A DNA stretch of 64,000 bases from an uncultured bacterium. Its GTDB lineage: Bacteria; Joyebacterota; Joyebacteria; Joyebacterales; Joyebacteraceae. Numbering within the stretch: position 1 is the stretch's first letter; each line of letters opens with the position of its first letter. Location of the stretch: positions 13,091 to 77,090 of the forward strand of contig CAZAQL010000001.1 of NCBI GenBank assembly GCA_964487295.1. The letters run 5' to 3'. Positions 1-64,000 of the stretch are shown here, one piece after another. A model generated the notes under the pieces. The model did not search any database. It saw nothing but the letters and a program-made list of their open reading frames with translations, and had not been told where the DNA came from. The position numbers and the translations under genes are program-made.

Positions 1-1202
1 AGAAGTGCCCGGCGAAGACCGACTCGGAGTTCGAGGAGGGGCTGGCGAAGCGCAAGGCCATCTACACGCCGTTCCCGCAGGCCGTGCCGAACAAGCCCGT
101 GCTCGATGCCGAGCACTGCCTCTACATGCAGAGCGGCAAGTGCGGCATCTGCGCGAAGATCTGCCCGGTCGACGCGGTCGACTATGAGCAGAAGGACGAG
201 ATCGTGGAGGAGGAGGTCGGCGCCATCGTCGTCGCGACGGGCTACGACCTCTATCCCGTTGTGAACATCGGCGAGTACGGCGGCGGCAGGCTCAAGGACG
301 TTGTGACGAGCCTCCAGTTCGAGCGGCTGCTCTCCGCGTCCGGTCCGACGAGCGGCGAGGTGCGCAGGCCCTCGGACGGCAAGGTGCCGAAGGAGGTCGT
401 GTTCCTCACCTGCGTCGGCTCGCGCGATCCCGAGAGCCACATGCCCTACTGCTCCAAGATCTGCTGCATGTATCTGACCAAGCACGCGATGCTCTACAAG
501 CACAACGTGCACGACGGTCAGGCCTACCTCTTCTACATGGACGTCCGGACCGGCGGGAAGGGGTACGAGGAGTTCTACCAGCGAGCGACGGAGGAGGACG
601 ACGTTCTCTACATCCGGGGCAAGGTCTCGAAGCTCTTCGAGGAGGACGGCAAGGTCATCGTCTGGGGCGTCGACACGCTGACGGGCCAGAAGGTCGAGGT
701 CGCGGCCGACATGGTCGTGCTCGGCCTCGCGATGGTCCCGAACACAGCCGCCCTCGAGCTCGCGAAGAAGCTCAAGATACAGGTCAACGAGTGGGGCTTC
801 CTTTCGGAGGCTCACCCGAAGCTCAGGCCCGTCGAGAGCCTCGCGCCCGGCTTCTATCTCGCCGGCGCCGCGCAGGGGCCGAAGGACATTCCGGACGCCG
901 TGGCTCAGGCGTCGGGCGCCGCGAGCAAGGTCGCGTCGCTCTTCGCCGAGAAGGAGTACCACCGAGAGCCGATCATCGCGTTCGTCGACGAGGACGATTG
1001 CGCGGGCTGTCGCGTGTGCGTCTCGGTCTGTCCGTACGATGCGGCCCAGTTCGACGAGGAGAAGAAGGTGGCGCACATCCAGGAGGCGATCTGCGAGGGC
1101 TGCGGCGCGTGCATCGCGGCGTGTCCGTCCGGATCCGTGACGCAGAAGAACCTCACCGACGACCAGCTTTTCCACATGGTCACGGCGGCCCTGGAGGACT
1201 GA
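1..1202 (+). CDS. hdrA: heterodisulfide reductase subunit A (HdrA), C-terminal part; 5' end lies upstream of the window
   Basis: Frame 3 is open from the window edge (..CPAKTDSEFEEGLAKRKAIYTPFPQAVPNKP..) to TGA at 1200-1202. Two CxxCxxCxxxCP ferredoxin motifs sit near the C-terminus (CAGCRVCVSVCP, CEGCGACIAACP). The overall layout is typical of HdrA. Confidence 0.85.
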   Translation, partial: KCPAKTDSEFEEGLAKRKAIYTPFPQAVPNKPVLDAEHCLYMQSGKCGICAKICPVDAVDYEQKDEIVEEEVGAIVVATGYDLYPVVNIGEYGGGRLKDVVTSLQFERLLSASGPTSGEVRRPSDGKVPKEVVFLTCVGSRDPESHMPYCSKICCMYLTKHAMLYKHNVHDGQAYLFYMDVRTGGKGYEEFYQRATEEDDVLYIRGKVSKLFEEDGKVIVWGVDTLTGQKVEVAADMVVLGLAMVPNTAALELAKKLKIQVNEWGFLSEAHPKLRPVESLAPGFYLAGAAQGPKDIPDAVAQASGAASKVASLFAEKEYHREPIIAFVDEDDCAGCRVCVSVCPYDAAQFDEEKKVAHIQEAICEGCGACIAACPSGSVTQKNLTDDQLFHMVTAALED

Positions 1203-1203
1203 T

Positions 1204-1776
1204 ATGTTCGAACCGAGAGTCATGTGCTTCTTCTGCAAGTGGTGCACCTATGCCGGCGCCGATCTCGCGGGGACATCACGCAAGCAGTACCCGCCGAACG
1301 GCGTCGCAGTGCGCGTCAACTGCAGCGGGCGCGTGGATCCGCAGCACATTCTGTGGGCGTTCAGGGAGGGGGCGGACGGCGTGCTGCTGGGAGGGTGTCA
1401 TCCTGGTGACTGCCACTACCAGGACGGCAACTACAACACGATGCGGAGACTGTCGCTCCTCAAACCGATGCTCAAGGAGCTCGGGATCAACCCCGACCGG
1501 GTCCGGCTCGAGTGGATCTCGGCGGCCGAGGGCGACAAGCTCGTGCGCGTGATGAATGAGTTCGTCGATCACATCCGCGAGCTCGGCCCGCTCACCGTCG
1601 ATCTGGGCGAGGATCTCGCGGGTGTGGAAGGTCCGCCGGGTGTCGCTGCCGCGACGCCGAAGCGGAAGCCGGTCGCCGGCAAGCCGGCGGCTGCCGCTCG
1701 CGCGGCAGCTAAGCCGAAGCCGAAGGCTTCGGCATCCAAGGGCAAGGGAAAGAGATCCACAGCGAAGACGAAGTAG
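1204..1776 (+). CDS. mvhD: MvhD/FlpD-type hydrogenase iron-sulfur (2Fe-2S) subunit with a K/A/P-rich C-terminal tail
   Basis: The Cys pattern CKWCTYAGADLAG..NCSGRVD..GGCHPGDCHY matches the MvhD family. The ATG lies 2 nt after the hdrA stop, with GGAGG 6 nt upstream. The last ~45 aa are a lysine/alanine/proline-rich low-complexity tail. Confidence 0.85.
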   Translation: MFEPRVMCFFCKWCTYAGADLAGTSRKQYPPNGVAVRVNCSGRVDPQHILWAFREGADGVLLGGCHPGDCHYQDGNYNTMRRLSLLKPMLKELGINPDRVRLEWISAAEGDKLVRVMNEFVDHIRELGPLTVDLGEDLAGVEGPPGVAAATPKRKPVAGKPAAAARAAAKPKPKASASKGKGKRSTAKTK

Positions 1777-1844
1777 CTTGAGGACGGACGGGGAGGGGTG
1801 ACAAGCCCTCACCCCCCGTCGGACGAACAGGAGGAATGCCTGCG

Positions 1845-2528
1845 ATGGCAGAGGACATGGTCACCATCCACGTGATGGGAAAGGCGTACGAGGTCCCCTC
1901 GAACCTCACCATCATGAAGGCGATGGAGTACGCCGGCTACCAGTTCATCAGAGGGTGTGGGTGCCGGGGGGCGTTCTGCGGAGCCTGCGGCACGGTCTAC
2001 CGCACGAAGGACGACTACCGGCTCAAGGTCGGGCTGGCGTGCCAGGAGATGGTGCAGGACGAGATGTACCTCGCGGAGATCCCGTTCTTCCCGGGGAACA
2101 AGGCGACGTACGATGTCGAGAAGCTCAAGCCGACCTCCGAGACGATCCTCAAGCACTACCCGGAGGTCTTCCGCTGTCTCGCCTGCAACGCGTGCACGAA
2201 GGCCTGTCCGCAGGACATCGAGGTGATGGAATACGTGCAGGCGGCGCTTCGCGGCGACATCGCCAAGGCGGCCGACCTGTCGTTCGACTGCCTGCTCTGC
2301 GGGCTCTGCGCGTCGCGCTGTCCGGCGGAGATCGTGCAGTACAACGTGGCCCTTCTGTGCCGCCGGCTCTACTCGAGCAAGGTCGCGCCGCGCGCGGAGC
2401 ATCTCGCAAAGCGCGTGAAGGAAGTGAAGAAGGGCAAGTTCGACAAGGAGATGGCGAAGCTCAAGAAGATGAAGAAGCCCCAGCTCGCGAAGCTGTATGC
2501 GGAGCGCGAGATCGAGCCGGCTGAGTAG
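1845..2528 (+). CDS. succinate dehydrogenase/fumarate reductase iron-sulfur subunit-like protein (2Fe-2S plus two 4Fe-4S motifs)
   Basis: CRGAFCGAC fits the C-x4-C-x2-C 2Fe-2S pattern. CLACNACTKACP and CLLCGLCASRCP are 4Fe-4S motifs. AGGAGG lies about 10 nt upstream of ATG 1845; the ORF is also open from ATG 1836. The C-terminus is K-rich. Confidence 0.75.
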   Translation: MAEDMVTIHVMGKAYEVPSNLTIMKAMEYAGYQFIRGCGCRGAFCGACGTVYRTKDDYRLKVGLACQEMVQDEMYLAEIPFFPGNKATYDVEKLKPTSETILKHYPEVFRCLACNACTKACPQDIEVMEYVQAALRGDIAKAADLSFDCLLCGLCASRCPAEIVQYNVALLCRRLYSSKVAPRAEHLAKRVKEVKKGKFDKEMAKLKKMKKPQLAKLYAEREIEPAE

Positions 2529-2539
2529 GAGGAGGGCGC

Positions 2540-4168
2540 GTGTACACCGGAAAGATGCTTGAATCGATGAAGCGCCTGGAGGCCACCCGCAACGAGCGGT
2601 TGGGTCAGGAGATCCCGCTTCTCTCCCCCGAGGCCAGGCAGGAGCTGCTCGAGGGGTTCCACCCGGATTTCAAGGACGACGTGTTCCGGACCCTCAAGGT
2701 GGGACCGTCGAAGGGCGACCGGGCGCCGAAGGAGCTGGTCGACGCGTTCGAGGCGTACAGCGCGATCGATCCGGCGAAGTTCGATCTGTCGGATGTCGAC
2801 CGTGATGTGGATGTTCTGATCATCGGCGGCGGCGGCGCGGGCGCCGCGGCCGCGCTGGTGGCGGCGGAGCACGGTGCGGACGTGCTGCTCGCCACGAAGC
2901 TCAGGCTCGGCGATTCGAACACCGTGATGGCGCAGGGCGGCATCCAGGGCGCCGACAAGGCGAACGACTCTCCGGCCATCCACTACCTGGACGTGATGGG
3001 CGGCGGGCGCTACTTCAACGACCCTGATCTCGTCGAGGCGCTCGTCACCGACGCGCCTGATGTCCTGGCCTGGCTCGAGAAGCTCGGCGTGATGTTCGAC
3101 AAGGAAGCCGACGGCACGATGATCTCGATCCACGGCGGCGGCACATCGCGCAAGCGCATGCACGCGGCGCGCGACTACACCGGCGCCGAGATCATGAAGA
3201 CTCTGAAGGACGAGGTGCTCAACCGCGAGATCCCCGTCATGGAGTTCGCCGCGGCCTACGAGCTTCTGACCGACGGCAAGAAGGTCACCGGCGCGATCCT
3301 CTACAACATGGAGACCGAGGGGTACCTGGTCGTCCGCGCCAAGACCGTCATCATCGCCACCGGCGGCAGCGGCAGGCTCCACGTCATGGGCTTTCCGACG
3401 AGCAACCACTACGGCGCCACGGCGGACGGCCTCGTGCTCGGTTACCGCGCGGGCGCTCCGCTCACCTTCATGGACACGATCCAGTACCATCCGACGGGCG
3501 CCGCATACCCCGAGCAGATCCTGGGGCTCCTGGTGACCGAGAAGGTCCGCGGCATCGGCGGGCAGATCGTGAACGATGAAGGCAACCGGTTCATCTACGA
3601 GCTCGAGACGCGCGACGTCGAGGCCGCGGCGATCATCCGCGAGTGTCTCGGCCGCAAGAAGGGCGTCACGACGCCGTCCGGTCAGCCCGCGGTCTGGCTC
3701 GACACGCCGATCATCGACGTGATGCACGGCGAGGGCACGATCAGATCGCGCATCCCGGCGATGTACCGGCAGTACGAACGGTTCGGGATCGACATGACGA
3801 AGGTCCCGATCCTCATCTACCCGACGCAGCACTACCAGAACGGCGGACTCACGATCGACGCGACCGGCGAGACGAAGGTGAAGAACCTCTTCGCAGCCGG
3901 CGAGGTCGCGGGTGGCATCCACGGGCGGAATCGCCTGATGGGCAACTCGCTCCTGGACGTCGTCGTCTACGGCCGGCGCGCCGGAGAGGCGGCGGCCGAG
4001 CGGGCCGCGGGGATGAAGAAGGCCGGGAGGATGACGCTTCAGCATCTCGAGAAGTTCCACAAGGATCTCAAGGCGGCGCGCGTCGGCAAGGGGCGGGTGG
4101 CGCCCGTCCTGCTGCCGGAGTACCGCCGCACGGAGACCGTCGATCACCGTATCGGCGCTCTCGACTAG
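2540..4168 (+). CDS. FAD-dependent oxidoreductase of the SdhA/FrdA flavoprotein family (non-covalent-FAD type)
   Basis: GGGGAGAAAA is a dinucleotide-binding fold. HPTG and HYQNGG are catalytic-domain signatures of the SdhA/FrdA/L-aspartate oxidase family. Ser (SNTVMAQGG) occupies the position of the covalent-FAD histidine of SdhA. GTG start with AGGAGGAGGG upstream. There is an unusual ~85-aa N-terminal extension. Confidence 0.8.
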   Translation: MYTGKMLESMKRLEATRNERLGQEIPLLSPEARQELLEGFHPDFKDDVFRTLKVGPSKGDRAPKELVDAFEAYSAIDPAKFDLSDVDRDVDVLIIGGGGAGAAAALVAAEHGADVLLATKLRLGDSNTVMAQGGIQGADKANDSPAIHYLDVMGGGRYFNDPDLVEALVTDAPDVLAWLEKLGVMFDKEADGTMISIHGGGTSRKRMHAARDYTGAEIMKTLKDEVLNREIPVMEFAAAYELLTDGKKVTGAILYNMETEGYLVVRAKTVIIATGGSGRLHVMGFPTSNHYGATADGLVLGYRAGAPLTFMDTIQYHPTGAAYPEQILGLLVTEKVRGIGGQIVNDEGNRFIYELETRDVEAAAIIRECLGRKKGVTTPSGQPAVWLDTPIIDVMHGEGTIRSRIPAMYRQYERFGIDMTKVPILIYPTQHYQNGGLTIDATGETKVKNLFAAGEVAGGIHGRNRLMGNSLLDVVVYGRRAGEAAAERAAGMKKAGRMTLQHLEKFHKDLKAARVGKGRVAPVLLPEYRRTETVDHRIGALD

Positions 4169-4317
4169 CAGAGACGAATCCGGCCGGGTGTGGCGACTGC
4201 GCCGCCCGCCCGAGCCGGGGCTCTGTCTCGGCGCCGGTCCGGCTCCGCCCGCCGTTGAGACGGCAGTGCGGCCTTCGACGAACGCCGGCTCGACGCCGGC
4301 GAGGGGGTGAGGAAGGG

Positions 4318-4800
4318 ATGAGGGCATTGATCCTGGGGCTCGGAGATCCGGGTCTTGCGGGAGAGCGGGTCGGACTCGAGGTGGCGCGGGAGCTCCATTC
4401 CACGCTGGATGATCCCGAGGTCGACATCATCGAGACGAGGGTCTCGGGAATCGACCTGTTCGAGATCGTCGCCGGGTACGACAAGGTCGTCATCGTCGAC
4501 TGCGTCCGAACGGGCGAGGGCGGTTTCGGGGAACTCTGCCGTCTCGGGCTCGACGACCTCGAGCTGGTTCCGAAACGGAAGGCCGATCACGGCGTGGAGT
4601 ACAGAGCCAAGATAGAGATCGACGGCGTCTCCGACCTGGCCATGCCGGGCGAGATCTCCGTCTATGCCATCGAGGTGACCGACGACGTCGCCGATGGCCC
4701 GGATCTGAAACCTGTCGCGCGCGAGGCGGTTCTCAGGCTCGTCGATGAGATCGCACGCGAGGAGTTCGGCGGCAGGATGCGAGAAAGCGGGTGGTACTGA
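4318..4800 (+). CDS. hydrogenase maturation (C-terminal processing) protease, HycI/HyaD family
   Basis: 160 aa. The N-terminus MRALILGLGDPGLAGERVGLEV matches the conserved LvlGiGN..gDdGvG signature of this protease family. GAGG-like RBS upstream. The longer track ORF 3643..4800 is an antisense read-through of the flavoprotein gene. Confidence 0.7.
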   Translation: MRALILGLGDPGLAGERVGLEVARELHSTLDDPEVDIIETRVSGIDLFEIVAGYDKVVIVDCVRTGEGGFGELCRLGLDDLELVPKRKADHGVEYRAKIEIDGVSDLAMPGEISVYAIEVTDDVADGPDLKPVAREAVLRLVDEIAREEFGGRMRESGWY

Positions 4801-4818
4801 GGCAGAACGCAGCTTCAC

Positions 4819-6192
4819 ATGAAGGAGGGCTTTCCCTTGGCAGAGGAGAAGCGGCTCACGAAGGAAGAACTGGTCAAGAAGGCTGAGAAGCCGAGTCACG
4901 ACGCCATGGTGCTGCACCCGTTCTACGGGGGCAAGTACCAGGTCGTCCCGAAGTGCGTCATCCGCAGCCTGGATGACTTCTCCATCTGGTACACCCCGGG
5001 CGTAGCGGCGCCCTGCAAGGACATCCACGCTCACCCCGAGGCCGTCTACGAGCACACGAACAAGAAGAACACCATCGCCGTCGTGACCGACGGCACGCGC
5101 GTGCTGGGGCTCGGAGACATCGGTCCGCACGCCAGCCTCCCGGTCATGGAGGGCAAGGCTCTCCTTTTCAAGTACCTGGGCGGCGTCGACGCCGTGCCCA
5201 TCGCCGTCGACACGAAGGACCCGGACGTCCTGATCGAGACAACGAAGCTCATCAGCCCCGCGTTCGGGGGGATCAACCTCGAGGACATATCGCAGCCGAA
5301 GTGCTTCCGCGTTCTCGAGGAGGTACGCGCCGCGCTCGACATCCCCGTCTGGCACGACGACCAGCAGGGGACGGCGGCCATCACCGTGGCGGGCGCCATC
5401 AACGCCGTCAAGGTCGTCGGCAAGGAGTTCGACAAGGTCAGGATCGCGATGATCGGCGCGGGAGCGTCCAACGTCCGGATCGCGCACCTTCTGATCAGCG
5501 CGGGCGCCGACCCCGGCAAGATCATCATGTGCGACAGCCGCGGCACGCTCCACGAGGGCAGGAAGAACGACTTCCTGCCGGACTACAAGGAGAAGTGGGA
5601 GCTCGCGCAGCTGACGAACGAGGCGAACCTGGACGGTGACCCGGGCGACGCCTGCAAGGGCGCCGACATGCTCATCGCGCTCTCGAAGCCGGGTCCCGAC
5701 ACGGTCAAGAAGGAGTGGATCGAGGCCATGGCGAAGGACGCCATCGTCTTCGTCTGCGCCAATCCCGTTCCGGAGATCTGGCCGTGGGAGGCGAAGGACG
5801 CGGGAGCCCGGATCGTGGCGACGGGCCGCTCCGACTTCCCGAACCAGGTCAACAACTCCCTCGGATTCCCGGCCATCTTCCGGGGCGCGCTCGACGTCAT
5901 GGCGAAGACCATCACGGACGAGATGTGCATCGCGGCCGCCGAGGAGATCGCGCAGTGCGCCGAGGACAAGGGGCTTCGCGAGGACTACATCGTTCCGGCC
6001 ATGACCGAGTGGGAGACCTTCCCGCGGGAGGCCGTGGCCGTCGGAATGAAGGCTATCGAACAGGGCGTCGCGCGTGTTAGCATCTCGCGCGAGGATCTCT
6101 ACAAGATGGCCGAGGCGAAGATCAGGGAGGCGAGAGAGCAGGCCCACGTTCTTATGAGGGAGGGCCTCATACCTCCTGCGCCGGAGCTCTAG
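4819..6192 (+). CDS. NAD(P)-dependent malic enzyme
   Basis: Strong malic-enzyme signatures: GPHASLPVMEGKALLFKYLGGVDAVPI, NLEDISQPKCF, and an NAD-binding GAGASNV segment. 457 aa. Confidence 0.85.
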   Translation: MKEGFPLAEEKRLTKEELVKKAEKPSHDAMVLHPFYGGKYQVVPKCVIRSLDDFSIWYTPGVAAPCKDIHAHPEAVYEHTNKKNTIAVVTDGTRVLGLGDIGPHASLPVMEGKALLFKYLGGVDAVPIAVDTKDPDVLIETTKLISPAFGGINLEDISQPKCFRVLEEVRAALDIPVWHDDQQGTAAITVAGAINAVKVVGKEFDKVRIAMIGAGASNVRIAHLLISAGADPGKIIMCDSRGTLHEGRKNDFLPDYKEKWELAQLTNEANLDGDPGDACKGADMLIALSKPGPDTVKKEWIEAMAKDAIVFVCANPVPEIWPWEAKDAGARIVATGRSDFPNQVNNSLGFPAIFRGALDVMAKTITDEMCIAAAEEIAQCAEDKGLREDYIVPAMTEWETFPREAVAVGMKAIEQGVARVSISREDLYKMAEAKIREAREQAHVLMREGLIPPAPEL

Positions 6193-6215
6193 GAAGCACG
6201 CACACTCCAGAGATC

Positions 6216-6243
6216 GCACGGGCGGCCGCCCGGCCGCCCGTGC
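6216..6243 (+). terminator. GC-rich hairpin downstream of malic enzyme (11-bp stem, no U tract)
   Basis: GCACGGGCGGC / GCCGCCCGTGC perfect inverted repeat with a 6-nt loop, 24 nt after the stop. Confidence 0.4.
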
Positions 6244-6266
6244 GGTCTCGGAATCCCGGGTTCCGC

Positions 6267-6866
6267 ATGACTGAAGAGCTGCATCCTACCGACACCGAGC
6301 TCGTGACCGCCGCGAAGAACGGCGACAATGAGGCCTTCGGCCAACTCGTCGAGCGGCACGAGGCGAACGTCTACGGTCTCTGTCTCAAGATGCTCAAGAA
6401 CCCCGAGGACGCCGAGGACTGCCTCCAGGAGGTCTTCGTCAAGGCGTACAAGGCGCTTCCCGGTTTTCGCGAGGAGGCGCGGTTCTCCACCTGGATCTAC
6501 CGGATCGCGACCAATGCCGCCCTCATGCGCATCCGCAAGAAGAAGCTCGATACGGTGTCCCTCGACCAGCCGGTCGAGCTCGGAGAGACGAAGGTCCCGC
6601 GCGAGGTCGCGGACTGGACCACCGATCCCTCGACCAACGTCATGAACGATGAGCTCTCCGCCGTGCTCACTCAGCACATCAACGACCTTCCGCCCAACAA
6701 CAGGATCGTGTTCGTGCTCCGGGACGTGCACGGTCTCTCGACCGACGAGACGGCCGGCGTGCTCGGGCTGACCGCCCCGGCGGTCAAGTCGAGGCTGCAC
6801 CGGGCCAGGCTGTTTTTGCGCGAGCGCCTGTCGGAGTACTACGCTCGTGGAGGGCCCCCCGCGTGA
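6267..6866 (+). CDS. RNA polymerase ECF sigma factor (sigma-70 family, regions 2 and 4)
   Basis: Region 2 (FGQLVERHEANVYGLCLKML..EDCLQEVFVKAY..FSTWIYRIATN) and region 4 (RIVFVLRDVHGLSTDETAGVLGLTAPAVKSRLHRAR). ORF open from GTG 6240; ATG 6267 chosen as start. Confidence 0.8.
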   Translation: MTEELHPTDTELVTAAKNGDNEAFGQLVERHEANVYGLCLKMLKNPEDAEDCLQEVFVKAYKALPGFREEARFSTWIYRIATNAALMRIRKKKLDTVSLDQPVELGETKVPREVADWTTDPSTNVMNDELSAVLTQHINDLPPNNRIVFVLRDVHGLSTDETAGVLGLTAPAVKSRLHRARLFLRERLSEYYARGGPPA

Positions 6867-6943
6867 CACGTGAATCGTTCTGCGCGGTTCTGAATCGAAA
6901 GTGTGTTGCACAATCACTCAATCGGCAGCAAGGAGGACGCAGA

Positions 6944-8884
<1,941 letters not shown>

Positions 8885-8997
8885 GTCAACGAACCAGACG
8901 CGGAGCTTCCACCGCCAGCGATCTAGGGCGCGGTATGCGGGTCGCACCGGACACCCATGAAGCGGTGAAGCCATGCGTCGCAAGCGGGTGAGACACC

Positions 8998-9249
8998 ATG
9001 GACGAGAAGCACGATTGCGAAGGCTGTCTGGAGTTCCTTGAGGTCCTCTCGGAGTACTACGACGGGGAGCTCGACGAGGCGATCGCCACCAGGCTCGAGC
9101 TGCACATGCGAGAGTGCAAGCGGTGCGAGGCGGTCGTGCGGACGTTCAGGCAGACCATCGTGCACTACACGACGACCCGCTGTCGGAAGGTGCCTTCGAA
9201 CGTGCACCAGGGGCTCATGAACGCCCTCAGGAAGTGCATGGAGGAGTAG
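8998..9249 (+). CDS. ZAS-type (zf-HC2) anti-sigma factor, small cytoplasmic
   Basis: 83 aa with the HMRECKRC (H-x3-C-x2-C) zinc motif plus an upstream CEGC. Lies downstream of the ECF sigma gene, with the S9 peptidase between them. Confidence 0.6.
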   Translation: MDEKHDCEGCLEFLEVLSEYYDGELDEAIATRLELHMRECKRCEAVVRTFRQTIVHYTTTRCRKVPSNVHQGLMNALRKCMEE

Positions 9250-9308
9250 CGGGCTCGGCGGCGGTGAGCCGGGCGCCCCGGCCTCACTCCGGCGAAGCAA
9301 TGCGAGAG

Positions 9309-9350
9309 ACGCCCCGCGGGTCCCCGGACCCGCGGGGCGTTGCTTCTTCC
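9309..9350 (+). terminator. intrinsic terminator after anti-sigma gene
   Basis: ACGCCCCGCGGGTC / GACCCGCGGGGCGT 14-bp perfect stem with CCCG loop, followed by TGCTTCTTCC. Flanking AAGCAA/TTGCTT extends the structure. Confidence 0.5.
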
Positions 9351-9546
9351 CCGGCGCGCTGCGCCGCCCGGAGCGAGCCGCTGCGTCCGCCAGGACCCTC
9401 GCGGCGTCGCGTTTTTCCGCGACCGATCTTCGCGATTCGCATCGAAAGGGATGAGCGGTGGATGTCCGGAAGCGCGGGCTCGGCCGCTCTCTGAGCGTGA
9501 GCAGTTGTTCACATCGACCTCAGGACGGAAGGGAGGTGTTGGTTCA

Positions 9547-10002
9547 ATGGAACTCGTCAAATGGAGGCCGAGAAAGGACGTTCTGAGCGTCCACGATGAG
9601 CTCGATCGTGCTATGGATCGGCTCCTCCGGGGCTGGGTGCCCGCCAACTCCTACGCCGGCCTCGACTGGAGCCCGAGCGTCGACATCGCCGAGAGCGACG
9701 ACCGGTTCGTGGTGAAGGCCGAGGTGCCCGGCGTCGACAAGGACGACATCGAGATCAGTCTCGTCGACGGCAACCTCGTCATTCAGGGAGAGAAGAAGCA
9801 GGAGAGTGAGGAAGAGGGCAGGAACTTCTATCGGGTGGAGCGCAGCTACGGCTCGTTCAAGCGCGTCTTCGCCCTGCCCGCCCGCGTCGACATGGACCAG
9901 GTCAAGGCGTCCTACGAGGACGGCGTGCTCTCCGTCGTCATCCCGAAGTCCGGGGAGGCGAAGAGCAAGAAGATCCGGATCGAGAAGCCGGAGAAGGTCT
10001 AG
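9547..10002 (+). CDS. Hsp20/alpha-crystallin family small heat shock protein
   Basis: 151 aa. Alpha-crystallin domain strings: WSPSVDIAESDDRFVVKAEVPGVDKDDIEIS and GVLSVVIPK. GGGAGG RBS before ATG 9547. Confidence 0.85.
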   Translation: MELVKWRPRKDVLSVHDELDRAMDRLLRGWVPANSYAGLDWSPSVDIAESDDRFVVKAEVPGVDKDDIEISLVDGNLVIQGEKKQESEEEGRNFYRVERSYGSFKRVFALPARVDMDQVKASYEDGVLSVVIPKSGEAKSKKIRIEKPEKV

Positions 10003-10085
10003 GCCGAATCCCGGTCCGAGGGCCGGGTGGCGTCCGGCGGTTCGCGTCGGACGTCGGACCCGCCCGAGGACGGTCGACAACTGAG

Positions 10086-10121
10086 AGGGGCGGCCTCGCG
10101 GCCGCCCCTTCCGCTTGTTTG
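10086..10121 (+). terminator. intrinsic terminator after hsp20
   Basis: AGGGGCGGCC / GGCCGCCCCT 10-bp stem with TCGC loop, followed by TCCGCTTGTTTG. Confidence 0.55.
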
Positions 10122-10194
10122 CGCCGCGCTCCGGGGCTAAGATGGTTTCAAGCAGCAGTGTCCGCGATGCGCCCGTCTCACGCAGGAGGTGATC

Positions 10195-11655
10195 ATGCCG
10201 CCAGAGATGAAGCGAGGAGGCAGGCTCGTCGTGATCGGCGGCGACGCCGCGGGGATGAGCGCCGCGAGCCGGGCCAGGAGGCTTCGCCCGGACGTGGAGA
10301 TCGTCGTGCTTGAGCGAGGAGAGATCGTCTCCTACGGCGCCTGTTCGCTGCCGTACTACGTCGCCGGACTGGTGCCGTCCCGCGACGACCTCATCGTTCA
10401 TGATCCCGACTTCTTCCGTCGCGAACGGCATATCGACGTCCGCACCGGGGCCGATGTCGTGGCCGTGCATCCGCGGGAACGGACCGTCCTGTGCAGTACC
10501 GCTCTCGGCGAGGAGTCGTTGACCTACGACGCTCTCGTCATCGCAACAGGCGCGAAGCCCGTGAGGCCGCGGCTCCCGGGCGTCGACCTGCCGGGCGTCT
10601 TCACGCTCAGGTCCGTTCCCGACGGCGACGCCATTCGAGAGCGGCTGCGCTCTCTCGGGGCCCCCGAGCCCTCAGTCACGGGGAGCATCGACGGCACGCT
10701 CGAGGATCCTCCGGCAACGTCGCCTCCTCACGGGACGATCCGCGCGACGGTCGTCGGCGGCGGGTACATCGGACTGGAGATGGCCGAGGCTCTCGTCGCT
10801 CGGGGCGCGCGCGTGACGGTCATCGAACTCCTTCCGCGCGTTCTGTCGACATACGATCCCGACATGAGCGACCTTGTTCTCCGGGAGCTTCTGGACCGAC
10901 AGGTGATCGTACGGACCGGAACGGGCGTCGAGGCGTTCGAGGCCGGCGAGGACGGGAGCGTCGGCTTCGTGCTCGCCGGCGGTCAGAGGCTCGCCACGGA
11001 CATCGCTGTACTCGCCGTCGGCGTGAGGCCGCGCGTCGAGCTGGCCCGCGACGCCGGGATCGAGCTCGGCCGAACGGGCGCGATCGCCGTCGACCCGCGA
11101 CAGGTCACGAGCGAGCCCGCGGTGCTCGCCGCGGGCGACTGCGCCGAGTCGCCTCACATCGTGACGGGCAGATCGGCGTGGATCCCGCTGGGCACGACGG
11201 CGAACAAGCAGGGGCGGCTCGCGGGTGAGAACGCTGTCGGTGGCGATGCGCGTTTCGGAGGCGTCGCCGGGACCAACGTGACGAAGATCTTCGGCCTCGA
11301 GGCGGCGCAGACAGGGCTCTCGACCGAGGCCGCCGAGAACGAGGGCATGGAGCCCGACTCCGTCCGCATCACGGGGGCGACGCGCTCGCATGCGTATCCC
11401 GGCGGCGGCAGGATCACGGTCAAGCTCATCTTCGAGCGCGGCTCCGGCCGGCTGCTCGGAGCGCAGCTCGTCGGGGCGGAGGGCGTCGCCAAGCGCGTGG
11501 ACATCCTCGCGGCGGCGCTCGCCGCGGGCATGCGCGTCCACGACGTCGCGGCGCTCGATCTGAGCTACGCGCCCCCGTTCGCTCCGGTGTGGGATCCCGT
11601 CCTGATCGCGGCGAACCAGGCAGTGAAGAAACACGCGTCGGGACGCGACGAGTAG
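10195..11655 (+). CDS. CoA-disulfide reductase / NADH oxidase family flavoprotein (single redox-active Cys)
   Basis: VIGGDAAG FAD fold. Active-site SYGACSLPYY. Second dinucleotide fold VVGGGYIGLEMAEAL. AGGAGG lies 5 nt before ATG 10195. There is a ~30-aa insert (APEPSVTGSIDGTLEDPPATSPPHGTI). Confidence 0.8.
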   Translation: MPPEMKRGGRLVVIGGDAAGMSAASRARRLRPDVEIVVLERGEIVSYGACSLPYYVAGLVPSRDDLIVHDPDFFRRERHIDVRTGADVVAVHPRERTVLCSTALGEESLTYDALVIATGAKPVRPRLPGVDLPGVFTLRSVPDGDAIRERLRSLGAPEPSVTGSIDGTLEDPPATSPPHGTIRATVVGGGYIGLEMAEALVARGARVTVIELLPRVLSTYDPDMSDLVLRELLDRQVIVRTGTGVEAFEAGEDGSVGFVLAGGQRLATDIAVLAVGVRPRVELARDAGIELGRTGAIAVDPRQVTSEPAVLAAGDCAESPHIVTGRSAWIPLGTTANKQGRLAGENAVGGDARFGGVAGTNVTKIFGLEAAQTGLSTEAAENEGMEPDSVRITGATRSHAYPGGGRITVKLIFERGSGRLLGAQLVGAEGVAKRVDILAAALAAGMRVHDVAALDLSYAPPFAPVWDPVLIAANQAVKKHASGRDE

Positions 11656-11723
11656 ACAGGCCCGCGCGGTCCGGGTCGTCCGTGCCGCGCGACAACAGGC
11701 CGTTCGGAGGCAGGTGGGTCTTC

Positions 11724-13526
11724 ATGAGCAACGGGTCGGAAGCAGACTCGGGCCGCCCGGCGGGCGACCCCGTGAACAGCGGTCGGGAGGACGGGACCGA
11801 CGCCAGGGAGGCGGGCTCCACCATCCGGGGCATTCCGGTGTCGCCGGGCGTCGTTCATGGCCCGGTGATGCTGTTCGGCGACATTCTCGACGAGGTCGAG
11901 ACTCGCGTCATCCAACCGTCGGAGGTCGACGCTGAGATCGAGCGGCTCCGCGAGGCCATCAGGCTCGTGAAGGAGGAGCTGGCGCGGGACGCCGAACGCA
12001 TCTCCGGTCAGCTCGGCCAGAGCGAGGCCGACATCTTCCTCGTTCACACGATGATCCTTGAGGACAAGAAGCTCGTCGAGGAGATCGAGGAGCGCATTCG
12101 CACCGAGCTCATCAACGCCGATGCCGTCGTCGCCCAGGAGATGAAGCGGGTCAGTGGCGTGCTCCGCGCGTCGGATGATGCCTATCTCATGGACCGTTCG
12201 TACGATGTCACCGACATCGGGAAGCGCGTGATCGAGCGCATGCTCGGGGTCTGGGCGCACTGTCCCCTGACTCACCCGATGATCATCGTCGCGCGCGAGC
12301 TTCGGGCGTCGGACACGGTGTCGATGGACCGCGGGAGAGTCCTCGGCTTCGTCACCGAGATGGGCGGCCGGCAGGCGCACGCGGCGATCCTGGCGCGCTC
12401 GCTGGGCGTGCCGGCGATCGTGGGGGCGCACGGGATCGTGGACCGGGTACGCTCCGGCGACACGCTCGCCGTCGACGGCTCGACGGGCGAGGTCCTGATC
12501 AACCCGTCGACCGACGTCCTCGCCCGGTACATGCAGAAGCAGGAGCAGGAGGCACTCGACTGGGCCGCGCTGGCGCCGTATCGCGAGGCGGTAACGCGGA
12601 CGGCCGATGGGACCCGCATCGAGCTCATGGCCAACATCAGCACGCCGGAGGAGTCGGTGGCGGCCACCGCTCTCGCCGTCGACGGTGTCGGACTGTTCCG
12701 GACCGAGATCCCGTTCATCGAGGCCGGTTTCTATCTGAGTGAGGACGCGCAGTACGCGGTCTACCGGAAGGCCGTCGAGGGCGTGGGCCGGGGCCCCCTG
12801 ACGATCCGGACGCTCGATGTGGGCGGCGACAAGTTCATAGGTCGCGAGAATCCTCTCGCGGAGCACAATCCGCACCTGGGGTACCGGTCGATCCGCGTGT
12901 CGCTCGACCACCCCGACGTCTTCCTCGAGCAGCTGCGCGCGATCCTGCGGGCCGGCGCGCATGGCGAGGTCAGACTGCTTCTTCCCATGGTGTCGGGAAT
13001 GGGGGAACTCCGCGCGGCACGGGATTTGCTCGATCAGGCGCGGGCATCGCTCGCGAAGGACGGAGTGCCGCACGCTCCGAACGTGCCGGTCGGGGTGATG
13101 ATCGAGATCCCCTCGGCCGTGATGGTCGCCGACCGGCTCGCGGCCGAGAGCGACTTCCTGAGCATCGGAACGAACGACCTGGTTCAGTACGCGCTGGCCG
13201 TCGATCGAGGGAACACGTACGTCGACCATCTCTATCGGCCGTACGACCCCGCCGTGCTCGCGCTCATCGACCGGACCGTGCGCGCGGCGCGGGACGCCGG
13301 CAAGCCGGTCGCGGTCTGCGGGGAGATGGCCGGCGTGACCGAGTACATCCCCCTGCTGCTCGGCCTCGGGGTGCGCGAGTTCTCGGTCGCCATGAGCAGG
13401 ATCCTCTTCGCGAGACGCGCGATCGCTCTGACCGACCTTGCCGAGGCTGAAGCCCTCGCCGCCCGGGCGCTCGGCGCCTCGACGGCGGCCGAGGTCGCCC
13501 TGGAACTCGGCATCAAGGGAGCATGA
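11724..13526 (+). CDS. ptsI: phosphoenolpyruvate-protein phosphotransferase (PTS enzyme I)
   Basis: Phosphohistidine region GGRQAHAAILARSLGVPAIVG. PEP-utilizing TIM barrel (IRTLDVGGDKF, SIGTNDLVQYALAVDR, CGEMAG). ~40-aa disordered N-terminal extension. GGAGG upstream of ATG 11724. Confidence 0.8.
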   Translation: MSNGSEADSGRPAGDPVNSGREDGTDAREAGSTIRGIPVSPGVVHGPVMLFGDILDEVETRVIQPSEVDAEIERLREAIRLVKEELARDAERISGQLGQSEADIFLVHTMILEDKKLVEEIEERIRTELINADAVVAQEMKRVSGVLRASDDAYLMDRSYDVTDIGKRVIERMLGVWAHCPLTHPMIIVARELRASDTVSMDRGRVLGFVTEMGGRQAHAAILARSLGVPAIVGAHGIVDRVRSGDTLAVDGSTGEVLINPSTDVLARYMQKQEQEALDWAALAPYREAVTRTADGTRIELMANISTPEESVAATALAVDGVGLFRTEIPFIEAGFYLSEDAQYAVYRKAVEGVGRGPLTIRTLDVGGDKFIGRENPLAEHNPHLGYRSIRVSLDHPDVFLEQLRAILRAGAHGEVRLLLPMVSGMGELRAARDLLDQARASLAKDGVPHAPNVPVGVMIEIPSAVMVADRLAAESDFLSIGTNDLVQYALAVDRGNTYVDHLYRPYDPAVLALIDRTVRAARDAGKPVAVCGEMAGVTEYIPLLLGLGVREFSVAMSRILFARRAIALTDLAEAEALAARALGASTAAEVALELGIKGA

Positions 13527-15921
13527 ACTGAACTACCGGATTCGTACAGACACCCTTCGGACAGCGCTTGTCGCGACCGTCGCGCTGGTCCTGGCGCTCG
13601 GGGCGTCCGAGGCGGACGCACGCTGGCGTGCGACCGCCGACTCCCTCTACGCGGTGGCCGAGCTCCATTACCAGGGGTCTGACTTCGTCACCGCGGCGCG
13701 TCTCTATGGAGACATCACGGTCCTCCTCGACGAGCAGGAGGAGGCCGGGCTCGGATCGTACTTCGAGAAGCTCGGCGCCCGGGCCGCCTTCCTCAAGGCG
13801 CGGGCGTTCGAACGGGCGGGAGACTGGGAGCAGGCGGAGAAGGCATACGCCTCGGCGCTCCCCCTGATGCGGCCCATCGGCGACGCCGTCAACTTCCGCA
13901 TGGCCGTCTGCCGGCTCGAGCAGGACGACCTCGAGGGCGCGACATCGCTCCTGCGCGCGATCGTCGAGGACGGCGAGGAGACCTCGTTCGACGAACGGGC
14001 GGTCGAGGCGCTCGGCGACGCGCACCGCCGCTTCTCGGAGTGGGACCTGGCCATCCAGTGGTATCGCCTGCTGCTGGCAAGGGCGCCATCCTACGACGAG
14101 CAGGCGCGAATCCACACCAGCATCGGGATGACGCACGAGGCTCGCGGCGACCGCGAGACCGCGATGCGCAGCTACGCCAGGGTCGTTGACGAGTTCCCCC
14201 GCTCGCGGCACGCGCACGATGCGATGAAGGAGGCCAGGAAGCTCTCTCGCTCATTCACCGATCGCTACCACCAGGGTCTTGTCCTCTACAACCGGAGGCT
14301 CTACGCCGACGCCGCCGAGTTCTTCGAGCACTACATCAGAAACGACGACGATGCGACATGGCGGCTCGAGGCTACCTACTACCTCGGACGCGCGAACCAG
14401 CGGCTCGGACGATACGATGCCGCCGCGAAGCACTACGCGGCCGCGATCGCTATCGGCGAGGGCGACGGGGGCGGAGACGGTACGGCGACGCCCGACAGCG
14501 AGGAGTACCATCTCGCCTGGCAGCGCCTCGCCTACGCGCGGCGCGTGCTGGGAGACGCCCAGGCCTGCCTGTGCACGTACGACGACTACGTGGCGAGGCA
14601 CCCGTCCGCCGACCACGCCGCAGACGTGCTCTGGGAGAAGGCGCGCTTCCTCGAGGACGAGAAGCGATGGGACGAGGCCGCGGAGGTCTTCGCCCTGCTC
14701 GCGGAGCGCTATCCGCATACGGAGAGGGCCGGTGACGCGCGATTCCGACGTGGGCTCGTGCTCTACAAGAACGGCGACCGCGAGGCCGCCGAGGCGGCGT
14801 TCACGCGCGACGCGTCCGTCGCGCGCGGGGAGGACCTCGCCCGCGCCGCCTACTGGCTCGGGAAGACCCGCGAGGCGCTCGGCCATCGGCGCCAGCCGCT
14901 CGTCGACTACCGGCGGGCCCGCGAGAGCGCGCCGGACTCGTACTACGGAAGACGGGCGTCGGAGAGCCTCGTGCGACTCGGGGTCGTGGATCCGGCGCCG
15001 GAGCGGGACCCTTCCACGGCCGCGCTCCGCAGGGCGCGCGTTCGCCCGGCCTGGGCGAACGGACCGGGCCGTGACTACGGCGCGTGGCTCGCCACGTGGG
15101 CCGAGCGCACCTACGTCCCGATCGAGTACATCGCCGTCCGGGAGCGGCTCATGGCGGACCGGTGGTTCGTCAGGGCCGACCATCTGCGCGCCGTCCACAT
15201 GGACGAGAACGCGGAGGAGGAGTTCTCACGGCTGGAAGAGAGCACGGCGTCGGATCCCACGATGCTCTCCATGCTCGTGGACTACTACGAGCGTTCGGGG
15301 CTCAACCGCCGCGGCATCCGCCTCGCCGAGCGCATCCTGCGCATGTCTCCCGTCGAGAACGCGAGTGAGGCGCCGGTGTATCTCGCCGAGCGCATCTTCC
15401 CACGGCATTTCGAGGACGTCGTCGAGCCCGAGTGCTTCGAGCGCGGGGTCGACGCGAACCTCTACTACGGGCTGATGCGGCAGGAGAGCGTCTTCGAGTC
15501 CGACGCGGTCTCGTGGGTGGGGGCGCGAGGGCTCTCGCAGATCATGCCCGCGACAGGCCGGTGGATCGCACGTCGTATCGATCACGGGCGGTTCCGGCTG
15601 GATCACCTCATGGACCCCTCGACGAACATCCGCTTCGGCGCGTACTACCTCGCCGAGCAGCTCGCTGAGTTCCAGGGCGATCCCCTCAGGGCACTCGCGG
15701 CCTACAACGGGGGACCGCGCAACGTCCCGCGGTGGTGGGGATACGGTGGGTGCGACGACGTTGACGTGTTCGTGGAGGACATCGGATACGCCGAGACCTC
15801 GGACTACGTGCGTCGCGTCTACGCCTACTGGCGTCTGTACGAGGAGATCTACGGGCGTTCTCCGGCGCCGGCGGCCGCAACCCCGTCATTCCGACCGGCG
15901 TCCGCCGCTTCGTCATCCTGA
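13438..15921 (+). CDS. TPR-repeat protein with C-terminal SLT-family lytic transglycosylase domain (secreted)
   Basis: SLT domain GLMRQESVFESDAVSWVGARGLSQIMPATG..IRFGAYYLAEQL..AYNGGP. Signal-like TALVATVALVLALGASEADA. The only ATG/GTG/TTG upstream of the signal peptide is ATG 13438, which overlaps ptsI by 89 nt, so the start is uncertain. Confidence 0.7.
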   Translation: MPRLKPSPPGRSAPRRRPRSPWNSASREHELNYRIRTDTLRTALVATVALVLALGASEADARWRATADSLYAVAELHYQGSDFVTAARLYGDITVLLDEQEEAGLGSYFEKLGARAAFLKARAFERAGDWEQAEKAYASALPLMRPIGDAVNFRMAVCRLEQDDLEGATSLLRAIVEDGEETSFDERAVEALGDAHRRFSEWDLAIQWYRLLLARAPSYDEQARIHTSIGMTHEARGDRETAMRSYARVVDEFPRSRHAHDAMKEARKLSRSFTDRYHQGLVLYNRRLYADAAEFFEHYIRNDDDATWRLEATYYLGRANQRLGRYDAAAKHYAAAIAIGEGDGGGDGTATPDSEEYHLAWQRLAYARRVLGDAQACLCTYDDYVARHPSADHAADVLWEKARFLEDEKRWDEAAEVFALLAERYPHTERAGDARFRRGLVLYKNGDREAAEAAFTRDASVARGEDLARAAYWLGKTREALGHRRQPLVDYRRARESAPDSYYGRRASESLVRLGVVDPAPERDPSTAALRRARVRPAWANGPGRDYGAWLATWAERTYVPIEYIAVRERLMADRWFVRADHLRAVHMDENAEEEFSRLEESTASDPTMLSMLVDYYERSGLNRRGIRLAERILRMSPVENASEAPVYLAERIFPRHFEDVVEPECFERGVDANLYYGLMRQESVFESDAVSWVGARGLSQIMPATGRWIARRIDHGRFRLDHLMDPSTNIRFGAYYLAEQLAEFQGDPLRALAAYNGGPRNVPRWWGYGGCDDVDVFVEDIGYAETSDYVRRVYAYWRLYEEIYGRSPAPAAATPSFRPASAASSS

Positions 15922-16493
15922 CCGGCGTCCGCTACCCTGTCGTCCTGACCGGCGTCCGCCACCCCATCGTCCTGACCGGCGTCCGCCACCCCATCGTCCT
16001 GACCGGCGTCCGCCGGGGATGTGACCGTTCGATCCGCCCAATCCTCCACTTCGAGGATCACGTCAGCGTCGTTTTTCGTCTGCGTCGCCAGCACGTAGGC
16101 CCAGTTCGCGGCCACCGCGACGAGCACGACGGCCCAGGCGACGAGACGCTCCCGTCGCGAGAGCGTCACGCGCAACACGGCGCCGCGGGCGAGCCTGGCG
16201 ACGCCCAGCACAGCGGCCGCGGGGATCACGACGAGGATGATCAGCGCATCGAGCGGGTTGGTCCTCAGAGCGAGCCCTGGGTGGCCCCTCAGTACGGCGC
16301 CGGTGCCTCGCAGAAATCCACACGTGGGACAGGGAAGACCTGTCAGTCTGCGAAAGAGGCAGATGACGGGACCGTCCCAGTGCGCGGTAGAGAGCGCGGC
16401 GAAGAGCCCGAACGCCAGGATGAGCAGGGCCGCCGCGACCGCGAGTCGGGGTGGCCGCGGTGCGCCGTTAATGCGTTCGAGTCGGATCCTCAC
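15849..16493 (-). CDS. DUF2752-like membrane protein (CPTCG motif) with repetitive acidic C-terminal tail
   Basis: GLPCPTCGFLRGTGAVLRG followed by TM helices. GTG start. The tail ADAGQDDGV x4 is encoded by the 27-bp tandem repeat. The 3' end overlaps the convergent SLT gene by ~70 nt. Confidence 0.6.
   Translation of the reverse strand: MRIRLERINGAPRPPRLAVAAALLILAFGLFAALSTAHWDGPVICLFRRLTGLPCPTCGFLRGTGAVLRGHPGLALRTNPLDALIILVVIPAAAVLGVARLARGAVLRVTLSRRERLVAWAVVLVAVAANWAYVLATQTKNDADVILEVEDWADRTVTSPADAGQDDGVADAGQDDGVADAGQDDRVADAGQDDEAADAGRNDGVAAAGAGERP
15917..16018. repeat. 27-bp tandem repeat x ~4 (CCTGACCGGCGTCCGCCACCCCATCGT)
   Basis: Direct tandem copies seen at 15917-15943, 15944-15970, 15971-15997 and a partial copy at 15998-16018. 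The array spans the stop of the SLT gene. On the minus strand it encodes ADAGQDDGV x4. Confidence 0.85.
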
Positions 16494-16524
16494 GACGAAT
16501 CCTGCCGGCTCACACCTCGCATCC

Positions 16525-16896
16525 CTACCAGCCGGAACCGATGGCGGCCATGATGAAGGCGAAGTACGCGGCGTAGATGATGAGCGCGAGCGCCTGCAGC
16601 GCCGTGCCGACGATGCCGCAGATCATGCCGGCGCGCGTCAGGTCGGTGCCGGCGGGGTCACGGAGCCCCTCCCGCATCTCGCGGAGGTCACCGGAGCCCA
16701 TGACCCAGGCCATGATGCCCAGGATCGCGCCGATGCACGGGATGACGAGCGACAGGATGCCGAGAACGAGAATGACGGCCCCGCGCTGAGGATTCATGGG
16801 AGCGGCTGAGGTCGACACGTTCTGTGTGATGGCCGCCTCCGGGAGGTTGGGATCCCGCGGCGACTGCTCCGGAGTGCGCTGCGAAGACTCCTCCAT
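16525..16896 (-). CDS. DUF4190-like small membrane protein (paralog 2)
   Basis: Two TM helices flank the conserved AWVMGSGDLREMREGLRDPAGTDLTRAGMICGI motif. Q/P-rich N-terminus. ATG with AGGAGA RBS. Confidence 0.7.
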   Translation of the reverse strand: MEESSQRTPEQSPRDPNLPEAAITQNVSTSAAPMNPQRGAVILVLGILSLVIPCIGAILGIMAWVMGSGDLREMREGLRDPAGTDLTRAGMICGIVGTALQALALIIYAAYFAFIMAAIGSGW

Positions 16897-16984
16897 GGTG
16901 TCTCCTGGTCGTGCGGGAGACGCCCCCGCCCCCGACGAGGGAGAGGGGGCGTCCCCGCGGTCCGGCCGTCGTCGACGGCGGTCG

Positions 16985-17326
16985 CTACCAGCCGCCGGAA
17001 GCGGCGCCGATGGCGACGGCGAAGATCCAGATGATGAGCACGAGGACGTTGATCGCCACCGAGATGATCCCGCAGATCATGCCGGCGCGCGTCAGACCCT
17101 CGCCCGCGGGATCTCTGAGTCCCTCGCGCATCTCGCGGAGGTCGCTCGACCCCATTACCCAGGCAATGATGCCCGTGATGACACAGACCACGAGGCCGAT
17201 GATGCCCAGCGCCAGGATGACGCCGCCGCGGTGCGGCTGCATCATCCGGGGCGTTCCACCCACCGGCTGCTGCGCCGCAGGCTGCGCCTGCTGTCCCTGC
17301 GACTCGTACTGCGGGGTCTCCTGCAT
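16985..17326 (-). CDS. DUF4190-like small membrane protein (paralog 1)
   Basis: Motif AWVMGSSDLREMREGLRDPAGEGLTRAGMICGI. ATG at 17326, 2 nt after the iscU stop, with GGAGG upstream. The track ORF extends to a TTG at 17413. Confidence 0.7.
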   Translation of the reverse strand: MQETPQYESQGQQAQPAAQQPVGGTPRMMQPHRGGVILALGIIGLVVCVITGIIAWVMGSSDLREMREGLRDPAGEGLTRAGMICGIISVAINVLVLIIWIFAVAIGAASGGW

Positions 17327-17328
17327 GG

Positions 17329-17724
17329 CTACTCCTCGGATGGGGTGGACCGCTGCTTCTCCATGTAGTCCCTGATCGCCTTGTGGAGCGCGTCGGCTGC
17401 GAGGTTGGAGCAATGCATCTTCTGCGGCGGGAGGCCGTCCAGCTCGCTGGCGACGTTCTCGCGCGTGATCTCGAGCGCCTCCTCGAGCGTCTTTCCCTTC
17501 GCCATCTCGGTGACCATGCTGCTGGTGGCGATGGCCGAGCCGCAGCCGAACGTCTTGAACTTGATGTCGGTGATGACGTTGTCCTCGACCTTGATCTGGA
17601 TCTCCATGAGGTCGCCGCAGACGGGGTTTCCCTCGACCCCGACGCCGTCCGGTGATTCGAGCTCACCCACGTTCCGCGGGTTCCTGAAGTGCTCGAGGAC
17701 CTTCTCGCTGTAGATGGGAGTCAC
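17329..17724 (-). CDS. iscU: Fe-S cluster assembly scaffold IscU/NifU
   Basis: YSEKVLEHFRNPRNVG, GNPVCGD, FGCGSAIATSS and HCSNLAADAL are classic IscU strings. GTG at 17724 with AAAGGAG 9 nt upstream gives 131 aa. The track ORF extends to a TTG at 17787. Confidence 0.8.
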   Translation of the reverse strand: MTPIYSEKVLEHFRNPRNVGELESPDGVGVEGNPVCGDLMEIQIKVEDNVITDIKFKTFGCGSAIATSSMVTEMAKGKTLEEALEITRENVASELDGLPPQKMHCSNLAADALHKAIRDYMEKQRSTPSEE

Positions 17725-17908
17725 GGTGTCTCGCTCCTTTCCGAAGTATGCCCCATCAATGATAGACTCAGCGCGGGGGTCCGTCAAGACGGCGCGTGCC
17801 GGGAAAACCGGAAGCGGCGCCTTGCTGAGTTGAGCTCGGTGGTGCTACCATGACGGCTTCGAGCGCGCCTGAGAGCGCGATGGACGCAAACCCAGCCGAG
17901 GGAATCAC

Positions 17909-20185
17909 ATGATGAGCAGTCGGTCATCGATCAGCGTCGCGACAGCCGCCCTCTTCCTGACGCTCGCGCTCCCGCATTCGCTCTGCGCCCGCGGTGTGGG
18001 AGTGCCGCTTCCCGGGCGCGTGTCGGCGGCCGCCTCGGAGGAGGTTCGCAGGCTTCTCGAGCTCGACGCCGCCCGCACGCTCGCACGCGACGGCCGGCTC
18101 GCCCGGCAGGACCTCGAACGGGTCGACCTCGACGTCTGTGTCGACCCGGGTCGGGGGTGGCTCTCCGGTTCGGCGACGCTCCAGTTCGAGGCGACGACGA
18201 CCACCCTCGAGCTCTTCCTGAATGAGTCGCTCACGGTGCTCTCCGTGTCGGGTCCATCCGATCGCCCGCTCGGCTTCGAGCGCGAGGGGCGTCGTATCAC
18301 CGTTCCCATCGGTGCGTCCGTGGACGCCCGGACTCGCGAGATCACGATCGTGTACGAGGGGCTGATGCGACCGACGCACGGTGTGGTCGAGACCGGGCGT
18401 GGCCTGGCGGTTCTCCTCGGCGACGACTGCTGGTATCCCTCCTCCCACGCGACGGACAGGGCTCTCGTCCGTGCCGTCGTCAGGCATCCAGGCCGGTACG
18501 CCAGCGTGCTCAGCGGCTCGCTCGCCGGCATGGCGACGCCGCCCGCGACGCGTCCGGGGCCCTGTGCGTTCGGCGACGTCTGGGAGGCGGGGAACGTCTC
18601 GCCCTGCGCGCTCGTCGTCGGCAGGATCGAGAGCCGGTGGGGCGTTCTCGGTGACGTGTTCACCGGGGCCCATCGGGATACGTCCTCCGGAGAAGCTCGG
18701 GTGTCGCGCGGTGGACGGCGGAGCCCGGTCGACCATCAGGTCAAGCAGCCGCTCAGGTTTCTCGAGTCGTGTTTCGGTCCCTATCCCATGGACTGGCTGC
18801 ACGTGGTGGTTGTGCCTCACGGCCAGCTTGGTCGAGAGGCCGTATCAGGCCCCGGTCTCATCGTCGTGGAGGCCGATGAGGACGACCCGGCTTGCGCGGC
18901 CGATCCGGATCCGGACGCGTACTTCATGGAGCTGGCGCGGATGTGGTGGGACGACGCCTACGACGCCGGTCGCGTCGTCGCGGACGGACTGGCCGCCCAC
19001 ATGGAGCTCGAGTGGCTCGCGAGCGTGCGAGGCGAGGAGATCGCGTCCGAGCGCAAGGACCACCGAAGGCAGCAGTACATGCGCGCGCTGACCGACTCAG
19101 GAGGAGCAGCGCCACTCTCCCTCTGCCTCGGTCCGGACGCGTCGCAGGACGAGAGGATCTCCCTCGGACGGGGCGGCGCGCTCATGGACATCTGCTCCGC
19201 CGTGCTGGGCCGTGACGACTTCTGCCGCGCCGTGCGTCGGGTGGGCGAGGATGCCGGGAGCGGTGACGCGGGTCTCGGCGCGTTCGCGCGTGAGATCGAG
19301 GACGCCCTCGGAGACACCGTCGACTGGCTGCTTTACGAATGGGTGGCGCGGGGCGACCTTCCGGTCTACGCTCTCGAGTACGAGACGCGCCCGGCTCGAG
19401 GCGGAGGATACGTCATCACAGGGACGATCCGACAGCCCACGGAGCCGTTCAGAACGCCGGTGCCGTTGACGATCGACCTCGGTGGGTGGATCTACGACGA
19501 GTGGATCGCCATCGAGTCCGCCGACCAGCAGTTCCGGCTGGAGGCGGAGCTCGAGCCGCAAGCGGTCACGGTCGACGCCGGGAACGTGCTGCTCCGCATC
19601 GATGGCGAGGACCGGGCGCGCGTACATCACGAACTCGGACGTCGCGCGGCCGACGCCAGTCGCTGGACCGAGGCGGTCGACCAGTTCGGCGCGGCGGTCG
19701 CGCTCGACCCGGACCGGTCGGTCTACCGTTCGCGCTACGGCCTCGCCCTCGTGCGCGTCGGGCGCCCCGGCGACGGGCTCCGCGAGCTGCTTCACGCGAT
19801 CGAGCTCAGTCCCTCGAACAGCGACCTTCTGTTCACGACGGGGACGCTCTCGGCCAGGATGGGAGACCACGAGACGGCCGCGGAGGTCCTCGGGCGGTAC
19901 GTCCGGATGCGGCCCGCCGACCCTCGCGGCCACGTAGAGCTCGCCATGTCGCTCATCGAGCTGGGAGACCTCGAGCAGGCCATGGCGAACCTCGACCGGT
20001 GTCCGGTCGGCTCCGACACTACGACCACCGGCCAGTGGCTCGAGCGGTACCACATAGCGGTCGGGCGCTACAGCGAGGCGCGGGGCGAGACCGAGCTCGC
20101 GGTCGCGGCGTACGAGGCGGCGCTCGACGTCAACCCCGTCTCCGACGAGGCGCGCAGGAGGCTGGCCGCCGTTCGTCAGCCGTGA
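17909..20185 (+). CDS. secreted M1-aminopeptidase-like pseudo-peptidase with C-terminal TPR repeats
   Basis: Signal peptide MMSSRSSISVATAALFLTLALP. The segment YFMELARMWWDD aligns with the gluzincin HELAHQWFG motif, but both Zn-ligand His are replaced (M and R). TPR-like C-terminus. Confidence 0.6.
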   Translation: MMSSRSSISVATAALFLTLALPHSLCARGVGVPLPGRVSAAASEEVRRLLELDAARTLARDGRLARQDLERVDLDVCVDPGRGWLSGSATLQFEATTTTLELFLNESLTVLSVSGPSDRPLGFEREGRRITVPIGASVDARTREITIVYEGLMRPTHGVVETGRGLAVLLGDDCWYPSSHATDRALVRAVVRHPGRYASVLSGSLAGMATPPATRPGPCAFGDVWEAGNVSPCALVVGRIESRWGVLGDVFTGAHRDTSSGEARVSRGGRRSPVDHQVKQPLRFLESCFGPYPMDWLHVVVVPHGQLGREAVSGPGLIVVEADEDDPACAADPDPDAYFMELARMWWDDAYDAGRVVADGLAAHMELEWLASVRGEEIASERKDHRRQQYMRALTDSGGAAPLSLCLGPDASQDERISLGRGGALMDICSAVLGRDDFCRAVRRVGEDAGSGDAGLGAFAREIEDALGDTVDWLLYEWVARGDLPVYALEYETRPARGGGYVITGTIRQPTEPFRTPVPLTIDLGGWIYDEWIAIESADQQFRLEAELEPQAVTVDAGNVLLRIDGEDRARVHHELGRRAADASRWTEAVDQFGAAVALDPDRSVYRSRYGLALVRVGRPGDGLRELLHAIELSPSNSDLLFTTGTLSARMGDHETAAEVLGRYVRMRPADPRGHVELAMSLIELGDLEQAMANLDRCPVGSDTTTTGQWLERYHIAVGRYSEARGETELAVAAYEAALDVNPVSDEARRRLAAVRQP

Positions 20186-20289
20186 TGCGGCCGGGGCCCG
20201 CGTTGATGCGCGCGACGGCCGCATGGTAGGATGGAGCGACGGCGCTCAGGCGTCAGAGGAACGACACGGTTCCACACCCGGGAGACACC

Positions 20290-21279
20290 ATGCGGAAGCA
20301 CTTCTTCAGCGGCATTCAGCCGAGCGGACGGCTGCACATCGGGAACTACATCGGCGCCATCAAGCAGTGGATCGGGCTCCAGGACCAGTACGCGCCGATC
20401 TTCGGGATCGTCGACTACCACGCGGTCACCGTTCCCTACGAGGCCTCCGAGATGCCCACGCGCGTGCTGGACGCGGCGGCGGCATACCTCGCCGCCGGGG
20501 TCGACCCGGAGAAGAGCATTCTCATGGTCCAGTCGCACGTGCCCGAGCACACGGAACTCGCGTGGGTCCTCAACTGCCTGACCCCCATGGGAAGGCTCTC
20601 GCGCATCCCGACGTTCAAGGACAAGGTCCGTCAGAGTCCGGGCCAGGTCAGCATGGGGCTGTTCGACTACCCGGTTCTCATGGCCGCTGATATCCTCCTC
20701 TATAAGTCGGAGATCGTGCCCGTCGGCGAGGACCAGGTGCCGCATCTCGAGTTCACGCGCGAGGTCGCGAGGAAGTTCAACGCGACGTTCGGCGAGACGT
20801 TCCCGGAGCCCTCCGAGGTTCTGGGGAAGGGTGCCCGCCTCCTCGGGTTGGACGGTGAGTTCAAGATGAGCAAGAGCCTGGACAACTGCATCTATCTCGA
20901 CGATTCGGACGAGGAGATCGAGAAGAAGATCGCGACGGCGAAGACCGACCCGGCGCGGAAGCGGCGCGACGACCCCGGGAACCCGGACGTCTGCAATATC
21001 TTCAACTACCACAAGGTCTTCTCCACGCCGGAGGAGCAGGCCCACTGCTCCGAGGGCTGCCGCACGGCCGGCATCGGATGCGTCGAGTGTAAGCGCATCC
21101 TCGTCGGGCACATGAAGGAGATGATCGGACCGCTCCGCGAGAGGCGCGAGGAGCTCCTGGCGGAGCCGGACGACATCATGGATGTGCTGGCCGACGGCGC
21201 CGACCGCGCCCGCTCGATCGCGCGGGAGACGATGCGCGAGGTCCGCGAGCGGATGGGACTCGCCGTTCGGGGAGGATAG
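20290..21279 (+). CDS. trpS: tryptophan--tRNA ligase
   Basis: HIGH region FSGIQPSGRLHIGNY and a KMSKS motif. 329 aa. Ends in TAG. Confidence 0.9.
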   Translation: MRKHFFSGIQPSGRLHIGNYIGAIKQWIGLQDQYAPIFGIVDYHAVTVPYEASEMPTRVLDAAAAYLAAGVDPEKSILMVQSHVPEHTELAWVLNCLTPMGRLSRIPTFKDKVRQSPGQVSMGLFDYPVLMAADILLYKSEIVPVGEDQVPHLEFTREVARKFNATFGETFPEPSEVLGKGARLLGLDGEFKMSKSLDNCIYLDDSDEEIEKKIATAKTDPARKRRDDPGNPDVCNIFNYHKVFSTPEEQAHCSEGCRTAGIGCVECKRILVGHMKEMIGPLRERREELLAEPDDIMDVLADGADRARSIARETMREVRERMGLAVRGG

Positions 21280-21280
21280 C

Positions 21281-21898
21281 ATGGCAGAGGAACGCGACGA
21301 GCGATGGGTCTACGTGGCGCTCGCCGCCATCGCCGTGGGATACCTCGTCCACGCGAACTGGGAGACGATCGTCGACCGGGTGAGCCTCAGGGGCATCGGC
21401 AGGTTCACGTCGTCCATCGGGTACCTCGTCGCCCCCCTCGGGGCCGCCGCCCTCGCGCTCTATCGCAGAAAGAAGGCGGAGGGAACGAAGCGCGAGTGGG
21501 AGCAGCAGGCCTTCGCCGAGGGGATCGTTCGCGAGGAGCAGGGCGTCAGTGGCCGAAAGGTCGACACCAAGGGTCGCGGGACCTTCCGCGCGGACCTGCG
21601 GCTGACGCGCATGGCCCTCTACGTGTTCGACAGGAGCGGCCGTGTGGAGCCCATGCGGCTGCTGGTCCACATGGAGGCGGTGACGGATCTCGGGCTCTAC
21701 GACGTGGAGTACGAGCCGGGACGGGCCGGCGGCTCCTTCACCGTCCGCGTCGTCGGGAAGTCGAAGTTCGGGCTCCGTTTCGAGAGCGCGCAGGCGCTGG
21801 GATGGTGGACGGACATCCGGAAGGTGCTGGGTCTCCCGGCGGACCGCCACAGGGCGCCATCCGCCGAGGGCGGGGATGCCGCCACGCCGTCCGATTGA
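21281..21898 (+). CDS. hypothetical membrane protein (two N-terminal TM helices, possible PH-like cytoplasmic domain)
   Basis: ATG 21281 follows GGAGG and abuts the trpS stop. TM segments WVYVALAAIAVGYLV and YLVAPLGAAALALY. No family recognised. Confidence 0.55.
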   Translation: MAEERDERWVYVALAAIAVGYLVHANWETIVDRVSLRGIGRFTSSIGYLVAPLGAAALALYRRKKAEGTKREWEQQAFAEGIVREEQGVSGRKVDTKGRGTFRADLRLTRMALYVFDRSGRVEPMRLLVHMEAVTDLGLYDVEYEPGRAGGSFTVRVVGKSKFGLRFESAQALGWWTDIRKVLGLPADRHRAPSAEGGDAATPSD

Positions 21899-21978
21899 GA
21901 CGGACACGATGATCACAAGCGAGATGCTCCGGCCGTCGCTCCACCATGTGGCGGCCGATTCTGCCTGAGGGGGTGACG

Positions 21979-23334
21979 ATGCACAGCTACATCTTCCGCG
22001 AGTACGACATCCGGGGCGTGGTGGAGCGCGACCTGACCGAGGACGTGGTCAGAAACATAGGGCGCGGGTTCGGGACGTACGTCATCCGCCACGGCGGGTC
22101 GACCGTCTCGCTCGGCGGCGACGTGCGGCTCTCGACGCCGCGTTTCCGCGAGCTCATCACCGAGGGACTCACGTCGGTCGGAGCGAACGTCGTCGACGTC
22201 GGGACCGTCCCGACGCCCGCGCTCTATTTCACGCTCTTCGAGCTGCCGGTGGACGCGTCGCTCATGATCACGGGGAGCCACAATCCGCCCGACATGAACG
22301 GTTTCAAGCTCAATCTCGGGCCGGCCAGCGTCTACGGCGAGGAGATCCAGAGGATCCGCGAGATCATCGAAGCGGGAGATTACGAGGACGGGAGCGGGAC
22401 GACGACGACAGCGGACATCCTGGAGCCGTACAAGAGGGCGATCCGCGAGCGCATCCATCTCGAGCGTCCGCTCAAGGTTGTCGTCGACTGCGGCAACGGT
22501 TGCGGGTCGCTCGTTGCGGAGGATCTATTGTCGAGCATCGGGTGTGAGCTCGTTTCTCTCTACTGCGAGCCGGACGGAACGTTCCCGAACCATCACCCCG
22601 ATCCGACGGTGATGGAGTACATCACCGACCTCATCGCGGCGGTGAAGGAGCACGGCGCCGATATCGGCATCGGCTACGACGGTGACGCCGACCGTGTGGG
22701 CGTGGTGGACGAGAAGGGCGAGGTCGTCTACGCGGACAAGATGCTCGCGCTCCTCGCGCGAGAGGTTCTCGCGAAGGGTCCGGCGAAGATCGTCTTCGAC
22801 GTCAAGTGTTCTCAGGCGCTCGTCGAGGATATCGAAGCCCACGGCGGCACGCCCATCATGTGGAAGACGGGACACTCGCTCCTCAAGGAGAAGATCCGCG
22901 AGACCGGCGCGCCGATCGGGGGCGAGATGAGCGGCCACATGGTGCTCGCGGACGATTTCCACGTCGTGGATGACGCCGTCTACGCGTCGTGCAGGATCCT
23001 CCAAATGCTGTCGCGGACGGACAAGCCGCTCTCGGCGATGGTCTCGACCATCCCGCACTATCACGCGACGCCCGAGATCCGCGGGGAGACCACGGATGAT
23101 GCGACGAAGTTCGCGATGGTCGAGAAGGCCGTCGAGTACTTCAAGGCGAACTACGACGTCATCGATGTCGACGGCGTGAGGATCCTTTTCGGCGACGGCT
23201 GGGGCCTCGTCCGAGCCTCCAACACACAGCCCGTCATCGTCATGCGCTTCGAGGCGAAGACCCGCGAACGGCTGGAGGAGATACAGGCCCTCGTGACCGA
23301 TAAGTTGAGGGAATACGGGGAGATACGGCTGTAG
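21979..23334 (+). CDS. phosphomannomutase/phosphoglucomutase (alpha-D-phosphohexomutase family)
   Basis: Active-site loop TGSHNPPDMNGFK. Metal-binding GYDGDADR. Sugar-binding GGEMSGH. ATG 21979 after GAGGGGG. Confidence 0.85.
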   Translation: MHSYIFREYDIRGVVERDLTEDVVRNIGRGFGTYVIRHGGSTVSLGGDVRLSTPRFRELITEGLTSVGANVVDVGTVPTPALYFTLFELPVDASLMITGSHNPPDMNGFKLNLGPASVYGEEIQRIREIIEAGDYEDGSGTTTTADILEPYKRAIRERIHLERPLKVVVDCGNGCGSLVAEDLLSSIGCELVSLYCEPDGTFPNHHPDPTVMEYITDLIAAVKEHGADIGIGYDGDADRVGVVDEKGEVVYADKMLALLAREVLAKGPAKIVFDVKCSQALVEDIEAHGGTPIMWKTGHSLLKEKIRETGAPIGGEMSGHMVLADDFHVVDDAVYASCRILQMLSRTDKPLSAMVSTIPHYHATPEIRGETTDDATKFAMVEKAVEYFKANYDVIDVDGVRILFGDGWGLVRASNTQPVIVMRFEAKTRERLEEIQALVTDKLREYGEIRL

Positions 23335-23375
23335 AGAGCAGCGTGTGAATACCCCATCGCACGCCCCGTCTAAGG

Positions 23376-24023
23376 ATGCTGCGAGAGACCATGCCTGAGC
23401 GCGATCCCAGGGAGATCGACCTCGAGAAGGTCCGTGCCAGTCAGGCCGGGGACCACGAGGCATTCGATTTCCTCATCGACAAGTACAAGGATGTCGTCTA
23501 CGCGGTCGCGTACCGGTTCGCGCACGACCAGGATCTTGCGATGGACCTGGCGCAGGACACGTTCATCCGCGCGTACAAGGGCATCAAGAGCTTCAAGGGA
23601 AGATCCAGTTTCTCGACGTGGCTCTACCGGATCGCGATGAACACGTGTATCGACTACACGAGGAAGCACTCGCGTTCCGTCGCGTCTCAGGCAGTGCCGG
23701 AGGAGGTCGCGGAGTACGCCGACAGCGAGCCGATCGGCAGGAAGCCCGACAGGGGGCCGGCGAGACGGGTCCTCACGAGGGAGCTCGGCGAGCAGATCCA
23801 GCGGGCGGTCGACGCGCTGCCCGAGTACCACCGGTCGGTGTTCGTGCTCTACGAGATCGAGGGGATGTCATACAAGGAGATCGCGGACGTCGTCGGTTGC
23901 TCGATCGGCACGGTGATGTCGCGACTTCACTACGCAAGGAAGAAGCTGCGCGTGATGCTCGAACCCTATGTGGATGGCGGTATCGACGTCGGCGCGGCGG
24001 ACGGGGAGAGCGGGAAGAACTGA
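23376..24023 (+). CDS. RNA polymerase ECF sigma factor (RpoE-like)
   Basis: Region 2 DLAQDTFIRAYKGIKSF..FSTWLYRIAMN and region 4 SVFVLYEIEGMSYKEIADVVGCSIGTVMSRLHYARKKL. Confidence 0.8.
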   Translation: MLRETMPERDPREIDLEKVRASQAGDHEAFDFLIDKYKDVVYAVAYRFAHDQDLAMDLAQDTFIRAYKGIKSFKGRSSFSTWLYRIAMNTCIDYTRKHSRSVASQAVPEEVAEYADSEPIGRKPDRGPARRVLTRELGEQIQRAVDALPEYHRSVFVLYEIEGMSYKEIADVVGCSIGTVMSRLHYARKKLRVMLEPYVDGGIDVGAADGESGKN

Positions 24024-24028
24024 CAGCT

Positions 24029-24577
24029 ATGAGCAAGCCCTGCAGACTGGAGAAGCACCTGACGGCCTACGCGGACGGCGAGCTCTCGCCGCGCCGGCGG
24101 AGACAGGTCGAGCGTCATCTCGAGTCGTGCGCCGCGTGTTCGCGCGAACTTGACTCGATCCTCGCCTTTGATAGAATCCTCACTGAGGCTCCGTCCGTTC
24201 CCGACGTCACGCCGGAGAAGTGGGAACGGTTCGGAAGGCTCCTTTCGCAGGAGATGGACCGGATCGACAGGGCGGCGGCCCGGACCCCGCGGGTGCGTGA
24301 GGCCCGTCCGGTCTTCGCGGACCTCAGGCGCCGCGCGATCGCCTTCGCGGGAGTCGCCGTGGCCGCTGCGATCGCGGTCTTCGCGTTCTGGCCGACGGCC
24401 GTCGCGCCGATAGGCCTCTCCGCGAACAACGCGTGCAGCGTCGAGAGCCTCGAGACCTACGGAAGCGGCTATACCCCCATGGCATTCACCTCGAACGACC
24501 CTGAGATGACCGTCATCTGGGTGTTCTCCGAGGACGCTGAGGCGGGGGGAAGGGGCGAGACGCCGGGATCGATCTAG
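24029..24577 (+). CDS. membrane-anchored zf-HC2 anti-sigma factor
   Basis: Begins 5 nt after the sigma stop. HLESCAACSREL zinc-finger motif followed by a TM helix IAFAGVAVAAAIAVFAFW. Confidence 0.65.
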   Translation: MSKPCRLEKHLTAYADGELSPRRRRQVERHLESCAACSRELDSILAFDRILTEAPSVPDVTPEKWERFGRLLSQEMDRIDRAAARTPRVREARPVFADLRRRAIAFAGVAVAAAIAVFAFWPTAVAPIGLSANNACSVESLETYGSGYTPMAFTSNDPEMTVIWVFSEDAEAGGRGETPGSI

Positions 24578-24647
24578 GCGAGGGGTTCCGCTCCGGGTGT
24601 GGTATCATCGAGAGTGGAATGGGTTTCGTGACGCGGGTCGGAGACGT

Positions 24648-25169
24648 ATGAGACGAACTGTCATCACGTGCGTTGTCGTGCTTGCCGTGGCGCTTCTGTT
24701 CGCGCCGGGCCGCGCGGCCGCGGAAGAGGTGACGATCCAGGTGACCTCGATCGCGGCCGCGTCCCTTTCCGGGGCGCAGCTCGGCGACGCTGAGGCCCGG
24801 ATCGACGAGGAACTCTCCGCCTACGCGCAGAAGCTCCAGGCGCTCTTCGCCTACAACAGCTACACATTCCTCGGTGACGTCAGGACGCGGATGGACTTCG
24901 GTTCGGCAGAGCGCCTCCAGTTGCCGGAGCACTTCGCCATGGAGGTCGAGCCGACGCGGTTCGACCGCGAAGGCGCAGGGCGGATCGAGATGATGGTGAC
25001 CCTGCTCCGCGACGTCAGGACGGAGGGCGCGAGTGGCCAGCGCGGTCACCCCCGGGACGAGATCGTCCTGCGAACGCGGATCCGCCTGGAGAACGGCGGG
25101 ACCGTGCTGCTCGGAGGTCCTCCGATCGGCGGAGGCGTGCTGATCCTGGCGCTCTCCGCGAGACGGTAG
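24648..25169 (+). CDS. hypothetical secreted protein
   Basis: Signal peptide MRRTVITCVVVLAVALLFAPGRAAA. GGAG upstream. No recognised domain. Confidence 0.5.
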   Translation: MRRTVITCVVVLAVALLFAPGRAAAEEVTIQVTSIAAASLSGAQLGDAEARIDEELSAYAQKLQALFAYNSYTFLGDVRTRMDFGSAERLQLPEHFAMEVEPTRFDREGAGRIEMMVTLLRDVRTEGASGQRGHPRDEIVLRTRIRLENGGTVLLGGPPIGGGVLILALSARR

Positions 25170-25219
25170 TTCCCGACCCGCGATGATGCGAGAACCCGGA
25201 GGCTCTCCGGTGCAGTTGT

Positions 25220-25249
25220 GAGGAGGCTGTCGCGCGCGGCAGCCTCCTC
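25220..25249 (+). terminator. hairpin (10-bp perfect stem GAGGAGGCTG/CAGCCTCCTC, 10-nt loop) after 24648..25169
   Basis: Seen directly in the sequence. No U tract follows; it is immediately followed by the 53-bp tandem repeats. Confidence 0.4.
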
Positions 25250-25375
25250 GCTTATCCGGGCTCCGTCCGGCGGGGTTGCCGGGGAAAGGCGGAGCCGCCG
25301 TCGCTTATCCGGGTTCAGTCCGGCGAGGTTGCCGGGCAGAGGCGGAGCCGCCCCCGCTTATCCGGGCTCAGTTCA
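25250..25375. repeat. 53-bp tandem repeat x 2.4
   Basis: GCTTATCCGGGCTCCGTCCGGCGGGGTTGCCGGGGAAAGGCGGAGCCGCCGTC at 25250-25302. A near-identical copy at 25303-25355. A partial third copy from 25356. Confidence 0.85.
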
Positions 25376-25443
25376 CCCGTTCGTGAATAGCCATTCTTCC
25401 CCTCCCGTCATATCACTCGCAGACCCGACGGACCGGTCCCTGG

Positions 25444-26973
25444 ATGACGCAGGGAGGCCGTCACGAAAGGGGAGGTGAGATCCCTATGATGCGAATGATC
25501 AGTCGGAGACGGTTCCTGGCCGCGTGCAGCGCGCGGCGGCCGGCTCACGGCCGGCGAGCACGCGTCGCCAGCCGCCGTGAAGTCCTCGGTCTCGGGCGGC
25601 TGATGCACTGGGCCGCGGCCGTGGCCGTTCTTCTCACGCTCCTCGTCCTCGCGGCGACCTCGCAGGCGGCGACCGTCGCGAAGGAGGAGGCCGTCCCGGA
25701 CGACGGCTCCGCGGAGCCGCGTCCCGTTCCGGACTCGGAGATCACGGAGCGGGTCATCGTCGACCCGGAGCCGAACTGGGGCGACTGGGGTGACATCGAC
25801 GACTCGTTCTACCACTACCACCCGGGTGGCCTCAGGATCGACACGTGGGTCGACCGCGGCGAGTGGGCGACGTACGAGCCCGGCGACAGGCTCTGGGTGT
25901 ACTTCCGGGTCAACAAGCCGTGCTATGTGACGATCCTCGACTACACGACCGACGGCCGCGTCGAGACCATCTACCCGAACCGCTGGTCCGGGGCGAGGAT
26001 GGCATACCCGGGTCGCGTCTACCGCGTCCCCGACGACGGTCGCTTCTCGCTTCGAATCGCTGGGCCGGAGGGCATCGAAACGCTCGTAGCCTGCGCTCAC
26101 GAGCTCCCCTGGCCCAGCGGGCACACCGGTTCATGGACGCCACGGTACCATCGCTGGATCGAGCCCCGATCGAGGACCTACGTCGCCCCGTGGGGCGTCC
26201 CGCCGGGCCGCGTGATACGCGGCAGTGATCGATCAACCCCGGCGCCGCGCTCGGCGCCCGAAGGACGTGTCGTGCCCGGGGAAGGCGGACGGGTCGCGCC
26301 CCAGAGCGATCAAGAGGGTCGCGTGATAGTGGGCGGAGACTCCCGTCGTGACGGCCGCGTCATCGTCGGAGGAGACTCCCGCGGGGGCCGCCGGGTCGTC
26401 TGGGGCCCGCCGCGAGGCCGCGTGGTCGTCGGACCGGACTGGTGGCCCGTCCCGGAACCATGGCACACCTCGCCGGGGCGCTGGGCCTGCGACTCCGTGA
26501 CCTTCCGGGTCGCGAGCAGGTACGGTGACGACTGGGGCGGCGACTGGTGGTACGGCGGGGACTCTCAGGACGACTGGGGAGATGACGACTGGTACGGCGA
26601 CGGCTACGGTCGTCCGCTCATGCACGAGCGCTTCCGGATGAGCACTCCGCGGGATTCCATGCACGAGACCTTCCGCTTCGACGACGAGCGCGTGCACGTC
26701 AGGATCGACTGCGTGGCGGACCGCAAGAACGACCCGACGGAGATCGTCGGACGGATCGGGTGGTTCGGAGGCTGGGGAGACGAGACGATCTTCCGCATCG
26801 ATGTGAGTGGAAGAAACGGCATCGTCCCGCGTGAGGGAGACGTCTACACGGCCTTCACCGGACCCATCCGTGTTGATGTCGAGGTCGTCGACCTCCGTCT
26901 TGCCCGGGTGAGGCCGTGGCAGCTTCCGAGGATCGAGTGGATCAAGTTCGAGGTGAAGGCATACGCACGTTAG
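25444..26973 (+). CDS. secreted DUF4384-like domain protein with GRV(I/V)VGGDSR repeats and a Trp/Asp-rich segment
   Basis: DRLWVYFRVNKPCYVTILDYTTDGRVETIYPN resembles DUF4384. Tandem peptide repeats GRVVPGEGGRVAPQ/GRVIVGGDSRRDGRVIVGGDSRGGRRVV. Segment DWGGDWWYGGDSQDDWGDDDWYGDGYG. Start uncertain: a TAT-like RRRFLAA and a later hydrophobic signal are both present. Confidence 0.55.
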   Translation: MTQGGRHERGGEIPMMRMISRRRFLAACSARRPAHGRRARVASRREVLGLGRLMHWAAAVAVLLTLLVLAATSQAATVAKEEAVPDDGSAEPRPVPDSEITERVIVDPEPNWGDWGDIDDSFYHYHPGGLRIDTWVDRGEWATYEPGDRLWVYFRVNKPCYVTILDYTTDGRVETIYPNRWSGARMAYPGRVYRVPDDGRFSLRIAGPEGIETLVACAHELPWPSGHTGSWTPRYHRWIEPRSRTYVAPWGVPPGRVIRGSDRSTPAPRSAPEGRVVPGEGGRVAPQSDQEGRVIVGGDSRRDGRVIVGGDSRGGRRVVWGPPRGRVVVGPDWWPVPEPWHTSPGRWACDSVTFRVASRYGDDWGGDWWYGGDSQDDWGDDDWYGDGYGRPLMHERFRMSTPRDSMHETFRFDDERVHVRIDCVADRKNDPTEIVGRIGWFGGWGDETIFRIDVSGRNGIVPREGDVYTAFTGPIRVDVEVVDLRLARVRPWQLPRIEWIKFEVKAYAR

Positions 26974-27049
26974 CTGCACCCCGCCTTGCGCGGCGGGAGG
27001 GGACCACGAGCGACCCGCGCTCAAGCGGGTCCGGGAAGGAGGTCCTGTG

Positions 27050-27601
27050 ATGCGACGGAGAGAGCCTGTGGTGATGTCATCGATCGTGCGTCGGGCGGCG
27101 CTGGTGGCGACGCTTGCCGTCGCGGTCTCGCTGTCCGGTTGTATCGTCTGTCCGTGGTGCTGGGAGTGCGATGACCGTCCACCCCGGATGGCGATGATCT
27201 ACGTGCACGTGAGCGACTACTACACGGGAGCGCCGATCAGCTGGGCTGCGGCCGACCTCTACGAGTCCGACTGGTGGGAGTGGGACTTCATCGGGACGTG
27301 GGAGGTGAACGGCTCCGGTCGGGCGACACTCTACGGCGGGTACCTCTACGACGAAGGTGACGGTCCCGAGGAGGAGGACTTCAAGGTCGTCGTGTATGCG
27401 TCGGGATACGAGACGCTCGACTACACGCTCGAGCTCGATTTCTGGCATCCCACCGAGACGCTCCACTTCTACCTCTTGCCCTACTACGCAAGGGAGGGCG
27501 AGGAGCCTGATGTGAGCGGCGAGAATGAACCCGGGGAGGACGGTCCGGACGGGCCGCGGGTTCTCGTTGGTGAACCGCGGGAGGGCCTTCCAACGCGATA
27601 G
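27050..27601 (+). CDS. small lipoprotein with CxxCxxCxxC motif immediately after the lipobox
   Basis: AAGGAGG lies 7 nt before ATG 27050. Signal peptide ..LAVAVSLSGC, then CIVCPWCWEC. W/Y/E-rich mature part. Confidence 0.55.
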   Translation: MRRREPVVMSSIVRRAALVATLAVAVSLSGCIVCPWCWECDDRPPRMAMIYVHVSDYYTGAPISWAAADLYESDWWEWDFIGTWEVNGSGRATLYGGYLYDEGDGPEEEDFKVVVYASGYETLDYTLELDFWHPTETLHFYLLPYYAREGEEPDVSGENEPGEDGPDGPRVLVGEPREGLPTR

Positions 27602-27602
27602 G

Positions 27603-28745
27603 CTAATCCCCCTGCGCAAGTTCGGACAGGAGACGGGCAAACTCCTCCGCCCGCTCAGCCCAACTGTTCGGCAGCGCTATCCTCTCGCGGAGCGATCGGC
27701 GGCGTTCATCGTCGCCGATCGCGCTTTGTACGGCCGCCGCGAACTCCGCGGGCGTCGTCGCGATCCGGATGAGATCCTCGTGGCGCCGGATCTCGTCTGA
27801 GAACGGCGTCGATACGATGTTCATCTCCATCGCCGCGTACATGTAGAGCTTGTTCGGGTTGATCGCCTCGGTCTTGGGAGTCAGGGCGAAAGGCGCGATG
27901 CCCACGTCGGCGTGGGACATCAGCTCGGGGAGCCGCTCGTACGGGACGCGCTCCGTGAGGAAGAGCCGGTCCGGGAACGCCTCACGGACGGTCGAGATCG
28001 CGCTCCGGGTCTTCTCGAAGATCCGGCCGACAAGCACGACGCCCACGTCCTCGCCGCCTTCCTCGATCAGCTCAAGTGTCCTTCTCAGGATCCCGATGTC
28101 GAGCCGGTCATCGACGGAGCCGACGTACATGACGAGCCTGCCGCACCGGTCGATGGCCCCGCCGGTGAGCTCGGGCGGCCGCCCGCCTTCGACCCTGCCT
28201 CCGAACGTATCGAGATCCACCCCGTTGCCGATGATCACGCCCCGGCCCGCCGCGTCGTGAAGCGCCTCGGAGGACGCGACGACCTCGGATGCGTGCTCGA
28301 CGAGGGTGCGGAAGAGTTCCTCGGCCCGATCGCGCGCGTGGTGGTAGAACTGAGGGTGGAGGTCGTTGAGGTCGTAGACGACCGGGACGCCGAGATTCCT
28401 GATCCTCTCGACGAGCGGGGCCGCCCAGAGATACGAGCAGACCACGACGTCGGGGTCGAACCGCCGGAGCTCGCGCATGACGGCTTCCCCGCCAAGCGTC
28501 TGGAGAACGGGGGTCATCGCCCGAAGCGGCGCCAGGGCGGCATCGGGCTTGGGCAGGAGGATCGAGCGATACTCGACGCGAGACTGCACGCGGTCCCGGC
28601 GGGTCACGAAGCTGTTCTCTCCGCGCGCGAGATTCGCGGGCGAGAGGAACAGGACCTTCCAGTCCGGAGGGAAGCGCCGGACCATCTGGTGCTTCCTGGA
28701 CACCTGAGACTGCCACTGGACCTCGGCGATGTAGAGAACTCTCAT
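27603..28745 (-). CDS. glycosyltransferase, GT-B fold (GT1/GT4-like)
   Basis: 380 aa from ATG 28745. The C-terminal half carries a GT-B donor-binding region (VGRIFEK..ERVPYERLPELMSHADVGIAPF..EAINPNKLYMYAAMEMNIV). The track ORF extends through the upstream repeat array to 29252. Confidence 0.75.
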   Translation of the reverse strand: MRVLYIAEVQWQSQVSRKHQMVRRFPPDWKVLFLSPANLARGENSFVTRRDRVQSRVEYRSILLPKPDAALAPLRAMTPVLQTLGGEAVMRELRRFDPDVVVCSYLWAAPLVERIRNLGVPVVYDLNDLHPQFYHHARDRAEELFRTLVEHASEVVASSEALHDAAGRGVIIGNGVDLDTFGGRVEGGRPPELTGGAIDRCGRLVMYVGSVDDRLDIGILRRTLELIEEGGEDVGVVLVGRIFEKTRSAISTVREAFPDRLFLTERVPYERLPELMSHADVGIAPFALTPKTEAINPNKLYMYAAMEMNIVSTPFSDEIRRHEDLIRIATTPAEFAAAVQSAIGDDERRRSLRERIALPNSWAERAEEFARLLSELAQGD

Positions 28746-28759
28746 GAGCCGCAGTCTAC

Positions 28760-28920
28760 CGCCGGTGACGCCGCCGGTGCAAGTGCGGTGACGCCGCCGG
28801 TGCGAGTGCGTTGAGACCGGCTGTGGGAGTACGGTGAAACCGCCGGTGCAAGTGCGGTGACGCCGCCGGCGCGAGTGCGGTGAGACCGGCTGTGGCAGTG
28901 CGGTGACGCCGCCGGCGCGA
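28760..28920. repeat. ~23-bp tandem array x 7 with two alternating unit types (GTGCGGTGACGCCGCCGGYGCRA / GTGCGKTGAGACCGGCTGTGGSA)
   Basis: Units at 28783, 28806, 28829, 28852, 28875, 28898 plus a partial at 28760. Lies between the divergent GT-B gene and the 29013 gene. Confidence 0.85.
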
Positions 28921-29012
28921 GGACGTTGGTGCGGGCCCGCTGTTGAGTCGGGCGCAGCGTAGGTGTAGACTGCGTGTGTCCTTCCACGGAAACGCGAGCG
29001 ACGGAGGTGCGC

Positions 29013-29495
29013 ATGGAACTCAGGGCGGTTCGGATCGAGTTCCCCAAGGACTCCAACATCATCGTGGGGCAGAGCCACTTCATCAAGACGGTCGAGGATC
29101 TCTATGAGGTGATGGTCGGTTCGTCTCCGGCGTGCCGGTTCGGCGTGGCTTTCTCCGAGGCGTCGGGGCCGCGCCTGATTCGTCACGACGGCAACGACGA
29201 GGAACTGACCCGCGCGGCGGTCACCATCATGGAGACGCTCGGCGCCGGGCACACGTTCGCGATCGTGATGCGCGGGTGTTTCCCGATCAACGTCCTCAAC
29301 GCGGTCAAGGCGTGCCCGGAGGTCTGTCGGGTCTACTGCGCCACGGCCAACCCGGTGGAGGTCGTGCTGGCGGAAACGCCACAGGGCCGGGGAGTTATGG
29401 GGGTCATCGACGGATCGGGGCCGGCCGGTGTGGAGACCGATGACGACCGGTCCGCGCGAGAGGCGTTCCTTCAGAAGATCGGGTACAAGCGCTGA
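29013..29495 (+). CDS. conserved ~160-aa protein resembling the archaeal/bacterial adenosine-specific-kinase-like (former DUF355) family
   Basis: MELRAVRIEFPKDSNIIVGQSHFIKTVEDL N-terminus. GGAGG 5 nt upstream of ATG 29013. Assignment from memory of the family signature, so tentative. Confidence 0.5.
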   Translation: MELRAVRIEFPKDSNIIVGQSHFIKTVEDLYEVMVGSSPACRFGVAFSEASGPRLIRHDGNDEELTRAAVTIMETLGAGHTFAIVMRGCFPINVLNAVKACPEVCRVYCATANPVEVVLAETPQGRGVMGVIDGSGPAGVETDDDRSAREAFLQKIGYKR

Positions 29496-29621
29496 CGGGA
29501 AGTCGCGGGCGCGGACTCACGTGACCCGGAACGCGAGCAGTACACGACGACGGCGGCGCCCCGAGTGGGCGCCGCCGCGTGTTACGTATCGCGCGATCTC
29601 GTCGAGCGCTTGTCGAACCGG

Positions 29622-29996
29622 CTACCGGAGGAAGTCACGGATGAGCCGCTTCGCGTCGCCCACCATCTCGCGCGGGATCATGACCATCGTGTCAGCGTCG
29701 GGAGCCGTGTCGGTGAACAGCTCGTCGCTCAGGAAGCAGGGGATGCCGCTGTCCTCGAGGAGCTCACGCAACTGGACGACGCGAACGTCGTCCGGTGTTG
29801 TCTCGATGACGACGAGTCCGTCCGACGGGAGGTTGCCGTCGTCGACATCTGGTCCCGCGACCTCGCCCGCTTCCTTCTCCATGAGCGGGACGTCGCAGTT
29901 GGGACAGAGCTCGAGGCTCTCGTTCTCAAACTCCGTTTCGCATTCCGGACAGACGCGCAACTCTCTGTTCCTCCACGATGTGTTGCCCGGTGACAT
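29622..29996 (-). CDS. zinc-ribbon (CPEC..CPNC) protein with DUF2007-like C-terminal domain
   Basis: ATG at 29996. Cys4 ribbon VCPECETEFENESLELCPNC. C-terminal LVVIETTPDDVRVVQLRELLEDSGIPCFL..MVMIPREMVGDAKRLIRDFL. Confidence 0.5.
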   Translation of the reverse strand: MSPGNTSWRNRELRVCPECETEFENESLELCPNCDVPLMEKEAGEVAGPDVDDGNLPSDGLVVIETTPDDVRVVQLRELLEDSGIPCFLSDELFTDTAPDADTMVMIPREMVGDAKRLIRDFLR

Positions 29997-30339
29997 CTGC
30001 TTGACGAGTACCGATAGTAGCAACGCCTTCGAGGGAGTCAAACACAAACTTGCCGCCGGTGTCCACGCTGTTCGCTAGCATGAATCGGTCCGGCTTCGCG
30101 CGGTGTGCGAAACCGCGGCGGACATCTCTCACGAGGAGAGTGTCGAGGTGGTGTCGCGCCAGGTCGGAGCGGAGGCGCGGTCTCGGGCGTTGCGCGCCGC
30201 GTGGTCGTCGGGGCGCGGTCGTGGCGCCGTGCGTCGAGCGGTCGCGGGGACACGGACCGGCGTCGCACGGCGCGCCGCTGTCGGGGCATGCGGATGCGCG
30301 CGGACCGCGTCGCCGCCGGACGGCGGCGGAGCCCCGTTG

Positions 30340-30368
30340 TTGACACGCCTTCGGGCCAGGGCTAGCAT
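30340..30368 (+). promoter_or_regulatory. candidate sigma-70 promoter (TTGACA-N17-TAGCAT) for metallophosphoesterase gene
   Basis: Consensus -35, 17-nt spacer, 4/6 -10. About 70 nt upstream of ATG 30440. Confidence 0.35.
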
Positions 30369-30439
30369 TCCTGGAGGATCGGGACCGAGCGCCAACAGGT
30401 TGCGCTGCGGGAGACGGCGCGCAGCCAGGAGGATACGGC

Positions 30440-32203
30440 ATGAAGCGCGTAAGTACTGGACAGGTTGCAGTTTGGCTTCTCCTACTGCTCATCCTCGCCA
30501 CGCCGCAGGGAACGGCTCATGCGGCGTACCGGCTGGCGATCCTCGGCGACCGCACGGGAGGACACGAGCCCGGCGTCTACCCGTCCATCATCGAGGAGAT
30601 CGAGCTGCTCAAGCCGGACATCGTCGTGACCGTCGGCGATCAGATAGAGGGCTACGGGGACGACATGGAGGCCATGTCGGCCGAGTGGGACACGCTGCTC
30701 GGGATGCTCGACGCCATCGAGGCGCCCGTATACCTGACGGCGGGGAACCACGACATCTGGTGTGACGACAGCGAGGCCCTCTACCGGAATCGCACCGGGT
30801 TCGACCCGTACTACTCCTTCGACTTCGAACAGACCCACTTCGTGATCCTCGACAACAGCCGGTACGAGTCCTGGAACGAGATCGACGACGCGCAGCTCGA
30901 CTGGCTCCGTGAGGACCTTGGGCGTCACGGCCCTGACGGACAGGTCTTCGTCTTCTATCACAAGCCGCTCTGGCTTCTGACGACGGCTGCCGGCGTGAGC
31001 GACCCGGTGCACGAGCTCCTGGTGGAGCATGGTGTGGACGCCGTCTTCACGGGTCACTTCCACCACTACTTCCACGGAACGTACGACGGGATCCGGTACA
31101 CGAGCGTCGGAAGCTCGGGCGGGTATATGGAGCGCATGGAGACCGAGCCCGTCGCGCGAGGCGAGTTCTTCCAGTTCGCCTGGGTCACAGTGCGCGAGGA
31201 CGGGCTGGACCTCGCGGTGATCGACGCGGGGAACGTCTACCCTCTCGACTTCCACACCGTCGACAATCAGAGAGAGATCACCGCGATCGAGTCCGAGTAC
31301 GTCGCCGTCACGCCGCTCCGTCTGGACGAGGGAGCGACCGACACGCTCGATGTCGTCGTCAGGATCGAGAACGGCGCTTCGGTCCCGCTCGAGGATGTCG
31401 TCCGCTGGAGCGCGCCCGGGCTCTGGGCCGTCGAACCGGCCTCCCGCCCGGTCTCGCTCGAGCCGGGTGAGGCTCGGGAGTTCGAGTTCAGGATGTGCCC
31501 TCCCGAGTCCATCTTCCCAGCGCCCTCTCTCTCAGTGAACTACCCGCTGTCGAACGGCATGGAGGTGCTGGCCGAGGTTCCACTCCGCGTCATGCGGAGA
31601 GCCGAGGCGGCGCTCTTCGGCTCCGCGCCCGCGATCGACGGTGCGCTCACCGAGCCGTGCTGGCTCGCCGCGCAGCCCGTGACTCGACTCTACCCCGCGT
31701 ATGACGAGGACGAGTGCGACATCGACGGAGACACGGAGTTCCGGTTCGGACACGACGATGAGAACCTCTATCTGTCTGCCGTGTGCCACGAGCCGGCCAT
31801 CGACGCGATCGTCGCAGAGAGCGTGGAGCGGGACGGGCCCGTCTACCGCGACGACTGCGTCGGGTTCTTCATCCAGCCGGACACTGACGAGATGACCGTC
31901 TACCAGGTCTACGCCAGCCCGGAAGGAACGGTGTTCGACCAGCGCATCACGTACGATGAGTCCATGATCTACACGGCCGACGTGTCGTGGGACGGCGACT
32001 TCGAGGCGGCGTCCCGGATCGGCGAGGACCGCTGGGTCTTCGAGGCGGCGATCCCGCTCTCCGAGCTCGGCGTGGCCCTCGGCGAGAGCGATGTCTGGCG
32101 GATCAACTTCCGGCGCAAGCAACAGAGGACGTTCGGCGTCGAGGATTGGCAGGTGCCTCTCGACTACCATCCGAACACGCTCGGAGAGCTGGTCCTCAGG
32201 TAG
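30440..32203 (+). CDS. secreted calcineurin-like metallophosphoesterase with C-terminal CBM9-like/carbohydrate-binding-type domain
   Basis: Signal peptide. Metallophosphoesterase motifs GDRTGG, VTVGDQIE, GNHD, GHFHHY. C-terminal domain with CWLAAQPV..ENLYLSAVCHEP..DDCVGFFIQPD..WRINFRR. Confidence 0.75.
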   Translation: MKRVSTGQVAVWLLLLLILATPQGTAHAAYRLAILGDRTGGHEPGVYPSIIEEIELLKPDIVVTVGDQIEGYGDDMEAMSAEWDTLLGMLDAIEAPVYLTAGNHDIWCDDSEALYRNRTGFDPYYSFDFEQTHFVILDNSRYESWNEIDDAQLDWLREDLGRHGPDGQVFVFYHKPLWLLTTAAGVSDPVHELLVEHGVDAVFTGHFHHYFHGTYDGIRYTSVGSSGGYMERMETEPVARGEFFQFAWVTVREDGLDLAVIDAGNVYPLDFHTVDNQREITAIESEYVAVTPLRLDEGATDTLDVVVRIENGASVPLEDVVRWSAPGLWAVEPASRPVSLEPGEAREFEFRMCPPESIFPAPSLSVNYPLSNGMEVLAEVPLRVMRRAEAALFGSAPAIDGALTEPCWLAAQPVTRLYPAYDEDECDIDGDTEFRFGHDDENLYLSAVCHEPAIDAIVAESVERDGPVYRDDCVGFFIQPDTDEMTVYQVYASPEGTVFDQRITYDESMIYTADVSWDGDFEAASRIGEDRWVFEAAIPLSELGVALGESDVWRINFRRKQQRTFGVEDWQVPLDYHPNTLGELVLR

Positions 32204-32220
32204 CCGGCCCGCGGCGTGGG

Positions 32221-33390
32221 ATGCCCGCCGCGCCCGCGACGGATAGAGGCAGACGACTCGTGCCCGAACGGTGTGATCTTCTCGTTATCGGCGCCGGCCC
32301 TGCGGGAAGCGCGTGCGCCGCCGAGGCGGCGGCGCGCGGTCTCGACGTGCGCCTGCTCGACCGAGCCGACTTCCCGCGCGGTAAGCCGTGCGCCGCCGGG
32401 CTCACTTCGCACGCACTCGCGTTGTTCGACGGCGTCGCCGACAGGGTCATCCACCGTTCGGTCAACGTCGTCGAGATTCGTCTGACCGATCGTGTCCGGG
32501 CGACGTGGCGTGCGCCGAGAACAGTCGTGGCCACCACGACGCGCCGCGAGCTGGACAGTAGGCTGCTCGAACTGGCCGGCGCCGGGGGTGCGCGGGTTGA
32601 GACGGGGCGAGGCGTAACGCGGATCGAGCAGGACGAGCGCGGGGTTACGGTCGTGCGGGGGACCGACCGGATCCGGGCGGCGTACGCGGTGGTCGCCGAG
32701 GGCGCGGCGGGGAGGCTCCGGGAGCAGCTCGGCATGCCGCCACTCGCGCGCGCGGGCGGTGCCTACGTCCGGGTCGTGCCGCGTTCACAGGCCGCGTTCG
32801 ACGAGTTGGCGAAGAGCGTCCTTCTCGACATGCGGCGGCGTCGCCGCGGGTACGGCTGGGTCTTCCCGAAGCGCGACCACCTCAACGTCGGCGTGTTCGG
32901 ACCCGAACCGCTCGATGCGAGCTACCTCTCGGATCTCCGCCTCTTCGTCGAGTCGCTCCGGCTCGACCCACGCAGGGTCGAGGGTCCCTTCGCGGGGTTC
33001 GTTCCGCGAGCGTCTCGCGCCCGCGACCTGGGGAGCGGTCGCGTGCTCTCGGCGGGCGACGCGGCGGGGTTCGCGTCGGCCATCAGCGGTGAGGGGATCT
33101 CACACGCGGTCCTGGGTGGCCGGATCGCGGCACGCGTCATCTCCGACGGGTTCGTGGACGACGCAGAGAGAACGACGGTGCTGGGGCGCTATCGGGCCCT
33201 GGTCGCCCGCGATGTCCTTCCTCACACGAGGCTCTTCGGGATCCCGGGCCGCTGCCTCTACGCTCTCGGCCCCGGGTTCATCGGGGCGGTTCTGTCGTGT
33301 CGTCCGCTGGCGGCATCGGCCGAACGGTGGCTGCCGACGAGCTGGTACGGCTTGGGCGGCAGTCTCGACGTGCGCGTCGAGCGCGGCTAA
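32221..33390 (+). CDS. FAD-dependent oxidoreductase, geranylgeranyl reductase family
   Basis: DLLVIGAGPAGSACAAEAAARGLDVRLLDR Rossmann fold. GKPCAAGL. C-terminal GDAAGFASAISGEGI. ATG 32221; an in-frame GTG at 32260 is also possible. Confidence 0.7.
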   Translation: MPAAPATDRGRRLVPERCDLLVIGAGPAGSACAAEAAARGLDVRLLDRADFPRGKPCAAGLTSHALALFDGVADRVIHRSVNVVEIRLTDRVRATWRAPRTVVATTTRRELDSRLLELAGAGGARVETGRGVTRIEQDERGVTVVRGTDRIRAAYAVVAEGAAGRLREQLGMPPLARAGGAYVRVVPRSQAAFDELAKSVLLDMRRRRRGYGWVFPKRDHLNVGVFGPEPLDASYLSDLRLFVESLRLDPRRVEGPFAGFVPRASRARDLGSGRVLSAGDAAGFASAISGEGISHAVLGGRIAARVISDGFVDDAERTTVLGRYRALVARDVLPHTRLFGIPGRCLYALGPGFIGAVLSCRPLAASAERWLPTSWYGLGGSLDVRVERG

Positions 33391-33459
33391 CCTGCCTCCT
33401 GGCGGCCATATCGGCTGCAAAGCCTGCCCACCAGCGCATCGCCGCCGGGGCGGCGCCGG

Positions 33460-33514
33460 ACCATCGCCGGGCCATCGCCGGGCCATCGTCGGGCCATCGC
33501 CGGGCCATCGTCGG
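33460..33514. repeat. 11-bp tandem repeat x 5 (GCCATCGYCGG)
   Basis: Five contiguous copies immediately upstream of the M14 gene promoter. Confidence 0.85.
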
Positions 33515-33535
33515 GCCGCGCTGAGGGGTCCCTCA

Positions 33536-33564
33536 TTGCTTTGCTCCGTAATCTGTGTTATCAT
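33536..33564 (+). promoter_or_regulatory. candidate sigma-70 promoter TTGCTT-N17-TATCAT in AT-rich island
   Basis: A local AT-rich stretch (cattgctttgctccgtaatctgtgttatcatttgaagttagg) in otherwise GC-rich DNA. AAGGAG 9 nt before ATG 33628. Confidence 0.4.
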
Positions 33565-33627
33565 TTGAAGTTAGGAGCAATCAAAGACGAGACGCCCGAT
33601 TTCCTCCTCGACAAGGAGATGGAGAGC

Positions 33628-36255
33628 ATGGTGCGTGTCCTGACAATCAGCCTTGCCGCGGCGCTGCTGGTCGCGGCCGCGGTCCCTGCGGCGGCCGGTC
33701 CCGAGGGGCCGTACGTGCAGGCCCGGGTCCAGTTCCGCGACGCCGCCGAGGCGGAGCGGTTCATGAGCCTGGACGAGCTCGACGTGATGAAGTACAAGCC
33801 CGGCGTCGGCGTTCAGCTCGTCACGAGCCACGAGCAGATCGAGGAGTTCCGGTCGCTCGGCTACGACGTCGTCATCGAGATCGATGACATGTCGAGCTTC
33901 TACGCCGCCCGGAACACGGCTCGCGGTTACGGTGACTTCTACACGTTCGACGAGACCGTGACCTTCATCAACTCGCTTCACGCGTCCTATCCGAACATCG
34001 TGAGCGAGCCCATCAGCATCGCGACGACGGAGCAGGGGAGGACGCTGTGGGCGCTCAAGATCTCCGACAACCCGGAGGTCGACGAGCTTGAGCCCGAGAT
34101 CCTTCTCGACGCGGTTCATCACGCGCGCGAGCCGATCACGATCAACGCCGTCCTCAACTACATGGACTGGCTGACGTCAAACTACGGGACGGACCCCGAG
34201 GCGACGTTCCTCGTAGACAACCGGGAGATCTGGTTCCTCCCGTGCGTCAACCCGGACGGCTATGTCTACAACGAGCAGACCGACCCCAACGGCGGCGGCA
34301 TGTGGCGCAAGAACCGCCGGGACAATGCCGGCAGCTCGTGTTACGGCGTCGACCCGAACCGCAACTACAGCTACCAGTGGGGCACGTCCGGCATCTCGTT
34401 CGACCCGTGCAGCGACATCTACTGCGGGACCCAGGCGTTCTCCGAGCCGGAGATCGCCGGCTACCGTGACTTCGTCGAGTCGCACGACTTCGTGACGAAC
34501 ATCACGTTCCACTCGGTCGCCGGAGCGATCCTGGTTCCGTGGAGCTACACGACCACATCCCCACCCGAGCCGGATAACACGATCTTCCGCGACATCGGCG
34601 ACATGATGGCGATGTCGAACGGCTACGAGGTCGGGACCGCGTACGAGACGATCAACTACACCTGCTCCGGCACCACCTGCGACTGGATGTACGGCGTGCA
34701 CGGGATCTGGTCGCTCTGCATCGAGGTGAGCGGCAGCGGCTTCTGGCCGCAGCAGAGCGAGATCGCCGGGCTCACGGCCGAGAACCTCTGGCCGCAGCAG
34801 TACATCAGCCGCATCGCGGGGGCCTACCTCGCGCTCAGCTCGACGCACTTCACCGGCGGAAACGGCGACCAGGAGCCGGACGCCGGCGAGACGCTCGACC
34901 TGACGATCACGGTCGAGAATCAGGGCGTCGTCGCGGACGCGTCGAACGTCCAGGTCACCCTGGTGACGGACGATCCGTACGTCGCGCTGCACGATGCGCA
35001 CACGACGCTCGGTTCGATCGCGGCGGGGTCCTCCACGCAGAACACGTTCGACCCGTTCTCCCTCTCGGTCGACGCGGGAACCCCGGACGGTCACGGTCTC
35101 GCCGTGACGCTCATCATCGAGGGCGACGGGCTGTACATGGAGGAGGAGCTGTCCTGGATGGTCGGCGAGCCGACGGTCGTGTTCTTCGACGACATGGAGA
35201 GCGGCACCGGCAACTGGGTCGAGAATGACGGCTACTGGGGTCTGACGACCTCGTCGTACCACTCGGCATCGAACAGCTACACGGACAGTCCGAACGGCAG
35301 CTACAGCAACTACCGGAACACGTGGATCGAGCTGGCGTCCCCGATCGACTTCTCCGCCGCGTCGGCTGCGGACCTCTCCTTCTGGCACCGCGTCTCCACG
35401 GAGGAGGACTACGACTTCTGCTACGTCGAGGTCTCGGACGACAACGGAGCGACGTGGAACCAGGTTGGCCCGAAGTACCACGGCAACAGCTACGGCTGGG
35501 ATCAGGTGGAGCTGTCGCTGAACGATTACGTCGGAACGGCGGGCTTCAAGCTCCGCTTCCGCTTCACGTCGGATACCTACGTGACCGCCGACGGATGGTA
35601 CGTGGACGACGTGACGATCAGCGGGCCGCCGACCGGCAACACGAAGCCGACCGCGCCGGTGCTGAACGACCCGCCCGATGGCGGCACGGTGTCGGTCTCC
35701 ACGCCGGAGCTCACGGTCACAAACGCCGTGGACAGCGATCCCGGCGACGTGCTCACGTACGGTTTCCGCGTCTACGACGACGAGTTCTGCACGAGCCTCG
35801 CCGCGTCGATCTCCGGCGTGGCCGAGGGCAGCGGAACGACGTCGTGGACCGTCGACTCCGGTCTCGCTGACGGCACGTACTACTGGCGGGCCTACGCGGA
35901 CGACGGGACCGAGCGAAGCCAGCTCATGGAGACCGCGTCCTTCACGGTGGAGAGCACGGGCGTCGACGAGGCCGTCGGCCGCCTCGCGCTCCATGCCGCG
36001 AGCCCGAACCCGTTTGCCGGTTCTGCGAGACTCTCGTTCTCGCTTCCCGAGCGAGCGGACGTCGAGCTCTCCGTCTACAGCGTTGACGGCAGACTGGTGC
36101 GAACGCTCGTATCCGGCGAGGCCGGTCCCGGCGTCATCGAGCTCACATGGGACGGTCGTGACAACGGCGGCCGCCGCGTGGGCAACGGCCTGTACTTCAT
36201 GCGCCTGACCGCGGCCGACGAGACGAGGCACGGCAAGCTCGTCATGCTCCGCTAG
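33628..36255 (+). CDS. secreted M14 zinc carboxypeptidase with MAM/jelly-roll-like and Fn3-like domains and Por/T9SS C-terminal sorting domain
   Basis: M14 zinc site HHAREP. Signal peptide. C-terminus ..SPNPFAGSARLSFSLPERADVELSVYSVDGRLVRTLVSGEAGPGVIELTWDGRDNGGRRVGNGLYFMRLTAADETRHGKLVMLR matches the T9SS CTD pattern. Confidence 0.85.
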   Translation: MVRVLTISLAAALLVAAAVPAAAGPEGPYVQARVQFRDAAEAERFMSLDELDVMKYKPGVGVQLVTSHEQIEEFRSLGYDVVIEIDDMSSFYAARNTARGYGDFYTFDETVTFINSLHASYPNIVSEPISIATTEQGRTLWALKISDNPEVDELEPEILLDAVHHAREPITINAVLNYMDWLTSNYGTDPEATFLVDNREIWFLPCVNPDGYVYNEQTDPNGGGMWRKNRRDNAGSSCYGVDPNRNYSYQWGTSGISFDPCSDIYCGTQAFSEPEIAGYRDFVESHDFVTNITFHSVAGAILVPWSYTTTSPPEPDNTIFRDIGDMMAMSNGYEVGTAYETINYTCSGTTCDWMYGVHGIWSLCIEVSGSGFWPQQSEIAGLTAENLWPQQYISRIAGAYLALSSTHFTGGNGDQEPDAGETLDLTITVENQGVVADASNVQVTLVTDDPYVALHDAHTTLGSIAAGSSTQNTFDPFSLSVDAGTPDGHGLAVTLIIEGDGLYMEEELSWMVGEPTVVFFDDMESGTGNWVENDGYWGLTTSSYHSASNSYTDSPNGSYSNYRNTWIELASPIDFSAASAADLSFWHRVSTEEDYDFCYVEVSDDNGATWNQVGPKYHGNSYGWDQVELSLNDYVGTAGFKLRFRFTSDTYVTADGWYVDDVTISGPPTGNTKPTAPVLNDPPDGGTVSVSTPELTVTNAVDSDPGDVLTYGFRVYDDEFCTSLAASISGVAEGSGTTSWTVDSGLADGTYYWRAYADDGTERSQLMETASFTVESTGVDEAVGRLALHAASPNPFAGSARLSFSLPERADVELSVYSVDGRLVRTLVSGEAGPGVIELTWDGRDNGGRRVGNGLYFMRLTAADETRHGKLVMLR

Positions 36256-36331
36256 CAACGACGCTCATCCCGCGCGGACAGTCTCGGTGGGCTGTCGGCC
36301 TCAGGGGAGCAAGCTGAATACGAACGATCGA

Positions 36332-36360
36332 CGAGGGGCGGCCGGCGTGGCCGCCCCTCG
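36332..36360 (+). terminator. GC hairpin (12-bp perfect stem CGAGGGGCGGCC/GGCCGCCCCTCG) after M14 gene
   Basis: Seen in the sequence ~75 nt after the stop. Confidence 0.5.
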
Positions 36361-36574
36361 GCACGTGATATGGTCAATGTGATCCGGATGTCAAGAGCGT
36401 GCAGGCCGCAACGCGCGCCCGGAGGCTGGGACGAGGAGCCGTCCCCGGCCCCGTTCGACTCCCGACATGCCCGCGCCGTGGGCCTTCCCGGAGCAGTTGC
36501 TGGAACACCCCTTGCATCACCATGTCCCTGGATGCTGTGTCCACAACCGGGGACCGAGTGACGGAGGGGAGTCG

Positions 36575-38902
36575 ATGCCGACTGCGATGATCTCAGGACC
36601 GAGGACCGCGTACCTCGTCGCGCTCGTCGCGCTCGTGTGCGTGTCCTGTTCGAGCACGACCGGGCCATCCGAGGTGGATCCGCCCGAGGGGGCGATCCCA
36701 ACGAGGACCGTCGCCGGGGAGATCGCGCTTCCCGAGGGCGCGACCCTCGATCCGGCTGCGCTCTCCGTCGTGTCGCTCGCAGATGCGGCGGCCGTCGGAG
36801 GCGATGGGTCGTTCTCCCTGTCCATCCCCGACACGGATGTCTCGCAGACGCTCGCGGTCGTCGACGCAGGGGGCGAGATGGTCCTCATGGGCGTCGTATC
36901 ACGCTCGGCGTCCTCCGGCATCGTCGTCGACGCCGGGTCGACGGCGACCGCGCTGCTTCGCATGAACCCTTTCATGACGATGTTCTCGGAGTCGAACCGG
37001 GCCGTGATGGTCGAGCGGGCCGAGATCAAACCGGGCTGGACGACGCTCGTGAGGATGGTCGAGGATGCGCTCTGCGGACCCGACGGGCGTCTGCGCGGCC
37101 CGGCTCTCTCGGACGCCTCGCAGCAGTCGTCCGAGCTCGTCATCGATGCGTTGAACGACGAGCCGCCGCAGCCCTCGACGCTCACGGACCCATGGCTCGA
37201 GGACGTCGAGGGGGACAGCGTCTCCTGGGTGAACCCGGACCCGGTCTGCTACGCGGCCGTCTTCCGCTCGCTGACCTCGGCCGACTCGCTTGTCGTGCCG
37301 GTCTCGGTGGAGCGGACGAGGATCCGCGTGACGCCGGGCTGGCCTCCGTCCGTTCACGTCAGCGGAAGCACACGCACGCACGTCGACATTGGTGACGGCA
37401 CGTATCGCACCCGTCTTGTCGATGCCTCCTTCCGCACGTTCGACTCGTCGAGTCCGGACGGCGTCGCCACGGCGCGCAATGCCGGGCGCGCGGTGACGGA
37501 GCTCATTGCGCTCGTCTCGGGCGCCGTCGTCGAGCGCGAGACGTTCGATCTGGACATGGCCCGCCGGGGCGCGTCGGAGCTCGGCGGCGCCGTGAGCGCC
37601 CGCGACCCGTATCGCCTGATCCGTTCGCTCGCATCGCTGATGGCGGACGGAAGCGATGAGGTGGCGCAGTGGATCTGGGACGGCCCGAATCCCTCGTGCT
37701 CCGACTTCGTGAGCGCACTCTGCCCCGTGCTCGCTGAGGTCACGTTCGCCACCGGCATCATGGCGGGCGGGGAGTCGCGTGTTCCGTTCTTCGACCGGCT
37801 CGTCACGTCCGACCCACGCGTTGAGCTCACCATCAGCCAGCTCGATGGGGTCATGACCGAGACCGGCTCCAGCGAGCCGCCCTCGGCCGCCTTCACCGTC
37901 AGTCACTCCTACGCGGCGCCGGGGCAGAGCGTGACGTTCGACGCCTCGGCCGTTGCCGACCCCGACGATCCCACCGAGACGCTGGCGGTCCGCTGGGACT
38001 GGGAGAACGATGGGGAGTGGGACACGGGTTGGTCGACCACGAAGACCGCGACGCACGCGTACTCCACCGCCGGAGCGCGTGAGGTCGCCATGCAGGTCAG
38101 GGACCCCCGCCTGCTCAACGACAGCGCCGTGCACACGGTCAACGTCGGCGGGAGCGAGGAGACGGCGATCCACGTTGTGATCCTCAGGGACGTGGTCCCG
38201 TGGGCGGACGAGATCCCCGCCGTGCTCGACCAGATGCTCGAGGTGATGGGGTTCGAGGCGGGAAGCGGACCCGGGGAGTACGAGGTCGCGTCCGCGGCTT
38301 CGCTTCCGGACATCGCGCTCGTTCCCGGTGAGGACCTTCTGATCGTCCAGAACGATCAGCCGCAGTCGTTCTACAACGACTACGCCGCGAGCCAGGTTCG
38401 GGTCCAGCGGTTCGTCGAGGAAGGCGGCACCGTGTTCTGGGAAGCGTGCGACCGCGGCTGGCAGGGCGGATCGATCGAGTCCGCGGGGATCGTGCTGCCG
38501 GGCAACGTGACGCTCTCGGAGTACGAGACCTGGTACAACTACGTCGCGCTGCCGGGCGCTCCGCTCGTCGAGGGGCTCCCCGATCTGCTCTACGGGCAGT
38601 ACGCGAGCCACGAGGCTCTTGAGTCGCTTCCGGACGGGGCCGTCGTCTACGTGACGGACGACGCCGGCGGGGCGACGCTCGCCGAGTACGGCGTGGGAGA
38701 CGGGTGGGTGCTCATCAGCACGCAGCCGCTCGAATGGAACTTCTATCACAACTGGTCCGGTGGTCACGTCATGCCTCACGTCGTGTGCCACGTTCTCGGG
38801 CTGCCGCTGACGCACGACTTCGGCGACATCGTCAAGCCGGAGCGCCGCGGCGCCCCTTCGGATTCCGGCGGAGGTCTGGGTCTGACCAGCGGGATGCACT
38901 AG
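36575..38902 (+). CDS. large secreted lipoprotein-like protein with a PKD domain
   Basis: GGAGGGGAG RBS before ATG 36575. Signal peptide TAYLVALVALVCVSCSS. PKD-like segment FTVSHSYAAPGQSVTFDASAVADPDDPTETLAVRWDWENDGEWD..HAYSTAGAREVAMQVRD. Confidence 0.6.
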   Translation: MPTAMISGPRTAYLVALVALVCVSCSSTTGPSEVDPPEGAIPTRTVAGEIALPEGATLDPAALSVVSLADAAAVGGDGSFSLSIPDTDVSQTLAVVDAGGEMVLMGVVSRSASSGIVVDAGSTATALLRMNPFMTMFSESNRAVMVERAEIKPGWTTLVRMVEDALCGPDGRLRGPALSDASQQSSELVIDALNDEPPQPSTLTDPWLEDVEGDSVSWVNPDPVCYAAVFRSLTSADSLVVPVSVERTRIRVTPGWPPSVHVSGSTRTHVDIGDGTYRTRLVDASFRTFDSSSPDGVATARNAGRAVTELIALVSGAVVERETFDLDMARRGASELGGAVSARDPYRLIRSLASLMADGSDEVAQWIWDGPNPSCSDFVSALCPVLAEVTFATGIMAGGESRVPFFDRLVTSDPRVELTISQLDGVMTETGSSEPPSAAFTVSHSYAAPGQSVTFDASAVADPDDPTETLAVRWDWENDGEWDTGWSTTKTATHAYSTAGAREVAMQVRDPRLLNDSAVHTVNVGGSEETAIHVVILRDVVPWADEIPAVLDQMLEVMGFEAGSGPGEYEVASAASLPDIALVPGEDLLIVQNDQPQSFYNDYAASQVRVQRFVEEGGTVFWEACDRGWQGGSIESAGIVLPGNVTLSEYETWYNYVALPGAPLVEGLPDLLYGQYASHEALESLPDGAVVYVTDDAGGATLAEYGVGDGWVLISTQPLEWNFYHNWSGGHVMPHVVCHVLGLPLTHDFGDIVKPERRGAPSDSGGGLGLTSGMH

Positions 38903-38985
38903 CCTGGACGGCGATTCCACTCCTTTGGCACGCCGCGCTGTGTCCCCTGGTTGGCCCGCTCCGCCGCTTCTCAGGCGCCGCTCCT

Positions 38986-39119
38986 CCGGAGCCATCCGGG
39001 GCGGGCGGCGTCTTGTCGCATTCGCGGCGAGCCCGTCAGAGCGGTCGGTGCCTCGTCGCATTCCCGGCGAACCCGTCTGGGCGGCTGGCACCTCGATGTG
39101 CCCACCCGGAGCCATCCGG
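38986..39119. repeat. composite repeat: two identical 14-bp palindromes (CCGGAGCCATCCGG) flanking a 40-bp direct repeat pair
   Basis: Palindromes at 38986-38999 and 39106-39119. Direct repeats GTCGCATTCGCGGCGAGCCCGTCAGAGCGGTCGGTGCCTC (39014-39053) and GTCGCATTCCCGGCGAACCCGTCTGGGCGGCTGGCACCTC (39055-39094). Confidence 0.8.
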
Positions 39120-39368
39120 ATCGAGCGTCGTTCCGTCTCTTCCCGCGGAATGACTGTCCCTCGGAAAGTTCTTGCGTCACCATTCAATTTTCGTTAGGAT
39201 ACTCATGAAGGCCCAAGCCGTGGTCGATTGTGGCTGAATCGAGTGTCAGTCGGGTACGATCACACGCGTCCTCACGGAGGATTCGAGAGCCCCCCCCGGT
39301 AGCGAACGCCGGAGGTCGGGGGCTGCCCCCCTCAGGATTCCGCGGCTTGCCGCTCCGTGAGGGTCGCA

Positions 39369-39386
39369 GGCTCCGATGCGGGAGCC
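39369..39386 (+). promoter_or_regulatory. palindrome GGCTCC-N6-GGAGCC immediately upstream of the TetR gene RBS (candidate operator)
   Basis: Perfect 6-bp inverted repeat, 17 nt before ATG 39403. TetR repressors typically bind palindromes overlapping their own promoter. Confidence 0.35.
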
Positions 39387-39402
39387 GGAGAAGGAGTCAT
39401 CC

Positions 39403-40008
39403 ATGGCACGGAAGAGAGTCGGGAACAAGCGCGAGAAGATCATCAACGCGGCGGCGAAGTTCTTCGGCGAGAAGGGCTACCACAACACGACGACCTCCGA
39501 GATCGCGGAGGCCGCCGGCGTGGCCGCCGGGACCATCTACATCTACTTCAACAGCAAGGAAGAGCTCATCGTCGCTGTCTTCGAGGAGTTCCTCGGGCGC
39601 CACATGGAGCGTCTCAGGGTGGGCGTCGAGTCCGTCGATGGTCCGATCGCGAGGATCCGCCGGCTCATGACGCTCGGACTCGAGCTCATGGAGAGCAACC
39701 CCGAGAGCGCGAGGATCTTCCTCTCGCAGCTCCGTCAGAGTACGACGATGATCAAGACGGTCGCCAAGCGCAGCAGCAGAGCCTACAAGGACATCATCGA
39801 GGCGGTGCTGACCGAGGGGATGACGAAGGGTGTCTTCCGTCCGATGGACACGGAGCACGTCGCCAGCATGCTCTTCGGCGCATACCAGATGACCGTGCTG
39901 GACTGGGTGGCGCGCGACTGCTCGTACTCACTCACGGCCAAATCGAAGGAGCTCGCTGATTTCGTGCTCATCGGTCTGGCCTGCGAGCTGCCGAAGGAGG
40001 ATTCGTAG
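39403..40008 (+). CDS. TetR/AcrR family transcriptional regulator
   Basis: HTH KREKIINAAAKFFGEKGYHNTTTSEIAEAAGVAAGTIYIYFNSKEEL. AAGGAG 7 nt upstream. Confidence 0.85.
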   Translation: MARKRVGNKREKIINAAAKFFGEKGYHNTTTSEIAEAAGVAAGTIYIYFNSKEELIVAVFEEFLGRHMERLRVGVESVDGPIARIRRLMTLGLELMESNPESARIFLSQLRQSTTMIKTVAKRSSRAYKDIIEAVLTEGMTKGVFRPMDTEHVASMLFGAYQMTVLDWVARDCSYSLTAKSKELADFVLIGLACELPKEDS

Positions 40009-40158
40009 GAACGAAGGCTCCCGGATGACGGGAGTCGCGGTGGTAACTGAAGTACTTCGGTTCGCCGTCCTGGGGAGTTGTCCGGATGGCGGATGGGCGG
40101 ATGCGGAGAAAGGCGCGGACATTCTCCGAACGGACGGCGACGCATGTGAGGTGATACC

Positions 40159-41670
40159 ATGCAGCCGTCACAGAGTCATCAGGACACGATCAAGGGGCAC
40201 CTGCTCCGCAAGCTGGGCGCCTGGGGAAGCAGGCGATCCGCGGACGACGTCAGGAAGCTCGTAAGCTGGTCGGCGAAGGGGCTTCCCGAAGGCGTCATAC
40301 GCGACCGGGTCGAGAGCTTCCGCAGGGCCCTGGACTCCTCGGCGGCGGCGAGCGAGCTCGTCGACGCGTTCTTCAACCTCGCACCGACCTGCCGCAGGCG
40401 CATCATCGAGAACCTGCTTGTCAACTGGGGCATTCTCGGCGGCCAGACCCGGTATCACATCATGGAGTCCGAGGGGTGGATGCCGCCGAACTTCGCGGTC
40501 ATAAGCCCCACCATGCGATGCAACCTCCGCTGCAGGGGGTGCTACGCCTTCGAGTACACGCGGGACGGAGAGCTCACGACCGAGGAGTTCGACGACGTCA
40601 TATCGCAGTGCAAGGCGCTCGGCATCCACTTCTTCACGATCTCCGGCGGCGAGCCGTTCGTCCGTGAGGACCTCCTCGATCTCATCGACCGTCACAGCGA
40701 CTCCCTCTTCCAGATATACACGAACGGCACGCTCATCGACGATGCTGTGGCGGACCGCCTCCTCGAGCTCGGCAACGCGATGCCGGCCATCAGCGTCGAG
40801 GGGTACGAGGAGGAGACCGACGCCCGGCGCGGCCCCGGCACGCACGCCCGCCTGACGGCCGCGATGGAACGGCTCAGAGAGCGCGATCTGCTGTTCGGGA
40901 TCTCCGTCACGGCGACGCGTCACAATCAGGAGATCCTGACGAGTGAGTCGTTCTACGATTCGTACATCGAGCGCGGCGCGCTCTTCGCCTGGATCTTCCA
41001 GTACATCCCGATCGGCCGCGAGCCGGATGTCGATCTCATGCCGACGCCGAGTCAGAGGACGGAGCTCAGGAGGTTCGTCCACGGCCTGCACCGGACGAAG
41101 CCGATCTTCATCGGGGACTTCTGGAACGACGGCGCCTACACGGGCGGCTGCATGGCCGGCGGCCGGATCTACTTCCACGTCACGTCGAGCGGCGGAGTGG
41201 AGCCCTGCGTCTTCGCCCACTTCTCCGTCGGCAACGTGCGCGAGCGTCCGCTGCGCGAGATCCTTCAGTGCGATTTCTTCAAGGCGATTCGCTACGCGCA
41301 GCCTTACCGTGAGAACAGGAACCTCTACACGCCCTGTATGATCATCGACAACCCCGAGGTGCTCCGCGATCTCGTCGCGGAGTTCCGCGTCCCGCCAAGT
41401 CACGCCGGCGCGGAGACCATCGTGGCCGATCCCCGGATCGTCGCGCACCTGGACGAATACTCCCGGGGGATCAGACGACTGGCCGACCCCGACTGGGAGC
41501 GTGATCATTGGGATGATCCGGACTCCGAGTGGTACCGCGATGGCGGCTATCGCCTCGAACGCCAGTGGGCGGACGAGCGCGAGGCGCTTGTTCGATGGAA
41601 CGAGGAGCGGGGAAGGAAGAGGAGCCGACGGTCCGGTGTGGAGGCCGCAGCGGGGCACGTGATCCGGTAG
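40159..41670 (+). CDS. radical SAM enzyme with SPASM/twitch-like auxiliary Cys cluster, ~110-aa N-terminal extension
   Basis: CNLRCRGCY (CxxxCxxC) and GGEPF motifs. Downstream GGCMAGGRIYFHVTSSGGVEPC..C SPASM-like pattern. GAGGTGA RBS. Confidence 0.75.
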   Translation: MQPSQSHQDTIKGHLLRKLGAWGSRRSADDVRKLVSWSAKGLPEGVIRDRVESFRRALDSSAAASELVDAFFNLAPTCRRRIIENLLVNWGILGGQTRYHIMESEGWMPPNFAVISPTMRCNLRCRGCYAFEYTRDGELTTEEFDDVISQCKALGIHFFTISGGEPFVREDLLDLIDRHSDSLFQIYTNGTLIDDAVADRLLELGNAMPAISVEGYEEETDARRGPGTHARLTAAMERLRERDLLFGISVTATRHNQEILTSESFYDSYIERGALFAWIFQYIPIGREPDVDLMPTPSQRTELRRFVHGLHRTKPIFIGDFWNDGAYTGGCMAGGRIYFHVTSSGGVEPCVFAHFSVGNVRERPLREILQCDFFKAIRYAQPYRENRNLYTPCMIIDNPEVLRDLVAEFRVPPSHAGAETIVADPRIVAHLDEYSRGIRRLADPDWERDHWDDPDSEWYRDGGYRLERQWADEREALVRWNEERGRKRSRRSGVEAAAGHVIR

Positions 41671-41699
41671 CGGCGGACCCGTGCGGCCGTAGACCAGCC

Positions 41700-42881
41700 C
41701 TACCGTGAGAGGTCCGAGCGGATCTCGAGATTCCTCATGATGTCGCCGCGCGTCACGATCCCGACGAGCCGGCCGTTCTCCACGACCGGCAGCCTTCCCG
41801 AGCCTTCGGCCGCGAGCTTGCGCATCGCCGCGGGAATGGGATCGCCCGGGCGGAGCGTGTTCTCGTCGGTGATGGTCGTCATGACATCGCCCACGTGTGT
41901 CTCCGACCAGCGGTCGCGTGGCGTGTGCTTCACGTCCTTGATCGTGACGAAGCCGAGCGCGCGATCTCCCTCCGCCACGGGATAGCAGACGAAGTGATGG
42001 TGGAGGAAGTGCTCGTTCACGAGCGCGTCGAGGGTGATCGCGGGGGAGACGGTCACGACCTCCCGCGTCATCGCGTCGCCGACGCTCGCACCCGCGATCG
42101 CGCGCTTGAGCGCTATCTGGCGGTAGCTTGCCTCCGCACCCTGCCTGAGGAAGAGGGCGATGAAGATGAGCCAGAGCCCCGGAGCGATGCCCCCGATGAA
42201 CAGGATCACGACCAGGCCGATGACGATCATCAGACCGGCGATGACCTGACCGGTCACGCTCGCGACGAGCGTCGCGCGCCTGAGGCTCCCGGTCACGCGC
42301 CAGACGACCGCGCGCAACACGCGGCCGCCGTCCAGCGGCAGACCGGGGAGCAGGTTGAAGAGGAGCAGGAAGGTGTTCGCCACGGCGAGATAGAGCAGAG
42401 CGCGGTGAGCAGCGGGCCGGCCGGTCACCCTTCCCAGAATGATGACGCCCGCCCAGAACGCGACGGCGAGCACGGCGCTGACGGCCGGGCCGGCCAGCGC
42501 GACCTTGAGCTCGGTGGACGGGTCCTCGGGCTCCTTGTGGATCTCCGCGATGCCCCCGAAGAGGAAGAGTGTGATCCGCCTGACGGGAATGCCGTGCAGG
42601 ACGGCGACCATGCTGTGAGCGAGCTCATGGACGACGACAGACGCGAAGAAGAAGAAGGCCGTGATGAGACCCAGCGTGACGTAGTGTGCGAGCGACAGGT
42701 TGGGTATGGCGCTCGGGAACCAGCCGATACTGAGCGTCCCGACGAAGAGCGCCACGATGAGGAACCAGCTGTAGTGGGCCACGACACGGATACCCATGAC
42801 CGAGAAGAGCGGGATCCCGCTGTGGCTGGCCACCCAGGAGAGGCCGCGAGGGCTTCGGCGTGCGTTCATGAGCTCCAGCAT
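41700..42881 (-). CDS. M50 family site-2 protease with tandem CBS domains
   Basis: HELAHSMV zinc motif within TM helices. LPGLPLDGG (LDG motif). C-terminal CBS pair. Start ATG 42881; an alternative ATG at 42869. Confidence 0.8.
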   Translation of the reverse strand: MLELMNARRSPRGLSWVASHSGIPLFSVMGIRVVAHYSWFLIVALFVGTLSIGWFPSAIPNLSLAHYVTLGLITAFFFFASVVVHELAHSMVAVLHGIPVRRITLFLFGGIAEIHKEPEDPSTELKVALAGPAVSAVLAVAFWAGVIILGRVTGRPAAHRALLYLAVANTFLLLFNLLPGLPLDGGRVLRAVVWRVTGSLRRATLVASVTGQVIAGLMIVIGLVVILFIGGIAPGLWLIFIALFLRQGAEASYRQIALKRAIAGASVGDAMTREVVTVSPAITLDALVNEHFLHHHFVCYPVAEGDRALGFVTIKDVKHTPRDRWSETHVGDVMTTITDENTLRPGDPIPAAMRKLAAEGSGRLPVVENGRLVGIVTRGDIMRNLEIRSDLSR

Positions 42882-43012
42882 AGACCAGCCGTCGGGGTGG
42901 GGCAAGGATGGGGCCCTCGGGCCGGAGGTCCCGGGCGCGGGCAACCCCGGGTCTTTCCGCGCGTCAGAAGGTCTGTGGGGTCGTTTTCCCGGGGGCGGAA
43001 CCCGGAGCCACC

Positions 43013-43041
43013 TTGACCGGGGCCATATGTTGTGATAATAT
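43013..43041 (+). promoter_or_regulatory. near-consensus sigma-70 promoter TTGACC-N17-TAATAT with overlapping palindrome CCATAT-N9-ATATGG
   Basis: Sharp AT-rich island (ttgaccggggccatatgttgtgataatatggataattgg) 50 nt upstream of ATG 43090. GGAGG RBS. Confidence 0.55.
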
Positions 43042-43089
43042 GGATAATTGGAAGCGAATGAGTGGGTCATGGCATCCGAACGGAGGAAC

Positions 43090-44868
43090 ATGATGCGCAG
43101 ACTGACCGCTTTGCTCGTCCTCGTGCTTGTTCTCGTCTCGGCGCTCTCAGCCGCGGCGAAGCTTGAGCTGGCCGAGATGACGACGCGCGGCGCGATCCAG
43201 GACGCCACGGCGCGCGGCGACCTGGAGGAGGCACAGAAGTACCTCTACATGGCGTATTCGATCTATGCGCCCGAGAAGCTGCCGGCGGAGTATCGCGGCG
43301 GCCGGATCGACAAGTGCGGCGTCCCGACCATCGAGGCGATCGACGACGCGCTCCCCACGTTGCCCGAGGCTGTGGCGAACGAGATCCGCGGCCTGCGGGT
43401 TCGCCCGTCGTGTCAGACCTACATGGACACCGAGCATTTCCGCATCCACTACGATACGAGCGGCACGCACGCGATCCTCTCGACCGACTACCTCAACGCC
43501 ATCGCAACGGCTCTGGAGAACTGCTGGGACGAGGAGATCGACGTGCTCGGGTTCCGTCAGCCGCCGAGCGACGGCAGCGACGCGGACGGCGGAGGCGGCA
43601 GCGCGCACTACGACTTCTACGTCCAGAGCCTCTCGGGCGTTTACGGCTACTGCCAGCCGACGTTCTACGCCCCGGGCGGACCCGCGAACGACGCGACGAG
43701 CTTCTGCGTCATCGACAACGACTACGCGGGGTTCGGATACGTCGACCCGACAGACCCGATGAAGGTCACGGTCGCCCACGAGTTCTGTCACGGCCTTCAG
43801 GCCGCGCACGACGTGAACGAGGAGCTGTGGTACAAGGAGTGCACGTCGGTGTGGGTCGAGGAGATGGTCTACGACGAGATCAACGACTACACGCAGTACT
43901 GCAGCTCGTTCTTCTCGAGCCTCTGGCGCCCGCTGGAGTACGACGACAGCAACGTCCGCATCTACGGGTCGTTCGTCTGGAACATGTTCCTCACGGAGAA
44001 CATCAGCCCCAGCGTGGTCGTGGACAACTGGTGGCAGATGGAGGTCTCGGGAGAGTACACGGCCATGAACGCCGTGTTGACCACATACGGGACGTCGCTC
44101 GAGGAGCAGTTCCACGAGTTCAGCATCTGGAACTTCTTCACGAACGCGAGGAACGACGGCGCCCACTACGAGGAAGCCGCTTACCTGCCGCTCGCCTCGT
44201 TCCAGCGGACCTTCGGCATGTATCCGCTGACCGACGTGGGTCCGTACACGGCGACGCGTCCGGACCACATGGGTTCCAACTACATCAAGTTCTCGAACCC
44301 CGGGAACACGTGGACCGGTCTCCACCTCTCGTTCGACGGTCCTGCGCTCTACGAGCTGCCCTACTGGGCCGACGTCTGCGTCCGCGAGGACCAGGTCGGC
44401 GTGGGGCACACGAGCCATCTCGGCGAGATCACGCTGAACCCGTGGGGCAACGGCGACATGACGGTCGCTGACTGGGATCTCATGGACTACGCGTGCCTGA
44501 TCGTCACGAACGGCTGCACGACGACCGATGACATGGACTACCTCTTCAGCGCCGAGCAGGTCGACACCGGCGTCGAGGTCGGCTCTCACATCTTCGCGAT
44601 GAAGCCGGCCAGCCCGAATCCGTTCACGGCGCAGACCTCGATCGCGTACACCGTCCCCAACGGCGGAGGCGCCGTCGAGATGACGATCTACGACGTCAAC
44701 GGCAGAGCCGTCCGCACGCTCGTCGACGAGCAGATGATGCCCGGCGACCGTCTGGCGTACTGGGACGGCCTGGACAACAACGGCGAGAAGGTCGCGTCCG
44801 GCGTCTACTTCGCGCGCCTCAACGTCGACGGCCTGACGGCCTGCGGCAAGCTCGTCGTTCTGAAGTAA
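43090..44868 (+). CDS. secreted HEXXH zinc metallopeptidase-like protein with Por/T9SS C-terminal sorting domain
   Basis: Signal peptide MMRRLTALLVLVLVLVSALSAAA. HEFCH motif (TVAHEFCHGLQAAHD). C-terminus ..ASPNPFTAQTSIAYTVPNGGGAVEMTIYDVNGRAVRTLV..GVYFARLNVDGLTACGKLVVLK. Confidence 0.7.
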   Translation: MMRRLTALLVLVLVLVSALSAAAKLELAEMTTRGAIQDATARGDLEEAQKYLYMAYSIYAPEKLPAEYRGGRIDKCGVPTIEAIDDALPTLPEAVANEIRGLRVRPSCQTYMDTEHFRIHYDTSGTHAILSTDYLNAIATALENCWDEEIDVLGFRQPPSDGSDADGGGGSAHYDFYVQSLSGVYGYCQPTFYAPGGPANDATSFCVIDNDYAGFGYVDPTDPMKVTVAHEFCHGLQAAHDVNEELWYKECTSVWVEEMVYDEINDYTQYCSSFFSSLWRPLEYDDSNVRIYGSFVWNMFLTENISPSVVVDNWWQMEVSGEYTAMNAVLTTYGTSLEEQFHEFSIWNFFTNARNDGAHYEEAAYLPLASFQRTFGMYPLTDVGPYTATRPDHMGSNYIKFSNPGNTWTGLHLSFDGPALYELPYWADVCVREDQVGVGHTSHLGEITLNPWGNGDMTVADWDLMDYACLIVTNGCTTTDDMDYLFSAEQVDTGVEVGSHIFAMKPASPNPFTAQTSIAYTVPNGGGAVEMTIYDVNGRAVRTLVDEQMMPGDRLAYWDGLDNNGEKVASGVYFARLNVDGLTACGKLVVLK

Positions 44869-44895
44869 CGACAGCGGATGTTACGGATGCCAGAT

Positions 44896-44927
44896 GAAGG
44901 GGCGGCCTCGTGCCGCCCCTTCTTTGG
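44896..44927 (+). terminator. intrinsic terminator (GAAGGGGCGGC/GCCGCCCCTTC stem, CTCGT loop, TTTGG tail)
   Basis: 27 nt after the stop of 43090..44868. Confidence 0.6.
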
Positions 44928-44988
44928 TGGTAGGCTCCTGAGGTGGTAACACGGGATCGCGGGGAGTCATGGATCGTGGAGGCGCACG

Positions 44989-45474
44989 ATGAGCGAGAAG
45001 CTCGAGCGAGAGGTCGAGTGGCTGAGGCGGGTCCGGTCCGGCTTCCGATACATGGCGACGGTCCACAGCCAGGTCGGCACCCTCGTTTACCGCGCCCTGC
45101 GCGTGCGCGACAGCTACTCCTCGCGCTCGCTCCGGCTCCGCCACTGGGACACCACCGGCGGGCAGGTCACTCTGACCGATGACGAGCACAAGGCGGTCGT
45201 GCCTGTCTACGACTTCGGCTTCATCCACAACCTCTATCACATGGCGGACGAAGACGCTGAGACCGTCGTGCTGGCGGCCTGGTACCTCGTGGCCCACGAG
45301 TGGGGACACTACTATCTGGCGAAGGCGGGGAAGCGGAACCAGGAGCGGGACGCGGACGCGTTCGCGGAGCGCGTGATGGTCCGGGTCGGGTTTGATGAGG
45401 AGGAGGCCGCCGGGGCGGAGGACCAGTACTGGATCGTCTTCAACGACGACAAGAAGCCCGCTCACGCCCGCTAG
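44989..45474 (+). CDS. hypothetical small protein with HEWGH (HExxH) motif
   Basis: GTGGAGG RBS 6 nt before ATG. AAWYLVAHEWGHYYL. 161 aa. Confidence 0.5.
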   Translation: MSEKLEREVEWLRRVRSGFRYMATVHSQVGTLVYRALRVRDSYSSRSLRLRHWDTTGGQVTLTDDEHKAVVPVYDFGFIHNLYHMADEDAETVVLAAWYLVAHEWGHYYLAKAGKRNQERDADAFAERVMVRVGFDEEEAAGAEDQYWIVFNDDKKPAHAR

Positions 45475-45488
45475 TTTGACCCCCCATC

Positions 45489-47021
45489 CTAGCGTTCCCA
45501 CAGAAACGCGGTTGATGTCACATAGACCGCGCCGCGGCGCGACTTGGACTCACCCGGTGATGACGCCTCATGCGCGCCGACGACGAGCTCAAGCCAGCGA
45601 TCGCCGTCCGTGTCGATCGCGGCGACCGAACTCGCGACCGCGTCGCCGGGCGCGCCCACCAGAACGCCGTCGGCGTCCTCGGCGGTTCCGCGCTTCGCGC
45701 GCATCACGGACCGCAGGCTCCCCTTGTAGAGATACACCTCGCCCGACCGCTTTCGTTCGCCACCCATCCCGTTGACGAACTGTCCCGCCACGGCGATGTC
45801 GTCGAAGCCGTCCCCGTTGAGATCGACGATCATCGGGGCGAGTCCGAAGATGTCCCACTGGGAGCGCCCGACGAACGTGACGATGCGGTCGCTCGGCTCC
45901 TCCGGGTCCAGGGCGGTCCCGAGAGTGCCGGACAGAGCATCGATGCCGCTTCCCGGGTCGCCGAAGACGAGATGCGCTGATCCGCGGGAGACGTGCCTGT
46001 CGCCCTCCATCCCGGAGGTGTGAGATGAGATGACAGCGTCCGTCGCTCCGTCGCCGTCGACATCGCCGACGGCGATCGCGTAGCCGAGGAGACCGCGCTC
46101 GTCGGCGCCGGTGAGGCGCGCGATCGCGACGTCGGCGATCGTGGACGGACCGTTCGCGAGCGCCGACGCGGGAACGACGTAGACGGCGCCCACGTCCTCG
46201 ACCAGGCCGCCGTCCGCTCGCTCGGCGTCGAACTGGTGCGCGCCGATGAGAAGCTCAGGGAAACCGTCACCATCAACGTCTCCCGTGCGGACCGTTCTGA
46301 TCGATTCGCCCGACACCGACCCGACGATACGCGTCCGCATCGAGATGTGCGTCGCGTCGTGGTCCACGCCCGGCTCGAGCAGGCCGGTGTCGACGGCGTA
46401 GACGGCGCCGACGTCCGGCAGGGCGCCGCTGTCGTGTCCGGGTGCCGAGACGATGAGCTCGTCCCGGCCGTCACCGTCGATATCACAGGATGCGAGCGAG
46501 GCTCCGAAGGAGTCGCCGTTGCCCGCTCCGGTCATCGTCGCCACCACCGAGCACGACGCGTCGGTCGAGTCGCGTGGCTCCAGGATGAACACGCGGCCGT
46601 TGCGGATGCCGCCTGGAGAGCCGAACTCGGGAGCGCCGACGACGATCTCGTCGTCGCCGTCCGCGTCGATGTCCAGAAAGAGGATCGAGGATCCGAAGCG
46701 CGAGGTCGGGTCGCCCTCCCGGACGAGGAAGGCGGCGTCGGACGCGGCATCATCCGTGGTTCGACCGATGGCGTCGGCGGCGAGCACGTAGACGGCGCCC
46801 GCGTGGCCGGCGGCGCCCGGTGCTCCGACGGCGAGCTCGGGCGAGCCGTCCCCGTCGGTGTCGCCGACGGCGAGGCTCCATCCGAACTCGTCTCCGGGCG
46901 CGTCACCGCGGATGACGACGCCCGGCGGCAACGCCAGATCGACGGGCTCCGCGCCGCGGAGGCCGCCCGCGGCCGGCAGAGAGAGCGCGACGAGGGCGGC
47001 GAGGAGGATCCGTGCGGGCAT
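45489..47021 (-). CDS. secreted FG-GAP repeat (integrin-alpha-like beta-propeller) protein
   Basis: Signal peptide MPARILLAALVALSLPAAG. At least 7 repeats of the D-x-D/N-G-D-G..(A/G)AP.. type (DTDGDGSPELAVGAP, DIDADGDDEIVVGAP, CDIDGDGRDELIVSAP, GDVDGDGFPELLIGA, GDVDGDGATDAVIS, VDLNGDGFDDIAVAG, IDTDGDRWLELVVGA). Confidence 0.75.
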   Translation of the reverse strand: MPARILLAALVALSLPAAGGLRGAEPVDLALPPGVVIRGDAPGDEFGWSLAVGDTDGDGSPELAVGAPGAAGHAGAVYVLAADAIGRTTDDAASDAAFLVREGDPTSRFGSSILFLDIDADGDDEIVVGAPEFGSPGGIRNGRVFILEPRDSTDASCSVVATMTGAGNGDSFGASLASCDIDGDGRDELIVSAPGHDSGALPDVGAVYAVDTGLLEPGVDHDATHISMRTRIVGSVSGESIRTVRTGDVDGDGFPELLIGAHQFDAERADGGLVEDVGAVYVVPASALANGPSTIADVAIARLTGADERGLLGYAIAVGDVDGDGATDAVISSHTSGMEGDRHVSRGSAHLVFGDPGSGIDALSGTLGTALDPEEPSDRIVTFVGRSQWDIFGLAPMIVDLNGDGFDDIAVAGQFVNGMGGERKRSGEVYLYKGSLRSVMRAKRGTAEDADGVLVGAPGDAVASSVAAIDTDGDRWLELVVGAHEASSPGESKSRRGAVYVTSTAFLWER

Positions 47022-47283
47022 CGCGGACTCCTGGTCAGAAGTGTCTGCTCCGAACGAAGTTTCTGATCGGACCGCGCGCGTGCGATCCGGGGGAGCGTCG
47101 GGGCCTGGCGCGAGTATGCGCGCGGCGCGTCCGCCCCGTCAAGCGTCAGGCCCTCCGCCGTCCGGTCTCGGAGCGGCGACTGCCGTCAGACCACGGTGGG
47201 CACATGCCGTCAGGCCAAGGGGACGGCCTGCTGTACGGCCCGCGAGGCTGCCAAGACCCGCAGGGTGAAGCCCGGCCGTTCGC

Positions 47284-47312
47284 TTGACACCCTGGCTGCG
47301 GTGGCGATAGAG
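47284..47312 (+). promoter_or_regulatory. candidate promoter TTGACA-N17-ATAGAG
   Basis: Consensus -35. Weak -10. About 30 nt upstream of GTG 47340. Confidence 0.3.
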
Positions 47313-47339
47313 TCCGCGCACACCAGGGAGGTGCGGAGC

Positions 47340-48239
47340 GTGACGATGACCGTGACAGGCTATTCAAGGACGCGCCCGGCGCGCGCGGGAGAGGGTGCTG
47401 CCCGGAGCGGCCCGGCGCGCGAGGGAGACGGCGATACCCGGACCGGCCCGGCTCGCGCGGAAGCGAGCCGCACGGCGCCCCGGCGCCGGCGCCGCGCAGT
47501 GGGTGCGGCGGCGACTTGCGTCGGGCTCGCGGCGCTCGGTCTTGCGCTCCTCGGTCCGTTGCCGGTTCGAGCGGCGGAGCCTCTGTCGAGTGCGGAGCTC
47601 GCCGAGCTTCTGGAGCGCTACAATTCGTTCGTCAGACACGAGCGCTGTCTGATCGAGACGCTTCGCGTGGTCCAGACCATGGTGGATCCGCAGGAGGACG
47701 GCTCGGAGCGGACCGCGGTCGCCGAACTCACGTACATCGCCGGCAGCGGTATGGTCCGCGACGTACTCTCCTCGGACCTGGCCCATCCTGAGGGTGACTA
47801 CACGCTGGACAGCGTGATCGGACCCGAGCTTCCAGGCGGGGAGTACGACATCGAGCCCGTCGGCCGCGACACGGTGGACGGCGAGTCCGCGTTCCACCTG
47901 CGTGTGACCGCGCTCGACCGAGACAGGGATCACTTCGACGGCGAGATCTGGATATCCGAGATGGACGCCTCGCCCGTCCGCGTCCGGGGACGCGTCGCCG
48001 ACCCGCCCTTTCCCGTGGTCCTCATCACCTTCGACAAGCGGTTCGAGCGGCTCGCGCCGCAAGACGTTCGTGGCGAGGAGTGCCCGACCGCTCTCCGACT
48101 GCTCCGGCGTCACTCCGGCGAGGCCGAGGTGAACCTGCTGCTCGGGAGGAAGCGCGGGCAGCGTCACATCTTCTACGACGACTACGTCGTGAGGGTTCGA
48201 CCTCCGGACGGCGGGCCGACCGGAAGCACAGCCGATTGA
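47340..48239 (+). CDS. hypothetical secreted protein (Arg-rich TAT-like leader)
   Basis: GTG 47340 lies 8 nt after GGAGG; ATG 47346 is also in frame. Leader ..RRRRRAVGAAATCVGLAALGLALLGPLPVRAA. The mature part has ordinary globular composition. The antisense ORF 47364..48626 is R-rich junk. Confidence 0.5.
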   Translation: MTMTVTGYSRTRPARAGEGAARSGPAREGDGDTRTGPARAEASRTAPRRRRRAVGAAATCVGLAALGLALLGPLPVRAAEPLSSAELAELLERYNSFVRHERCLIETLRVVQTMVDPQEDGSERTAVAELTYIAGSGMVRDVLSSDLAHPEGDYTLDSVIGPELPGGEYDIEPVGRDTVDGESAFHLRVTALDRDRDHFDGEIWISEMDASPVRVRGRVADPPFPVVLITFDKRFERLAPQDVRGEECPTALRLLRRHSGEAEVNLLLGRKRGQRHIFYDDYVVRVRPPDGGPTGSTAD

Positions 48240-48263
48240 GGGATGTCCGCCGCCGGCGGGCAG

Positions 48264-48360
48264 GCATGGGGAGTCCGTCGCCGGCGGGTACGCATGGGGA
48301 GTCCGCCGCCGGCGGGTGCGCATGGCGAGTCCGCTGCCGGCGAGTTCGCATGCGGTCGGG
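48264..48360. repeat. 28-bp tandem repeat x ~3.5 (GCATGGGGAGTCCGCCGCCGGCGGGTGC)
   Basis: Units at 48264-48291, 48292-48319 and 48320-48347, a degenerate fourth copy, and a partial copy starting at the stop codon (48237) of the upstream gene. Confidence 0.85.
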
Positions 48361-48692
48361 CGGCCTCCGATGGCCGAACGCTGCCGAATTCGATTGACAG
48401 AATTGCGCGAGTTCTGTATGTGTCCATTATGACACAGCTCAGGGGCTGCGGCTGACCGTTCCTGGGCGCCCCGACAGGGGTGAGGAGCCGCTCTTGGGCG
48501 GCTCCTGTCTGAGATTGGGAGGAGCGCGGCGCTTACCGTGTTCCTCCCGATTCGTCTGAGTGCGGCGCGGACCCTTCTCCTCCCGATTCGTCTGAGTGAG
48601 CGGCGGCGGCATGAGAAACGCCCCACCCGAGGGTGGGGCGTCTCCGTGGTGATCGGTCGTCCCTGGGCGGGTCATCCCGCCCGGAGCCGCTG

Positions 48693-49262
48693 TCAGCGAT
48701 ACAGCGCCTTGATCGCCGACCAGGATCTCTCCTCGACCGGCTGGCCCTCGCAGTCGCCGTCGTCGGCGAACTTGCCGACCCCGCCGTGCCAGAGAACGCA
48801 GTAGATGTGGACCTGATCGTCGCAGTCGACCACCCAGCGCGGGTAGTCGGGATGGTCACCGATGATGATGTCGCCTGGCGCTCCCAGGTAGAACAGGTGC
48901 ACCACGGCGATCGGGTACGGGTGCTGCCCGAGATCGATGCACTCGGTGGACGAGAGCGTGATGCCCTCCTCCCAGTTGCCGATGGAGAGGCCGCCGGGGA
49001 GGAGGCTCTCGTAGCTCGGCGGCGAGGACGTCCCGGGTGTCACGTCGAGCTGGAACGAGATGGTCGTGAAGCCCACGCCGCTGCCGAACATCTCGAGCAT
49101 GACGTAGGCATCCACGGACGTGTAGGCGTCGGGATAGGCCTGGGGCTGGTAGTTCCCCGGGTCGAAATCGATGTACATCGCGTCGAAGCCGACCGGGTTG
49201 CCCGCGGCCACGGCGGCGCCCAGCGACAGGAGCAGCACGACAGCCATAGCAGTACGCAGCAT
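48693..49262 (-). CDS. hypothetical secreted protein
   Basis: ATG 49262 with GGGAGGTGA RBS. Signal peptide MLRTAMAVVLLLSLGAAVAAG. 189 aa. No recognised domain. Confidence 0.55.
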   Translation of the reverse strand: MLRTAMAVVLLLSLGAAVAAGNPVGFDAMYIDFDPGNYQPQAYPDAYTSVDAYVMLEMFGSGVGFTTISFQLDVTPGTSSPPSYESLLPGGLSIGNWEEGITLSSTECIDLGQHPYPIAVVHLFYLGAPGDIIIGDHPDYPRWVVDCDDQVHIYCVLWHGGVGKFADDGDCEGQPVEERSWSAIKALYR

Positions 49263-49398
49263 GGTCACCTCCCTCGTTGAGGACGAGCACCGACCACCAG
49301 TCATCATTATACCACGCCCTGCCGGTCGATGCACGAGCCGCGCAGCGCCGGACCGGGTTCACCGGAAGAAGCCCCGCGGTCCCGCGATGCGGGGCGCG

Positions 49399-49428
49399 TT
49401 GACAGGCGGTCCGTTTCGCCGATAGAAT
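49399..49428 (+). promoter_or_regulatory. candidate sigma-70 promoter TTGACA-N18-TAGAAT upstream of ABC exporter operon
   Basis: About 70 nt upstream of ATG 49498. Confidence 0.4.
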
Positions 49429-49497
49429 CCACATGCGCCACACGCCCGGCACCACCCGCAGTCCCGCCATGAGATTCTTCCGGCATCAGGGGAACGC

Positions 49498-51267
49498 ATG
49501 AGCAGCTTCAGGGGCTTCCTGACACACCTCGCCCGATATCGATGGAAGGTGCTGCTGGGCCTTGCGAGCCTGATCGTTGTCGACGCGATGCAGCTCGTCA
49601 TCCCGCGGATCATCAAGAGCGCCGTCGATGATCTCACGGCCGGCGCGGCCGGCGGGAACGACCTCGTCCGGTACGGGCTCGTCATCGCCGGACTCGCCGC
49701 CGGCATCGCGGTCTTCCGGTTCGCCTGGCGCTTCTTCATCATCGGGACCTCCCGCCGGATCGAGGAGGACATCCGCAACAGGATCTTCCGCCACCTCCAT
49801 CTGCTCTCCGCCCGGTACTACTCCGCAAACAAGACCGGTGACCTGATGGCGCGCGCGACGAACGACCTGAACGCGGTCCGGATGGCGTGCGGCATCGGCA
49901 TCGTCGCGATGACCGACGCCGTCCTGCTGGGGCTTGCGACCATCGTGTTCATGCTGGCGCTCAACGTGCGACTGACGCTGCTCGCTCTCATTCCGATGCC
50001 CATCATCGCGCTCTTCGCGCTCCGGGCGGGGCGGATGCTCCACCAGCGGTTCGAGAGAGTGCAGGCGACCTTCTCGGACCTCACCGAGCGCGTGCGGGAG
50101 AGCATCGCCGGGATCCGCGTGGTCAAGGCGTACGTGCAGGAGGACTACGAGTTCGAGCGCCTCGCCGACGTCGGTCGGGACTACATCCGGAGGAACATCC
50201 GGCTCGTCAGGGTCTGGGGGGCGTTCTTCCCGTTCATCATGCTCCTCTCCAGCATGAGCATCGTCATCGTGATCTTCGTGGGCGGCCGGCAGGTGATGAC
50301 GGGAGACATCTCGACCGGCGACCTCGTGGCCTTCACGAGCTACCTCGGGATCCTGACCTGGCCGATGATGGCCATGGGGTGGGTCGTCAATGTCATGCAG
50401 CGCGGCGCGGCGTCTATGGAGCGCATCCAGGGTATCCTCGACGCGGACGTGGAGATCGCCGACGCCGACGGGGCCGTGGAACTCGACGAGGTCCGCGGTG
50501 AGATCGAGTTCGATCACGTGACCTTCCGCTATGAGAAGGACCTCGAGCCCGCTCTCGACGACGTGAGCTTCCACGTGCCCTCGGGCTCGTGGCTCGGCGT
50601 CCTGGGGCGGACCGGGTCCGGCAAGAGCACCGTGTGCAATCTCCTCCTCCGGCTGTTCGAGACGGACGAGGGCACCGTGATGCTCGACGGGCACGACGTG
50701 AGATGTCTAACGCTCGCGTCGCTCAGGCGGGCCTACGGATACGTTCCGCAGGACACGTTCCTCTTCTCCGATACCGTGCTTGAGAACGTCCGGTTCGGAC
50801 ACCCCGGCGCGACCGAGGACGACGTGCGGAGGGCGCTCGACGTGGCCGGCATCGCCGAGGAGATCGAGGAGTTCCCGAAGGGGCTCGAGACGCTCGTCGG
50901 CGAGCGCGGCGTGACGCTGTCGGGCGGGCAGAAGCAGCGGATCGCCATCGCGCGCGCCATCCTCGGTGCGCCGGCGGTCATCATCCTCGACGACTCGCTG
51001 TCGTCGGTCGACACCGCGACCGAGGAGCGCATCCAGGAGCACCTGCGCGATGAACTGGCGGGTCGCACGAGCATCATCGTGTCGCACCGCATCTCGTCGA
51101 TCAAGGACTGCGACCAGATCATCGTTCTCGACGAGGGCCGCGTCATCGAGCGTGGTCGGCACGAGCAGCTCGTCGAGCACGGGGGCCTCTACGCGGACAT
51201 CTACCGCCGGCAGCTGCTGGAGGAGGAGATGGAGGAGAGCGACGAGGCGGAGGAGGAGACCGCGTGA
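49498..51267 (+). CDS. ABC transporter permease/ATP-binding protein (type I exporter half-transporter, subunit 1)
   Basis: Six-TM domain followed by Walker A GRTGSGKST, signature LSGGQKQR, Walker B IILDDSLSS. Confidence 0.85.
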   Translation: MSSFRGFLTHLARYRWKVLLGLASLIVVDAMQLVIPRIIKSAVDDLTAGAAGGNDLVRYGLVIAGLAAGIAVFRFAWRFFIIGTSRRIEEDIRNRIFRHLHLLSARYYSANKTGDLMARATNDLNAVRMACGIGIVAMTDAVLLGLATIVFMLALNVRLTLLALIPMPIIALFALRAGRMLHQRFERVQATFSDLTERVRESIAGIRVVKAYVQEDYEFERLADVGRDYIRRNIRLVRVWGAFFPFIMLLSSMSIVIVIFVGGRQVMTGDISTGDLVAFTSYLGILTWPMMAMGWVVNVMQRGAASMERIQGILDADVEIADADGAVELDEVRGEIEFDHVTFRYEKDLEPALDDVSFHVPSGSWLGVLGRTGSGKSTVCNLLLRLFETDEGTVMLDGHDVRCLTLASLRRAYGYVPQDTFLFSDTVLENVRFGHPGATEDDVRRALDVAGIAEEIEEFPKGLETLVGERGVTLSGGQKQRIAIARAILGAPAVIILDDSLSSVDTATEERIQEHLRDELAGRTSIIVSHRISSIKDCDQIIVLDEGRVIERGRHEQLVEHGGLYADIYRRQLLEEEMEESDEAEEETA

Positions 51268-53351
51268 CGCACGGGTATCACGAAGATGACATCATGGGGA
51301 AGGCGTACGACGCGCGGCTTGTGCGGCGCCTCCTCACGTTCGTGCGGCCCTACGCGCGCCTCATCGTGCTGGCCGTCCTCATGCTCGTCGCCGTCGCCGC
51401 GTTCGAGATCGCGTTACCGTATCTCACCCGTTCGGCCATCGACGATTACATCGTCGCGACGTCCCGGCTCATCGTCTCGGACGGGGAGGGAGCGGCGTTC
51501 GTCGAGCGGCATCCCGACGGGCTCATGCCGGTCGACGGAGAGCCGGGTTCGTACTTCGCCCGGACGAAGACGCTCTCAGGATACGATCCGCGCGAGGTCG
51601 CGCGCGCTTCGGATCAGGGCGTCATCCGCGACGGGTTCTACTACCTGGCCGACCGCGAGCGGGCCGTCCGGGCGGGACTCGACCTCGACGACCTCAGGAC
51701 CGCCGGATCGGTCGTCGCGATCCCGATCGACTCTCTCTCCGGGCTCTCTCCGGAGCAGGTGCGCATCCTGCGCGCCGAGGACTTCGAGGGAATCTCGCGC
51801 ATCGCGCTCACGATCGTGGCGATGCTTGTCCTCTCGTTCACGTTCACGCTGCTTCAGATCAACATGATGGAACTGACGTCCCAGCGAGTCATGTACGACA
51901 TCCGGATGCGCGTGCTCGGACACCTGCAGAGACTGTCGCTCTCCTTCTTCGACAAGAATCCCGTGGGCCGCCTCGTCACGCGCACGACGAACGACGTGCA
52001 GGTCCTTCACGAGATGTTCACGTCGATCGTCATCACGCTCTTGCGGGACGTGTTCGTTCTGCTCGGCGTCGTGATCGTGCTCCTCCGGCTCAACTGGCGA
52101 CTCGCGCTCGTGAGCTTCGCGGTGCTGCCGTTCATGGCGTGGGTGACCGTCCGGTTCAGCGTTCTCATCCGAGATGCGTTCCGCGAGGTTCGCATCAAGG
52201 TCGCGCGCATCAACGCGTCGCTTCAGGAGAACATCAGCGGCATGCGGGTCACTCAGATCTTCCGGCGTGAGGAGGAGAGCTGCCGGCGGTTCGCGATGAT
52301 CAACCACGAGAACTACCTGGCGGCGATGCGGCAGGTGAAGACGTTCGCGATGTTCATGCCCGTCATGGAACTCGCGAGCGCCATCGCGATCGCGCTCGTC
52401 ATCTGGTACGGCGGCGGCAAGGTCGTTCAGAGCACTCTCTCGCTCGGCACGCTCGTGGCGTTCCTGTCGTACGTCCAGATGTTCTTCCGTCCACTCAGGA
52501 ACCTCGCGCAACAGTACGGGACGATGCAGCAGGCCATGGCGTCGTCGGAGCGGATCTTCCAGTTGCTCGACAACGACCGGATCATCCCTGATCCAGAGGA
52601 GCCTGTCACGCTCGAGCACGTCGAGGGGCGTATCGCGTTCGAGGACGTCTGCTTCGCGTACGTCGAGGGAGAGCCGGTCCTCCGGAACGTCTCCTTCACG
52701 GTCGAGCCAGGCGAGACGGTTGCGATAGTCGGCGCGACGGGCGCCGGTAAGACCTCGATCATCAGCCTCATCGAGCGGTTCTACGACATCCAGGAGGGCC
52801 GCATCACGCTCGACGGCGTGGATATCCGGAAGCTCAGCAAGTCGGATCTCAGGCGCCACATCGGGCTGGTGATGCAGGACGTGTTCGTCTTCGCCGGCGA
52901 CATCAAGGGGAACATCCGCCTGGGGAACGAGGAGATCGGGGATGAGGAGCTTCAGCGCGTCTCCAGACACGTCAACGCCGACCGCTTCATCCGCAGGCTG
53001 CCTGGCGGGTACGAAGAGGAGGTCCGGGAGCGCGGCTCCACGCTCTCGACCGGGCAGCGCCAGCTCCTCGCGTTCGCGCGCGCGCTCGCGTTCGATCCGC
53101 GCATCCTCATCCTCGACGAGGCTACCTCGAACATCGACACGGAGACGGAGGCGCTCATCCAGGACGCGCTCGTCCGTCTCATGGAGGGGCGCACCTCGAT
53201 CGTCATCGCGCATCGGCTCTCCACGATCCAGCACGCGGACAAGATCCTCGTAATGCACAGGGGCCGCATCCGCGAGGTCGGGACACACCAGGAGCTCCTC
53301 GCGAAGCGGGGGTACTACCACACGCTCTACCAGCTGCAGTACGCGCAGTAG
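51264..53351 (+). CDS. ABC transporter permease/ATP-binding protein (subunit 2) with ~110-aa extracytoplasmic insert between TM1 and TM2
   Basis: GTG overlapping the upstream stop (GTGA); ATG 51294 is an alternative. Walker A GATGAGKTS, signature LSTGQRQL, Walker B LILDEATS. Long loop VATSRLIVSDGEGAAF..EDFEGISRI after the first TM. Confidence 0.85.
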   Translation: MTHGYHEDDIMGKAYDARLVRRLLTFVRPYARLIVLAVLMLVAVAAFEIALPYLTRSAIDDYIVATSRLIVSDGEGAAFVERHPDGLMPVDGEPGSYFARTKTLSGYDPREVARASDQGVIRDGFYYLADRERAVRAGLDLDDLRTAGSVVAIPIDSLSGLSPEQVRILRAEDFEGISRIALTIVAMLVLSFTFTLLQINMMELTSQRVMYDIRMRVLGHLQRLSLSFFDKNPVGRLVTRTTNDVQVLHEMFTSIVITLLRDVFVLLGVVIVLLRLNWRLALVSFAVLPFMAWVTVRFSVLIRDAFREVRIKVARINASLQENISGMRVTQIFRREEESCRRFAMINHENYLAAMRQVKTFAMFMPVMELASAIAIALVIWYGGGKVVQSTLSLGTLVAFLSYVQMFFRPLRNLAQQYGTMQQAMASSERIFQLLDNDRIIPDPEEPVTLEHVEGRIAFEDVCFAYVEGEPVLRNVSFTVEPGETVAIVGATGAGKTSIISLIERFYDIQEGRITLDGVDIRKLSKSDLRRHIGLVMQDVFVFAGDIKGNIRLGNEEIGDEELQRVSRHVNADRFIRRLPGGYEEEVRERGSTLSTGQRQLLAFARALAFDPRILILDEATSNIDTETEALIQDALVRLMEGRTSIVIAHRLSTIQHADKILVMHRGRIREVGTHQELLAKRGYYHTLYQLQYAQ

Positions 53352-53430
53352 CCGGGGGGCGGCGTCCTCGCGTCGGGCGCCACAGCAGTGGCCGGGCATC
53401 GATCGGTGCCGGGCAGCGACGGAGGAACAG

Positions 53431-55071
53431 ATGGCATACGCACTCATCGAGCGGTCCGGAGGCGAGCGCGTCGTCCACGTGCTCCGAGAGGGAGAGCAGA
53501 CCGTCGGGCGCTCGTCCGATTGCGACATCCGGCTCGGGCACTCCTCGGTATCGCGGAGCCACGCGAGCATCACAGTCGACGGCGGCCACGTGACCGTTCG
53601 CGATCTCGGCAGCCGCAACGGCACGTTCGTCGGCGGCGAGGCCACGAGCGGGGCCGTCGAGGTCTCGCCGGGGCAGGAGATCGAGTTCGCCGGGGTCGGG
53701 ATGGAACTCGTCGACCGTGACGCGTCGAGGAACGGCAGTGCGTCGCTCGACGCGTCCGCCGTCGTGAGCTCGGTGATGGCCGCGTCGGAACTGAAGACGC
53801 CCGGGAAGGGACGCGAGAGCGGGTCCGGACTCTTCCGGGTCCTGGCCGACGCCGGCGCGTTCCTCGTCTCGGAGCGTCCGCTCGACACCATCTACGAGGA
53901 CGTGCTCGACCTGGTGGAGCGCGCGGTCTCGTGCGAGCGGGCCGTCATCCTCGTCCGCGAGGACGGAGGCGAGCCCGTCGTCAGGGCTTCGAGGGTTCGC
54001 GGACAGGGGGCCGGTTCCGACCGGCTGGTTCTGAGCCACACGATGGTCCAGCGCGTGCTCGATGAGGGTGTCGCGCTCCTGACGACCGACGCGCAGTGCG
54101 ACCCGCGCTTCGAGGGGCGGGAGAGCGTCGTCGCGCAGGGCATCCGGGCGGCGATGGCGGCGCCGCTGCACGACAACGAACGGGTCATCGGCCTGCTCTA
54201 CGCGGACACGACCGACCCGGCGTCCTGGTACAACGACGATGAGCTTCGAGCCTTCACCTCGCTCGCCAATCTGGTCGCCGTGAAGATCACGCAGGCCCGG
54301 CTCGCCGCGGCAGAGGAGGAGCGGAAGCGACTCGAGCGGGAGCTCTCGACGGCGCGCGAGATCCTCTCGAACATCCTCCCCGCAGAACTGCCGGACGCCG
54401 AGGGCTACGAGGTGTGCGCGTTTCACGAGTCCTGCTTCGAGGTCGGTGGAGACCTCTACGACGTCAGGCACTTCGACGACGGACGCTCGCTCGTGCTCGT
54501 CGGCGACGTGGCCGGCAAGGGGCTCGGAGCGGCGCTCCTCGTGTCGAGCATCGTGCCGATGGCGCACGCGCTGCTGGAAGGCGAGACGGAGCTCGTCGAC
54601 GCGGTGACGAGACTCAACAGACAGGTGTTCAGAGCGACGGACGCCGTCCGGTACGCGACGCTCTTCGTGGGGATGCTCGACCGGCCGACCGGTCGGCTGG
54701 TGTACGTCAACGCGGGACACAACCCGCCCTATCTCGTGGAGCCTGACGGGAGCGTCCGGGAGGTCAAGGCGACGGGGACGCCGGTGGGCATGCTCGAGGC
54801 CGTACCCTTCTCCGCGAGCGAGGTGACGCTCGCGCCCGGGGCCGTTCTCGCGGCGTTCAGCGACGGTGTGACCGAGGCGGAGCGCGCGGACGGGGCCTTC
54901 TACGACGAGGAGCGCCTCCTCAAGGCCCTGGACCGGGTCCGGACGGACTGCGCCGGGGCGATCGTGTCGGGGGTTCTCGATGACGTTCGCGAGTTCGTCG
55001 GGGACTGCGCTCAATCGGACGATGTGACGCTGCTCGTCATCCGGAGGCTCCCCGGGGCAGGGTCCGACTGA
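53431..55071 (+). CDS. FHA - GAF - PP2C (SpoIIE/RsbU-like) serine/threonine phosphatase
   Basis: FHA QTVGRSSDCDIRLGHSSVSRSHASITVDGGHVTVRDLGSRNGTFV. Central GAF-like region. PP2C motifs GDVAGKGLGAALLVS and AFSDGVTEA. Confidence 0.8.
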   Translation: MAYALIERSGGERVVHVLREGEQTVGRSSDCDIRLGHSSVSRSHASITVDGGHVTVRDLGSRNGTFVGGEATSGAVEVSPGQEIEFAGVGMELVDRDASRNGSASLDASAVVSSVMAASELKTPGKGRESGSGLFRVLADAGAFLVSERPLDTIYEDVLDLVERAVSCERAVILVREDGGEPVVRASRVRGQGAGSDRLVLSHTMVQRVLDEGVALLTTDAQCDPRFEGRESVVAQGIRAAMAAPLHDNERVIGLLYADTTDPASWYNDDELRAFTSLANLVAVKITQARLAAAEEERKRLERELSTAREILSNILPAELPDAEGYEVCAFHESCFEVGGDLYDVRHFDDGRSLVLVGDVAGKGLGAALLVSSIVPMAHALLEGETELVDAVTRLNRQVFRATDAVRYATLFVGMLDRPTGRLVYVNAGHNPPYLVEPDGSVREVKATGTPVGMLEAVPFSASEVTLAPGAVLAAFSDGVTEAERADGAFYDEERLLKALDRVRTDCAGAIVSGVLDDVREFVGDCAQSDDVTLLVIRRLPGAGSD

Positions 55072-55116
55072 GCGAGCCGGGGACGCGCCAGACGCGCGGT
55101 TCACGTGGCGTGGGCG

Positions 55117-55994
55117 TCAGCCCGCCTTCTCCGCCGCCCGCATCTCCGTCGCCATGTGCCTGTGGTTCCACACAGCGGCCGCGATGATGAGCGCGATCCC
55201 CGCGAGGCTCAAGCGGTCGGGCACCTCTCCCCAGAGCACGAGCGCTATCACCCCGGCGAAGACGACGTGCGCGTAGTTGTAGATCGAGAGCTGCGACGCC
55301 TGGGCCTGATGGTAGCCGTACGTCAGCGCGAACTGGCCACTCGTGGCGAACACACCCGCCCCGAGCAGAGCCAGCCACTGCCGGGGATCGGGGTGGACGT
55401 ATGTGGCGATCGTCGGCCCGATGACCGCGACCACCGAGACGAGTGAGAACCAGAACACCACGGTGTAGGGCGGCAGCTTGCCCCTGAGCGAGCGGACGAC
55501 GGTGTACGCGCCGCCCGAGCACATCGCCGAGACCAGCCCGGCGACGGCCGGCATCGCCCGGTAATCGAGCTGTGGCTTGAGCACGAGCGCGGCGCCCAGA
55601 AAGGCAACGAGGAGCGCGGGAACGACGTGTCTTGAGAGTCGCTCGCCGAGAAACGCCACGGCGAAGATGGTGACGAAGAACGGCGAGAGCTTGTTGAGGA
55701 TCGTCGCGTCCGCGAGGTTCAGACGCCCGATGGCGTAGAAGTAGAGCAGCATCGCGGCGGTCCCGAACGCACCCCGAAGCAGCAGCACGGGCGCGAGGCG
55801 CCCCTGCGCGAACGGGTTCTCGCCGTACCTTGCCCCGACGGCCGCCATCGCCACGAGCGAGACGACGCTCCGGTAGAACACCTTCTCAACGACCGGGATG
55901 TCTCCGGCGAGCCTCACCATCACCCCGACGAGCGAGAACGAGACGGATGCCACGAGGATCGCCACCACGGCGCGCCCCGCGTTGTCGCGCGTCA
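55117..55994 (-). CDS. DMT superfamily (EamA-like) transporter
   Basis: 10-TM hydrophobic profile with two EamA-type halves. The start is placed at in-frame GTG 55994. The track ORF extends to 56079, overlapping the upstream gene by 55 nt with atypical N-terminal composition. Confidence 0.6.
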
Positions 55995-56024
55995 CGGGGT
56001 CGTGACCGATGCGCAAAGGGTGGC

Positions 56025-57371
56025 TCAACGTCGGCCCCTGTCCGAAGGGGAGAAGAGCCGGTCGGCGGCCCGCGCCCACGCCTCCAGGCGGTCGGGTGTC
56101 TTCGGGTAGCGCCGGTAGTGGCGGTGCGCGGCGGCCGCCTGTCGCGACGCCGCCAGAAGACCGGCGGCGAGAACCGGCCTGCGGGCGGCGCGTCCCACCA
56201 TCGACATCAGGTGACGCGTGAACCGCCCGGGCGAGTTCCCGTAGAGCTCGCGGTAGACGCCGGCGGCGCGGCCCAGTTCCTCGACGAGGAAGGCCAGGTC
56301 TTCATGAGAGAGGGAGGCGACGAGACGACGGAGCACGTCCTGCGCGGCGTGGGGCGCGCCGATGAGACGCATCGTCTCGACCGCGTACGGCCAGAGCTCC
56401 GCGAGGCTCGCGTCTCGGCTGAGCGCGGCGCGCCCGCCGATCCTCCCGGCGAGCGCACCGGCGATGATCGACGGCGCGATGCCGCCGCCGTGAAGAGGGT
56501 TGGTGTGGCACGCGGCGTCGCCGACCGAGATGAAGCCGGGTCCGACGACACTCGCGAGAGGACGCCGAAGCGGGAGCATGCCGGCACCCGACCGCACGGC
56601 CGGCAGGGCCGTGACGTCGTTCCAACGTTCGAGCAGCTCCGGGAGGCGCGAGTGGAGCGGCCGGTCGATCCTCGGGAGCGTCCCGCCGATTCCGACGTTC
56701 GCCATGCGGGCGCCGACGGGGAACAGCCAGCCGTACCCGTCGCCGGCGCCGTCCGGTGACGGCAGGATGCGGATGCGGTCGGGCCGGTCGAGCTCGTTCG
56801 TGAGCGGCACGAGCGCGTAGTACCCGATCCCGACCTCGGCGCGACGCGGCGCCTCGGGACGAACCGGACCGTCGTGACGCGTCAGCACCGACCGGAAGCC
56901 CGACGCGTCGATCACCACGCGGCCCGAGACATCTCGCTCGCGGCTCTCGAGGTCGCGCAGTCTGATGCGGCCGCGTCCGCGGTCCGACCAGCCGACGCAC
57001 GACGTCCCGTCGAGAAGCTCGGCGCCCGCCTCGATGGCGTCGGCGACGAGTCGCTGGCCGAAGAGGGGGCGGTTGATGACGATGCCCGGCTCGTCGACCT
57101 CGACAACGCTGCCCGGGAGTTCGAGCCTGCCGCCCGTGACCTCGGTCGCGATCTCCGCTCCACGCGGCGGATCGACGTACTCAGCGATCGTGGTTGCCCC
57201 GTCGGTGGAGAGCGCGCCGCCGCAGGCCTTGGCTCCGATCTCGCGCGCGGAACGGCTCTCGACGAGGAGCGTGGAGACGCCCGCTCTGGCCGACCAGAGC
57301 GCGGCGGCAGCCCCGGCGGTCCCGGCGCCGACGACGATCACGTCGTGTATGTCCCCGTGTGACGATGACAT
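56025..57371 (-). CDS. FAD-dependent oxidoreductase, geranylgeranyl reductase family (second copy)
   Basis: DVIVVGAGTAGAAAALWSARAGVSTLLVE Rossmann fold. GAKACGGAL. GDAACHTNPLHGGGI. Confidence 0.7.
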   Translation of the reverse strand: MSSSHGDIHDVIVVGAGTAGAAAALWSARAGVSTLLVESRSAREIGAKACGGALSTDGATTIAEYVDPPRGAEIATEVTGGRLELPGSVVEVDEPGIVINRPLFGQRLVADAIEAGAELLDGTSCVGWSDRGRGRIRLRDLESRERDVSGRVVIDASGFRSVLTRHDGPVRPEAPRRAEVGIGYYALVPLTNELDRPDRIRILPSPDGAGDGYGWLFPVGARMANVGIGGTLPRIDRPLHSRLPELLERWNDVTALPAVRSGAGMLPLRRPLASVVGPGFISVGDAACHTNPLHGGGIAPSIIAGALAGRIGGRAALSRDASLAELWPYAVETMRLIGAPHAAQDVLRRLVASLSHEDLAFLVEELGRAAGVYRELYGNSPGRFTRHLMSMVGRAARRPVLAAGLLAASRQAAAAHRHYRRYPKTPDRLEAWARAADRLFSPSDRGRR

Positions 57372-57528
57372 AGAGGACCGGAGCTTACCAGCGGGCCGGT
57401 CGCCGGGTCAATGCCGCCCGGTGCCGTGGGGAACCGCGCTTCGTGGAGCGCATCTAAATGGATGGTGAATAGCGCCGTGTCGCGGTCGCGTGGCGTCCTC
57501 GCGACGCGTTTCCCTCGCACTGCGCCTG

Positions 57529-57557
57529 TTGAAACGGGGCACAAATCATGCTATACT
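57529..57557 (+). promoter_or_regulatory. near-consensus sigma-70 promoter TTGAAA-N17-TATACT in AT-rich island
   Basis: ttgaaacggggcacaaatcatgctatactacagtctgtcaagaatttag. Leaves a ~120-nt leader before ATG 57682. Confidence 0.5.
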
Positions 57558-57681
57558 ACAGTCTGTCAAGAATTTAGCGACCGGTTGCCCCCGCGAACGG
57601 TAGACGGGGGCGTATACCCGTGACGCGGGTGCGCGTCGTGCGGACGACGCGCGCGTCCCGTCGGTGAGGAGTGTGACTCGA

Positions 57682-58728
57682 ATGCGAGGAACGAACAGGC
57701 CAACAAGCGTTCTCATCACGGCGCTTCTCGTACTCGTCGCCATGGCGCTTCCGCTCATCTCCTTCGCGGAGGTGAACCGGGAGGTCTCCCCGGAGGAGCA
57801 GGCGAGGATCGACGCGATCAACGACCGGATCACGGAGATGGGGTACGACTGGGTGGCGGGACCGACGAACGTCTCGCACCTGTCGCCCGAGCAGAAGCGA
57901 AACCGGCTCGGCGGCGAGATCCCGCCGGACATCCTCGCGGAGTTCGAGGCCCTCGAGCCCGATCCTGAGATCCTCCGCATGACGTTCCGCTCGAGTTTCG
58001 ACTGGCGTGACTTCGGCGGCGTCACCCCGGCCAAGGACCAGGCGGACTGCGGCTCATGCTGGGCGTTCGGCGCGGCCGGCGCCACGGAGGCGCACATCCG
58101 GATCGCCGAGGGCGTCATCCTCGACGTCTCCGAGCAGCAGATCATTGACTGCAACGGACAGGGCTCCGACTGCGACGGCGGCTGGGCCGGCGATGCCTAC
58201 GCCGTTCACTACAGCCCCGGCGCCGTGAGCGAGGACGACATCCCCTACGTTGCGGACGACAACCAGAGCTGCCGTGAGCGGCGGTACGACAAGATCGCCA
58301 TCATCGACGGCAGCGCGAACATCTCGAACAACGTCTCCACGCTCAAGTACAACCTCGAGACGTACGGTCCGCTCTCGGTCGGCATGTGCGTCTACGACGA
58401 CTTCTACAACTACACGGGCGGGTGCTACGAGAATCCGGGCACCGACTGGACGAACCACGTGGTTCTGCTCGTCGGCTGGGACGACGCGATGTGCGGGGGC
58501 GAGGGCGCGTGGCTCTGCAAGAACAGCTGGGGGCAGGACTTCGGCGACAACGGCTTCTTCTGGATCAAGTACGGGACCTGTCGCATCGGCACCGGCGCGA
58601 TGCGCCCGGTCAACGCTCACACTCCGAAGACCGTCCTGGTGCCAGACGAGTACGCGTCGATCCAGACCGCGATCGACAACTCGGAGCGCGGCGATGTCAT
58701 CAGGATCGCGGAGGGAACCTACAACTAG
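57682..58728 (+). CDS. secreted papain-like (C1A) cysteine peptidase; N-terminal segment of a gene interrupted by in-frame TAG at 58726-58728
   Basis: GAGGAG RBS 10 nt before ATG 57682. Signal peptide. QADCGSCWAFG active-site Cys. Oxyanion Q upstream. NSWG and WIKYG near the His/Asn region. The reading frame continues beyond the TAG. Confidence 0.75.
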   Translation: MRGTNRPTSVLITALLVLVAMALPLISFAEVNREVSPEEQARIDAINDRITEMGYDWVAGPTNVSHLSPEQKRNRLGGEIPPDILAEFEALEPDPEILRMTFRSSFDWRDFGGVTPAKDQADCGSCWAFGAAGATEAHIRIAEGVILDVSEQQIIDCNGQGSDCDGGWAGDAYAVHYSPGAVSEDDIPYVADDNQSCRERRYDKIAIIDGSANISNNVSTLKYNLETYGPLSVGMCVYDDFYNYTGGCYENPGTDWTNHVVLLVGWDDAMCGGEGAWLCKNSWGQDFGDNGFFWIKYGTCRIGTGAMRPVNAHTPKTVLVPDEYASIQTAIDNSERGDVIRIAEGTYN

Positions 58729-58809
58729 ACGGTCGTTCTCGACGACTACCGGTCGCTGATCGGCGGGTACGACCCGACCTTCACCTACCGGGACCCCGAG
58801 GCCTACCCG

Positions 58810-61323
58810 GTGGTGATCGACGCCGGTGGCGCAGGTCACGGCATCTACGTCGAGGAGAGCGAGAACATCCTGATCGACGGTGTGAAGGTGACCGGAGCGA
58901 CGGGTGTCTCGTCCGGCATCTACGTGAAGGCGACGACGGCGACCATCCAGAACGTCGAGGTCTACGGCTGCTGGCGCGGTCTCACCGCGACGTACGGCAG
59001 TTCGGGTCCCGAGGGTGGGCTCATCATCGAGCTGTCGAACTTCCACGACAACGACGTGGCCGGCGTTTTCCTGAACGACGTGCCGAACGCAGACGTCAGC
59101 CTCTACTACGTCGCCTCGTACGACAACGGCGGACCGGGCATCTACTCCTACTCGTCGGCGACGGACATCGAGAACTGCACGATCGCCGGGAACGGGCTCG
59201 ACGGCGGCATCGACATGCGCTCCTCGACCGGCAACGTCATCATGAACAACATCATCGCGTCGAACACGGGCCACGGCATCGTCTGCACGAGCGCCACGCC
59301 CGACATCTCATACAACGACGTCTGGGACAATTCACTGGGCGGATACAGCGGCTGCTCGGCCGGCACGGGCGACATCTCCGTCGACCCGGTCTTCTGTGAC
59401 GCCGCCGGCGGCGTCTACTCGGTCCACGCCACTTCGCCGACCCTGACCCAGGGCGATGGCGGAGGCCCGATGGGGGCGCTCGGCATCGGCTGTCCCGTGG
59501 GTCCGCAGAACCTCGAGATCGCGCAGAGCGGCGCGTCGCTGGAACTCACGTGGGACGAGCCGCCGGCCTCCCGCGCGACCGTCGACTACTACATCGTCTA
59601 CCGCGACACGGTCGCCGTCCCGGCGCAGCAGATCGCGACGGTGGACGCGCCGGCGACCTCCTTCACCGACATCACCATCCCGGCCTGTCAGCTCAGCTAC
59701 TACCGGGTCTCCGCCGTCGATGACGGCGGCCTCGAGGGCGCGCCCTCGAACAAGGTGTTCGGCGAGCTGTGCTACGATGGTCCGACGGCGCTCACGGCGG
59801 GCTTCACCGAGGGCGCGAACGAGCTCAGCTGGTCGGCCGGAGCGGGACCGATCGACGAGTACGTCGTGATGCGGGGCAACGTCCTCGCGGAGCCCGAGTC
59901 GCTCGCGAGCGTCTCGAGCGCGGAGACTGAGTTCGTCGACGTCTGGACGACCGACTGCCCGCGCGACAACTACCGCTACGAGATCGTGCCCGTCTACGAC
60001 ACGGGCTGGTACGGGCAGCCGTCGGCGCAGGTCTCCGTCGATCCGGCTCCGTCGCCGCCCGAGGGCATATCCATCGGGTGGGACATCGACGACATCGTGC
60101 TGAGCTGGGACTGGAACTGCGAGAGCGACTTCCGTCGCTACTGGGTCTACCGCGACACGATCCCGTTCTCCGATCCGATCGACTCTGACCGGCTCGTGGG
60201 CTTCACGCCCGACACGACGCACGTCGACGAGGGTATGAACCCGAACAAGACCTGGTTCTACCGGATCGCGGCGAGCGACGCATCCTCGCAGAAGAGCGTC
60301 TACTCCGAGCTCGTCTGGCTGGGCACAGGCGTGACGATCGACGTGCCGTCGACCTACTCGACCATCCAGTCGGCCATCAACGCGGCGAGCCCCATCGACA
60401 CGGTGCTCGTGGCGGCCGGCACCTACAACGAGAACATCACGCTGAAGGACGGCGTGCTCGTCATGAGCGCGGACGGACCGGCGACCACGGTCATCCAGTC
60501 CTCGACCGGCAACGTCGTCTCCGCGACCGGCCTCGGCGACCTGACGCTTCTGCGGGGGTTCACGATCGACGGACAAGGCTCGGCGTCGAACGGGCTGCAG
60601 ATCCTGGACTCGGTGCTTCGCATCGACGACTGCTTGGTGACGGGCTGCAACAACGGCATGAACTTCACGTTCGGAGCGAAGCCCACCGTCACCGCGTCGA
60701 CGCTGACGTCCTGTCAGTACGGAGCCGCGGTCGGCGACTCGTCGGTACCGTTCTTCTCGGGCTGCACGTTCAGCGACAACTCGTTCGCGGGCGTCTACAA
60801 TCAGGGCGTTCCCGGACCGCAGATCGGCCGGACGCTCGGGGACGCCTGTGACTTCGGGAACAACGCGTACTTCCACGTGTTCAACCTCGCCGCGTCGGAG
60901 CTCGACGCCGAGTACAACTACTGGGGAGACATCTGCGTCGAGGAGGCCTGGTTCTACGGACTCGTCGACTACATCCCGTGGACGGATTCCGGACACACGG
61001 AGGTCTACACGGAGTGTCCCAACAGCGTGCCCGACGGGGACGGGGGGAAGGCGTTCGTGACACACAACTTCCCGAACCCGTTCAACCCGTCGACAGCGAT
61101 CCAGTACGCGCTCGGCCGGTCGGGTCCGGTCTCGCTCTCCATCTACGACCTGCGCGGACGGCTCGTCCGCACGCTCGTCAACGAGGAGCAGGCGGCCGGG
61201 GACTACACGGTCGTGTGGCAGGGGAGGGACGACGAGGGTCGGCAGCTCGGCTCCGGCGTCTACTTCTACCGCATCGACGCTCCGGGCATCTCTGAGCGCC
61301 GGAAGATGGTCATGTTGAAGTAG
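58810..61323 (+). CDS. right-handed beta-helix / Fn3-like repeats / Por-T9SS C-terminal sorting domain; downstream segment of the interrupted C1 peptidase gene
   Basis: Same frame as 57682..58728, with no stop between 58729 and 61323. The track start is an internal GTG. C-terminus HNFPNPFNPSTAIQYALGRSGPVSLSIYDLRGRLVRTLV..GVYFYRIDAPGISERRKMVMLK. Confidence 0.65.
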   Translation: MVIDAGGAGHGIYVEESENILIDGVKVTGATGVSSGIYVKATTATIQNVEVYGCWRGLTATYGSSGPEGGLIIELSNFHDNDVAGVFLNDVPNADVSLYYVASYDNGGPGIYSYSSATDIENCTIAGNGLDGGIDMRSSTGNVIMNNIIASNTGHGIVCTSATPDISYNDVWDNSLGGYSGCSAGTGDISVDPVFCDAAGGVYSVHATSPTLTQGDGGGPMGALGIGCPVGPQNLEIAQSGASLELTWDEPPASRATVDYYIVYRDTVAVPAQQIATVDAPATSFTDITIPACQLSYYRVSAVDDGGLEGAPSNKVFGELCYDGPTALTAGFTEGANELSWSAGAGPIDEYVVMRGNVLAEPESLASVSSAETEFVDVWTTDCPRDNYRYEIVPVYDTGWYGQPSAQVSVDPAPSPPEGISIGWDIDDIVLSWDWNCESDFRRYWVYRDTIPFSDPIDSDRLVGFTPDTTHVDEGMNPNKTWFYRIAASDASSQKSVYSELVWLGTGVTIDVPSTYSTIQSAINAASPIDTVLVAAGTYNENITLKDGVLVMSADGPATTVIQSSTGNVVSATGLGDLTLLRGFTIDGQGSASNGLQILDSVLRIDDCLVTGCNNGMNFTFGAKPTVTASTLTSCQYGAAVGDSSVPFFSGCTFSDNSFAGVYNQGVPGPQIGRTLGDACDFGNNAYFHVFNLAASELDAEYNYWGDICVEEAWFYGLVDYIPWTDSGHTEVYTECPNSVPDGDGGKAFVTHNFPNPFNPSTAIQYALGRSGPVSLSIYDLRGRLVRTLVNEEQAAGDYTVVWQGRDDEGRQLGSGVYFYRIDAPGISERRKMVMLK

Positions 61324-61377
61324 AGACCGCCAGGTCGCCTGCGACGCGGCGCGGCCGAGCGCGGCACGAGGATCTTC

Positions 61378-61410
61378 GAAGGGGACCGGTTTCCACCGGT
61401 CCCCTTCTGC
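61378..61410 (+). terminator. intrinsic terminator (13-bp perfect stem GAAGGGGACCGGT/ACCGGTCCCCTTC, TTCC loop)
   Basis: 55 nt after the stop at 61323. Followed by TGCGTTCAAT. Confidence 0.6.
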
Positions 61411-61479
61411 GTTCAATAGAGCGGAGAGGTCCGCGCGGCCGGCATGACGGCGCGTTCACAGCATACTGATTGAAAGTCA

Positions 61480-61508
61480 TTGACGACCTGCCGTCATTTG
61501 GGTATTAT
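61480..61508 (+). promoter_or_regulatory. near-consensus sigma-70 promoter TTGACG-N17-TATTAT with TGACG-N6-CGTCA palindrome over the -35
   Basis: AT-rich island (tgattgaaagtcattgacgacctgccgtcatttgggtattatcgtattgttg). ~125-nt leader before ATG 61633. Confidence 0.5.
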
Positions 61509-61632
61509 CGTATTGTTGTCGGACTACCAATCATCAACGAACAGAGTTGCTGCCAGCGGAAGGGTCGGCGGCCAGGTCGCGTTGTCGCGCCTGTCCGTGT
61601 CGCTCGTCCGCGCCATCACGGAGGAGCCGACG

Positions 61633-63543
61633 ATGCGCACACGTTACCGCTTCGCGCTGCTTGCGGTTCTCGCCCTTCTGGTCCCGGCGAGCGCCCTCGC
61701 GCAGACCCCGCCCCCGAACTACGACCTCTACTGGGTCGACACGAACAGCGACCAGGTGTGGGCGTACGTCGATACGGCCGGCACGATCGTGAATCCCACG
61801 CCCATGTTCAGCGGCGTCACTTCGATGGCCGTCGCTCAGGACGGCGGCGTACTCATCGGCAAGCAGCTCGGCATCGACCGTCTGGATCCCGTCACGGGGA
61901 CCACGACGACGCTCGACCCGTACTCGTACAACATCGGTGAGCTCTGCGAGGACGGCGAGAGCGGCGACATATTCTGGATCTCGGGCACCGGGTACTCGGA
62001 GCTCTGGGTGTTGCCCTCCGGCACCAGCACGAGCCTCATGGCGACCACTTTCACAGACCAGCCGCTCGACATCGACGTCATACCGAACGGTGAGCGCGCC
62101 GGGAACCTCCTCATACTCCTCGACTCGTACGGAGTCGACCCGAGGCTCGTCGAGCTTGAGCGCGACGGCCTGAACGAGTTCACGATCGTCGACACGGTCG
62201 CGACGTTCTACGAGCAGTGCCCGCTCGCCTTCTCGTTCCTCCCGAACGGGCACATCATCGTCCTCGATTGCGTCGACGGGATGTGGGAGGTCGAGTACGA
62301 CGGGTCCATGACGCAGTTCGGGACCTTCTCGGACGACGGCGTCACCGACATCTCCGTCGGGGCCGACGGAACCGTCTACGTCATGGGAGAGGCCTACGCA
62401 TCAGTCTTCCGCTTCAACTCCTTCGGCCAGCAGCTGTTCCCGTCGATCTTCGGTCCGCTCCTCGGAGGCCCCATCGAGGCCGTCGGGTTCGTCCCGACGC
62501 CGCCGGGGTCGAACGTCGTCGTGAACCCGTTGCTCGGGGTCGACGTGCTCTTCGAGGAGATCACCGACGGCGGGTACACGTCGGCCGAGACCACCGAGAG
62601 CGACAGCCGCACGAGTCCCGGAGGCAACGACCTGCCGGCGTACGCCCAGCCGCCGGGTTCTCGGAGCGATTTCACCTACATCGCGGCGACGACGAGCGCC
62701 GTCTACGAGAACCTTATCCAGGTGGACGTCTACCTGCCGGGAAGCCGCTTCTTCGTCGCGCAGGGGACGGGGGGCGAGTTCCACGACGTGACGGTCGTCG
62801 GGAGCATCGAGGACGCGCGCGGGGTCATCTCGCGGTTCAACTCGCCCGTGCAGATCCCGACGGGCGACGGCACACGCATCGACGGCCCGACCGAGTTCGT
62901 CCTCGTTGAGGACACGAGGGCCCTCCCGGATGTCGTGGACGCGAAATTTGACAGACTCATCGATCTGCTGAACGACGGCGAGCACTCGCCGTCGGCGACG
63001 ATGGACCTCGTGTACGCGAGCCGGTATCTCCTGAGGCGCGCCATGACGGCCGAGCGCATCTACGACGGGGGCAGCGTGCTCGGCGCCATCGCCGAACTGG
63101 CCATGATGAACGATGATATCCGTTCGTTCGCGGGCAAGGGGGTCCCCAATTCGTCAGAGGATCCGCTCGGGAACGTCGCCGGTGAGATGCTGTCGCGCTC
63201 GAAGACGCTGATGTTCAGTCTCGGCCTCATGGTCACGCCGCTCCGCGGAGCGGGCGTCGAAGCGGACGGGGCGACGCTCGCCCTGGCGACGCCGAACCCC
63301 GTGCGCGGCGAGTGTCGGATGCAGCTCACGGGACCGGCCGGGACTCGCGCGCTGGCGGCCATCTACACCGTGGGCGGCCGGCTCGTGCGGACGCTCTACG
63401 AGGGCGAACTGGCGACGGGCTCGCAGGAGCTCGTGTGGAACGGCACGGACGACGCGGGCCGCCGCGTCGCTTCGGGCGTGTACCTTACCAGGGCAATCGC
63501 CGGTTCGAGGGTCTCGACCGGGAAGCTCGTATACGTCAGGTAG
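61633..63543 (+). CDS. secreted beta-propeller-like protein with Por/T9SS C-terminal sorting domain
   Basis: GGAGGAG RBS. Signal peptide MRTRYRFALLAVLALLVPASALA. C-terminus ..PNPVRGECRMQLTGPAGTRALAAIYTVGGRLVRTLYEGELATGSQELVWNGTDDAGRRVASGVYLTRAIAGSRVSTGKLVYVR. Confidence 0.65.
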   Translation: MRTRYRFALLAVLALLVPASALAQTPPPNYDLYWVDTNSDQVWAYVDTAGTIVNPTPMFSGVTSMAVAQDGGVLIGKQLGIDRLDPVTGTTTTLDPYSYNIGELCEDGESGDIFWISGTGYSELWVLPSGTSTSLMATTFTDQPLDIDVIPNGERAGNLLILLDSYGVDPRLVELERDGLNEFTIVDTVATFYEQCPLAFSFLPNGHIIVLDCVDGMWEVEYDGSMTQFGTFSDDGVTDISVGADGTVYVMGEAYASVFRFNSFGQQLFPSIFGPLLGGPIEAVGFVPTPPGSNVVVNPLLGVDVLFEEITDGGYTSAETTESDSRTSPGGNDLPAYAQPPGSRSDFTYIAATTSAVYENLIQVDVYLPGSRFFVAQGTGGEFHDVTVVGSIEDARGVISRFNSPVQIPTGDGTRIDGPTEFVLVEDTRALPDVVDAKFDRLIDLLNDGEHSPSATMDLVYASRYLLRRAMTAERIYDGGSVLGAIAELAMMNDDIRSFAGKGVPNSSEDPLGNVAGEMLSRSKTLMFSLGLMVTPLRGAGVEADGATLALATPNPVRGECRMQLTGPAGTRALAAIYTVGGRLVRTLYEGELATGSQELVWNGTDDAGRRVASGVYLTRAIAGSRVSTGKLVYVR

Positions 63544-63624
63544 CAGCCGGCGCAAAGCGGCTGTCTTCGGAGGTGGCGCGGGTGGCGGCTGGCCGCCCGC
63601 GCCGCTTCGTGGTAGGCTACCCGC

Positions 63625-64000
63625 ATGATCGGCAGGACGATCACACACTATCGCATCGTCGACGAGCTCGGCCACGGAGGCATGGGCGTCGTCTACGTAG
63701 GCGAGGACACGAAGCTCGGCCGCAGGGTCGCCATCAAGATGCTGGCGCGCGACGTCACGGGCGACCGCGAGCGCGTCGAACGCTTCGTGCGCGAGGCCCA
63801 GGCGGCGTCCGCCGTCAACCACCCGAACATCGCGACGATCTACGAGATCGACGAGGCCGATGGCGCGACGTTCATCGCCATGGAACTCGTGGAGGGGCGC
63901 ACGCTCAGAGCCCGCATGGACGCGGGGCTCGACCCCGCGACGGTCCTCGAGATCGCTCGCCAGGTCTGCTCCGGATTGGCGAAGGCGCACGAGCTCGGCA
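63625..64000 (+). CDS. serine/threonine protein kinase (N-terminal kinase domain; 3' end beyond the window)
   Basis: YRIVDELGHGGMGVVYVGEDTKLGRRVAIKML (glycine loop plus VAIK lysine). The ORF is open to the window edge. Not in the ORF track because no stop is reached. Confidence 0.8.
   Translation, partial: MIGRTITHYRIVDELGHGGMGVVYVGEDTKLGRRVAIKMLARDVTGDRERVERFVREAQAASAVNHPNIATIYEIDEADGATFIAMELVEGRTLRARMDAGLDPATVLEIARQVCSGLAKAHELG

What the first reader, a model, noticed from the sequence alone, without database searches (positions are those of the whole stretch)
1..6192. HdrA-MvhD module genetically fused to an SdhB-like / non-covalent-FAD SdhA-like pair plus a hydrogenase maturation protease: candidate flavin-based electron-bifurcating dicarboxylate oxidoreductase
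Gene order is hdrA (3' part) - mvhD - Fe-S subunit with SdhB-type 2Fe-2S and 4Fe-4S motifs - flavoprotein carrying HPTG/HYxNGG SdhA/FrdA signatures. The flavoprotein has Ser where the 8-alpha-histidyl-FAD His normally sits, as in soluble thiol:fumarate reductases and L-aspartate oxidase. It also carries an unusual ~85-aa N-terminal extension. A hydrogenase C-terminal processing protease and a malic enzyme follow; malic enzyme connects malate, fumarate and pyruvate. The genes abut or overlap (stop-ATG spacing 1-60 nt), so they look like one transcription unit. HdrA/MvhD are the electron-bifurcating core of the Mvh-Hdr complexes. Coupling them to an Sdh/Frd-like catalytic pair rather than HdrBC would be an unusual wiring, possibly an H2- or ferredoxin-driven fumarate reductase-like or other 2-enoate reductase.
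Basis: partly seen in the sequence, partly recalled or inferred. Interest (0 to 1): 0.7.

Follow-up and report, generated by a model that had tools for sequence, protein, structure and literature searches.

The report
Hdr-linked soluble fumarate reductase operon
The window starts inside an operon that encodes a cytoplasmic fumarate reductase with non-covalently bound flavin next to heterodisulfide-reductase (HdrABC-MvhD) electron-bifurcation proteins; this combination is widespread and has been predicted from genomes before, but no biochemical test of it turned up in the literature I could search.

Summary
Three corrections. The covalent-FAD His is replaced by Asn127, not Ser. One intergenic gap is 149 nt. 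A 90%-identical syntenic relative has hdrC-hdrB upstream, so HdrBC is present, not replaced.

The FeS-flavoprotein pair is a very conserved family (>60% identity) in at least several hundred species-level genomes of many bacterial and archaeal phyla. All fumarate-binding residues are invariant. The family has its own N-terminal domain and lacks the Sdh C-terminal domain.

Across 82 loci the pair sits beside Hdr genes in 52. It also sits beside fumarase, malic enzyme, succinyl-CoA synthetase or 2-oxoacid:ferredoxin oxidoreductase genes. One locus reads fumAB-hdrCBA-mvhDGA-FeS-flavoprotein.

Best reading: a soluble fumarate reductase wired to HdrABC-MvhD, probably bifurcating electrons to fumarate and ferredoxin.

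The idea is already published for Flx-Hdr-linked versions (P. thermosuccinogenes, Riftia symbiont), without enzyme data in the papers I could search. This Eisenbacteria-type variant has no donor module and carries a degenerate HycI homologue.

Verdict: new variant of a known kind, moderate interest.

The parts
1..1202 (+). hdrA, 3' part (399 codons, cut by the window start). Contains the C-terminal part of the FAD domain and the C-terminal 2x[4Fe-4S] ferredoxin domain.
   Evidence: NCBIfam HdrA2 446 bits, model positions 253-642. Pfam Fer4 families. 845 bits to the full-length 652-aa HdrA of the syntenic relative L001.
1204..1776 (+). mvhD/flxD-type [2Fe-2S] subunit (190 aa) with a Lys/Ala/Pro-rich C-terminal tail.
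   Evidence: Pfam FlpD 1.8e-52. NCBIfam: 167 bits on the MvhD-like end of the HdrA2 model and 127 bits on VhuD. Its start lies 1 nt after the hdrA stop.
1836..2528 (+). Fe-S subunit of the fumarate reductase pair (230 aa). N-terminal plant-type [2Fe-2S] motif plus two CxxCxxCxxxCP motifs.
   Evidence: All 12 Cys (43, 48, 51, 69, 114, 117, 120, 124, 152, 155, 158, 162) are invariant in 30 diverse homologues. Lies directly upstream of the flavoprotein gene in 74 of 82 loci. Weak profile match to Wolinella FrdB, E=1e-6.
2540..4168 (+). Flavoprotein (catalytic) subunit, 542 aa. Family-specific N-terminal domain (1-88), FAD/capping domains, short C-terminal tail, no covalent-FAD His.
   Evidence: FAD_binding_2 8.5e-80. 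NCBIfam: TfrA 350 bits, nadB 299, SdhA/FrdA 299, all below cut-offs. N127, H317, T333, E334, R337, R358, H431 and R465 are invariant, except T333, which is conserved in at least 90% of the 58 sequences. Foldseek top hits are E. coli FrdA and M. smegmatis SdhA. The N-terminal domain is found only at the N-termini of this family.
4318..4800 (+). HycI/HybD-like protein (160 aa): a degenerate homologue of hydrogenase maturation endopeptidases.
   Evidence: TIGR00072 62 bits and Pfam HycI 3e-7. Only 32 homologues were found; several lie on contigs whose lengths match those of flavoprotein hits, and in the fetched loci the gene always follows the flavoprotein gene. Asp61 is invariant, but the Glu16 and His93 equivalents vary.
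4819..6192 (+). Malic enzyme (457 aa), 18 nt downstream of the hycI-like gene.
   Evidence: Pfam malic and Malic_M. A malic enzyme gene also lies next to the Fe-S/flavoprotein pair in Bacillota, Syntrophomonadaceae and Desulfovibrio loci; 10 of 82 loci in total.

Best explanation
The Fe-S protein and the flavoprotein form a cytoplasmic, anchor-less fumarate reductase with non-covalently bound FAD. The intended electron path is [2Fe-2S], then 2x[4Fe-4S], then FAD, then fumarate.

In this organism the pair is co-expressed with HdrC, HdrB (both just upstream of the window, inferred from a 90%-identical relative), HdrA and MvhD, and it works with them as one electron-transfer system.

HdrA's FAD splits an electron pair. 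One electron goes down the high-potential branch (HdrC / HdrB-SdhE-like CCG protein, then the Fe-S subunit, then the flavoprotein) to fumarate (E0' about +30 mV). The other electron reduces ferredoxin.

The two-electron donor differs between lineages:
- Mvh [NiFe]-hydrogenase in L013.
- FrhB/Flx-type NAD(P)H or F420H2 modules in many Bacillota, Chloroflexota and Thermoplasmata.
- No donor module in the Eisenbacteria-type operon of this window. Here HdrA+MvhD most resemble a split HdrA2, so the donor is probably a diffusible hydride carrier or reduced ferredoxin acting directly on HdrA, or a hydrogenase encoded elsewhere.

Malic enzyme (and fumarase in other lineages) feeds the pathway pyruvate/malate, fumarate, succinate.

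Shown: gene content, conserved residues, conserved synteny. Inferred: physical complex, bifurcation, identity of the donor.
For: Catalytic subunit:
- All fumarate/succinate-binding and catalytic residues of FrdA/SdhA are invariant or (T333) at least 90% conserved in 58 family members. The covalent-FAD His is an invariant Asn.
- The best structural matches are FrdA/SdhA.

Metabolic context in 82 loci from many phyla:
- Class I fumarase in 20, class II fumarase in 3, malic enzyme in 10.
- OFOR subunits in 16, succinyl-CoA synthetase beta/alpha in 6/4, CoA-transferase in 5.

Coupling to Hdr:
- Hdr genes lie next to the pair in 52 of 82 loci: HdrA 46, HdrB 39, HdrC 34, MvhD 29, FrhB-like 23.
- At least five different gene orders occur. 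In Armatimonadota, including cultured Ca. Fervidibacter sacchari, hdrCBA lies between the Fe-S and flavoprotein genes.
- L013 has abutting fumA-fumB-hdrC-hdrB-hdrA-mvhD-mvhG-mvhA-FeS-flavoprotein genes.
- The syntenic relative L001 shows hdrC-hdrB-hdrA-mvhD-FeS-flavoprotein-hycI-malic. Its HdrB has both CCG motifs.
- In an NJ tree that HdrB groups with the HdrB copies that sit next to the Fe-S gene elsewhere. It scores as well on the SdhE model as on the HdrB model.

Operon structure: no terminator-like site or unusually stable hairpin between the genes.

Precedents:
- HdrA2(HdrA-MvhD fusion)B2C2 bifurcates without a separate donor module (PMC5296606).
- Flx-Hdr plus fumarate reductase operons were proposed to couple fumarate and ferredoxin reduction (PMC7282089; PMC6315080; PMC11636981).
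Against: - No biochemical data exist for any member, as far as the searchable literature shows.
- 30 of 82 loci (WOR-3, Syntrophomonadaceae and others) show no Hdr gene within the fetched flanks, so the pair can evidently work with other partners.
- In this window and its close relatives no mid-potential donor module is encoded. The window holds no hydrogenase, fumarase or OFOR genes.
- In MvhAGD-HdrABC, MvhD is the entry point for the mid-potential donor. A fumarate reductase docked on MvhD would be in the thermodynamically wrong position, so the wiring proposed here (through HdrC/HdrB) is an assumption.
- The flavoprotein has Gln (A-Q-G-G), as SdhA and NadB do, where E. coli FrdA has Glu49. 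This is not a specifically reductase-like feature (own knowledge of FrdA E49/SdhA Q50).
- Similarity of the Fe-S protein to SdhB/FrdB is weak, and its structure model was too poor to test the fold.
- hdrCB upstream is inferred from a relative, not seen in the window.
Confidence: 0.5

Rival explanations
1. Two-enzyme thiol cycle. HdrC, HdrB, the Fe-S protein and the flavoprotein form a split thiol:fumarate reductase (like TfrAB) that oxidises a low-molecular-weight or protein dithiol. A separate HdrA(-MvhD)-containing reductase re-reduces the disulfide. Coupling runs through a diffusible thiol/disulfide, not through direct electron transfer in one complex.
For: - Methanothermobacter TfrB is an Fe-S domain fused to CCG domains, which corresponds to the Fe-S protein plus HdrB here (NCBIfam TfrB hits on both).
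- hdrC-hdrB lies directly next to the Fe-S/flavoprotein pair in many loci without an intervening hdrA.
- Armatimonadota carry two hdrCB sets: one next to the Fe-S gene and one next to hdrA.
- The two sets fall in different HdrB clades.
- A CoADR-like disulfide reductase lies 4 kb downstream.
Against: - Eisenbacteria-type operons have only one hdrCB set for both roles.
- Archaeal and Chloroflexota loci have hdrA-mvhD-frhB-FeS-flavoprotein with no hdrBC adjacent to those genes.
- No thiol cofactor is known for these phyla.
Confidence: 0.2
2. A non-bifurcating, biosynthetic fumarate reductase. Hdr-type Fe-S and flavin proteins only carry electrons from reduced ferredoxin or NAD(P)H to fumarate in a reductive or branched TCA pathway. 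No energy is conserved.
For: - The pair lies with fumarase, succinyl-CoA synthetase and OFOR genes, which fits an anabolic reductive branch.
- HdrA2B2C2 also shows plain ferredoxin-dependent disulfide reduction (PMC5296606).
- The H. thermophilus five-subunit soluble NADH-fumarate reductase is described as a simple NADH enzyme (PMC13147460).
Against: - HdrA is so far known as a bifurcating flavoprotein, and it is kept in 46 of 82 loci.
- A small ferredoxin gene sits in the cluster in several loci.
- Reducing fumarate with ferredoxin or NADH without coupling would waste 350-500 mV.
Confidence: 0.15
3. The hdrCBA-mvhD genes and the Fe-S/flavoprotein genes encode unrelated enzymes that are simply neighbours in this lineage.
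For: The pair occurs without Hdr genes in 30 of 82 loci. A 59-nt spacer with a modest hairpin separates mvhD from the Fe-S gene.
Against: - The association recurs in many phyla and in several gene orders, including interleaved ones.
- There is a dedicated HdrB clade.
- The hairpin is no more stable than in shuffled sequence and has no U-tract.
Confidence: 0.08
4. A succinate-oxidising or quinone-linked enzyme: a type-E-like succinate:quinone oxidoreductase that uses the CCG protein as a peripheral anchor, or a confurcating succinate dehydrogenase.
For: L001 'HdrB' scores 186 bits on the SdhE (MFR anchor) model against 177 on HdrB. The flavoprotein has the SdhA-like AQGG motif.
Against: - There is no covalent-FAD His. 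Covalent attachment is needed for efficient succinate oxidation in FrdA/SdhA (own knowledge).
- Both NCBIfam scores are far below their cut-offs.
- HdrA, HdrC and MvhD are soluble bifurcation-type parts.
- Succinate (+30 mV) is too weak a reductant to act as donor to the Hdr acceptors.
Confidence: 0.04
5. The flavoprotein is an L-aspartate oxidase (NadB) used for NAD synthesis.
For: NCBIfam nadB 299 bits. FAD is non-covalent, as in NadB.
Against: - The score is below the nadB cut-off of 453, and TfrA scores higher.
- The position that I recall as the NadB-specific Glu121 appears to be an invariant His198. This rests on a by-eye alignment from memory and was not tested with a tool.
- No nadA or nadC genes are nearby.
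- The protein is always paired with an Fe-S subunit and is often next to fumarase.
- Frd/Sdh structures are the top fold matches.
Confidence: 0.02

Closest known systems
Flx-Hdr-linked 'novel fumarate reductase' of Pseudoclostridium thermosuccinogenes ('succinate operon': fumarase + 7-gene FlxABCD-HdrABC + 2-gene fumarate reductase). Source: Koendjbiharie & van Kranenburg 2019 preprint, as cited and used in PMC7282089.
   Same: - A two-gene soluble fumarate reductase directly beside hdrABC and an MvhD/FlxD gene.
- Proposed to couple fumarate reduction to ferredoxin reduction.
- Loci with exactly this 7+2 gene pattern plus a class II fumarase are in my set (L073, L069, L062).
   Different: - The window's operon type has no FlxABC (NAD(P)H dehydrogenase) genes and adds a HycI-like gene.
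- Sequence orthology to the P. thermosuccinogenes proteins could not be checked here; it rests on matching gene arrangement only.
tfrAB interspersed with flxABCD-hdrABC and korABCD in the rTCA gene cluster of Ca. Endoriftia persephone and Thioflavicoccus mobilis (PMC6315080; PMC11636981; PMC13147460).
   Same: An AB-type anchor-less fumarate reductase clustered with Hdr/Flx and 2-oxoacid:ferredoxin oxidoreductase. The same bifurcation hypothesis: NADH to fumarate plus ferredoxin.
   Different: That setting is autotrophic rTCA in Gammaproteobacteria. Here there is no Flx, no OFOR and no ATP-citrate lyase in the window. Family identity of those TfrA proteins with this N-extension family was not tested.
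Thiol:fumarate reductase TfrAB of Methanothermobacter (NCBIfam NF004900 / NF004898).
   Same: - Soluble enzyme, and TfrA is the best-scoring NCBIfam model.
- The Fe-S subunit combines [2Fe-2S] and [4Fe-4S] motifs.
- Functional tie to CCG-type (HdrB-like) domains.
- From my own knowledge, TfrA also lacks the covalent-FAD His.
   Different: - TfrA score is 350 bits against a cut-off of 718, and the match covers only model positions 7-423 of 546. This family lacks the C-terminal part and has its own 88-aa N-terminal domain.
- TfrB is one polypeptide (Fe-S + CCG); here the Fe-S protein and HdrB/HdrC are separate.
- Bacteria lack CoM and CoB.
MvhAGD-HdrABC and HdrA2B2C2 electron-bifurcating heterodisulfide reductases of methanogens (PDB 5ODC family; PMC5296606).
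   Same: HdrA, MvhD and (in relatives) HdrB with two CCG motifs and HdrC. HdrA+MvhD score best on the HdrA2 model. L013 even keeps MvhG and MvhA.
   Different: All scores are below the curated equivalog cut-offs. There is an extra Frd-type pair. No hydrogenase is encoded in this locus. The disulfide substrate is unknown or absent.
Five-subunit soluble NADH-dependent fumarate reductase FrdABCDE of Hydrogenobacter thermophilus (Miura et al. 2008, as described in PMC13147460; subunit similarities recalled from memory, paper not held).
   Same: A cytoplasmic FrdAB with additional soluble redox subunits in place of a membrane anchor. It acts in the reductive TCA direction.
   Different: It was characterised as a plain NADH enzyme. 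Its accessory subunits are different (GltD-like and others). No HdrA or MvhD is reported for it.
QmoABC-AprAB of sulfate reducers (analogy only, own knowledge).
   Same: HdrA-like flavoproteins and an MvhD-like domain deliver electrons to a soluble Fe-S subunit plus a non-covalent-FAD member of the fumarate-reductase flavoprotein superfamily.
   Different: AprA acts on APS/sulfite and has different active-site residues. QmoC is a membrane protein.

Membership tests
Fumarate reductase / succinate dehydrogenase flavoprotein superfamily (PF00890) | FAD_binding_2 domain with an N-terminal GxGxxG motif | tested here: met
   Pfam 8.5e-80, residues 91-471. Foldseek top hits FrdA/SdhA, E about 1e-30.
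Fumarate reductase / succinate dehydrogenase flavoprotein superfamily (PF00890) | Dicarboxylate-binding and catalytic residues (E. coli FrdA H232, T244, E245, R248, R287, H355, R390) | tested here: met
   H317, T333, E334, R337, R358, H431 and R465 align in phmmer alignments to 1kf6_A and 7d6v_A. All are invariant in 58 sequences except T333, which is conserved in at least 90%.
Membrane-bound complex II type SdhA/FrdA | His for 8-alpha-N3-histidyl FAD | tested here: not met
   The aligned residue is Asn127, invariant in the family.
Membrane-bound complex II type SdhA/FrdA | C-terminal Succ_DH_flav_C domain and membrane-anchor genes | tested here: not met
   No PF02910 hit at E<=0.01. No anchor-like gene in the window operon or in L001.
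Thiol:fumarate reductase TfrA (NCBIfam NF004900) | Score at or above the curated cut-off over the full-length model | tested here: not met
   350 bits against 718; model positions 7-423 of 546 only.
Thiol:fumarate reductase TfrB (NF004898) | Fe-S domain fused to CCG domains in one protein | tested here: not met
   The Fe-S protein matches only about 30 residues of TfrB (28 bits). The CCG domains are on a separate HdrB in L001.
L-aspartate oxidase NadB (TIGR00551) | Score at or above the curated cut-off | tested here: not met
   299.5 bits against 452.75.
SdhB/FrdB iron-sulfur subunit | N-terminal [2Fe-2S] Cys motif plus two C-terminal cluster motifs | tested here: met
   C43/48/51/69, C114/117/120/124 and C152/155/158/162 are invariant. 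The second motif has all four Cys, which predicts a [4Fe-4S] and not a [3Fe-4S] cluster.
SdhB/FrdB iron-sulfur subunit | Overall sequence or fold similarity to SdhB | tested here: inconclusive
   dhsB 27 bits against a cut-off of 88. Profile hit to Wolinella FrdB E=1e-6 over 50 residues only. AF2 model pLDDT 64, and Foldseek gave no significant match.
HdrABC-MvhD heterodisulfide reductase module | HdrA flavoprotein with ferredoxin domains | tested here: inconclusive
   The window has only the 3' part (446 bits on HdrA2). Full-length L001 HdrA scores 823 bits against a cut-off of 1100. A clear homologue, but not an equivalog.
HdrABC-MvhD heterodisulfide reductase module | MvhD [2Fe-2S] subunit | tested here: met
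   Pfam FlpD 176.9 bits against a cut-off of 22.3.
HdrABC-MvhD heterodisulfide reductase module | HdrB with two CCG motifs, and HdrC | tested here: met
   Seen only in the 90%-identical syntenic relative L001, because the window starts inside hdrA. Two Cx(n)CCx(n)CxxC motifs are present. HdrB model 177 bits (cut-off 345) and SdhE model 186 bits (cut-off 500).
Flx-Hdr-coupled fumarate reductase operons (P. thermosuccinogenes / Endoriftia type) | Two-gene anchor-less fumarate reductase adjacent to hdrABC and an mvhD/flxD gene | tested here: met
Flx-Hdr-coupled fumarate reductase operons (P. thermosuccinogenes / Endoriftia type) | FlxABC NAD(P)H-oxidising module | tested here: not met
   No PyrK-like, Fer4_22 or FrhB-like gene in the window or in the Eisenbacteria-type loci. 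These are present in 14-23 other loci.
Flx-Hdr-coupled fumarate reductase operons (P. thermosuccinogenes / Endoriftia type) | Orthology of the flavoprotein to the published examples | not testable with these tools
Hydrogenase maturation endopeptidase (HycI/HybD/HupD) | Match to the family model | tested here: met
   TIGR00072 62.1 bits against 47.45; Pfam HycI 30.7 against 23.
Hydrogenase maturation endopeptidase (HycI/HybD/HupD) | Conserved metal ligands (HybD Glu16, Asp62, His93; own knowledge of the 1CFZ structure) | tested here: not met
   The window protein has E16, D61 and a His at about position 89. Across 19 subfamily members only Asp61 is invariant, and the other two positions vary.
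Hydrogenase maturation endopeptidase (HycI/HybD/HupD) | A [NiFe]-hydrogenase large subunit as substrate in the same genome | not testable with these tools
   None in the 64-kb window. The rest of the genome could not be read.
Flavin-based electron-bifurcating enzymes | Coupled reduction of a high-potential and a low-potential acceptor by one donor | not testable with these tools
   Needs enzyme assays.

The most novel reading that the evidence does not exclude
In the Eisenbacteria-type operon the Fe-S/flavoprotein pair has taken the place that MvhG/MvhA occupy in L013-type operons (hdrCBA-mvhD-[mvhGA]-FeS-flavoprotein). What remains is a self-contained six-protein enzyme without any classical donor module. 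It would use a dithiol at HdrB (or a hydride carrier directly at an HdrA2-like HdrA) as the mid-potential donor and bifurcate to fumarate and ferredoxin. The degenerate HycI homologue, which co-occurs strictly with mvhD in these loci, would be kept as a non-proteolytic assembly or structural subunit: a relic of a lost hydrogenase put to a new use.
Probability: 0.12. Interest if true: 0.8.

Novelty: new variant of a known kind. Interest (0 to 1): 0.5.

Why it matters
Fumarate/succinate (+30 mV) is one of the most attractive high-potential acceptors for flavin-based electron bifurcation. I found no report of an enzymatically demonstrated bifurcating fumarate reductase in the library searched.

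If these Hdr-linked enzymes work as proposed, anaerobes without quinones could gain reduced ferredoxin from fumarate reduction. That ferredoxin could drive H2 production, CO2 fixation or 2-oxoacid synthesis. This would change energy budgets for succinate fermentation, reductive and branched TCA pathways, and many uncultured phyla.

This work adds four things:
- The Fe-S/flavoprotein pair is one sharply defined, very conserved family, with an Asn in place of the FAD-His, its own N-terminal domain and no C-terminal domain.
- The family occurs in at least several hundred species-level genomes.
- It combines with interchangeable donor modules: Mvh hydrogenase, Flx/FrhB-type modules, or none.
- It has its own HdrB/SdhE-like clade.

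The family is also present in cultured organisms (Ca. Fervidibacter sacchari and, by gene arrangement, P. thermosuccinogenes), so the hypothesis can be tested directly. For the window itself the result is more modest: another member of this family, in a donor-less arrangement.

Tried and rejected
- Exact-sequence look-ups of the window's MvhD and flavoprotein found no contig. The upstream region therefore had to be inferred from a 90%-identical relative.
With database homologues it gave a poor model (pLDDT 64), and Foldseek found nothing significant. The SdhB-fold test is inconclusive.
- A single-sequence PDB search with the Fe-S protein gave only generic 2x[4Fe-4S] ferredoxin hits.
- [NiFe]-hydrogenase motifs, fumarase, OFOR and Flx-type proteins were searched for in the window. 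None was found.
- A terminator or structured RNA between the genes was looked for. No + strand terminator-like site appeared, hairpins were no better than in shuffled sequence (z -1.2 and -1.5), and there were no Rfam or tRNA hits.
- L-aspartate oxidase was rejected (see rivals).
- An active hydrogenase maturation protease is considered unlikely, because the ligand positions are not conserved in the subfamily.
- The Miura et al. 2008 paper could not be read.
- Searches for 'electron-bifurcating fumarate reductase' and for follow-ups of the Koendjbiharie preprint found no biochemical study.
- A literature search on Eisenbacteria hydrogenases was uninformative.

Full report
**1. What is in the sequence**

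The first 6.2 kb of the window carry six co-directional genes on the + strand.

| Gene | Coordinates | Key evidence |
|---|---|---|
| hdrA, 3' part (399 codons) | ..1202 | NCBIfam HdrA2 446 bits |
| mvhD | 1204-1776 | Pfam FlpD 1.8e-52 |
| Fe-S protein, 230 aa | 1836-2528 | Cys motifs, see section 3 |
| Flavoprotein, 542 aa | 2540-4168 | FAD_binding_2 8.5e-80 |
| HycI-like protein, 160 aa | 4318-4800 | TIGR00072 62 bits, cut-off 47 |
| Malic enzyme | 4819-6192 | Pfam malic, Malic_M |

The gaps between genes are 1, 59, 11, 149 and 18 nt. No terminator-like site lies on the + strand in 1-7000. The two longer spacers fold no better than shuffled sequence and have no U-tract.

- The residue at the covalent-FAD His position is Asn127 (S-N-T against S-H-T), not Ser.
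- One gap is 149 nt.
- The flavoprotein also lacks the Succ_DH_flav_C domain.

**2. What lies upstream**

The window's own proteins are not in the contig index. A relative with a 90%-identical flavoprotein and the same downstream synteny (ECF sigma, S9 peptidase, disulfide oxidoreductase, PtsI-like) shows the full cluster (L001):
- A divergently transcribed MFS transporter gene.
- Then hdrC (146 aa), hdrB (303 aa), hdrA (652 aa), mvhD, FeS, flavoprotein, hycI-like, malic enzyme.

No mvhA/mvhG or flx genes precede hdrA. HdrB has both CCG motifs. This is an inference from a relative, not something seen in the window.

**3. The flavoprotein and Fe-S protein form one sharply defined family**

Distribution and conservation of the flavoprotein:
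- Homologues are 65-90% identical across Eisenbacteria, Thermoplasmata/Methanomassiliicoccales and others.
The scan used patterns that include the Asn signature. The best 80 are all at least 61% identical and come from many phyla: Eisenbacteria, WOR-3, NC10, Anaerolineae, Armatimonadota (including cultured Ca. Fervidibacter sacchari), Bacillota, Ammonifex, Dethiobacter, Desulfovibrio, Thermoplasmata and Geothermarchaeales.

Active site. In a 58-sequence alignment, N127 and the equivalents of the E. coli FrdA residues are conserved:

| E. coli FrdA | This protein |
|---|---|
| His44 (covalent FAD) | N127 |
| H232 | H317 |
| T244 / E245 / R248 | T333 / E334 / R337 |
| Catalytic Arg | R358 |
| H355 | H431 |
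| R390 | R465 |

All are invariant except T333, which is conserved in at least 90% of the sequences.

Classification and fold:
- NCBIfam ranks TfrA (350 bits) above nadB and SdhA/FrdA (299 each). All are below their cut-offs.
- An AlphaFold model (pLDDT 78.7) matches FrdA/SdhA structures best.
- The 88-residue N-terminal extension is confidently helical.
- In a search of 1.84 billion representatives the extension occurs only at protein N-termini; the few full-length hits (537-552 aa) have the family's size. It is a family signature.

The Fe-S partner:
- All twelve Cys of one [2Fe-2S] and two [4Fe-4S] motifs are invariant.
- It lies immediately upstream of the flavoprotein gene in 74 of 82 loci. 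The other eight cases are contig ends or ORF-calling artefacts.
- Its similarity to SdhB/FrdB is weak, and its fold could not be tested.
- Public annotations for it are inconsistent: NuoI, HdrC, ferredoxin, Sdh-like.

**4. Context across 82 loci**

I clustered all ORFs around the pair without prior labels and named the clusters with Pfam.

| Neighbouring gene | Loci (of 82) |
|---|---|
| Any Hdr gene | 52 |
| HdrA | 46 |
| HdrB | 39 |
| HdrC | 34 |
| MvhD | 29 |
| FrhB-like | 23 |
| PyrK/FlxA-like or Fer4_22 | 14 |
| Class I fumarase | 20 |
| Class II fumarase | 3 |
| OFOR subunits | 16 |
| Malic enzyme | 10 |
| Succinyl-CoA synthetase beta / alpha | 6 / 4 |
| Family III CoA-transferase | 5 |

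Typical gene strings:
- OFOR-gltD-OFOR-fumA-fumB-malic-FeS-flavoprotein (Syntrophomonadaceae).
- fumA-fumB-FeS-flavoprotein (WOR-3).
- hdrA-mvhD-frhB-FeS-flavoprotein-fd-OFOR-sucCD (Bacillota).
- hdrB-hdrC-hdrA-mvhD-frhB-Fer4_22-flxA-FeS-flavoprotein-fumC.
- hdrC-hdrB-FeS-flavoprotein-hdrA-mvhD-frhB (NC10).
- hdrC-hdrB-x-FeS-hdrC-hdrB-hdrA-flavoprotein (Armatimonadota), where a second Hdr set lies between the two fumarate reductase genes.

This context fixes the substrate as fumarate/succinate. It also shows a repeated, rearranged and therefore selected link to Hdr modules.

**5. A hydrogenase-linked version exists**

Locus L013 has abutting or overlapping genes in this order: fumA-fumB-hdrC-hdrB-hdrA-mvhD-mvhG-mvhA-FeS-flavoprotein.
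- mvhG scores 223 bits on the VhuG model.
- mvhA scores 381 bits on the VhuA model and has a C-terminal DPCIACATH motif.

It exists, but in another lineage.

**6. The HycI-like gene**

- Only 32 homologues were found. They are 47-100% identical, and several lie on contigs whose lengths match those of flavoprotein hits.
- In the loci, the gene appears exactly where mvhD is followed directly by the Fe-S/flavoprotein pair. It is absent from Eisenbacteria loci that lack mvhD.
- Asp61 is invariant. The positions equivalent to HybD Glu16 and His93 vary.
- I read it as a probably non-proteolytic relic or accessory of a former hydrogenase module. This is inference.

**7. How it most likely works**

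- Non-covalent FAD makes a fumarate reductase rather than a succinate dehydrogenase (established for FrdA His44 variants; own knowledge).
- In an NJ tree without support values, the HdrB of this operon type groups with the HdrB copies that sit next to the Fe-S gene in other phyla, not with the second, HdrA-adjacent copies.
- That HdrB scores as well on the SdhE model (the CCG subunit of type-E Sdh/Frd) as on the HdrB model.
- I therefore place HdrC/HdrB, the Fe-S protein and the flavoprotein together as the high-potential branch, equivalent to a split TfrAB. HdrA is the bifurcating flavoprotein that also reduces ferredoxin.
- Donor modules are interchangeable: Mvh hydrogenase, Flx/FrhB-type modules, or none.
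- For the donor-less Eisenbacteria type, HdrA and MvhD best match a split HdrA2. HdrA2B2C2 is known to oxidise F420H2 or ferredoxin without a separate module (PMC5296606).

Energetically, any donor between H2 (-414 mV) and NADH (-320 mV) could drive ferredoxin reduction when paired with fumarate (+30 mV).

Weak points:
- There is no biochemistry.
- 30 of 82 loci have no Hdr genes in the fetched flanks.
- The canonical role of MvhD is as the donor entry point.
- The donor in this lineage is unknown.

**8. Comparison with what is known**

The hypothesis is not new.
- P. thermosuccinogenes has a 'succinate operon' of fumarase + Flx-Hdr + fumarate reductase. It was proposed to couple succinate formation to ferredoxin reduction (PMC7282089, citing a 2019 preprint).
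- Riftia-symbiont and Thioflavicoccus rTCA clusters intersperse tfrAB with flxABCD-hdrABC and korABCD (PMC6315080). Co-expression data exist for most genes of that cluster, though tfrAB itself was noted as the exception (PMC11636981), and a 2026 survey restates the idea (PMC13147460).
- STRING-type links between HdrA and 'succinate dehydrogenase' in Zixibacteria, Firmicutes and Syntrophaceae were also noted.
- I found no enzymatic demonstration.

The window's protein is not a member of TfrA, NadB or complex II SdhA by curated thresholds or by domain architecture. It belongs to a distinct clade of anchor-less fumarate reductases that carry the N-terminal extension.

**9. Verdict**

It is wrong on 'instead of HdrBC' and on rarity.
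- Novelty: a new variant (no donor module, degenerate HycI homologue) of a kind already predicted from genomes.
- Interest is moderate. The biochemistry is an open, testable question, and cultured carriers exist.

The rest of the window holds housekeeping and secreted-protease genes and nothing that bears on the system, apart from a CoADR-like disulfide oxidoreductase 4 kb downstream.

Noticed in passing
L013:2983-11603 (JBHIEA010000033.1): A complete fumA-fumB-hdrC-hdrB-hdrA-mvhD-mvhG-mvhA-FeS-flavoprotein string with abutting genes. It is the only locus of 82 that has [NiFe]-hydrogenase genes between mvhD and the fumarate reductase pair.
   Followed up: yes
L057:3987-11640 (Ca. Fervidibacter sacchari PD1, NZ_CP130454.1); also L046, L050, L054: Two hdrCB sets. 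The second hdrC-hdrB-hdrA set lies between the Fe-S and flavoprotein genes. OFOR genes lie upstream. This is a cultured organism in which the system could be tested.
   Followed up: partly
window 10189-11655 (+): A pyridine nucleotide-disulfide oxidoreductase with a dimerisation domain (CoADR/NADH-oxidase-like), conserved a few kb downstream of the cluster in related Eisenbacteria loci. It might supply or recycle a thiol partner for HdrB.
   Followed up: no
window 1600-1776 (+): MvhD ends in a Lys/Ala/Pro-rich, low-complexity tail of about 55 residues. The archaeal MvhD of L004 has no comparable tail, and the tail of L001 is shorter.
   Followed up: no
window 6240-9249 (+): ECF sigma factor (6240-6866), S9 prolyl-oligopeptidase-type peptidase (6863-8884) and a small zf-HC2 anti-sigma-like ORF (8998-9249). 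They follow the cluster in the same order in several Eisenbacteria loci.
   Followed up: partly
window 33541-36255, 43048-44868, 58810-61323, 61480-63543 (+): Four large proteins (an M14 carboxypeptidase, a beta-helix/NosD-like protein and others) all end in a FlgD_ig-type domain. This may be a shared C-terminal sorting or anchoring domain.
   Followed up: no
L001:5844-6755 (hdrB of the syntenic relative): The 'HdrB' scores slightly higher on the NCBIfam model for SdhE (the CCG subunit of 8-methylmenaquinol:fumarate reductase) than on the HdrB model. Both scores are below their cut-offs.
   Followed up: partly
public database entries for homologues of window 1836-2528: The Fe-S subunit family is annotated inconsistently: formate hydrogenlyase subunit 6/NuoI, HdrC, ferredoxin, Sdh/Frd-like Fe-S protein, or 4Fe-4S dicluster protein.
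   Followed up: no
window 4169-4317: The 149-nt GC-rich spacer before the hycI-like gene is specific to this lineage (145 nt in L001). In other Eisenbacteria loci the spacer is roughly 10-50 nt by my ORF coordinates. No Rfam match and no significant structure.
   Followed up: partly

Follow-up and report, generated by a model that had tools for sequence, protein, structure and literature searches.

Extracytoplasmic serine peptidases are known outputs of ECF sigma factors, encoded in or beside the sigma operon, as in Escherichia coli sigmaE-degP and Mycobacterium tuberculosis sigE-rseA-htrA/pepD. DegP and HtrA/PepD are S1 (HtrA) proteases whose genes lie after the anti-sigma gene or elsewhere, and the anti-sigmas of these systems are membrane-spanning. 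In Streptomyces sigE-cseA, a lipoprotein modulator is encoded beside the ECF sigma gene, and SigW recognises promoters of the form TGAAAC-N16-CGTA. RsiW, ~205 aa long, is membrane-bound, is eliminated by regulated proteolysis and has been reported to be redox-insensitive, as are many ZAS proteins (PMC3177212). In Neisseria meningitidis, sigmaE lies in a polycistronic operon and its target msrAB is an oxidative-damage repair gene; a response of sigmaE-NMB2145 to oxidants was not detected experimentally (PMC2893595). The main text of the ECF classification paper PMC7826278 mentions neither S9 nor Hsp20.

The locus analysed here is probably the Eisenbacteria version of a widespread, uncharacterised pair of an ECF sigma factor and a small cytoplasmic ZAS anti-sigma, in which an S9 peptidase gene was inserted and kept, with S9-ZAS and hsp20 driven by the sigma factor. 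Profile searches (Pfam/NCBIfam) of the 64,000-nt stretch of DNA under study (the window) confirmed the five genes of the locus, and all five domain calls of the first-pass annotation held. The genes and hairpins are as follows.

6217 to 6244, + strand: GC-rich hairpin GCACGGGCGGCC-GCCC-GGCCGCCCGTGC, lacking a U-tract, 3' of the malic enzyme stop (6192) and 5' of the sigma ATG, read from the sequence
6267 to 6866, + strand: ECF (group 4) sigma factor, 199 aa, SigW/RpoE-like (Pfam Sigma70_r2, 4e-21; Sigma70_r4_2, 1e-14)
6944 to 8884, + strand: S9 (acylaminoacyl-peptidase/Dpp5-like) serine peptidase, 646 aa, lipoprotein (Peptidase_S9, 4e-54)
8998 to 9249, + strand: soluble class-I anti-sigma with ZAS motif, 83 aa (Pfam zf-HC2, 2.5e-7)
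9310 to 9349, + strand: terminator-like hairpin CGCCCCGCGGGTCC..GGACCCGCGGGGCG with TTGCTTCTTC after it, where the (sigma-)S9-ZAS transcript probably ends (terminator scan)
9547 to 10002, + strand: Hsp20/alpha-crystallin small heat-shock protein, 151 aa (HSP20, 6e-28)
10085 to 10120, + strand: intrinsic terminator 3' of hsp20, an 11-bp stem followed by CCGCTTGTTT (terminator scan)
10195 to 11655, + strand: CoADR/NADH-oxidase-family flavoprotein, 486 aa (Pfam Pyr_redox_2, 3e-60; Pyr_redox_dim, 8e-15)

The gene starts needed some revision. The sigma gene had been started at GTG 6240, which falls within the hairpin at 6217-6244, and is now placed at ATG 6267, as in all orthologue gene calls; the peptidase, formerly given as 647 aa, has 646 and begins at ATG 6944 behind AAGGAGGA; and the start of the CoADR-like gene was moved to ATG 10195. 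At one other locus inspected by eye (L001), a hairpin likewise follows the malic-enzyme stop. In the window, 77 nt separate the sigma gene from S9 and 113 nt separate S9 from the ZAS gene, the latter gap being ~30-36 nt in L012 and L095. A generic scan of the locus for sigma-70 promoters and terminators returned zero promoters and two terminators only, and terminator prediction found none in the S9-ZAS spacer of the window. The description of hsp20 as terminator-flanked was borne out, with the T-tailed hairpin 9310-9349 on one side and the terminator 10085-10120 on the other; hairpins analogous to the former lie 3' of the ZAS gene in L001, L009, L011 and L095.

The sigma factor consists of regions 2 and 4 only in ~200 aa and scores 116 bits with TIGR02937 (cutoff 43), as an ECF (group 4) sigma. 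A SigR-type regulon had been proposed, but with SigH_actino TIGR02947 the sigma reached 79.7 bits, short of the 251.6 cutoff, which leaves it outside the SigH/SigR (ECF12) orthologues. Profile scores and PDB matches instead make it SigW/RpoE/AlgU-like: the best NCBIfam matches were PRK11922 (179 bits), SigW (147) and RpoE (112), and the closest solved structure was B. subtilis SigW (5wuq, 5e-31; PDB bits 111 for SigW vs 65 for SigH). Sigma factors at least 70% identical to it occur in >120 protein clusters, and several of these carry the name Candidatus Eisenbacteria.

Family S9 membership of the peptidase rests on PF00326 (184 bits), which covers a C-terminal alpha/beta-hydrolase domain; the closest solved structure is the aminoacyl peptidase 5l8s (7e-57), and faint Tricorn_N/TolB matches point to an N-terminal beta-propeller. 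The triad of Ser493 (GAS493YGG, of the form GxSxGG), Asp578 and His610 was assigned by canonical motif rather than by structural alignment. The peptidase had been called secreted, and its extracytoplasmic location stands, but it is not simply secreted, since the lipobox LAVSC26 (MFEKRRIVATALLAVLLTTAVLAVS-C26) makes it a lipoprotein; the ..SCG is kept in 10 of 10 orthologues, as a motif reading without a dedicated predictor. From its predicted promoter, the peptidase is a presumptive regulon member comparable to DegP/HtrA in other ECF regulons. With an extracytoplasmic location, and with an anti-sigma that lacks any membrane segment, it is not taken to be a regulator. We regard as highly improbable the opposite view, in which the peptidase would be a signalling component that modulates sigma as site-1 proteases or CseA-like lipoproteins do: its place between sigma and anti-sigma and the lipoprotein modulators known beside ECF sigma genes would fit such a role, but an anti-sigma without membrane segment or extracytoplasmic domain is unreachable for a periplasmic lipoprotein, and the sigma-ZAS family is S9-free in all other phyla sampled.

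The anti-sigma (zf-HC2, 31 bits vs cutoff 22) contains H36-x3-C40-x2-C43 (HMRECKRC) together with C7, C10, C62 and C80; the HxxxCxxC and the upstream C10, which aligns with RsrA C11, make up the ZAS motif. It has no hydrophobic segment (maximum Kyte-Doolittle value ~0.5; 73%-identical L012 orthologue). The first-pass annotation had read this motif as the hallmark of a redox sensor of the RsrA/ChrR type. A soluble class-I zf-HC2 protein with a complete motif was indeed found; membership of the RsrA family was not upheld, with the equivalog TIGR03988 at 30.9 bits against a cutoff of 62.5 and RsrA as the only PDB match at E=0.41. Comparison of HMRECKRCEA with RsrA HFEECSPCLE revealed that one of the four redox determinants (E39, E40, L45 and E46) matches (PMC3177212); as these determinants were defined in actinomycetes only (PMC3177212), the result lowers RsrA/RshA membership and does not exclude redox sensing. 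Among the orthologues, C43 survives solely in the window, L001, L005, L012 and L095 and is replaced by Ala (HxxxCxxA) in L008-L011, L092-L094, P0128 and P0129, and the L009 protein has 2 Cys only, so that the Cys ligands of a redox-sensitive ZAS protein are not conserved across orthologues. The window anti-sigma itself retains all four candidate zinc ligands and two further Cys. RsrA-like redox sensing is plausible only for the window's subclade, because most Eisenbacteria orthologues have lost the second Cys of HxxxCxxC, and a thiol signal across the whole orthologous group is weakly supported, given the HxxxCxxA of most orthologues and the single matching RsrA determinant.

The order sigma-S9-ZAS was found in ~14 distinct Eisenbacteria loci, with identities of 72-92% for sigma, 67-84% for S9 and 37-78% for ZAS. 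The arrangement, recurring as it does, is not a chance one. In 14 outgroup loci of other phyla, the gene directly after the nearest sigma relative (41-50% identity) lies 5-68 nt away and encodes a soluble ZAS protein of 77-94 aa; 11 of these proteins align with the window anti-sigma, and two were found directly by tblastn. This adjacency bears out the earlier pairing of the 83-aa protein with the upstream sigma, and it alone supports the prediction that the anti-sigma binds zinc and its cognate sigma. No S9 gene was found within ~6 kb of the 14 outgroup pairs, and neither a sigma nor a ZAS gene adjoins any of 55 S9 homologues (29-73% identity) from elsewhere; the pairing is therefore ancestral, and the insertion of the peptidase, correctly noticed at the outset, is specific to Eisenbacteria. 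L014 and L018 (Eisenbacteria, 48% sigma identity), considered as relatives, are paralogues without ZAS or S9 and are thus uninformative on the timing of insertion. Members of the family were seen in Eisenbacteria, Stahlbacteria, Calditrichia, KSB1, Zixibacteria, LCP-89, Cytophagia and others. Pfam neighbours of the outgroup pairs are thioredoxin, Pyr_redox_2 and OsmC, and those of L022, from ORF translations only, are TlpA-like and DUF1858-like; this gene neighbourhood in other phyla ties the sigma-ZAS family, by prediction, to thiol/peroxide stress.

All promoters of the locus are motif predictions. A GGAAT..GTT promoter, suggested earlier for this locus, was not found by eye 5' of any gene; a GGAAT 12 nt before the sigma ATG was considered as a SigR-type promoter and rejected by eye, having no GTT at the right spacing. 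The motif shared instead is GAATCG-N16-ATCGAAA, and the predicted elements are the following.

6872 to 6900, + strand: predicted S9-ZAS promoter, -35 GAATCG (6872-6877), N16, -10 ATCGAAA (6894-6900), conserved motif
9419 to 9447, + strand: predicted hsp20 promoter, -35 GCGACC, N16, -10 ATCGAAA, conserved, ~100 nt 5' of the ATG
10115 to 10143, + strand: predicted sigma-70-type promoter of the CoADR-like gene, TTGTTT-N17-TAAGAT, conserved motif
57430 to 57458, + strand: third copy of the motif, GGAACC-N16-ATCTAAA, ambiguous, in the spacer 5' of a secreted papain-family (C1) peptidase gene (57664-58728)

The first of these begins 6 nt past the sigma stop codon and ends 43 nt 5' of the S9 ATG. The motif precedes S9 in seven loci, all in the window's subclade, at the same place in L001, L012, L095, L096, L097 and L111; the window copy has the top PWM score in the window and is also one of the PWM's training sites. 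Before hsp20 the motif occurs in six loci and is kept in L009, L010, L011, L092 and L094 amid otherwise dissimilar spacers. The copy at 57430 was left ambiguous, since a strong sigma-70-like promoter, TTGAAA-N17-TATACT, intervenes before the C1 peptidase gene. No motif for autoregulation was found 5' of the Eisenbacteria sigma gene in 10 loci, nor did a promoter of the sigma gene itself come to light. Across the window, the degenerate motif is at chance level (3 found vs 3.25 expected); its support is position and conservation. With a PWM trained on Eisenbacteria sites only, the top two outgroup matches (L030, 22.4; L027, 20.2) lie upstream of a thioredoxin-sigma-ZAS operon, and another, in L086 (17.1), is found a short way 5' of a CoADR homologue with 49% identity. 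Over 355 kb of outgroup sequence, 12 of 20 regex matches were within 1.2 kb of a sigma-ZAS pair on the sigma's strand, where ~2 were expected (binomial 1e-7), the regex having been refined after some outgroup sites were seen. The motif adjoins orthologous sigma-ZAS pairs in at least six other phyla and precedes thioredoxin, OsmC and TlpA-like genes in the outgroups. S9-ZAS and hsp20 are read as direct targets of the sigma factor, as predicted from these motifs. A promoter and terminator of its own for the peptidase would have counted against its link to the pair; a promoter of its own is predicted, but of the sigma's cognate type and common to S9 and the anti-sigma, with no terminator between them, and the peptidase is therefore linked to the pair rather than separated from it.

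Synteny extends phylum-wide over the whole region, the upstream Hdr/Flp/FAD genes included; gene order alone is weak evidence of functional linkage. It is quite unlikely that S9 is there by chance, inherited in a syntenic block, with GAATCG..ATCGAAA serving another regulator (e.g., a direct-repeat-binding one) or another sigma. Collinearity across Eisenbacteria spans the neighbourhood from Hdr/Flp to PtsI and TPR-SLT, the half-sites of the S9 copies resemble a 22-nt direct repeat of GAATCG, and the window-wide count is that expected by chance, all as such an account would have it. Against this, the sigma-S9-ZAS trio outlasts a synteny break in L095, where the downstream genes differ; the A-rich extension (ATCNAAA) is always on the second half-site and never on the first, as in a -10 vs a -35; the motif follows orthologous sigma-ZAS pairs into those other phyla; and S9 sits tightly behind sigma (12-50 nt) in the clades without the motif. 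In Eisenbacteria other than the window's subclade, the motif-less sigma-S9 gaps measure 12-82 nt.

The small heat-shock protein has an alpha-crystallin domain (PF00011, 97 bits) and an IxI (IRI) near the C-terminus. Its gene is present in six orthologous loci and absent from five (L001, L005, L008, L012 and L093). ZAS-Hsp20 fusion proteins were found in Stahlbacteria (L013) and as P0225, and since the two are 40% identical over their full length, the fusion architecture is conserved; the fusions tie the anti-sigma family to small heat-shock proteins. The literature search found no paper on anti-sigma/alpha-crystallin fusions. These fusions, the family motif at hsp20 in six loci, the loss of the second ZAS Cys in most Eisenbacteria orthologues (two Cys in L009) and the numerous redox-insensitive ZAS proteins (PMC3177212) would suit a proteotoxic or heat signal, in which the anti-sigma is coupled to unfolding via an sHsp, fused or split, with S9 and Hsp20 as quality-control output. 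We consider this unlikely, as outgroup neighbours and motif targets are mostly thioredoxin, OsmC, TlpA-like and TrxB-like rather than chaperones, five orthologous loci lack Hsp20, and the window anti-sigma has its complete set of candidate zinc ligands. In searches of the hsp20 leader and other spacers against Rfam (ROSE and other thermometers) there were zero matches, and the folds showed no advantage over shuffled sequence (z = -0.5 and -0.4). Very doubtful, in our estimate, is the bolder combination in which the family senses proteotoxic stress via an sHsp co-regulator (fused in Stahlbacteria; split and adjacent in Eisenbacteria, with hsp20 under the sigma's predicted promoter) and in which, in the subclade, the anti-sigma and outputs, not the sigma, carry the sigma-dependent promoter. 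If true, the coupling of unfolded-protein load to sigma release via Hsp20/alpha-crystallin would be a new ECF input mode, and a feedback design with the sigma gene itself lacking a sigma-dependent promoter would be unusual.

The flavoprotein is safely assigned at the CoADR/Nox/Npx family level only: the CoADR equivalog TIGR03385 (402 bits vs 579) and PRK09564 (373 vs 458) are both under cutoff, and the protein, which matches the models in two stretches, carries an insertion relative to them. Cys50 is at the active-site position (SYGAC50SLPYY). Motif search found no ECF-type motif 5' of its gene. An element TTGnnn-N17/18-TA(A/G)nnn, in many cases with TG upstream, occurs there in L001, L005, L012, L010, L011, L092 and L094, with a weaker -10 (CACCAT) in L009; the regex matched in the window's subclade only, the other loci being read by eye. 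In L095, another gene replaces the CoADR-like gene. Of the two sigma targets first suggested, hsp20 shares the predicted ECF-type promoter with S9-ZAS, while the CoADR-like gene, with its own predicted housekeeping-type promoter, is rather a neighbour of related theme than a demonstrated target. The broader idea of a thiol-stress module fits the motif-bearing thioredoxin, TrxB-like, OsmC and TlpA-like neighbours in other phyla; it does not fit the motif-less CoADR-like gene or the five loci without hsp20.

Returning to the sigma-driven reading that we favour, the anti-sigma would keep the sigma inactive in the cytoplasm until stress frees it, the likeliest signal in the subclade that retains C10/H36/C40/C43 being oxidation of the zinc-thiolate site. 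Freed sigma would then fire promoters of the GAATCG-N16-ATCGAAA type: the one 6 nt past its own stop codon would drive S9 and the anti-sigma as a single transcript to the hairpin 9310-9349, supplying an envelope peptidase as output and, through additional anti-sigma, negative feedback, and a second would drive hsp20. What the locus presents is a known type of switch, rearranged in one lineage, and not a new mechanism. The analysis defines an uncharacterised multi-phylum family of ECF sigma and small soluble ZAS proteins with a predicted cognate promoter, which together with the thiol/peroxide neighbourhood makes a testable regulon for phyla without a cultured model. It also documents module rewiring in one lineage, with an envelope peptidase captured and the predicted promoter before peptidase and anti-sigma instead of sigma. 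The sigma, anti-sigma and promoter are a candidate orthogonal switch for synthetic biology, a modest practical use, and the ZAS-sHsp fusions are a lead toward a possibly new stress input.

Compared with SigR-RsrA of Streptomyces coelicolor and SigH-RshA of mycobacteria (ECF12), the locus has the same kind of small soluble anti-sigma with an N-terminal Cys and HxxxCxxC, associated thiol-redox genes, and the same expected logic of oxidation leading to release, with feedback; in M. tuberculosis an ORF also separates sigH and rshA (PMC3177212). It differs in that the sigma is not ECF12 and matches SigW/RpoE best, the promoter is GAATCG-N16-ATCGAAA rather than GGAAT-N18-GTT, and the anti-sigma departs from RsrA in its equivalog score, its determinants and the second ZAS Cys lost in most orthologues. 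SigW-RsiW of Bacillus subtilis (ECF30) offers the closest solved sigma structure and an anti-sigma with a ZAS motif, and Firmicutes SigW loci made up the next tier of matches in the genome scan, but the anti-sigma here is soluble and of 83 aa. N. meningitidis sigmaE-NMB2145 (MseR) likewise pairs an ECF sigma from outside the Actinobacteria with a small ZAS anti-sigma in the cytoplasm, and its -10 (CGTCTAAH) resembles (G)CATCTAAA here; its -35 and spacer (12-13 nt) differ, and its anti-sigma gene lies directly downstream of rpoE, with no peptidase or sHsp (PMC2893595). Unlike sigmaE-degP and sigE-rseA-htrA, the present locus has an S9 lipoprotein encoded between the sigma and a cytoplasmic anti-sigma.

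The first-pass annotation had recognized five domains at this locus (sigma factor, S9 peptidase, zinc-binding anti-sigma [ZAS], Hsp20, and a CoA-disulfide reductase/NADH-oxidase flavoprotein, hereafter CoADR-like), and all five were borne out by strong profile scores. Three start codons were revised. The sigma start proposed earlier, GTG 6240, falls within a GC-rich hairpin and the orthologue gene calls are all 199–209 aa, so ATG 6267 was taken instead; the S9 gene was assigned ATG 6944, preceded by AAGGAGGA, and the flavoprotein gene ATG 10195. The locus then reads as follows.

4819–6192, + strand: malic enzyme
6217–6244, + strand: GC-rich hairpin
6267–6866, + strand: ECF sigma factor, 199 aa
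6944–8884, + strand: S9 serine peptidase, 646 aa
8998–9249, + strand: zf-HC2 protein (ZAS anti-sigma), 83 aa
9310–9349, + strand: hairpin with T-rich tail
9547–10002, + strand: Hsp20
10085–10120, + strand: clean terminator
10195–11655, + strand: CoADR/Nox-family flavoprotein
3′ of the CoADR-like gene, + strand: PtsI

The S9 peptidase carries a lipoprotein signal (…LAVS-C26, with ..SCG kept in 10 out of 10 orthologues) and has its family's canonical motifs around Ser493, Asp578, and His610. The ZAS protein contains C7, C10, H36, C40, C43, C62, and C80 and lacks a hydrophobic segment.

More than 120 protein clusters share at least 70% identity with the sigma factor, and several carry the name Candidatus Eisenbacteria. 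All Eisenbacteria loci with sufficient sequence show the order sigma-S9-ZAS, about 14 distinct loci drawn from the window and from other genomes and metagenomes (L001–L004, L008–L012, L092–L097, and L111), with identities of 72–92% for sigma, 67–84% for S9, and 37–78% for ZAS. Hypersaline-sediment samples (JGI 3300017991/3300017992, samples Ga0180434/Ga0180435) are a source of these contigs. Six of the loci have Hsp20 next and five lack it; the usual genes further downstream are CoADR-like and PtsI, but L095 has a C25 peptidase gene after the trio instead. Collinearity covers the entire region throughout the phylum, upstream Hdr/Flp/FAD genes included, so that shared gene order among Eisenbacteria is by itself weak evidence. 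The cluster upstream of sigma (window 2540–6192; same region in L001, L008–L011, and L092–L095) is conserved phylum-wide and encodes CCG-domain (HdrB-like), HdrA-like, FlpD, ferredoxin, FAD_binding_2 flavoprotein, and HycI-like proteins; a malic enzyme gene stands between the Hdr/Flp cluster and sigma in some lineages only.

Scanning with one genome per species revealed that the nearest sigma relatives outside the clade (41–50% identity) come from Stahlbacteria, Caldisericaceae, Calditrichia, KSB1, Cytophagia, LCP-89, Zixibacteria, Thermodesulfobacteriota, Rokubacteria, and Chloroflexi. In 14 such outgroup loci, an HxxxCxxC protein of 77–94 aa without a membrane segment is encoded 5–68 nt after sigma, and H36, C40, P66, and L73 are invariant in 11 outgroup ZAS proteins aligned with that of the window. 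The next tier (34–40% identity) consists of Firmicutes SigW genes, followed by RsiW, a membrane protein of about 205 aa. No S9 gene was found within about 6 kb in any of 80 non-clade loci. In the reverse direction, 55 out of 58 metagenomic loci with S9 homologues lack any sigma or ZAS neighbour, the homologues in those 55 being 29–73% identical; only the three at ≥82% identity have one. Together, the outgroup adjacency, the S9-free non-clade loci, and the reverse test indicate that sigma-ZAS adjacency is ancestral and that S9 was inserted in the Eisenbacteria lineage; the earlier view of S9 as an intruder between sigma and anti-sigma is upheld by the outgroup adjacency and the 55 lone S9 loci. 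The sigma/ZAS pair belongs to an uncharacterised multi-phylum ECF/ZAS family. Some ZAS relatives (database proteins P0127 and P0130–P0136) contain two to nine tandem zf-HC2 domains in proteins of 300–2500 aa.

S9 and ZAS are predicted to form, most likely, a single transcript, since no terminator was predicted in the window in either the sigma-S9 or the S9-ZAS gap, the latter gap is only about 30–36 nt in L012 and L095, and a hairpin lies 3′ of ZAS in most loci. The element GAATCG-N16-ATCGAAA occurs at 6872–6900, 6 nt past the sigma stop codon, and at the same position in L001, L012, L095, L096, L097, and L111. Its counterpart upstream of hsp20, G(C/A)A(A/T)C(C/G)-N16-(C)ATCNAAA, is found at 9419–9447 in the window and also in L009, L010, L011, L092, and L094, in spacers that are otherwise dissimilar. 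The A-rich extension is always on the second half-site and never on the first, the asymmetry expected of −10 versus −35 elements, and the second half-site resembles ECF −10 elements of the TCTAA/TCAAA type, such as CGTCTAAH of Neisseria sigmaE (PMC2893595). L012, which has no hsp20 gene, retains a decayed hsp20-type promoter, GCGACC-N16-ATCGTAAG, between ZAS and the CoADR-like gene (about 3560–3600), which suggests recent hsp20 loss. A third motif copy in the window, GGAACC-N16-ATCTAAA (57430–57458), lies in the spacer before a gene for a secreted papain-family (C1) peptidase (57664–58728); the next gene encodes a beta-helix protein that has a T9SS sorting tail. Between this copy and the peptidase gene there is also a near-consensus sigma-70 promoter (TTGAAA-N17-TATACT).

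Across the window as a whole, the degenerate pattern is about as frequent as chance predicts (3 found versus 3.25 expected), and the evidence for a promoter thus rests on position and conservation. In an independent test, outgroup loci totalling 177 kb were scanned with a PWM trained on Eisenbacteria sites only. The two best matches (L030, 22.4; L027, 20.2) were both upstream of a thioredoxin-sigma-ZAS operon, and a further match was directly upstream of the L016 sigma gene; the PWM result alone gives p ~0.01. A looser regular expression matched 20 times in 355 kb of outgroup DNA, both strands counted, and 12 of these matches share the strand of the sigma-ZAS pair and fall ≤1.2 kb from it, against about two expected (binomial 1e-7, an optimistic figure because the expression was refined after some outgroup sites were known). 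The outgroup genes bearing the motif encode thioredoxin (L017, L023, L027, and L030), OsmC (L020, L021, L025, and L026), a TlpA-like thioredoxin and a DUF1858-like protein (L022), and sigma itself (L019, L023, and L024). The motif is very probably the cognate promoter of the sigma family, in which case S9-ZAS and hsp20 in the window would be direct targets of the sigma factor. In L027 (5357–5632) and L030 (5310–5585), a small membrane-protein ORF between motif and thioredoxin is broken by an in-frame TGA beyond which the frame is conserved (…GV(K/P)T-TGA-MS(S/G)AC(E/G)PEDRA); it may encode a selenocysteine-containing redox protein.

No family motif was found upstream of this sigma gene, where there is only a spacer of 27–74 nt containing a hairpin. 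In several other phyla, sigma-70-type promoters precede the orthologous sigma gene (L016, L019–L022, L025, L026, and L029; e.g., TTGACA-N17-TAGTAT in L019), alongside or in place of the ECF-type motif, so the housekeeping sigma factor may provide basal expression of the sigma gene.

The first-pass annotation had counted CoADR-type genes among the classic members of SigR-type thiol-stress regulons. The gene product here is a pyridine-nucleotide disulfide oxidoreductase adjoining a thiol-themed sigma pair (compare the TrxB-like gene in L019). No ECF-type motif is present upstream of its gene, and the protein scores under the CoADR equivalog cutoffs, so that its naming is safe at family level only. 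Given its own predicted sigma-70-type promoter (TTGTTT-N17-TAAGAT, 10115–10143; TTGnnn-N17/18-TAnnnn is kept in most Eisenbacteria loci examined) and the missing motif, the link of the gene to the module is thematic rather than that of a demonstrated target. In an Oscillochloris MAG (L086), a CoADR homologue with 49% identity to the window protein sits 4.4 kb away from a sigma-ZAS pair and is immediately preceded by a family motif (6111–6141, − strand; PWM 17.1). This independently hints that the regulon of the sigma family can include CoADR-type genes.

As to the signal, gene neighbourhoods in other phyla favour thiol or peroxide stress. In the window ZAS, the four ligand positions of the RsrA type are all retained, and the sole PDB match of the protein is RsrA (E=0.41). 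However, the sigma factor resembles SigW/RpoE and not SigR; only one of the four residues tuning RsrA redox sensitivity (PMC3177212) is present in the window ZAS; and the second Cys is replaced (HxxxCxxA) in most Eisenbacteria orthologues, all of which weakens the thiol reading. The ZAS protein of L009 has two Cys in total. A proteotoxic input, in which unfolded-protein load would free sigma via the small heat-shock protein, is a less likely alternative that draws on two observations. One is that hsp20 is itself a predicted target of sigma. The other is a Rosetta-stone link: in L013 (Stahlbacteria, the fifteenth outgroup locus), the ZAS directly following sigma is fused to Hsp20 (ORF 6549–7121, 190 aa; ZAS domain N-terminal, alpha-crystallin domain C-terminal), and another fusion of this kind, P0225, shares 40% identity with it over the full length, the two spanning 177–190 aa. 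Our literature search found no paper describing ZAS/alpha-crystallin fusion proteins.

The mechanism that we infer, as a whole, is that the anti-sigma would sequester sigma until its Zn-thiolate site is oxidised (or, in the rival reading, until unfolded-protein load acts via the small heat-shock protein); the freed sigma would fire the S9-ZAS and hsp20 promoters; damaged proteins would be dealt with in the envelope by the lipoprotein peptidase and in the cytoplasm by the small heat-shock protein; and fresh anti-sigma would end the response. Direct action of S9 on the anti-sigma was considered and is ruled out, as the two proteins are in different compartments. The arrangement first noted is confirmed and its interpretation as a thiol/proteotoxic stress module partly supported. 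The locus carries a known type of switch in a rearranged, lineage-specific form, for which M. tuberculosis sigH/rshA, also split by an ORF, provides one precedent of a separated pair (PMC3177212).

Follow-up and report, generated by a model that had tools for sequence, protein, structure and literature searches.

The cysteine desulfurase NifS/IscS is normally encoded beside the scaffold gene of the TIGR03419 family, the clostridial/archaeal 'minimal' NIF/ISC type. The canonical isc operon has the order iscRSUA-hscBA-fdx. A third system of reference is the CD225/dispanin family of small membrane proteins (PF04505), whose eukaryotic members (IFITM, PRRT2) are thought to have descended from bacterial ancestors (PMC3282796). 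The literature mentions DUF4190 once, incidentally, and never DUF2752, PF13828 or PF10825. We analyzed a 64-kb stretch of DNA (the window) from a relative of Candidatus Eisenbacteria, in which iscU is followed by two DUF4190 genes and a DUF2752 gene. As in the canonical isc operon, an IscU-type scaffold is the promoter-proximal gene, but no IscR, IscS, IscA, HscB, HscA or Fdx was found among the window ORFs scanned, and genes for membrane proteins follow downstream. We consider it probable (about 0.7) that the locus consists of two functionally separate units merged into one transcript in this lineage.

All four genes are real (Table 1). They are separated by 2, 88 and 31 nt, and GC3 in the called frames is 0.79–0.93 across the cluster. 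The first-pass annotation had placed the GTG start of iscU behind an AAAGGAG ribosome binding site, the DUF4190a start 2 nt past the iscU stop, and gaps of the same two larger sizes before DUF4190b and DUF2752; we recovered each of these.

Table 1. Features of the iscU–DUF4190–DUF2752 cluster (positions in the window).
Feature	Position	Strand	Description
iscU	17329-17724	minus	131 aa; GTG start 17724; stop TAG 17331-17329; AAAGGAG RBS 17734-17740
DUF4190a	16985-17326	minus	113 aa; dispanin-like membrane protein; ATG 17326; GAGGAG upstream
DUF4190b	16525-16896	minus	123 aa; ATG 16896; divergent tandem paralogue of DUF4190a
DUF2752 ORF	15849-16493	minus	GTG 16493
DUF2752 core	16066-16493	minus	3 TM helices; Pfam match, alignments
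DUF2752 ORF, acidic C-terminal extension	15849-16065	minus	genome-specific; 27-nt x5.4 tandem repeat inside
Sigma-70-like promoter candidate for iscU	17759-17787	minus	TTGACG-17 nt-TATCAT
GC-rich hairpin, DUF4190a-DUF4190b spacer	16913-16958	minus	no U tract; inverted repeat

The iscU product matches Pfam NifU_N (PF01592; E=1.6e-50, 170.9 bits, cut-off 22) and, over its full length and above the equivalog cut-off, NCBIfam TIGR03419 NifU_clost (204.8, cut-off 187.9). It aligns end-to-end with solved IscU chains (187–198 bits, closest PDB relatives 7c8m and 4eb5), and its identity across Eisenbacteria loci is 81–89%. The ligand residues C36, D38, C61, H104 and C105 (three Cys, Asp and His, read from the translation) and the LPPxK-like 'LPPQKMHCS' are shared with the 'minimal' NIF/ISC type. 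Unlike in that type, no NifS/IscS was found in the 64 kb, and two DUF families lie downstream instead. None of the 47 window ORFs scanned matched Aminotran_5 (a few short inter-ORF gaps fall outside the scan), and NifS/IscS is also absent within ±6 kb in the syntenic relatives. The earlier statement that no iscS, iscA, hscAB or suf gene is nearby is thus correct for the composition-selected ORFs scanned across the window.

DUF4190a and DUF4190b are borderline or divergent DUF4190 members. They score 29.3 and 24.0 bits against PF13828, both under the gathering score of 35, and PF13828 is listed for both in the database's precomputed annotation; the profile matches 29 of 30 subfamily members at E<=0.1 (best 1.3e-9). 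The NCBIfam 'CCC motif membrane protein' model was also sub-threshold (25.5 and 35.8 bits, respectively; cut-off 65). DUF4190a has 174 homologues at E<=1e-3. Both paralogs contain the motif AWVMGSxDLREMREGLRDPAGxxLTRAGMICGI that had been noted before; they are 53% identical, with a 151-nt stretch 78% identical at the DNA level. A second DUF4190 copy occurs in none of the 21 other Eisenbacteria loci, which makes the exact four-gene form unique to the source genome among them. Tandem DUF4190 duplication is seen in 16 other loci, and DUF4190b is an ordinary tandem duplication. The RNA of the spacer between the copies (16897-16990) folds with a dG of -56.1 kcal/mol (z=-2.75; 0/200 shuffles as stable); a dispersed repeat was rejected as its origin, the hairpin being unique in the window. 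According to the alignment and the AF2 model, two hydrophobic helices surround a short conserved loop. In the DUF4190a model (pLDDT 79.9) these helices span residues 34-67 (kink at 47-48) and 73-112, with a bridge between residues 30 and 71. C48 is invariant and C85 near-invariant. A Foldseek comparison of the model with the PDB gave generic TM helices of Cys-loop receptors at best (E=0.35), and an alignment profile search of PDB sequences gave noise alone (E>=0.16). PADLOC defence models matched none of DUF4190a, DUF4190b and DUF2752 at E<=0.01.

The DUF2752 protein scores 47 bits against PF10825 (gathering score 27) and has no match in NCBIfam. The CPTCG motif and multiple membrane passes ascribed to it earlier take the form of C45-x9-C55-P-T-C58-G and three TM helices. 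C45, T51-G52, C55-P-x-C58-G59 and N79-P80 are invariant in alignments of 30 sequences and of 73 locus sequences, as is R62 in the former. The AF2 model has a pLDDT of 83.8. Homologues were searched with the core, leaving out the low-complexity tail. DUF2752 has 2155 cluster representatives at E<=0.001; an alignment profile search of PDB sequences returned nothing. The last ~70 codons of the ORF are filled by the 27-nt repeat (TRF, 15868-16014); this tail overlaps the convergent SLT ORF (end at 15921) by 73 nt and is found in no relative, all of which stop at ...NWAYVLxTQx (139 aa). Both DUF proteins carry invariant cysteines, which is a counterpoint to the view of two separate units.

The adjacency of DUF4190 and DUF2752 had been called recurrent, and we found one to five DUF4190 genes followed by DUF2752 in 75 of 80 species genomes; six phyla or more are represented (Planctomycetota, Eisenbacteria, Chlamydiota, Acidobacteriota, Verrucomicrobiota and Spirochaetota). 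The comparison set comprised 82 non-redundant loci, 21 from Eisenbacteria/Effluviviaceae and 61 from outside Eisenbacteria. The gap between DUF4190 and DUF2752 was always 9–30 nt in the relatives compared. The pairs of Planctomycetota, Chlamydiota, Holophagaceae, Verrucomicrobiales and Spirochaetales match the window in order, strand and short gap, and share with it the subfamily signature PHRGG...C...AWVMGxxDLxEMxxGxxDxxGxxxTxAGxICG, the C-x9-CPxCG partner and a variable DUF4190 copy number. They differ in being without IscU, and only the window has the DUF2752 repeat tail. An in-frame DUF4190-DUF2752 fusion (loci L089-L091) supports a joint function and a compatible topology. Outside Eisenbacteria, the genes beside the module differ from clade to clade and include topoisomerase I-Cpn10, a CxxCxxCC-like ORF, an aminotransferase and glycerate kinase. 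The CxxCxxCC-like protein (putatively Fe/Zn-binding) comes after the module in 16 Planctomycetota loci, which form one syntenic clade and hence represent one event; its presence beside the module in this second clade is a further counterpoint to the two-unit view and, with the invariant cysteines, leaves some probability for a metal-related role. The [DUF4190]n-DUF2752 pair is a tightly coupled multi-phylum module with invariant cysteines and no solved or characterised relative.

IscU lies upstream of the module in the 21 Eisenbacteria/Effluviviaceae loci alone. The first-pass annotation had looked to conservation of iscU beside DUF4190 and DUF2752 across genomes, but IscU is encoded within ~4 kb in 0 of the 61 loci outside Eisenbacteria. 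All 21 iscU-bearing loci share identical flanks (TrpRS-TPR / iscU-DUF4190-DUF2752 / SLT-PtsI). Since the unrelated TrpRS, TPR, SLT and PtsI genes are equally conserved, the adjacency of iscU reflects phylum-wide synteny; among the 82 loci it recurs in no unrelated lineage apart from this flanking synteny. Judged from these gene neighbourhoods, the two-gene membrane module is widespread and the presence of iscU beside it is specific to the lineage.

The promoter candidate in Table 1 is the sole sigma-70-like site in 15500-18200, a region where no U-tract terminator was found either, and a TTGAC(G/C)-17-TATCAT box also precedes iscU in relatives L032 and L034. The four genes are probably carried here on one transcript, and the cluster almost certainly depends on the iscU promoter. 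Of the operon proposed earlier, the compact co-directional cluster stands, and no promoter or terminator between iscU and the DUF genes was found in the window or in the five relatives with a 2-nt gap. The evidence named in the first-pass annotation as refuting the operon is nonetheless largely seen in relatives, 11 of the 21 Eisenbacteria loci having candidates for such a separation. The iscU-DUF4190 gap in Eisenbacteria loci measures 2, 36, ~90–105 or 159–267 nt. In those 11 loci, a GC hairpin, invariant among the long spacers, and then an invariant promoter-like box (TTGACA-N17/18-TCGTA(A/G)TC) lie between the two genes. The hairpin is terminator-like by consensus scan in both loci scanned (L032, L034); the box does not satisfy the -10 rule of the scanner, and a TTGAC(A)...TCGTA.TC box recurs in L089-L091. 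A pattern search for the box with an N{17,20} gap range found none in the window and matched the 18-nt-spacer loci only, the range being too narrow for the others. By sequence inspection, the ~90-nt group keeps the hairpin and has no TTGAC box. Six fairly divergent genomes (that of the window and five relatives, flanking TPR protein 57–60% identical) retain the 2-nt junction. In a tree of the SLT protein, the loci with the 2-nt state all fall in one sub-clade, and the 36-nt contraction (L056) is nested among long-gap lineages. The midpoint root separates the long-gap from the short-gap clades, and loss of the spacer, as opposed to its gain, is therefore an inference and not proven. Further counterpoints to the two-unit view are that neither a terminator nor another promoter was detected within the window, where the genes are coupled, that the 2-nt junction has persisted in these six genomes, and that the spacer contracted at least twice, a possible sign that expression together with iscU is advantageous.

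The operon most likely arose secondarily, when two transcription units fused. The first would be a solitary housekeeping NifU/IscU-type scaffold gene with its own promoter and, in most Eisenbacteria, a terminator-like hairpin after it. The second would be the widespread membrane module of one to five tandem DUF4190 genes with DUF2752 following within 9–30 nt. In the ancestor of the Eisenbacteria, both would have been brought head-to-tail between the divergent TPR gene and the convergent SLT gene. In the window's sub-clade, a spacer of 90–270 nt (hairpin plus TTGACA-N17/18-TCGTAATC box) would then have been reduced to 2 nt, by which DUF4190a, DUF4190b and DUF2752 would have come to be read from the iscU promoter. 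The DUF4190 and DUF2752 proteins would assemble into a small hetero-oligomer in the inner membrane. In DUF4190, the N-terminus is probably inside, the first hydrophobic segment re-entrant, the conserved loop (DLxEMxxGxxDxxGxxxTxAGxICG) cytoplasmic and the second helix directed outward across the membrane; this IFITM/dispanin-like topology is supported by the AF2 bridge 30-71, the K+R counts, and the N-terminal GYF_2 domains (Pfam annotation) and Cys-rich N-termini of some homologues, the latter read as zinc ribbons. In DUF2752, C-x9-C-P-x-C-G would lie at the outer membrane face with CPxC at a helix N-terminus, where the cysteines most likely perform thiol chemistry (metal binding or dithiol/disulfide exchange). 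Such a mechanism would need no IscU.

The spacer loss might have been selected as adaptive regulation rather than being neutral, placing the module under a constitutive or stress-responsive iscU promoter without any biochemical interaction. Two observations are consistent with this: six genomes retain the 2-nt junction, where the 3' end of iscU contains a Shine-Dalgarno sequence, and the spacer contracted independently in L056. Nevertheless, selection and neutral deletion look alike in the present evidence, the ~90-nt group suggests gradual decay, and the strong hairpin between DUF4190a and DUF4190b may uncouple the downstream genes. We regard such selection as unlikely.

The first-pass annotation had instead drawn from the iscU linkage a membrane-associated Fe-S or metal delivery or sensing device, in which DUF4190 and DUF2752 would work with IscU (for example, with the scaffold docked at the membrane, or with iron, sulfur or clusters passed via the conserved cysteines) and translational coupling would mirror the shared function. 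The conserved stop-start junction, the co-directional three-gene block in 21/21 Eisenbacteria/Effluviviaceae loci, two independent spacer contractions, the invariant cysteines (C45, C55, C58 in DUF2752; C48 and nearly C85 in DUF4190), the lack of an adjacent NifS partner in the window and the CxxCxxCC-like neighbour all fit such a device. However, IscU is missing within ~4 kb from the 61 outside loci, unrelated flanking genes are equally syntenic, a hairpin and a promoter-like box lie between iscU and DUF4190 in 11/21 loci, and the 16 CxxCxxCC loci count once. In addition, by the predicted topology the Cys motif of DUF2752 would face the non-cytoplasmic side and be out of reach of IscU, which is cytoplasmic. 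The device is rather improbable, and the comparison of loci lends no support to an Fe-S role of the DUF proteins, although such a role keeps a small probability in this lineage. A variant, in which a thiol/metal-handling module of a dispanin-like subunit and a partner with C-x9-CPxC was recruited in Eisenbacteria to the solitary NifU-type scaffold (iron supply or sensing, membrane tethering), appears very unlikely; if true, the tightened junction and the CxxCxxCC neighbour in Phycisphaerae would be two independent traces of a metal-centred function. Finally, although long spurious ORFs are frequent in high-GC genomes (69% GC here), the DUF4190 Pfam scores stay under the gathering score and a tandem repeat makes up the DUF2752 tail, the idea that at least one small ORF is a chance ORF is effectively refuted for the gene cores by the homologues at E<=0.001 (174 for DUF4190, 2155 for DUF2752), by residues and gene order conserved across phyla and by in-frame GC3 of 0.79–0.90, which leaves doubt for the 70-aa tail alone.

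A new branch of Fe-S biogenesis at the membrane would be noteworthy if true, but it finds no support in the comparative evidence. The locus would rather be a clean example of operon-like juxtaposition through spacer loss between unrelated units, and a caution for guilt-by-association annotation.

Among known systems, CD225/dispanin proteins (IFITM; PMC3282796) resemble DUF4190. Both are small membrane proteins with two helices, a conserved Cys within the first hydrophobic stretch, a charged and conserved loop that contains G and D, and an N-terminus that is variable and rich in Pro. The predicted topology, with N-terminus and loop inside, a re-entrant segment and the C-terminus outside, also agrees. 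The CD225 profile gave weak matches in 8 of 30 DUF4190 relatives, all below threshold (best E=4.8e-4), and none in the window's own proteins; hhalign against IFITM3 gave a probability of 0.5%. Unlike CD225/dispanin proteins, DUF4190 has a single Cys rather than a CC motif and is not filed as CD225. Knowing with which bacterial protein a dispanin-like protein obligately pairs could help to direct experiments on the ancestral function of that family.

The iscU-DUF4190-DUF4190-DUF2752 operon is real in this genome and is best explained if the housekeeping scaffold gene iscU became fused secondarily to an unrelated, widespread membrane module. The window has a GC content of 63-74% and the majority of its genes on the plus strand; its four co-directional minus-strand ORFs (15849-17724) lie exactly where the first-pass annotation had placed them, with a GC at the third codon position of 0.79-0.93 in the called frames. 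The iscU product matches NifU_N (Pfam, E=1.6e-50) and falls in the TIGR03419 ‘NifU_clost’ equivalog (NCBIfam, 204.8 vs a cut-off of 187.9); its closest solved structures, 7c8m and 4eb5, are archaeal or anaerobe-type IscU chains. In Pfam, the DUF2752 product scores above the gathering score (47 vs 27 bits) and both DUF4190 products below it (29.3 bits for DUF4190a and 24.0 for DUF4190b vs 35). The two DUF4190 proteins share the 33-residue motif previously described, and their genes are 78% identical over a 151-nt stretch. A sigma-70-like site (TTGACG-17-TATCAT, 17787-17759) upstream of iscU is the sole such site in the region 15500-18200, where no U-tract terminator was found.

Coordinates of the genes and elements discussed in this section (L-numbers denote homologous loci from other genomes)
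Feature	Position	Strand	Details
iscU	17329-17724	-	GTG start; AAAGGAG at 17734-17740; stop TAG
DUF4190a	16985-17326	-	ATG 2 nt past iscU TAG; GAGGAG within iscU 3' end
DUF4190b	16525-16896	-	88-nt gap before; AGGAG upstream
DUF2752	15849-16493	-	31-nt gap before
GC hairpin	16913-16958	-	~19 bp, no U tract; 88-nt spacer ahead of DUF4190b
27-nt tandem repeat	15868-16014		5.4 copies, 86% matches; between convergent DUF2752 and SLT genes
DUF4190-DUF2752 in-frame fusion	L089:2685-3495		protein P0153; identical in L090, L091
88-aa Cys-rich ORF, examples	L059:4397-4663; L028:2964-3230; L055:4774-5040		
Proteins with FlgD_ig-like end	33391-36255; 43048-44868; 58729-61323; 61474-63543		

At E<=1e-3, 174 homologues of DUF4190a were found. 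An alignment of 30 of these was scanned against one genome per species, yielding 80 loci, and the gene content of all loci was determined by tblastn with the four window proteins and a motif check. The nearest loci are Candidatus Eisenbacteria MAGs, with L056 labelled Candidatus Effluviviaceae. The others belong to Planctomycetota (Pirellulales, Phycisphaerae, Sedimentisphaerales, Gemmataceae, Isosphaeraceae), Chlamydiota, Holophagaceae, Verrucomicrobiales, Spirochaetales and one actinomycete MAG. In 75 of the 80 genomes, DUF2752 comes directly after DUF4190 in the same orientation, confirming that this adjacency is recurrent, and the 82 non-redundant loci carry one (66), two (11), three (3), four (1) or five (1) DUF4190 copies. 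The useful outcome is a defined, testable [DUF4190]n-DUF2752 module. IscU lies upstream of it in 21/21 non-redundant Eisenbacteria/Effluviviaceae loci (81-89% identical), while tblastn detected none within ~4 kb on either side in the 61 other loci. This absence speaks against the role in Fe-S or metal delivery proposed earlier, which would be a lineage-specific link between iscU and the DUF module and which we consider improbable.

The flanking genes point the same way. Every IscU-containing locus is bounded by TrpRS plus a divergent TPR protein at one end and by a convergent TPR-SLT transglycosylase, followed in most by PtsI, at the other. The flanking TPR protein is just 39-60% identical across these loci, indicating that the block is old. 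These neighbours are unrelated in function and conserved to just the same degree as the iscU-DUF link, and the iscU adjacency therefore reflects synteny; juxtaposition within a single lineage is a poor ground for inferring function. Beyond Eisenbacteria, the neighbours of the module differ by clade, with topoisomerase I and Cpn10 upstream in some loci, an aminotransferase in others and a glycerate-kinase-like gene in Phycisphaerales. A co-directional Cys-rich ORF of 88 aa (CxxCGACCKLPxxCPF...CxIYxxRPLNCRKYPR...TCG) lies just downstream of DUF2752 in 16 Phycisphaerae/Sedimentisphaerales-type loci with topoisomerase I and Cpn10 upstream. Its YkgJ/CxxCxxCC-like match stays below the Pfam gathering score (21 vs 23 bits), and such a neighbour in another clade counts in favor of the Fe-S or metal-delivery reading. 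Within the window, no cysteine desulfurase, SufBCD, IscA or HscAB was found by Pfam in 47 composition-selected ORFs spanning its whole length apart from a few short inter-ORF gaps, in agreement with the reported lack of Fe-S partner genes nearby. The region 3-4168 encodes a Fer4-domain protein, an MvhD/FlpD-like protein, another Fer4 protein and a FAD_binding_2 flavoprotein of 547 aa, which form an electron-transfer set of heterodisulfide-reductase or Qmo-like type and are Fe-S clients.

The DUF4190-DUF2752 gap is 9-30 nt in all measurable Eisenbacteria loci. The gap between iscU and DUF4190 amounts to 2 nt in the window, L001, L002, L009, L010 and L015, 36 nt in L056, 89-105 nt in five loci and 159-267 nt in eleven (alignment A3: L006, L014, L018, L020, L021, L027, L032, L034, L036, L049, L052). 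The long spacers are weakly conserved apart from two invariant features present in 11/11: a GC hairpin, often with a T-rich run after it, and then, ~60-70 nt ahead of the DUF4190 ATG, a TTGAC(A)-N17/18-TCGTA(A/G)TC box. In L034 (3870-3892 plus TCTTCTTTCT) and L032 (3885-3912 plus CTATGTTTTC), a consensus scanner independently classed the hairpin as terminator-like, and both loci also have the TTGAC(G/C)-17-TATCAT candidate iscU promoter seen in the window. We regard the box, present again in L089-L091, as a candidate promoter of Eisenbacteria whose -10 region is unusual. Judged from these motifs, iscU appears monocistronic in most Eisenbacteria, with the DUF pair under its own promoter. The uninterrupted iscU-DUF unit of the first-pass annotation is not the rule among relatives, which mostly show a hairpin and a promoter-like box in between, an arrangement that the annotation itself had named as refuting. 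Transcripts in the long-gap genomes would end at the hairpin, with a new 5' end ~7-10 nt past TCGTAATC, and a single transcript would cross the junction in the 2-nt-gap genomes.

We read the spacer history from a midpoint-rooted neighbour-joining tree of the SLT protein. The 2-nt gap is restricted to the window's sub-clade, sister to the ~90-nt group, and the 36-nt gap of L056 is nested within long-gap lineages, so two or more contractions of the spacer must have occurred. Midpoint rooting alone leaves the direction unfixed, but a promoter of the module's own is the more economical ancestral state, since the module lives without iscU everywhere else. The conserved junction and its repeated contraction are what a functional link with IscU could claim, against the hairpin and box that separate the genes in the eleven long-gap loci; secondary fusion remains the better explanation.

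Some features are peculiar to the window. Two DUF4190 copies are found in no other Eisenbacteria locus. DUF4190b differs at positions that are near-invariant in the family (NPQRG vs PHRGG, Q for His), and three residues are inserted around its helix-1 Cys, suggesting relaxed or altered constraint following tandem duplication. The hairpin ahead of it (dG -56.1 kcal/mol, z=-2.75, RNA fold) occurs once in the window and may be an attenuator or transcript-stability element. The tandem repeat is read both by the DUF2752 ORF tail (15849-16065) and by the convergent SLT ORF, which it also lengthens (73 nt overlap). It gives DUF2752 an acidic tail of ~70 aa, (ADAGQDDGV)n, found only here: relatives end with ...NWAYVLxTQx at 139 aa, and 21/21 other Eisenbacteria DUF2752 proteins stop ~70 codons sooner. 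Elsewhere, a FlgD_ig-like domain forms the C-terminus of several large proteins of secreted type (M14 carboxypeptidase, beta-helix/NosD-like, DUF6689), suggesting that the phylum uses it as a common signal for sorting or anchoring, and a TetR regulator adjoining a radical SAM/SPASM enzyme (39361-41670) may form a peptide-maturation locus.

The DUF2752 search gave 2155 cluster representatives with E<=1e-3, almost all of them stand-alone and ~136 aa long. C45, T51-G52, C55, C58-G59 and N79-P80 are invariant, R62 is invariant across a 30-sequence alignment and an N-W pair near the C-terminus is kept in at least 95% of 73 locus sequences. Invariant cysteines, which DUF4190 has as well, are a further point for the Fe-S or metal-delivery reading. 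In the AF2 model (pLDDT 83.8), three long helices are accompanied by short ones that carry the Cys motif, with CPxC at a helix N-terminus. K+R counts (6.7 vs 4.2) speak for an N-in topology, which would put the Cys region outside.

In one Eisenbacteria lineage (five contigs from ENA, Logan and JGI/NCBI), DUF2752 is joined to the DUF4190 core, with an apparent +1 frameshift following the MQEAPQ N-terminus; this could be a natural Rosetta-stone fusion or else a gene in decay. No informative solved structure, defence model or paper was found for the function of the module. In the DUF4190a model (pLDDT 79.9), the N-terminus is disordered, the first hydrophobic segment kinked and the second helix long; residue 30 (beside PHRGG) is bridged to loop residue 71. 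We did not assign the family to the dispanins (motifs in PMC3282796), as CD225/dispanin matches were weak (8/30 DUF4190 relatives) and hhalign against IFITM3 was not significant. As to topology, the 30-71 bridge, the near-absence of K+R after helix 2, the N-terminal GYF_2 domains (Pfam) and zinc ribbon-like, Cys-rich N-termini of homologues, and the replacement of DUF2752 helix 1 by DUF4190 helix 2 in the L089-L091 fusion point to an IFITM-like arrangement: N-in, a re-entrant segment, a cytoplasmic loop and C-out.
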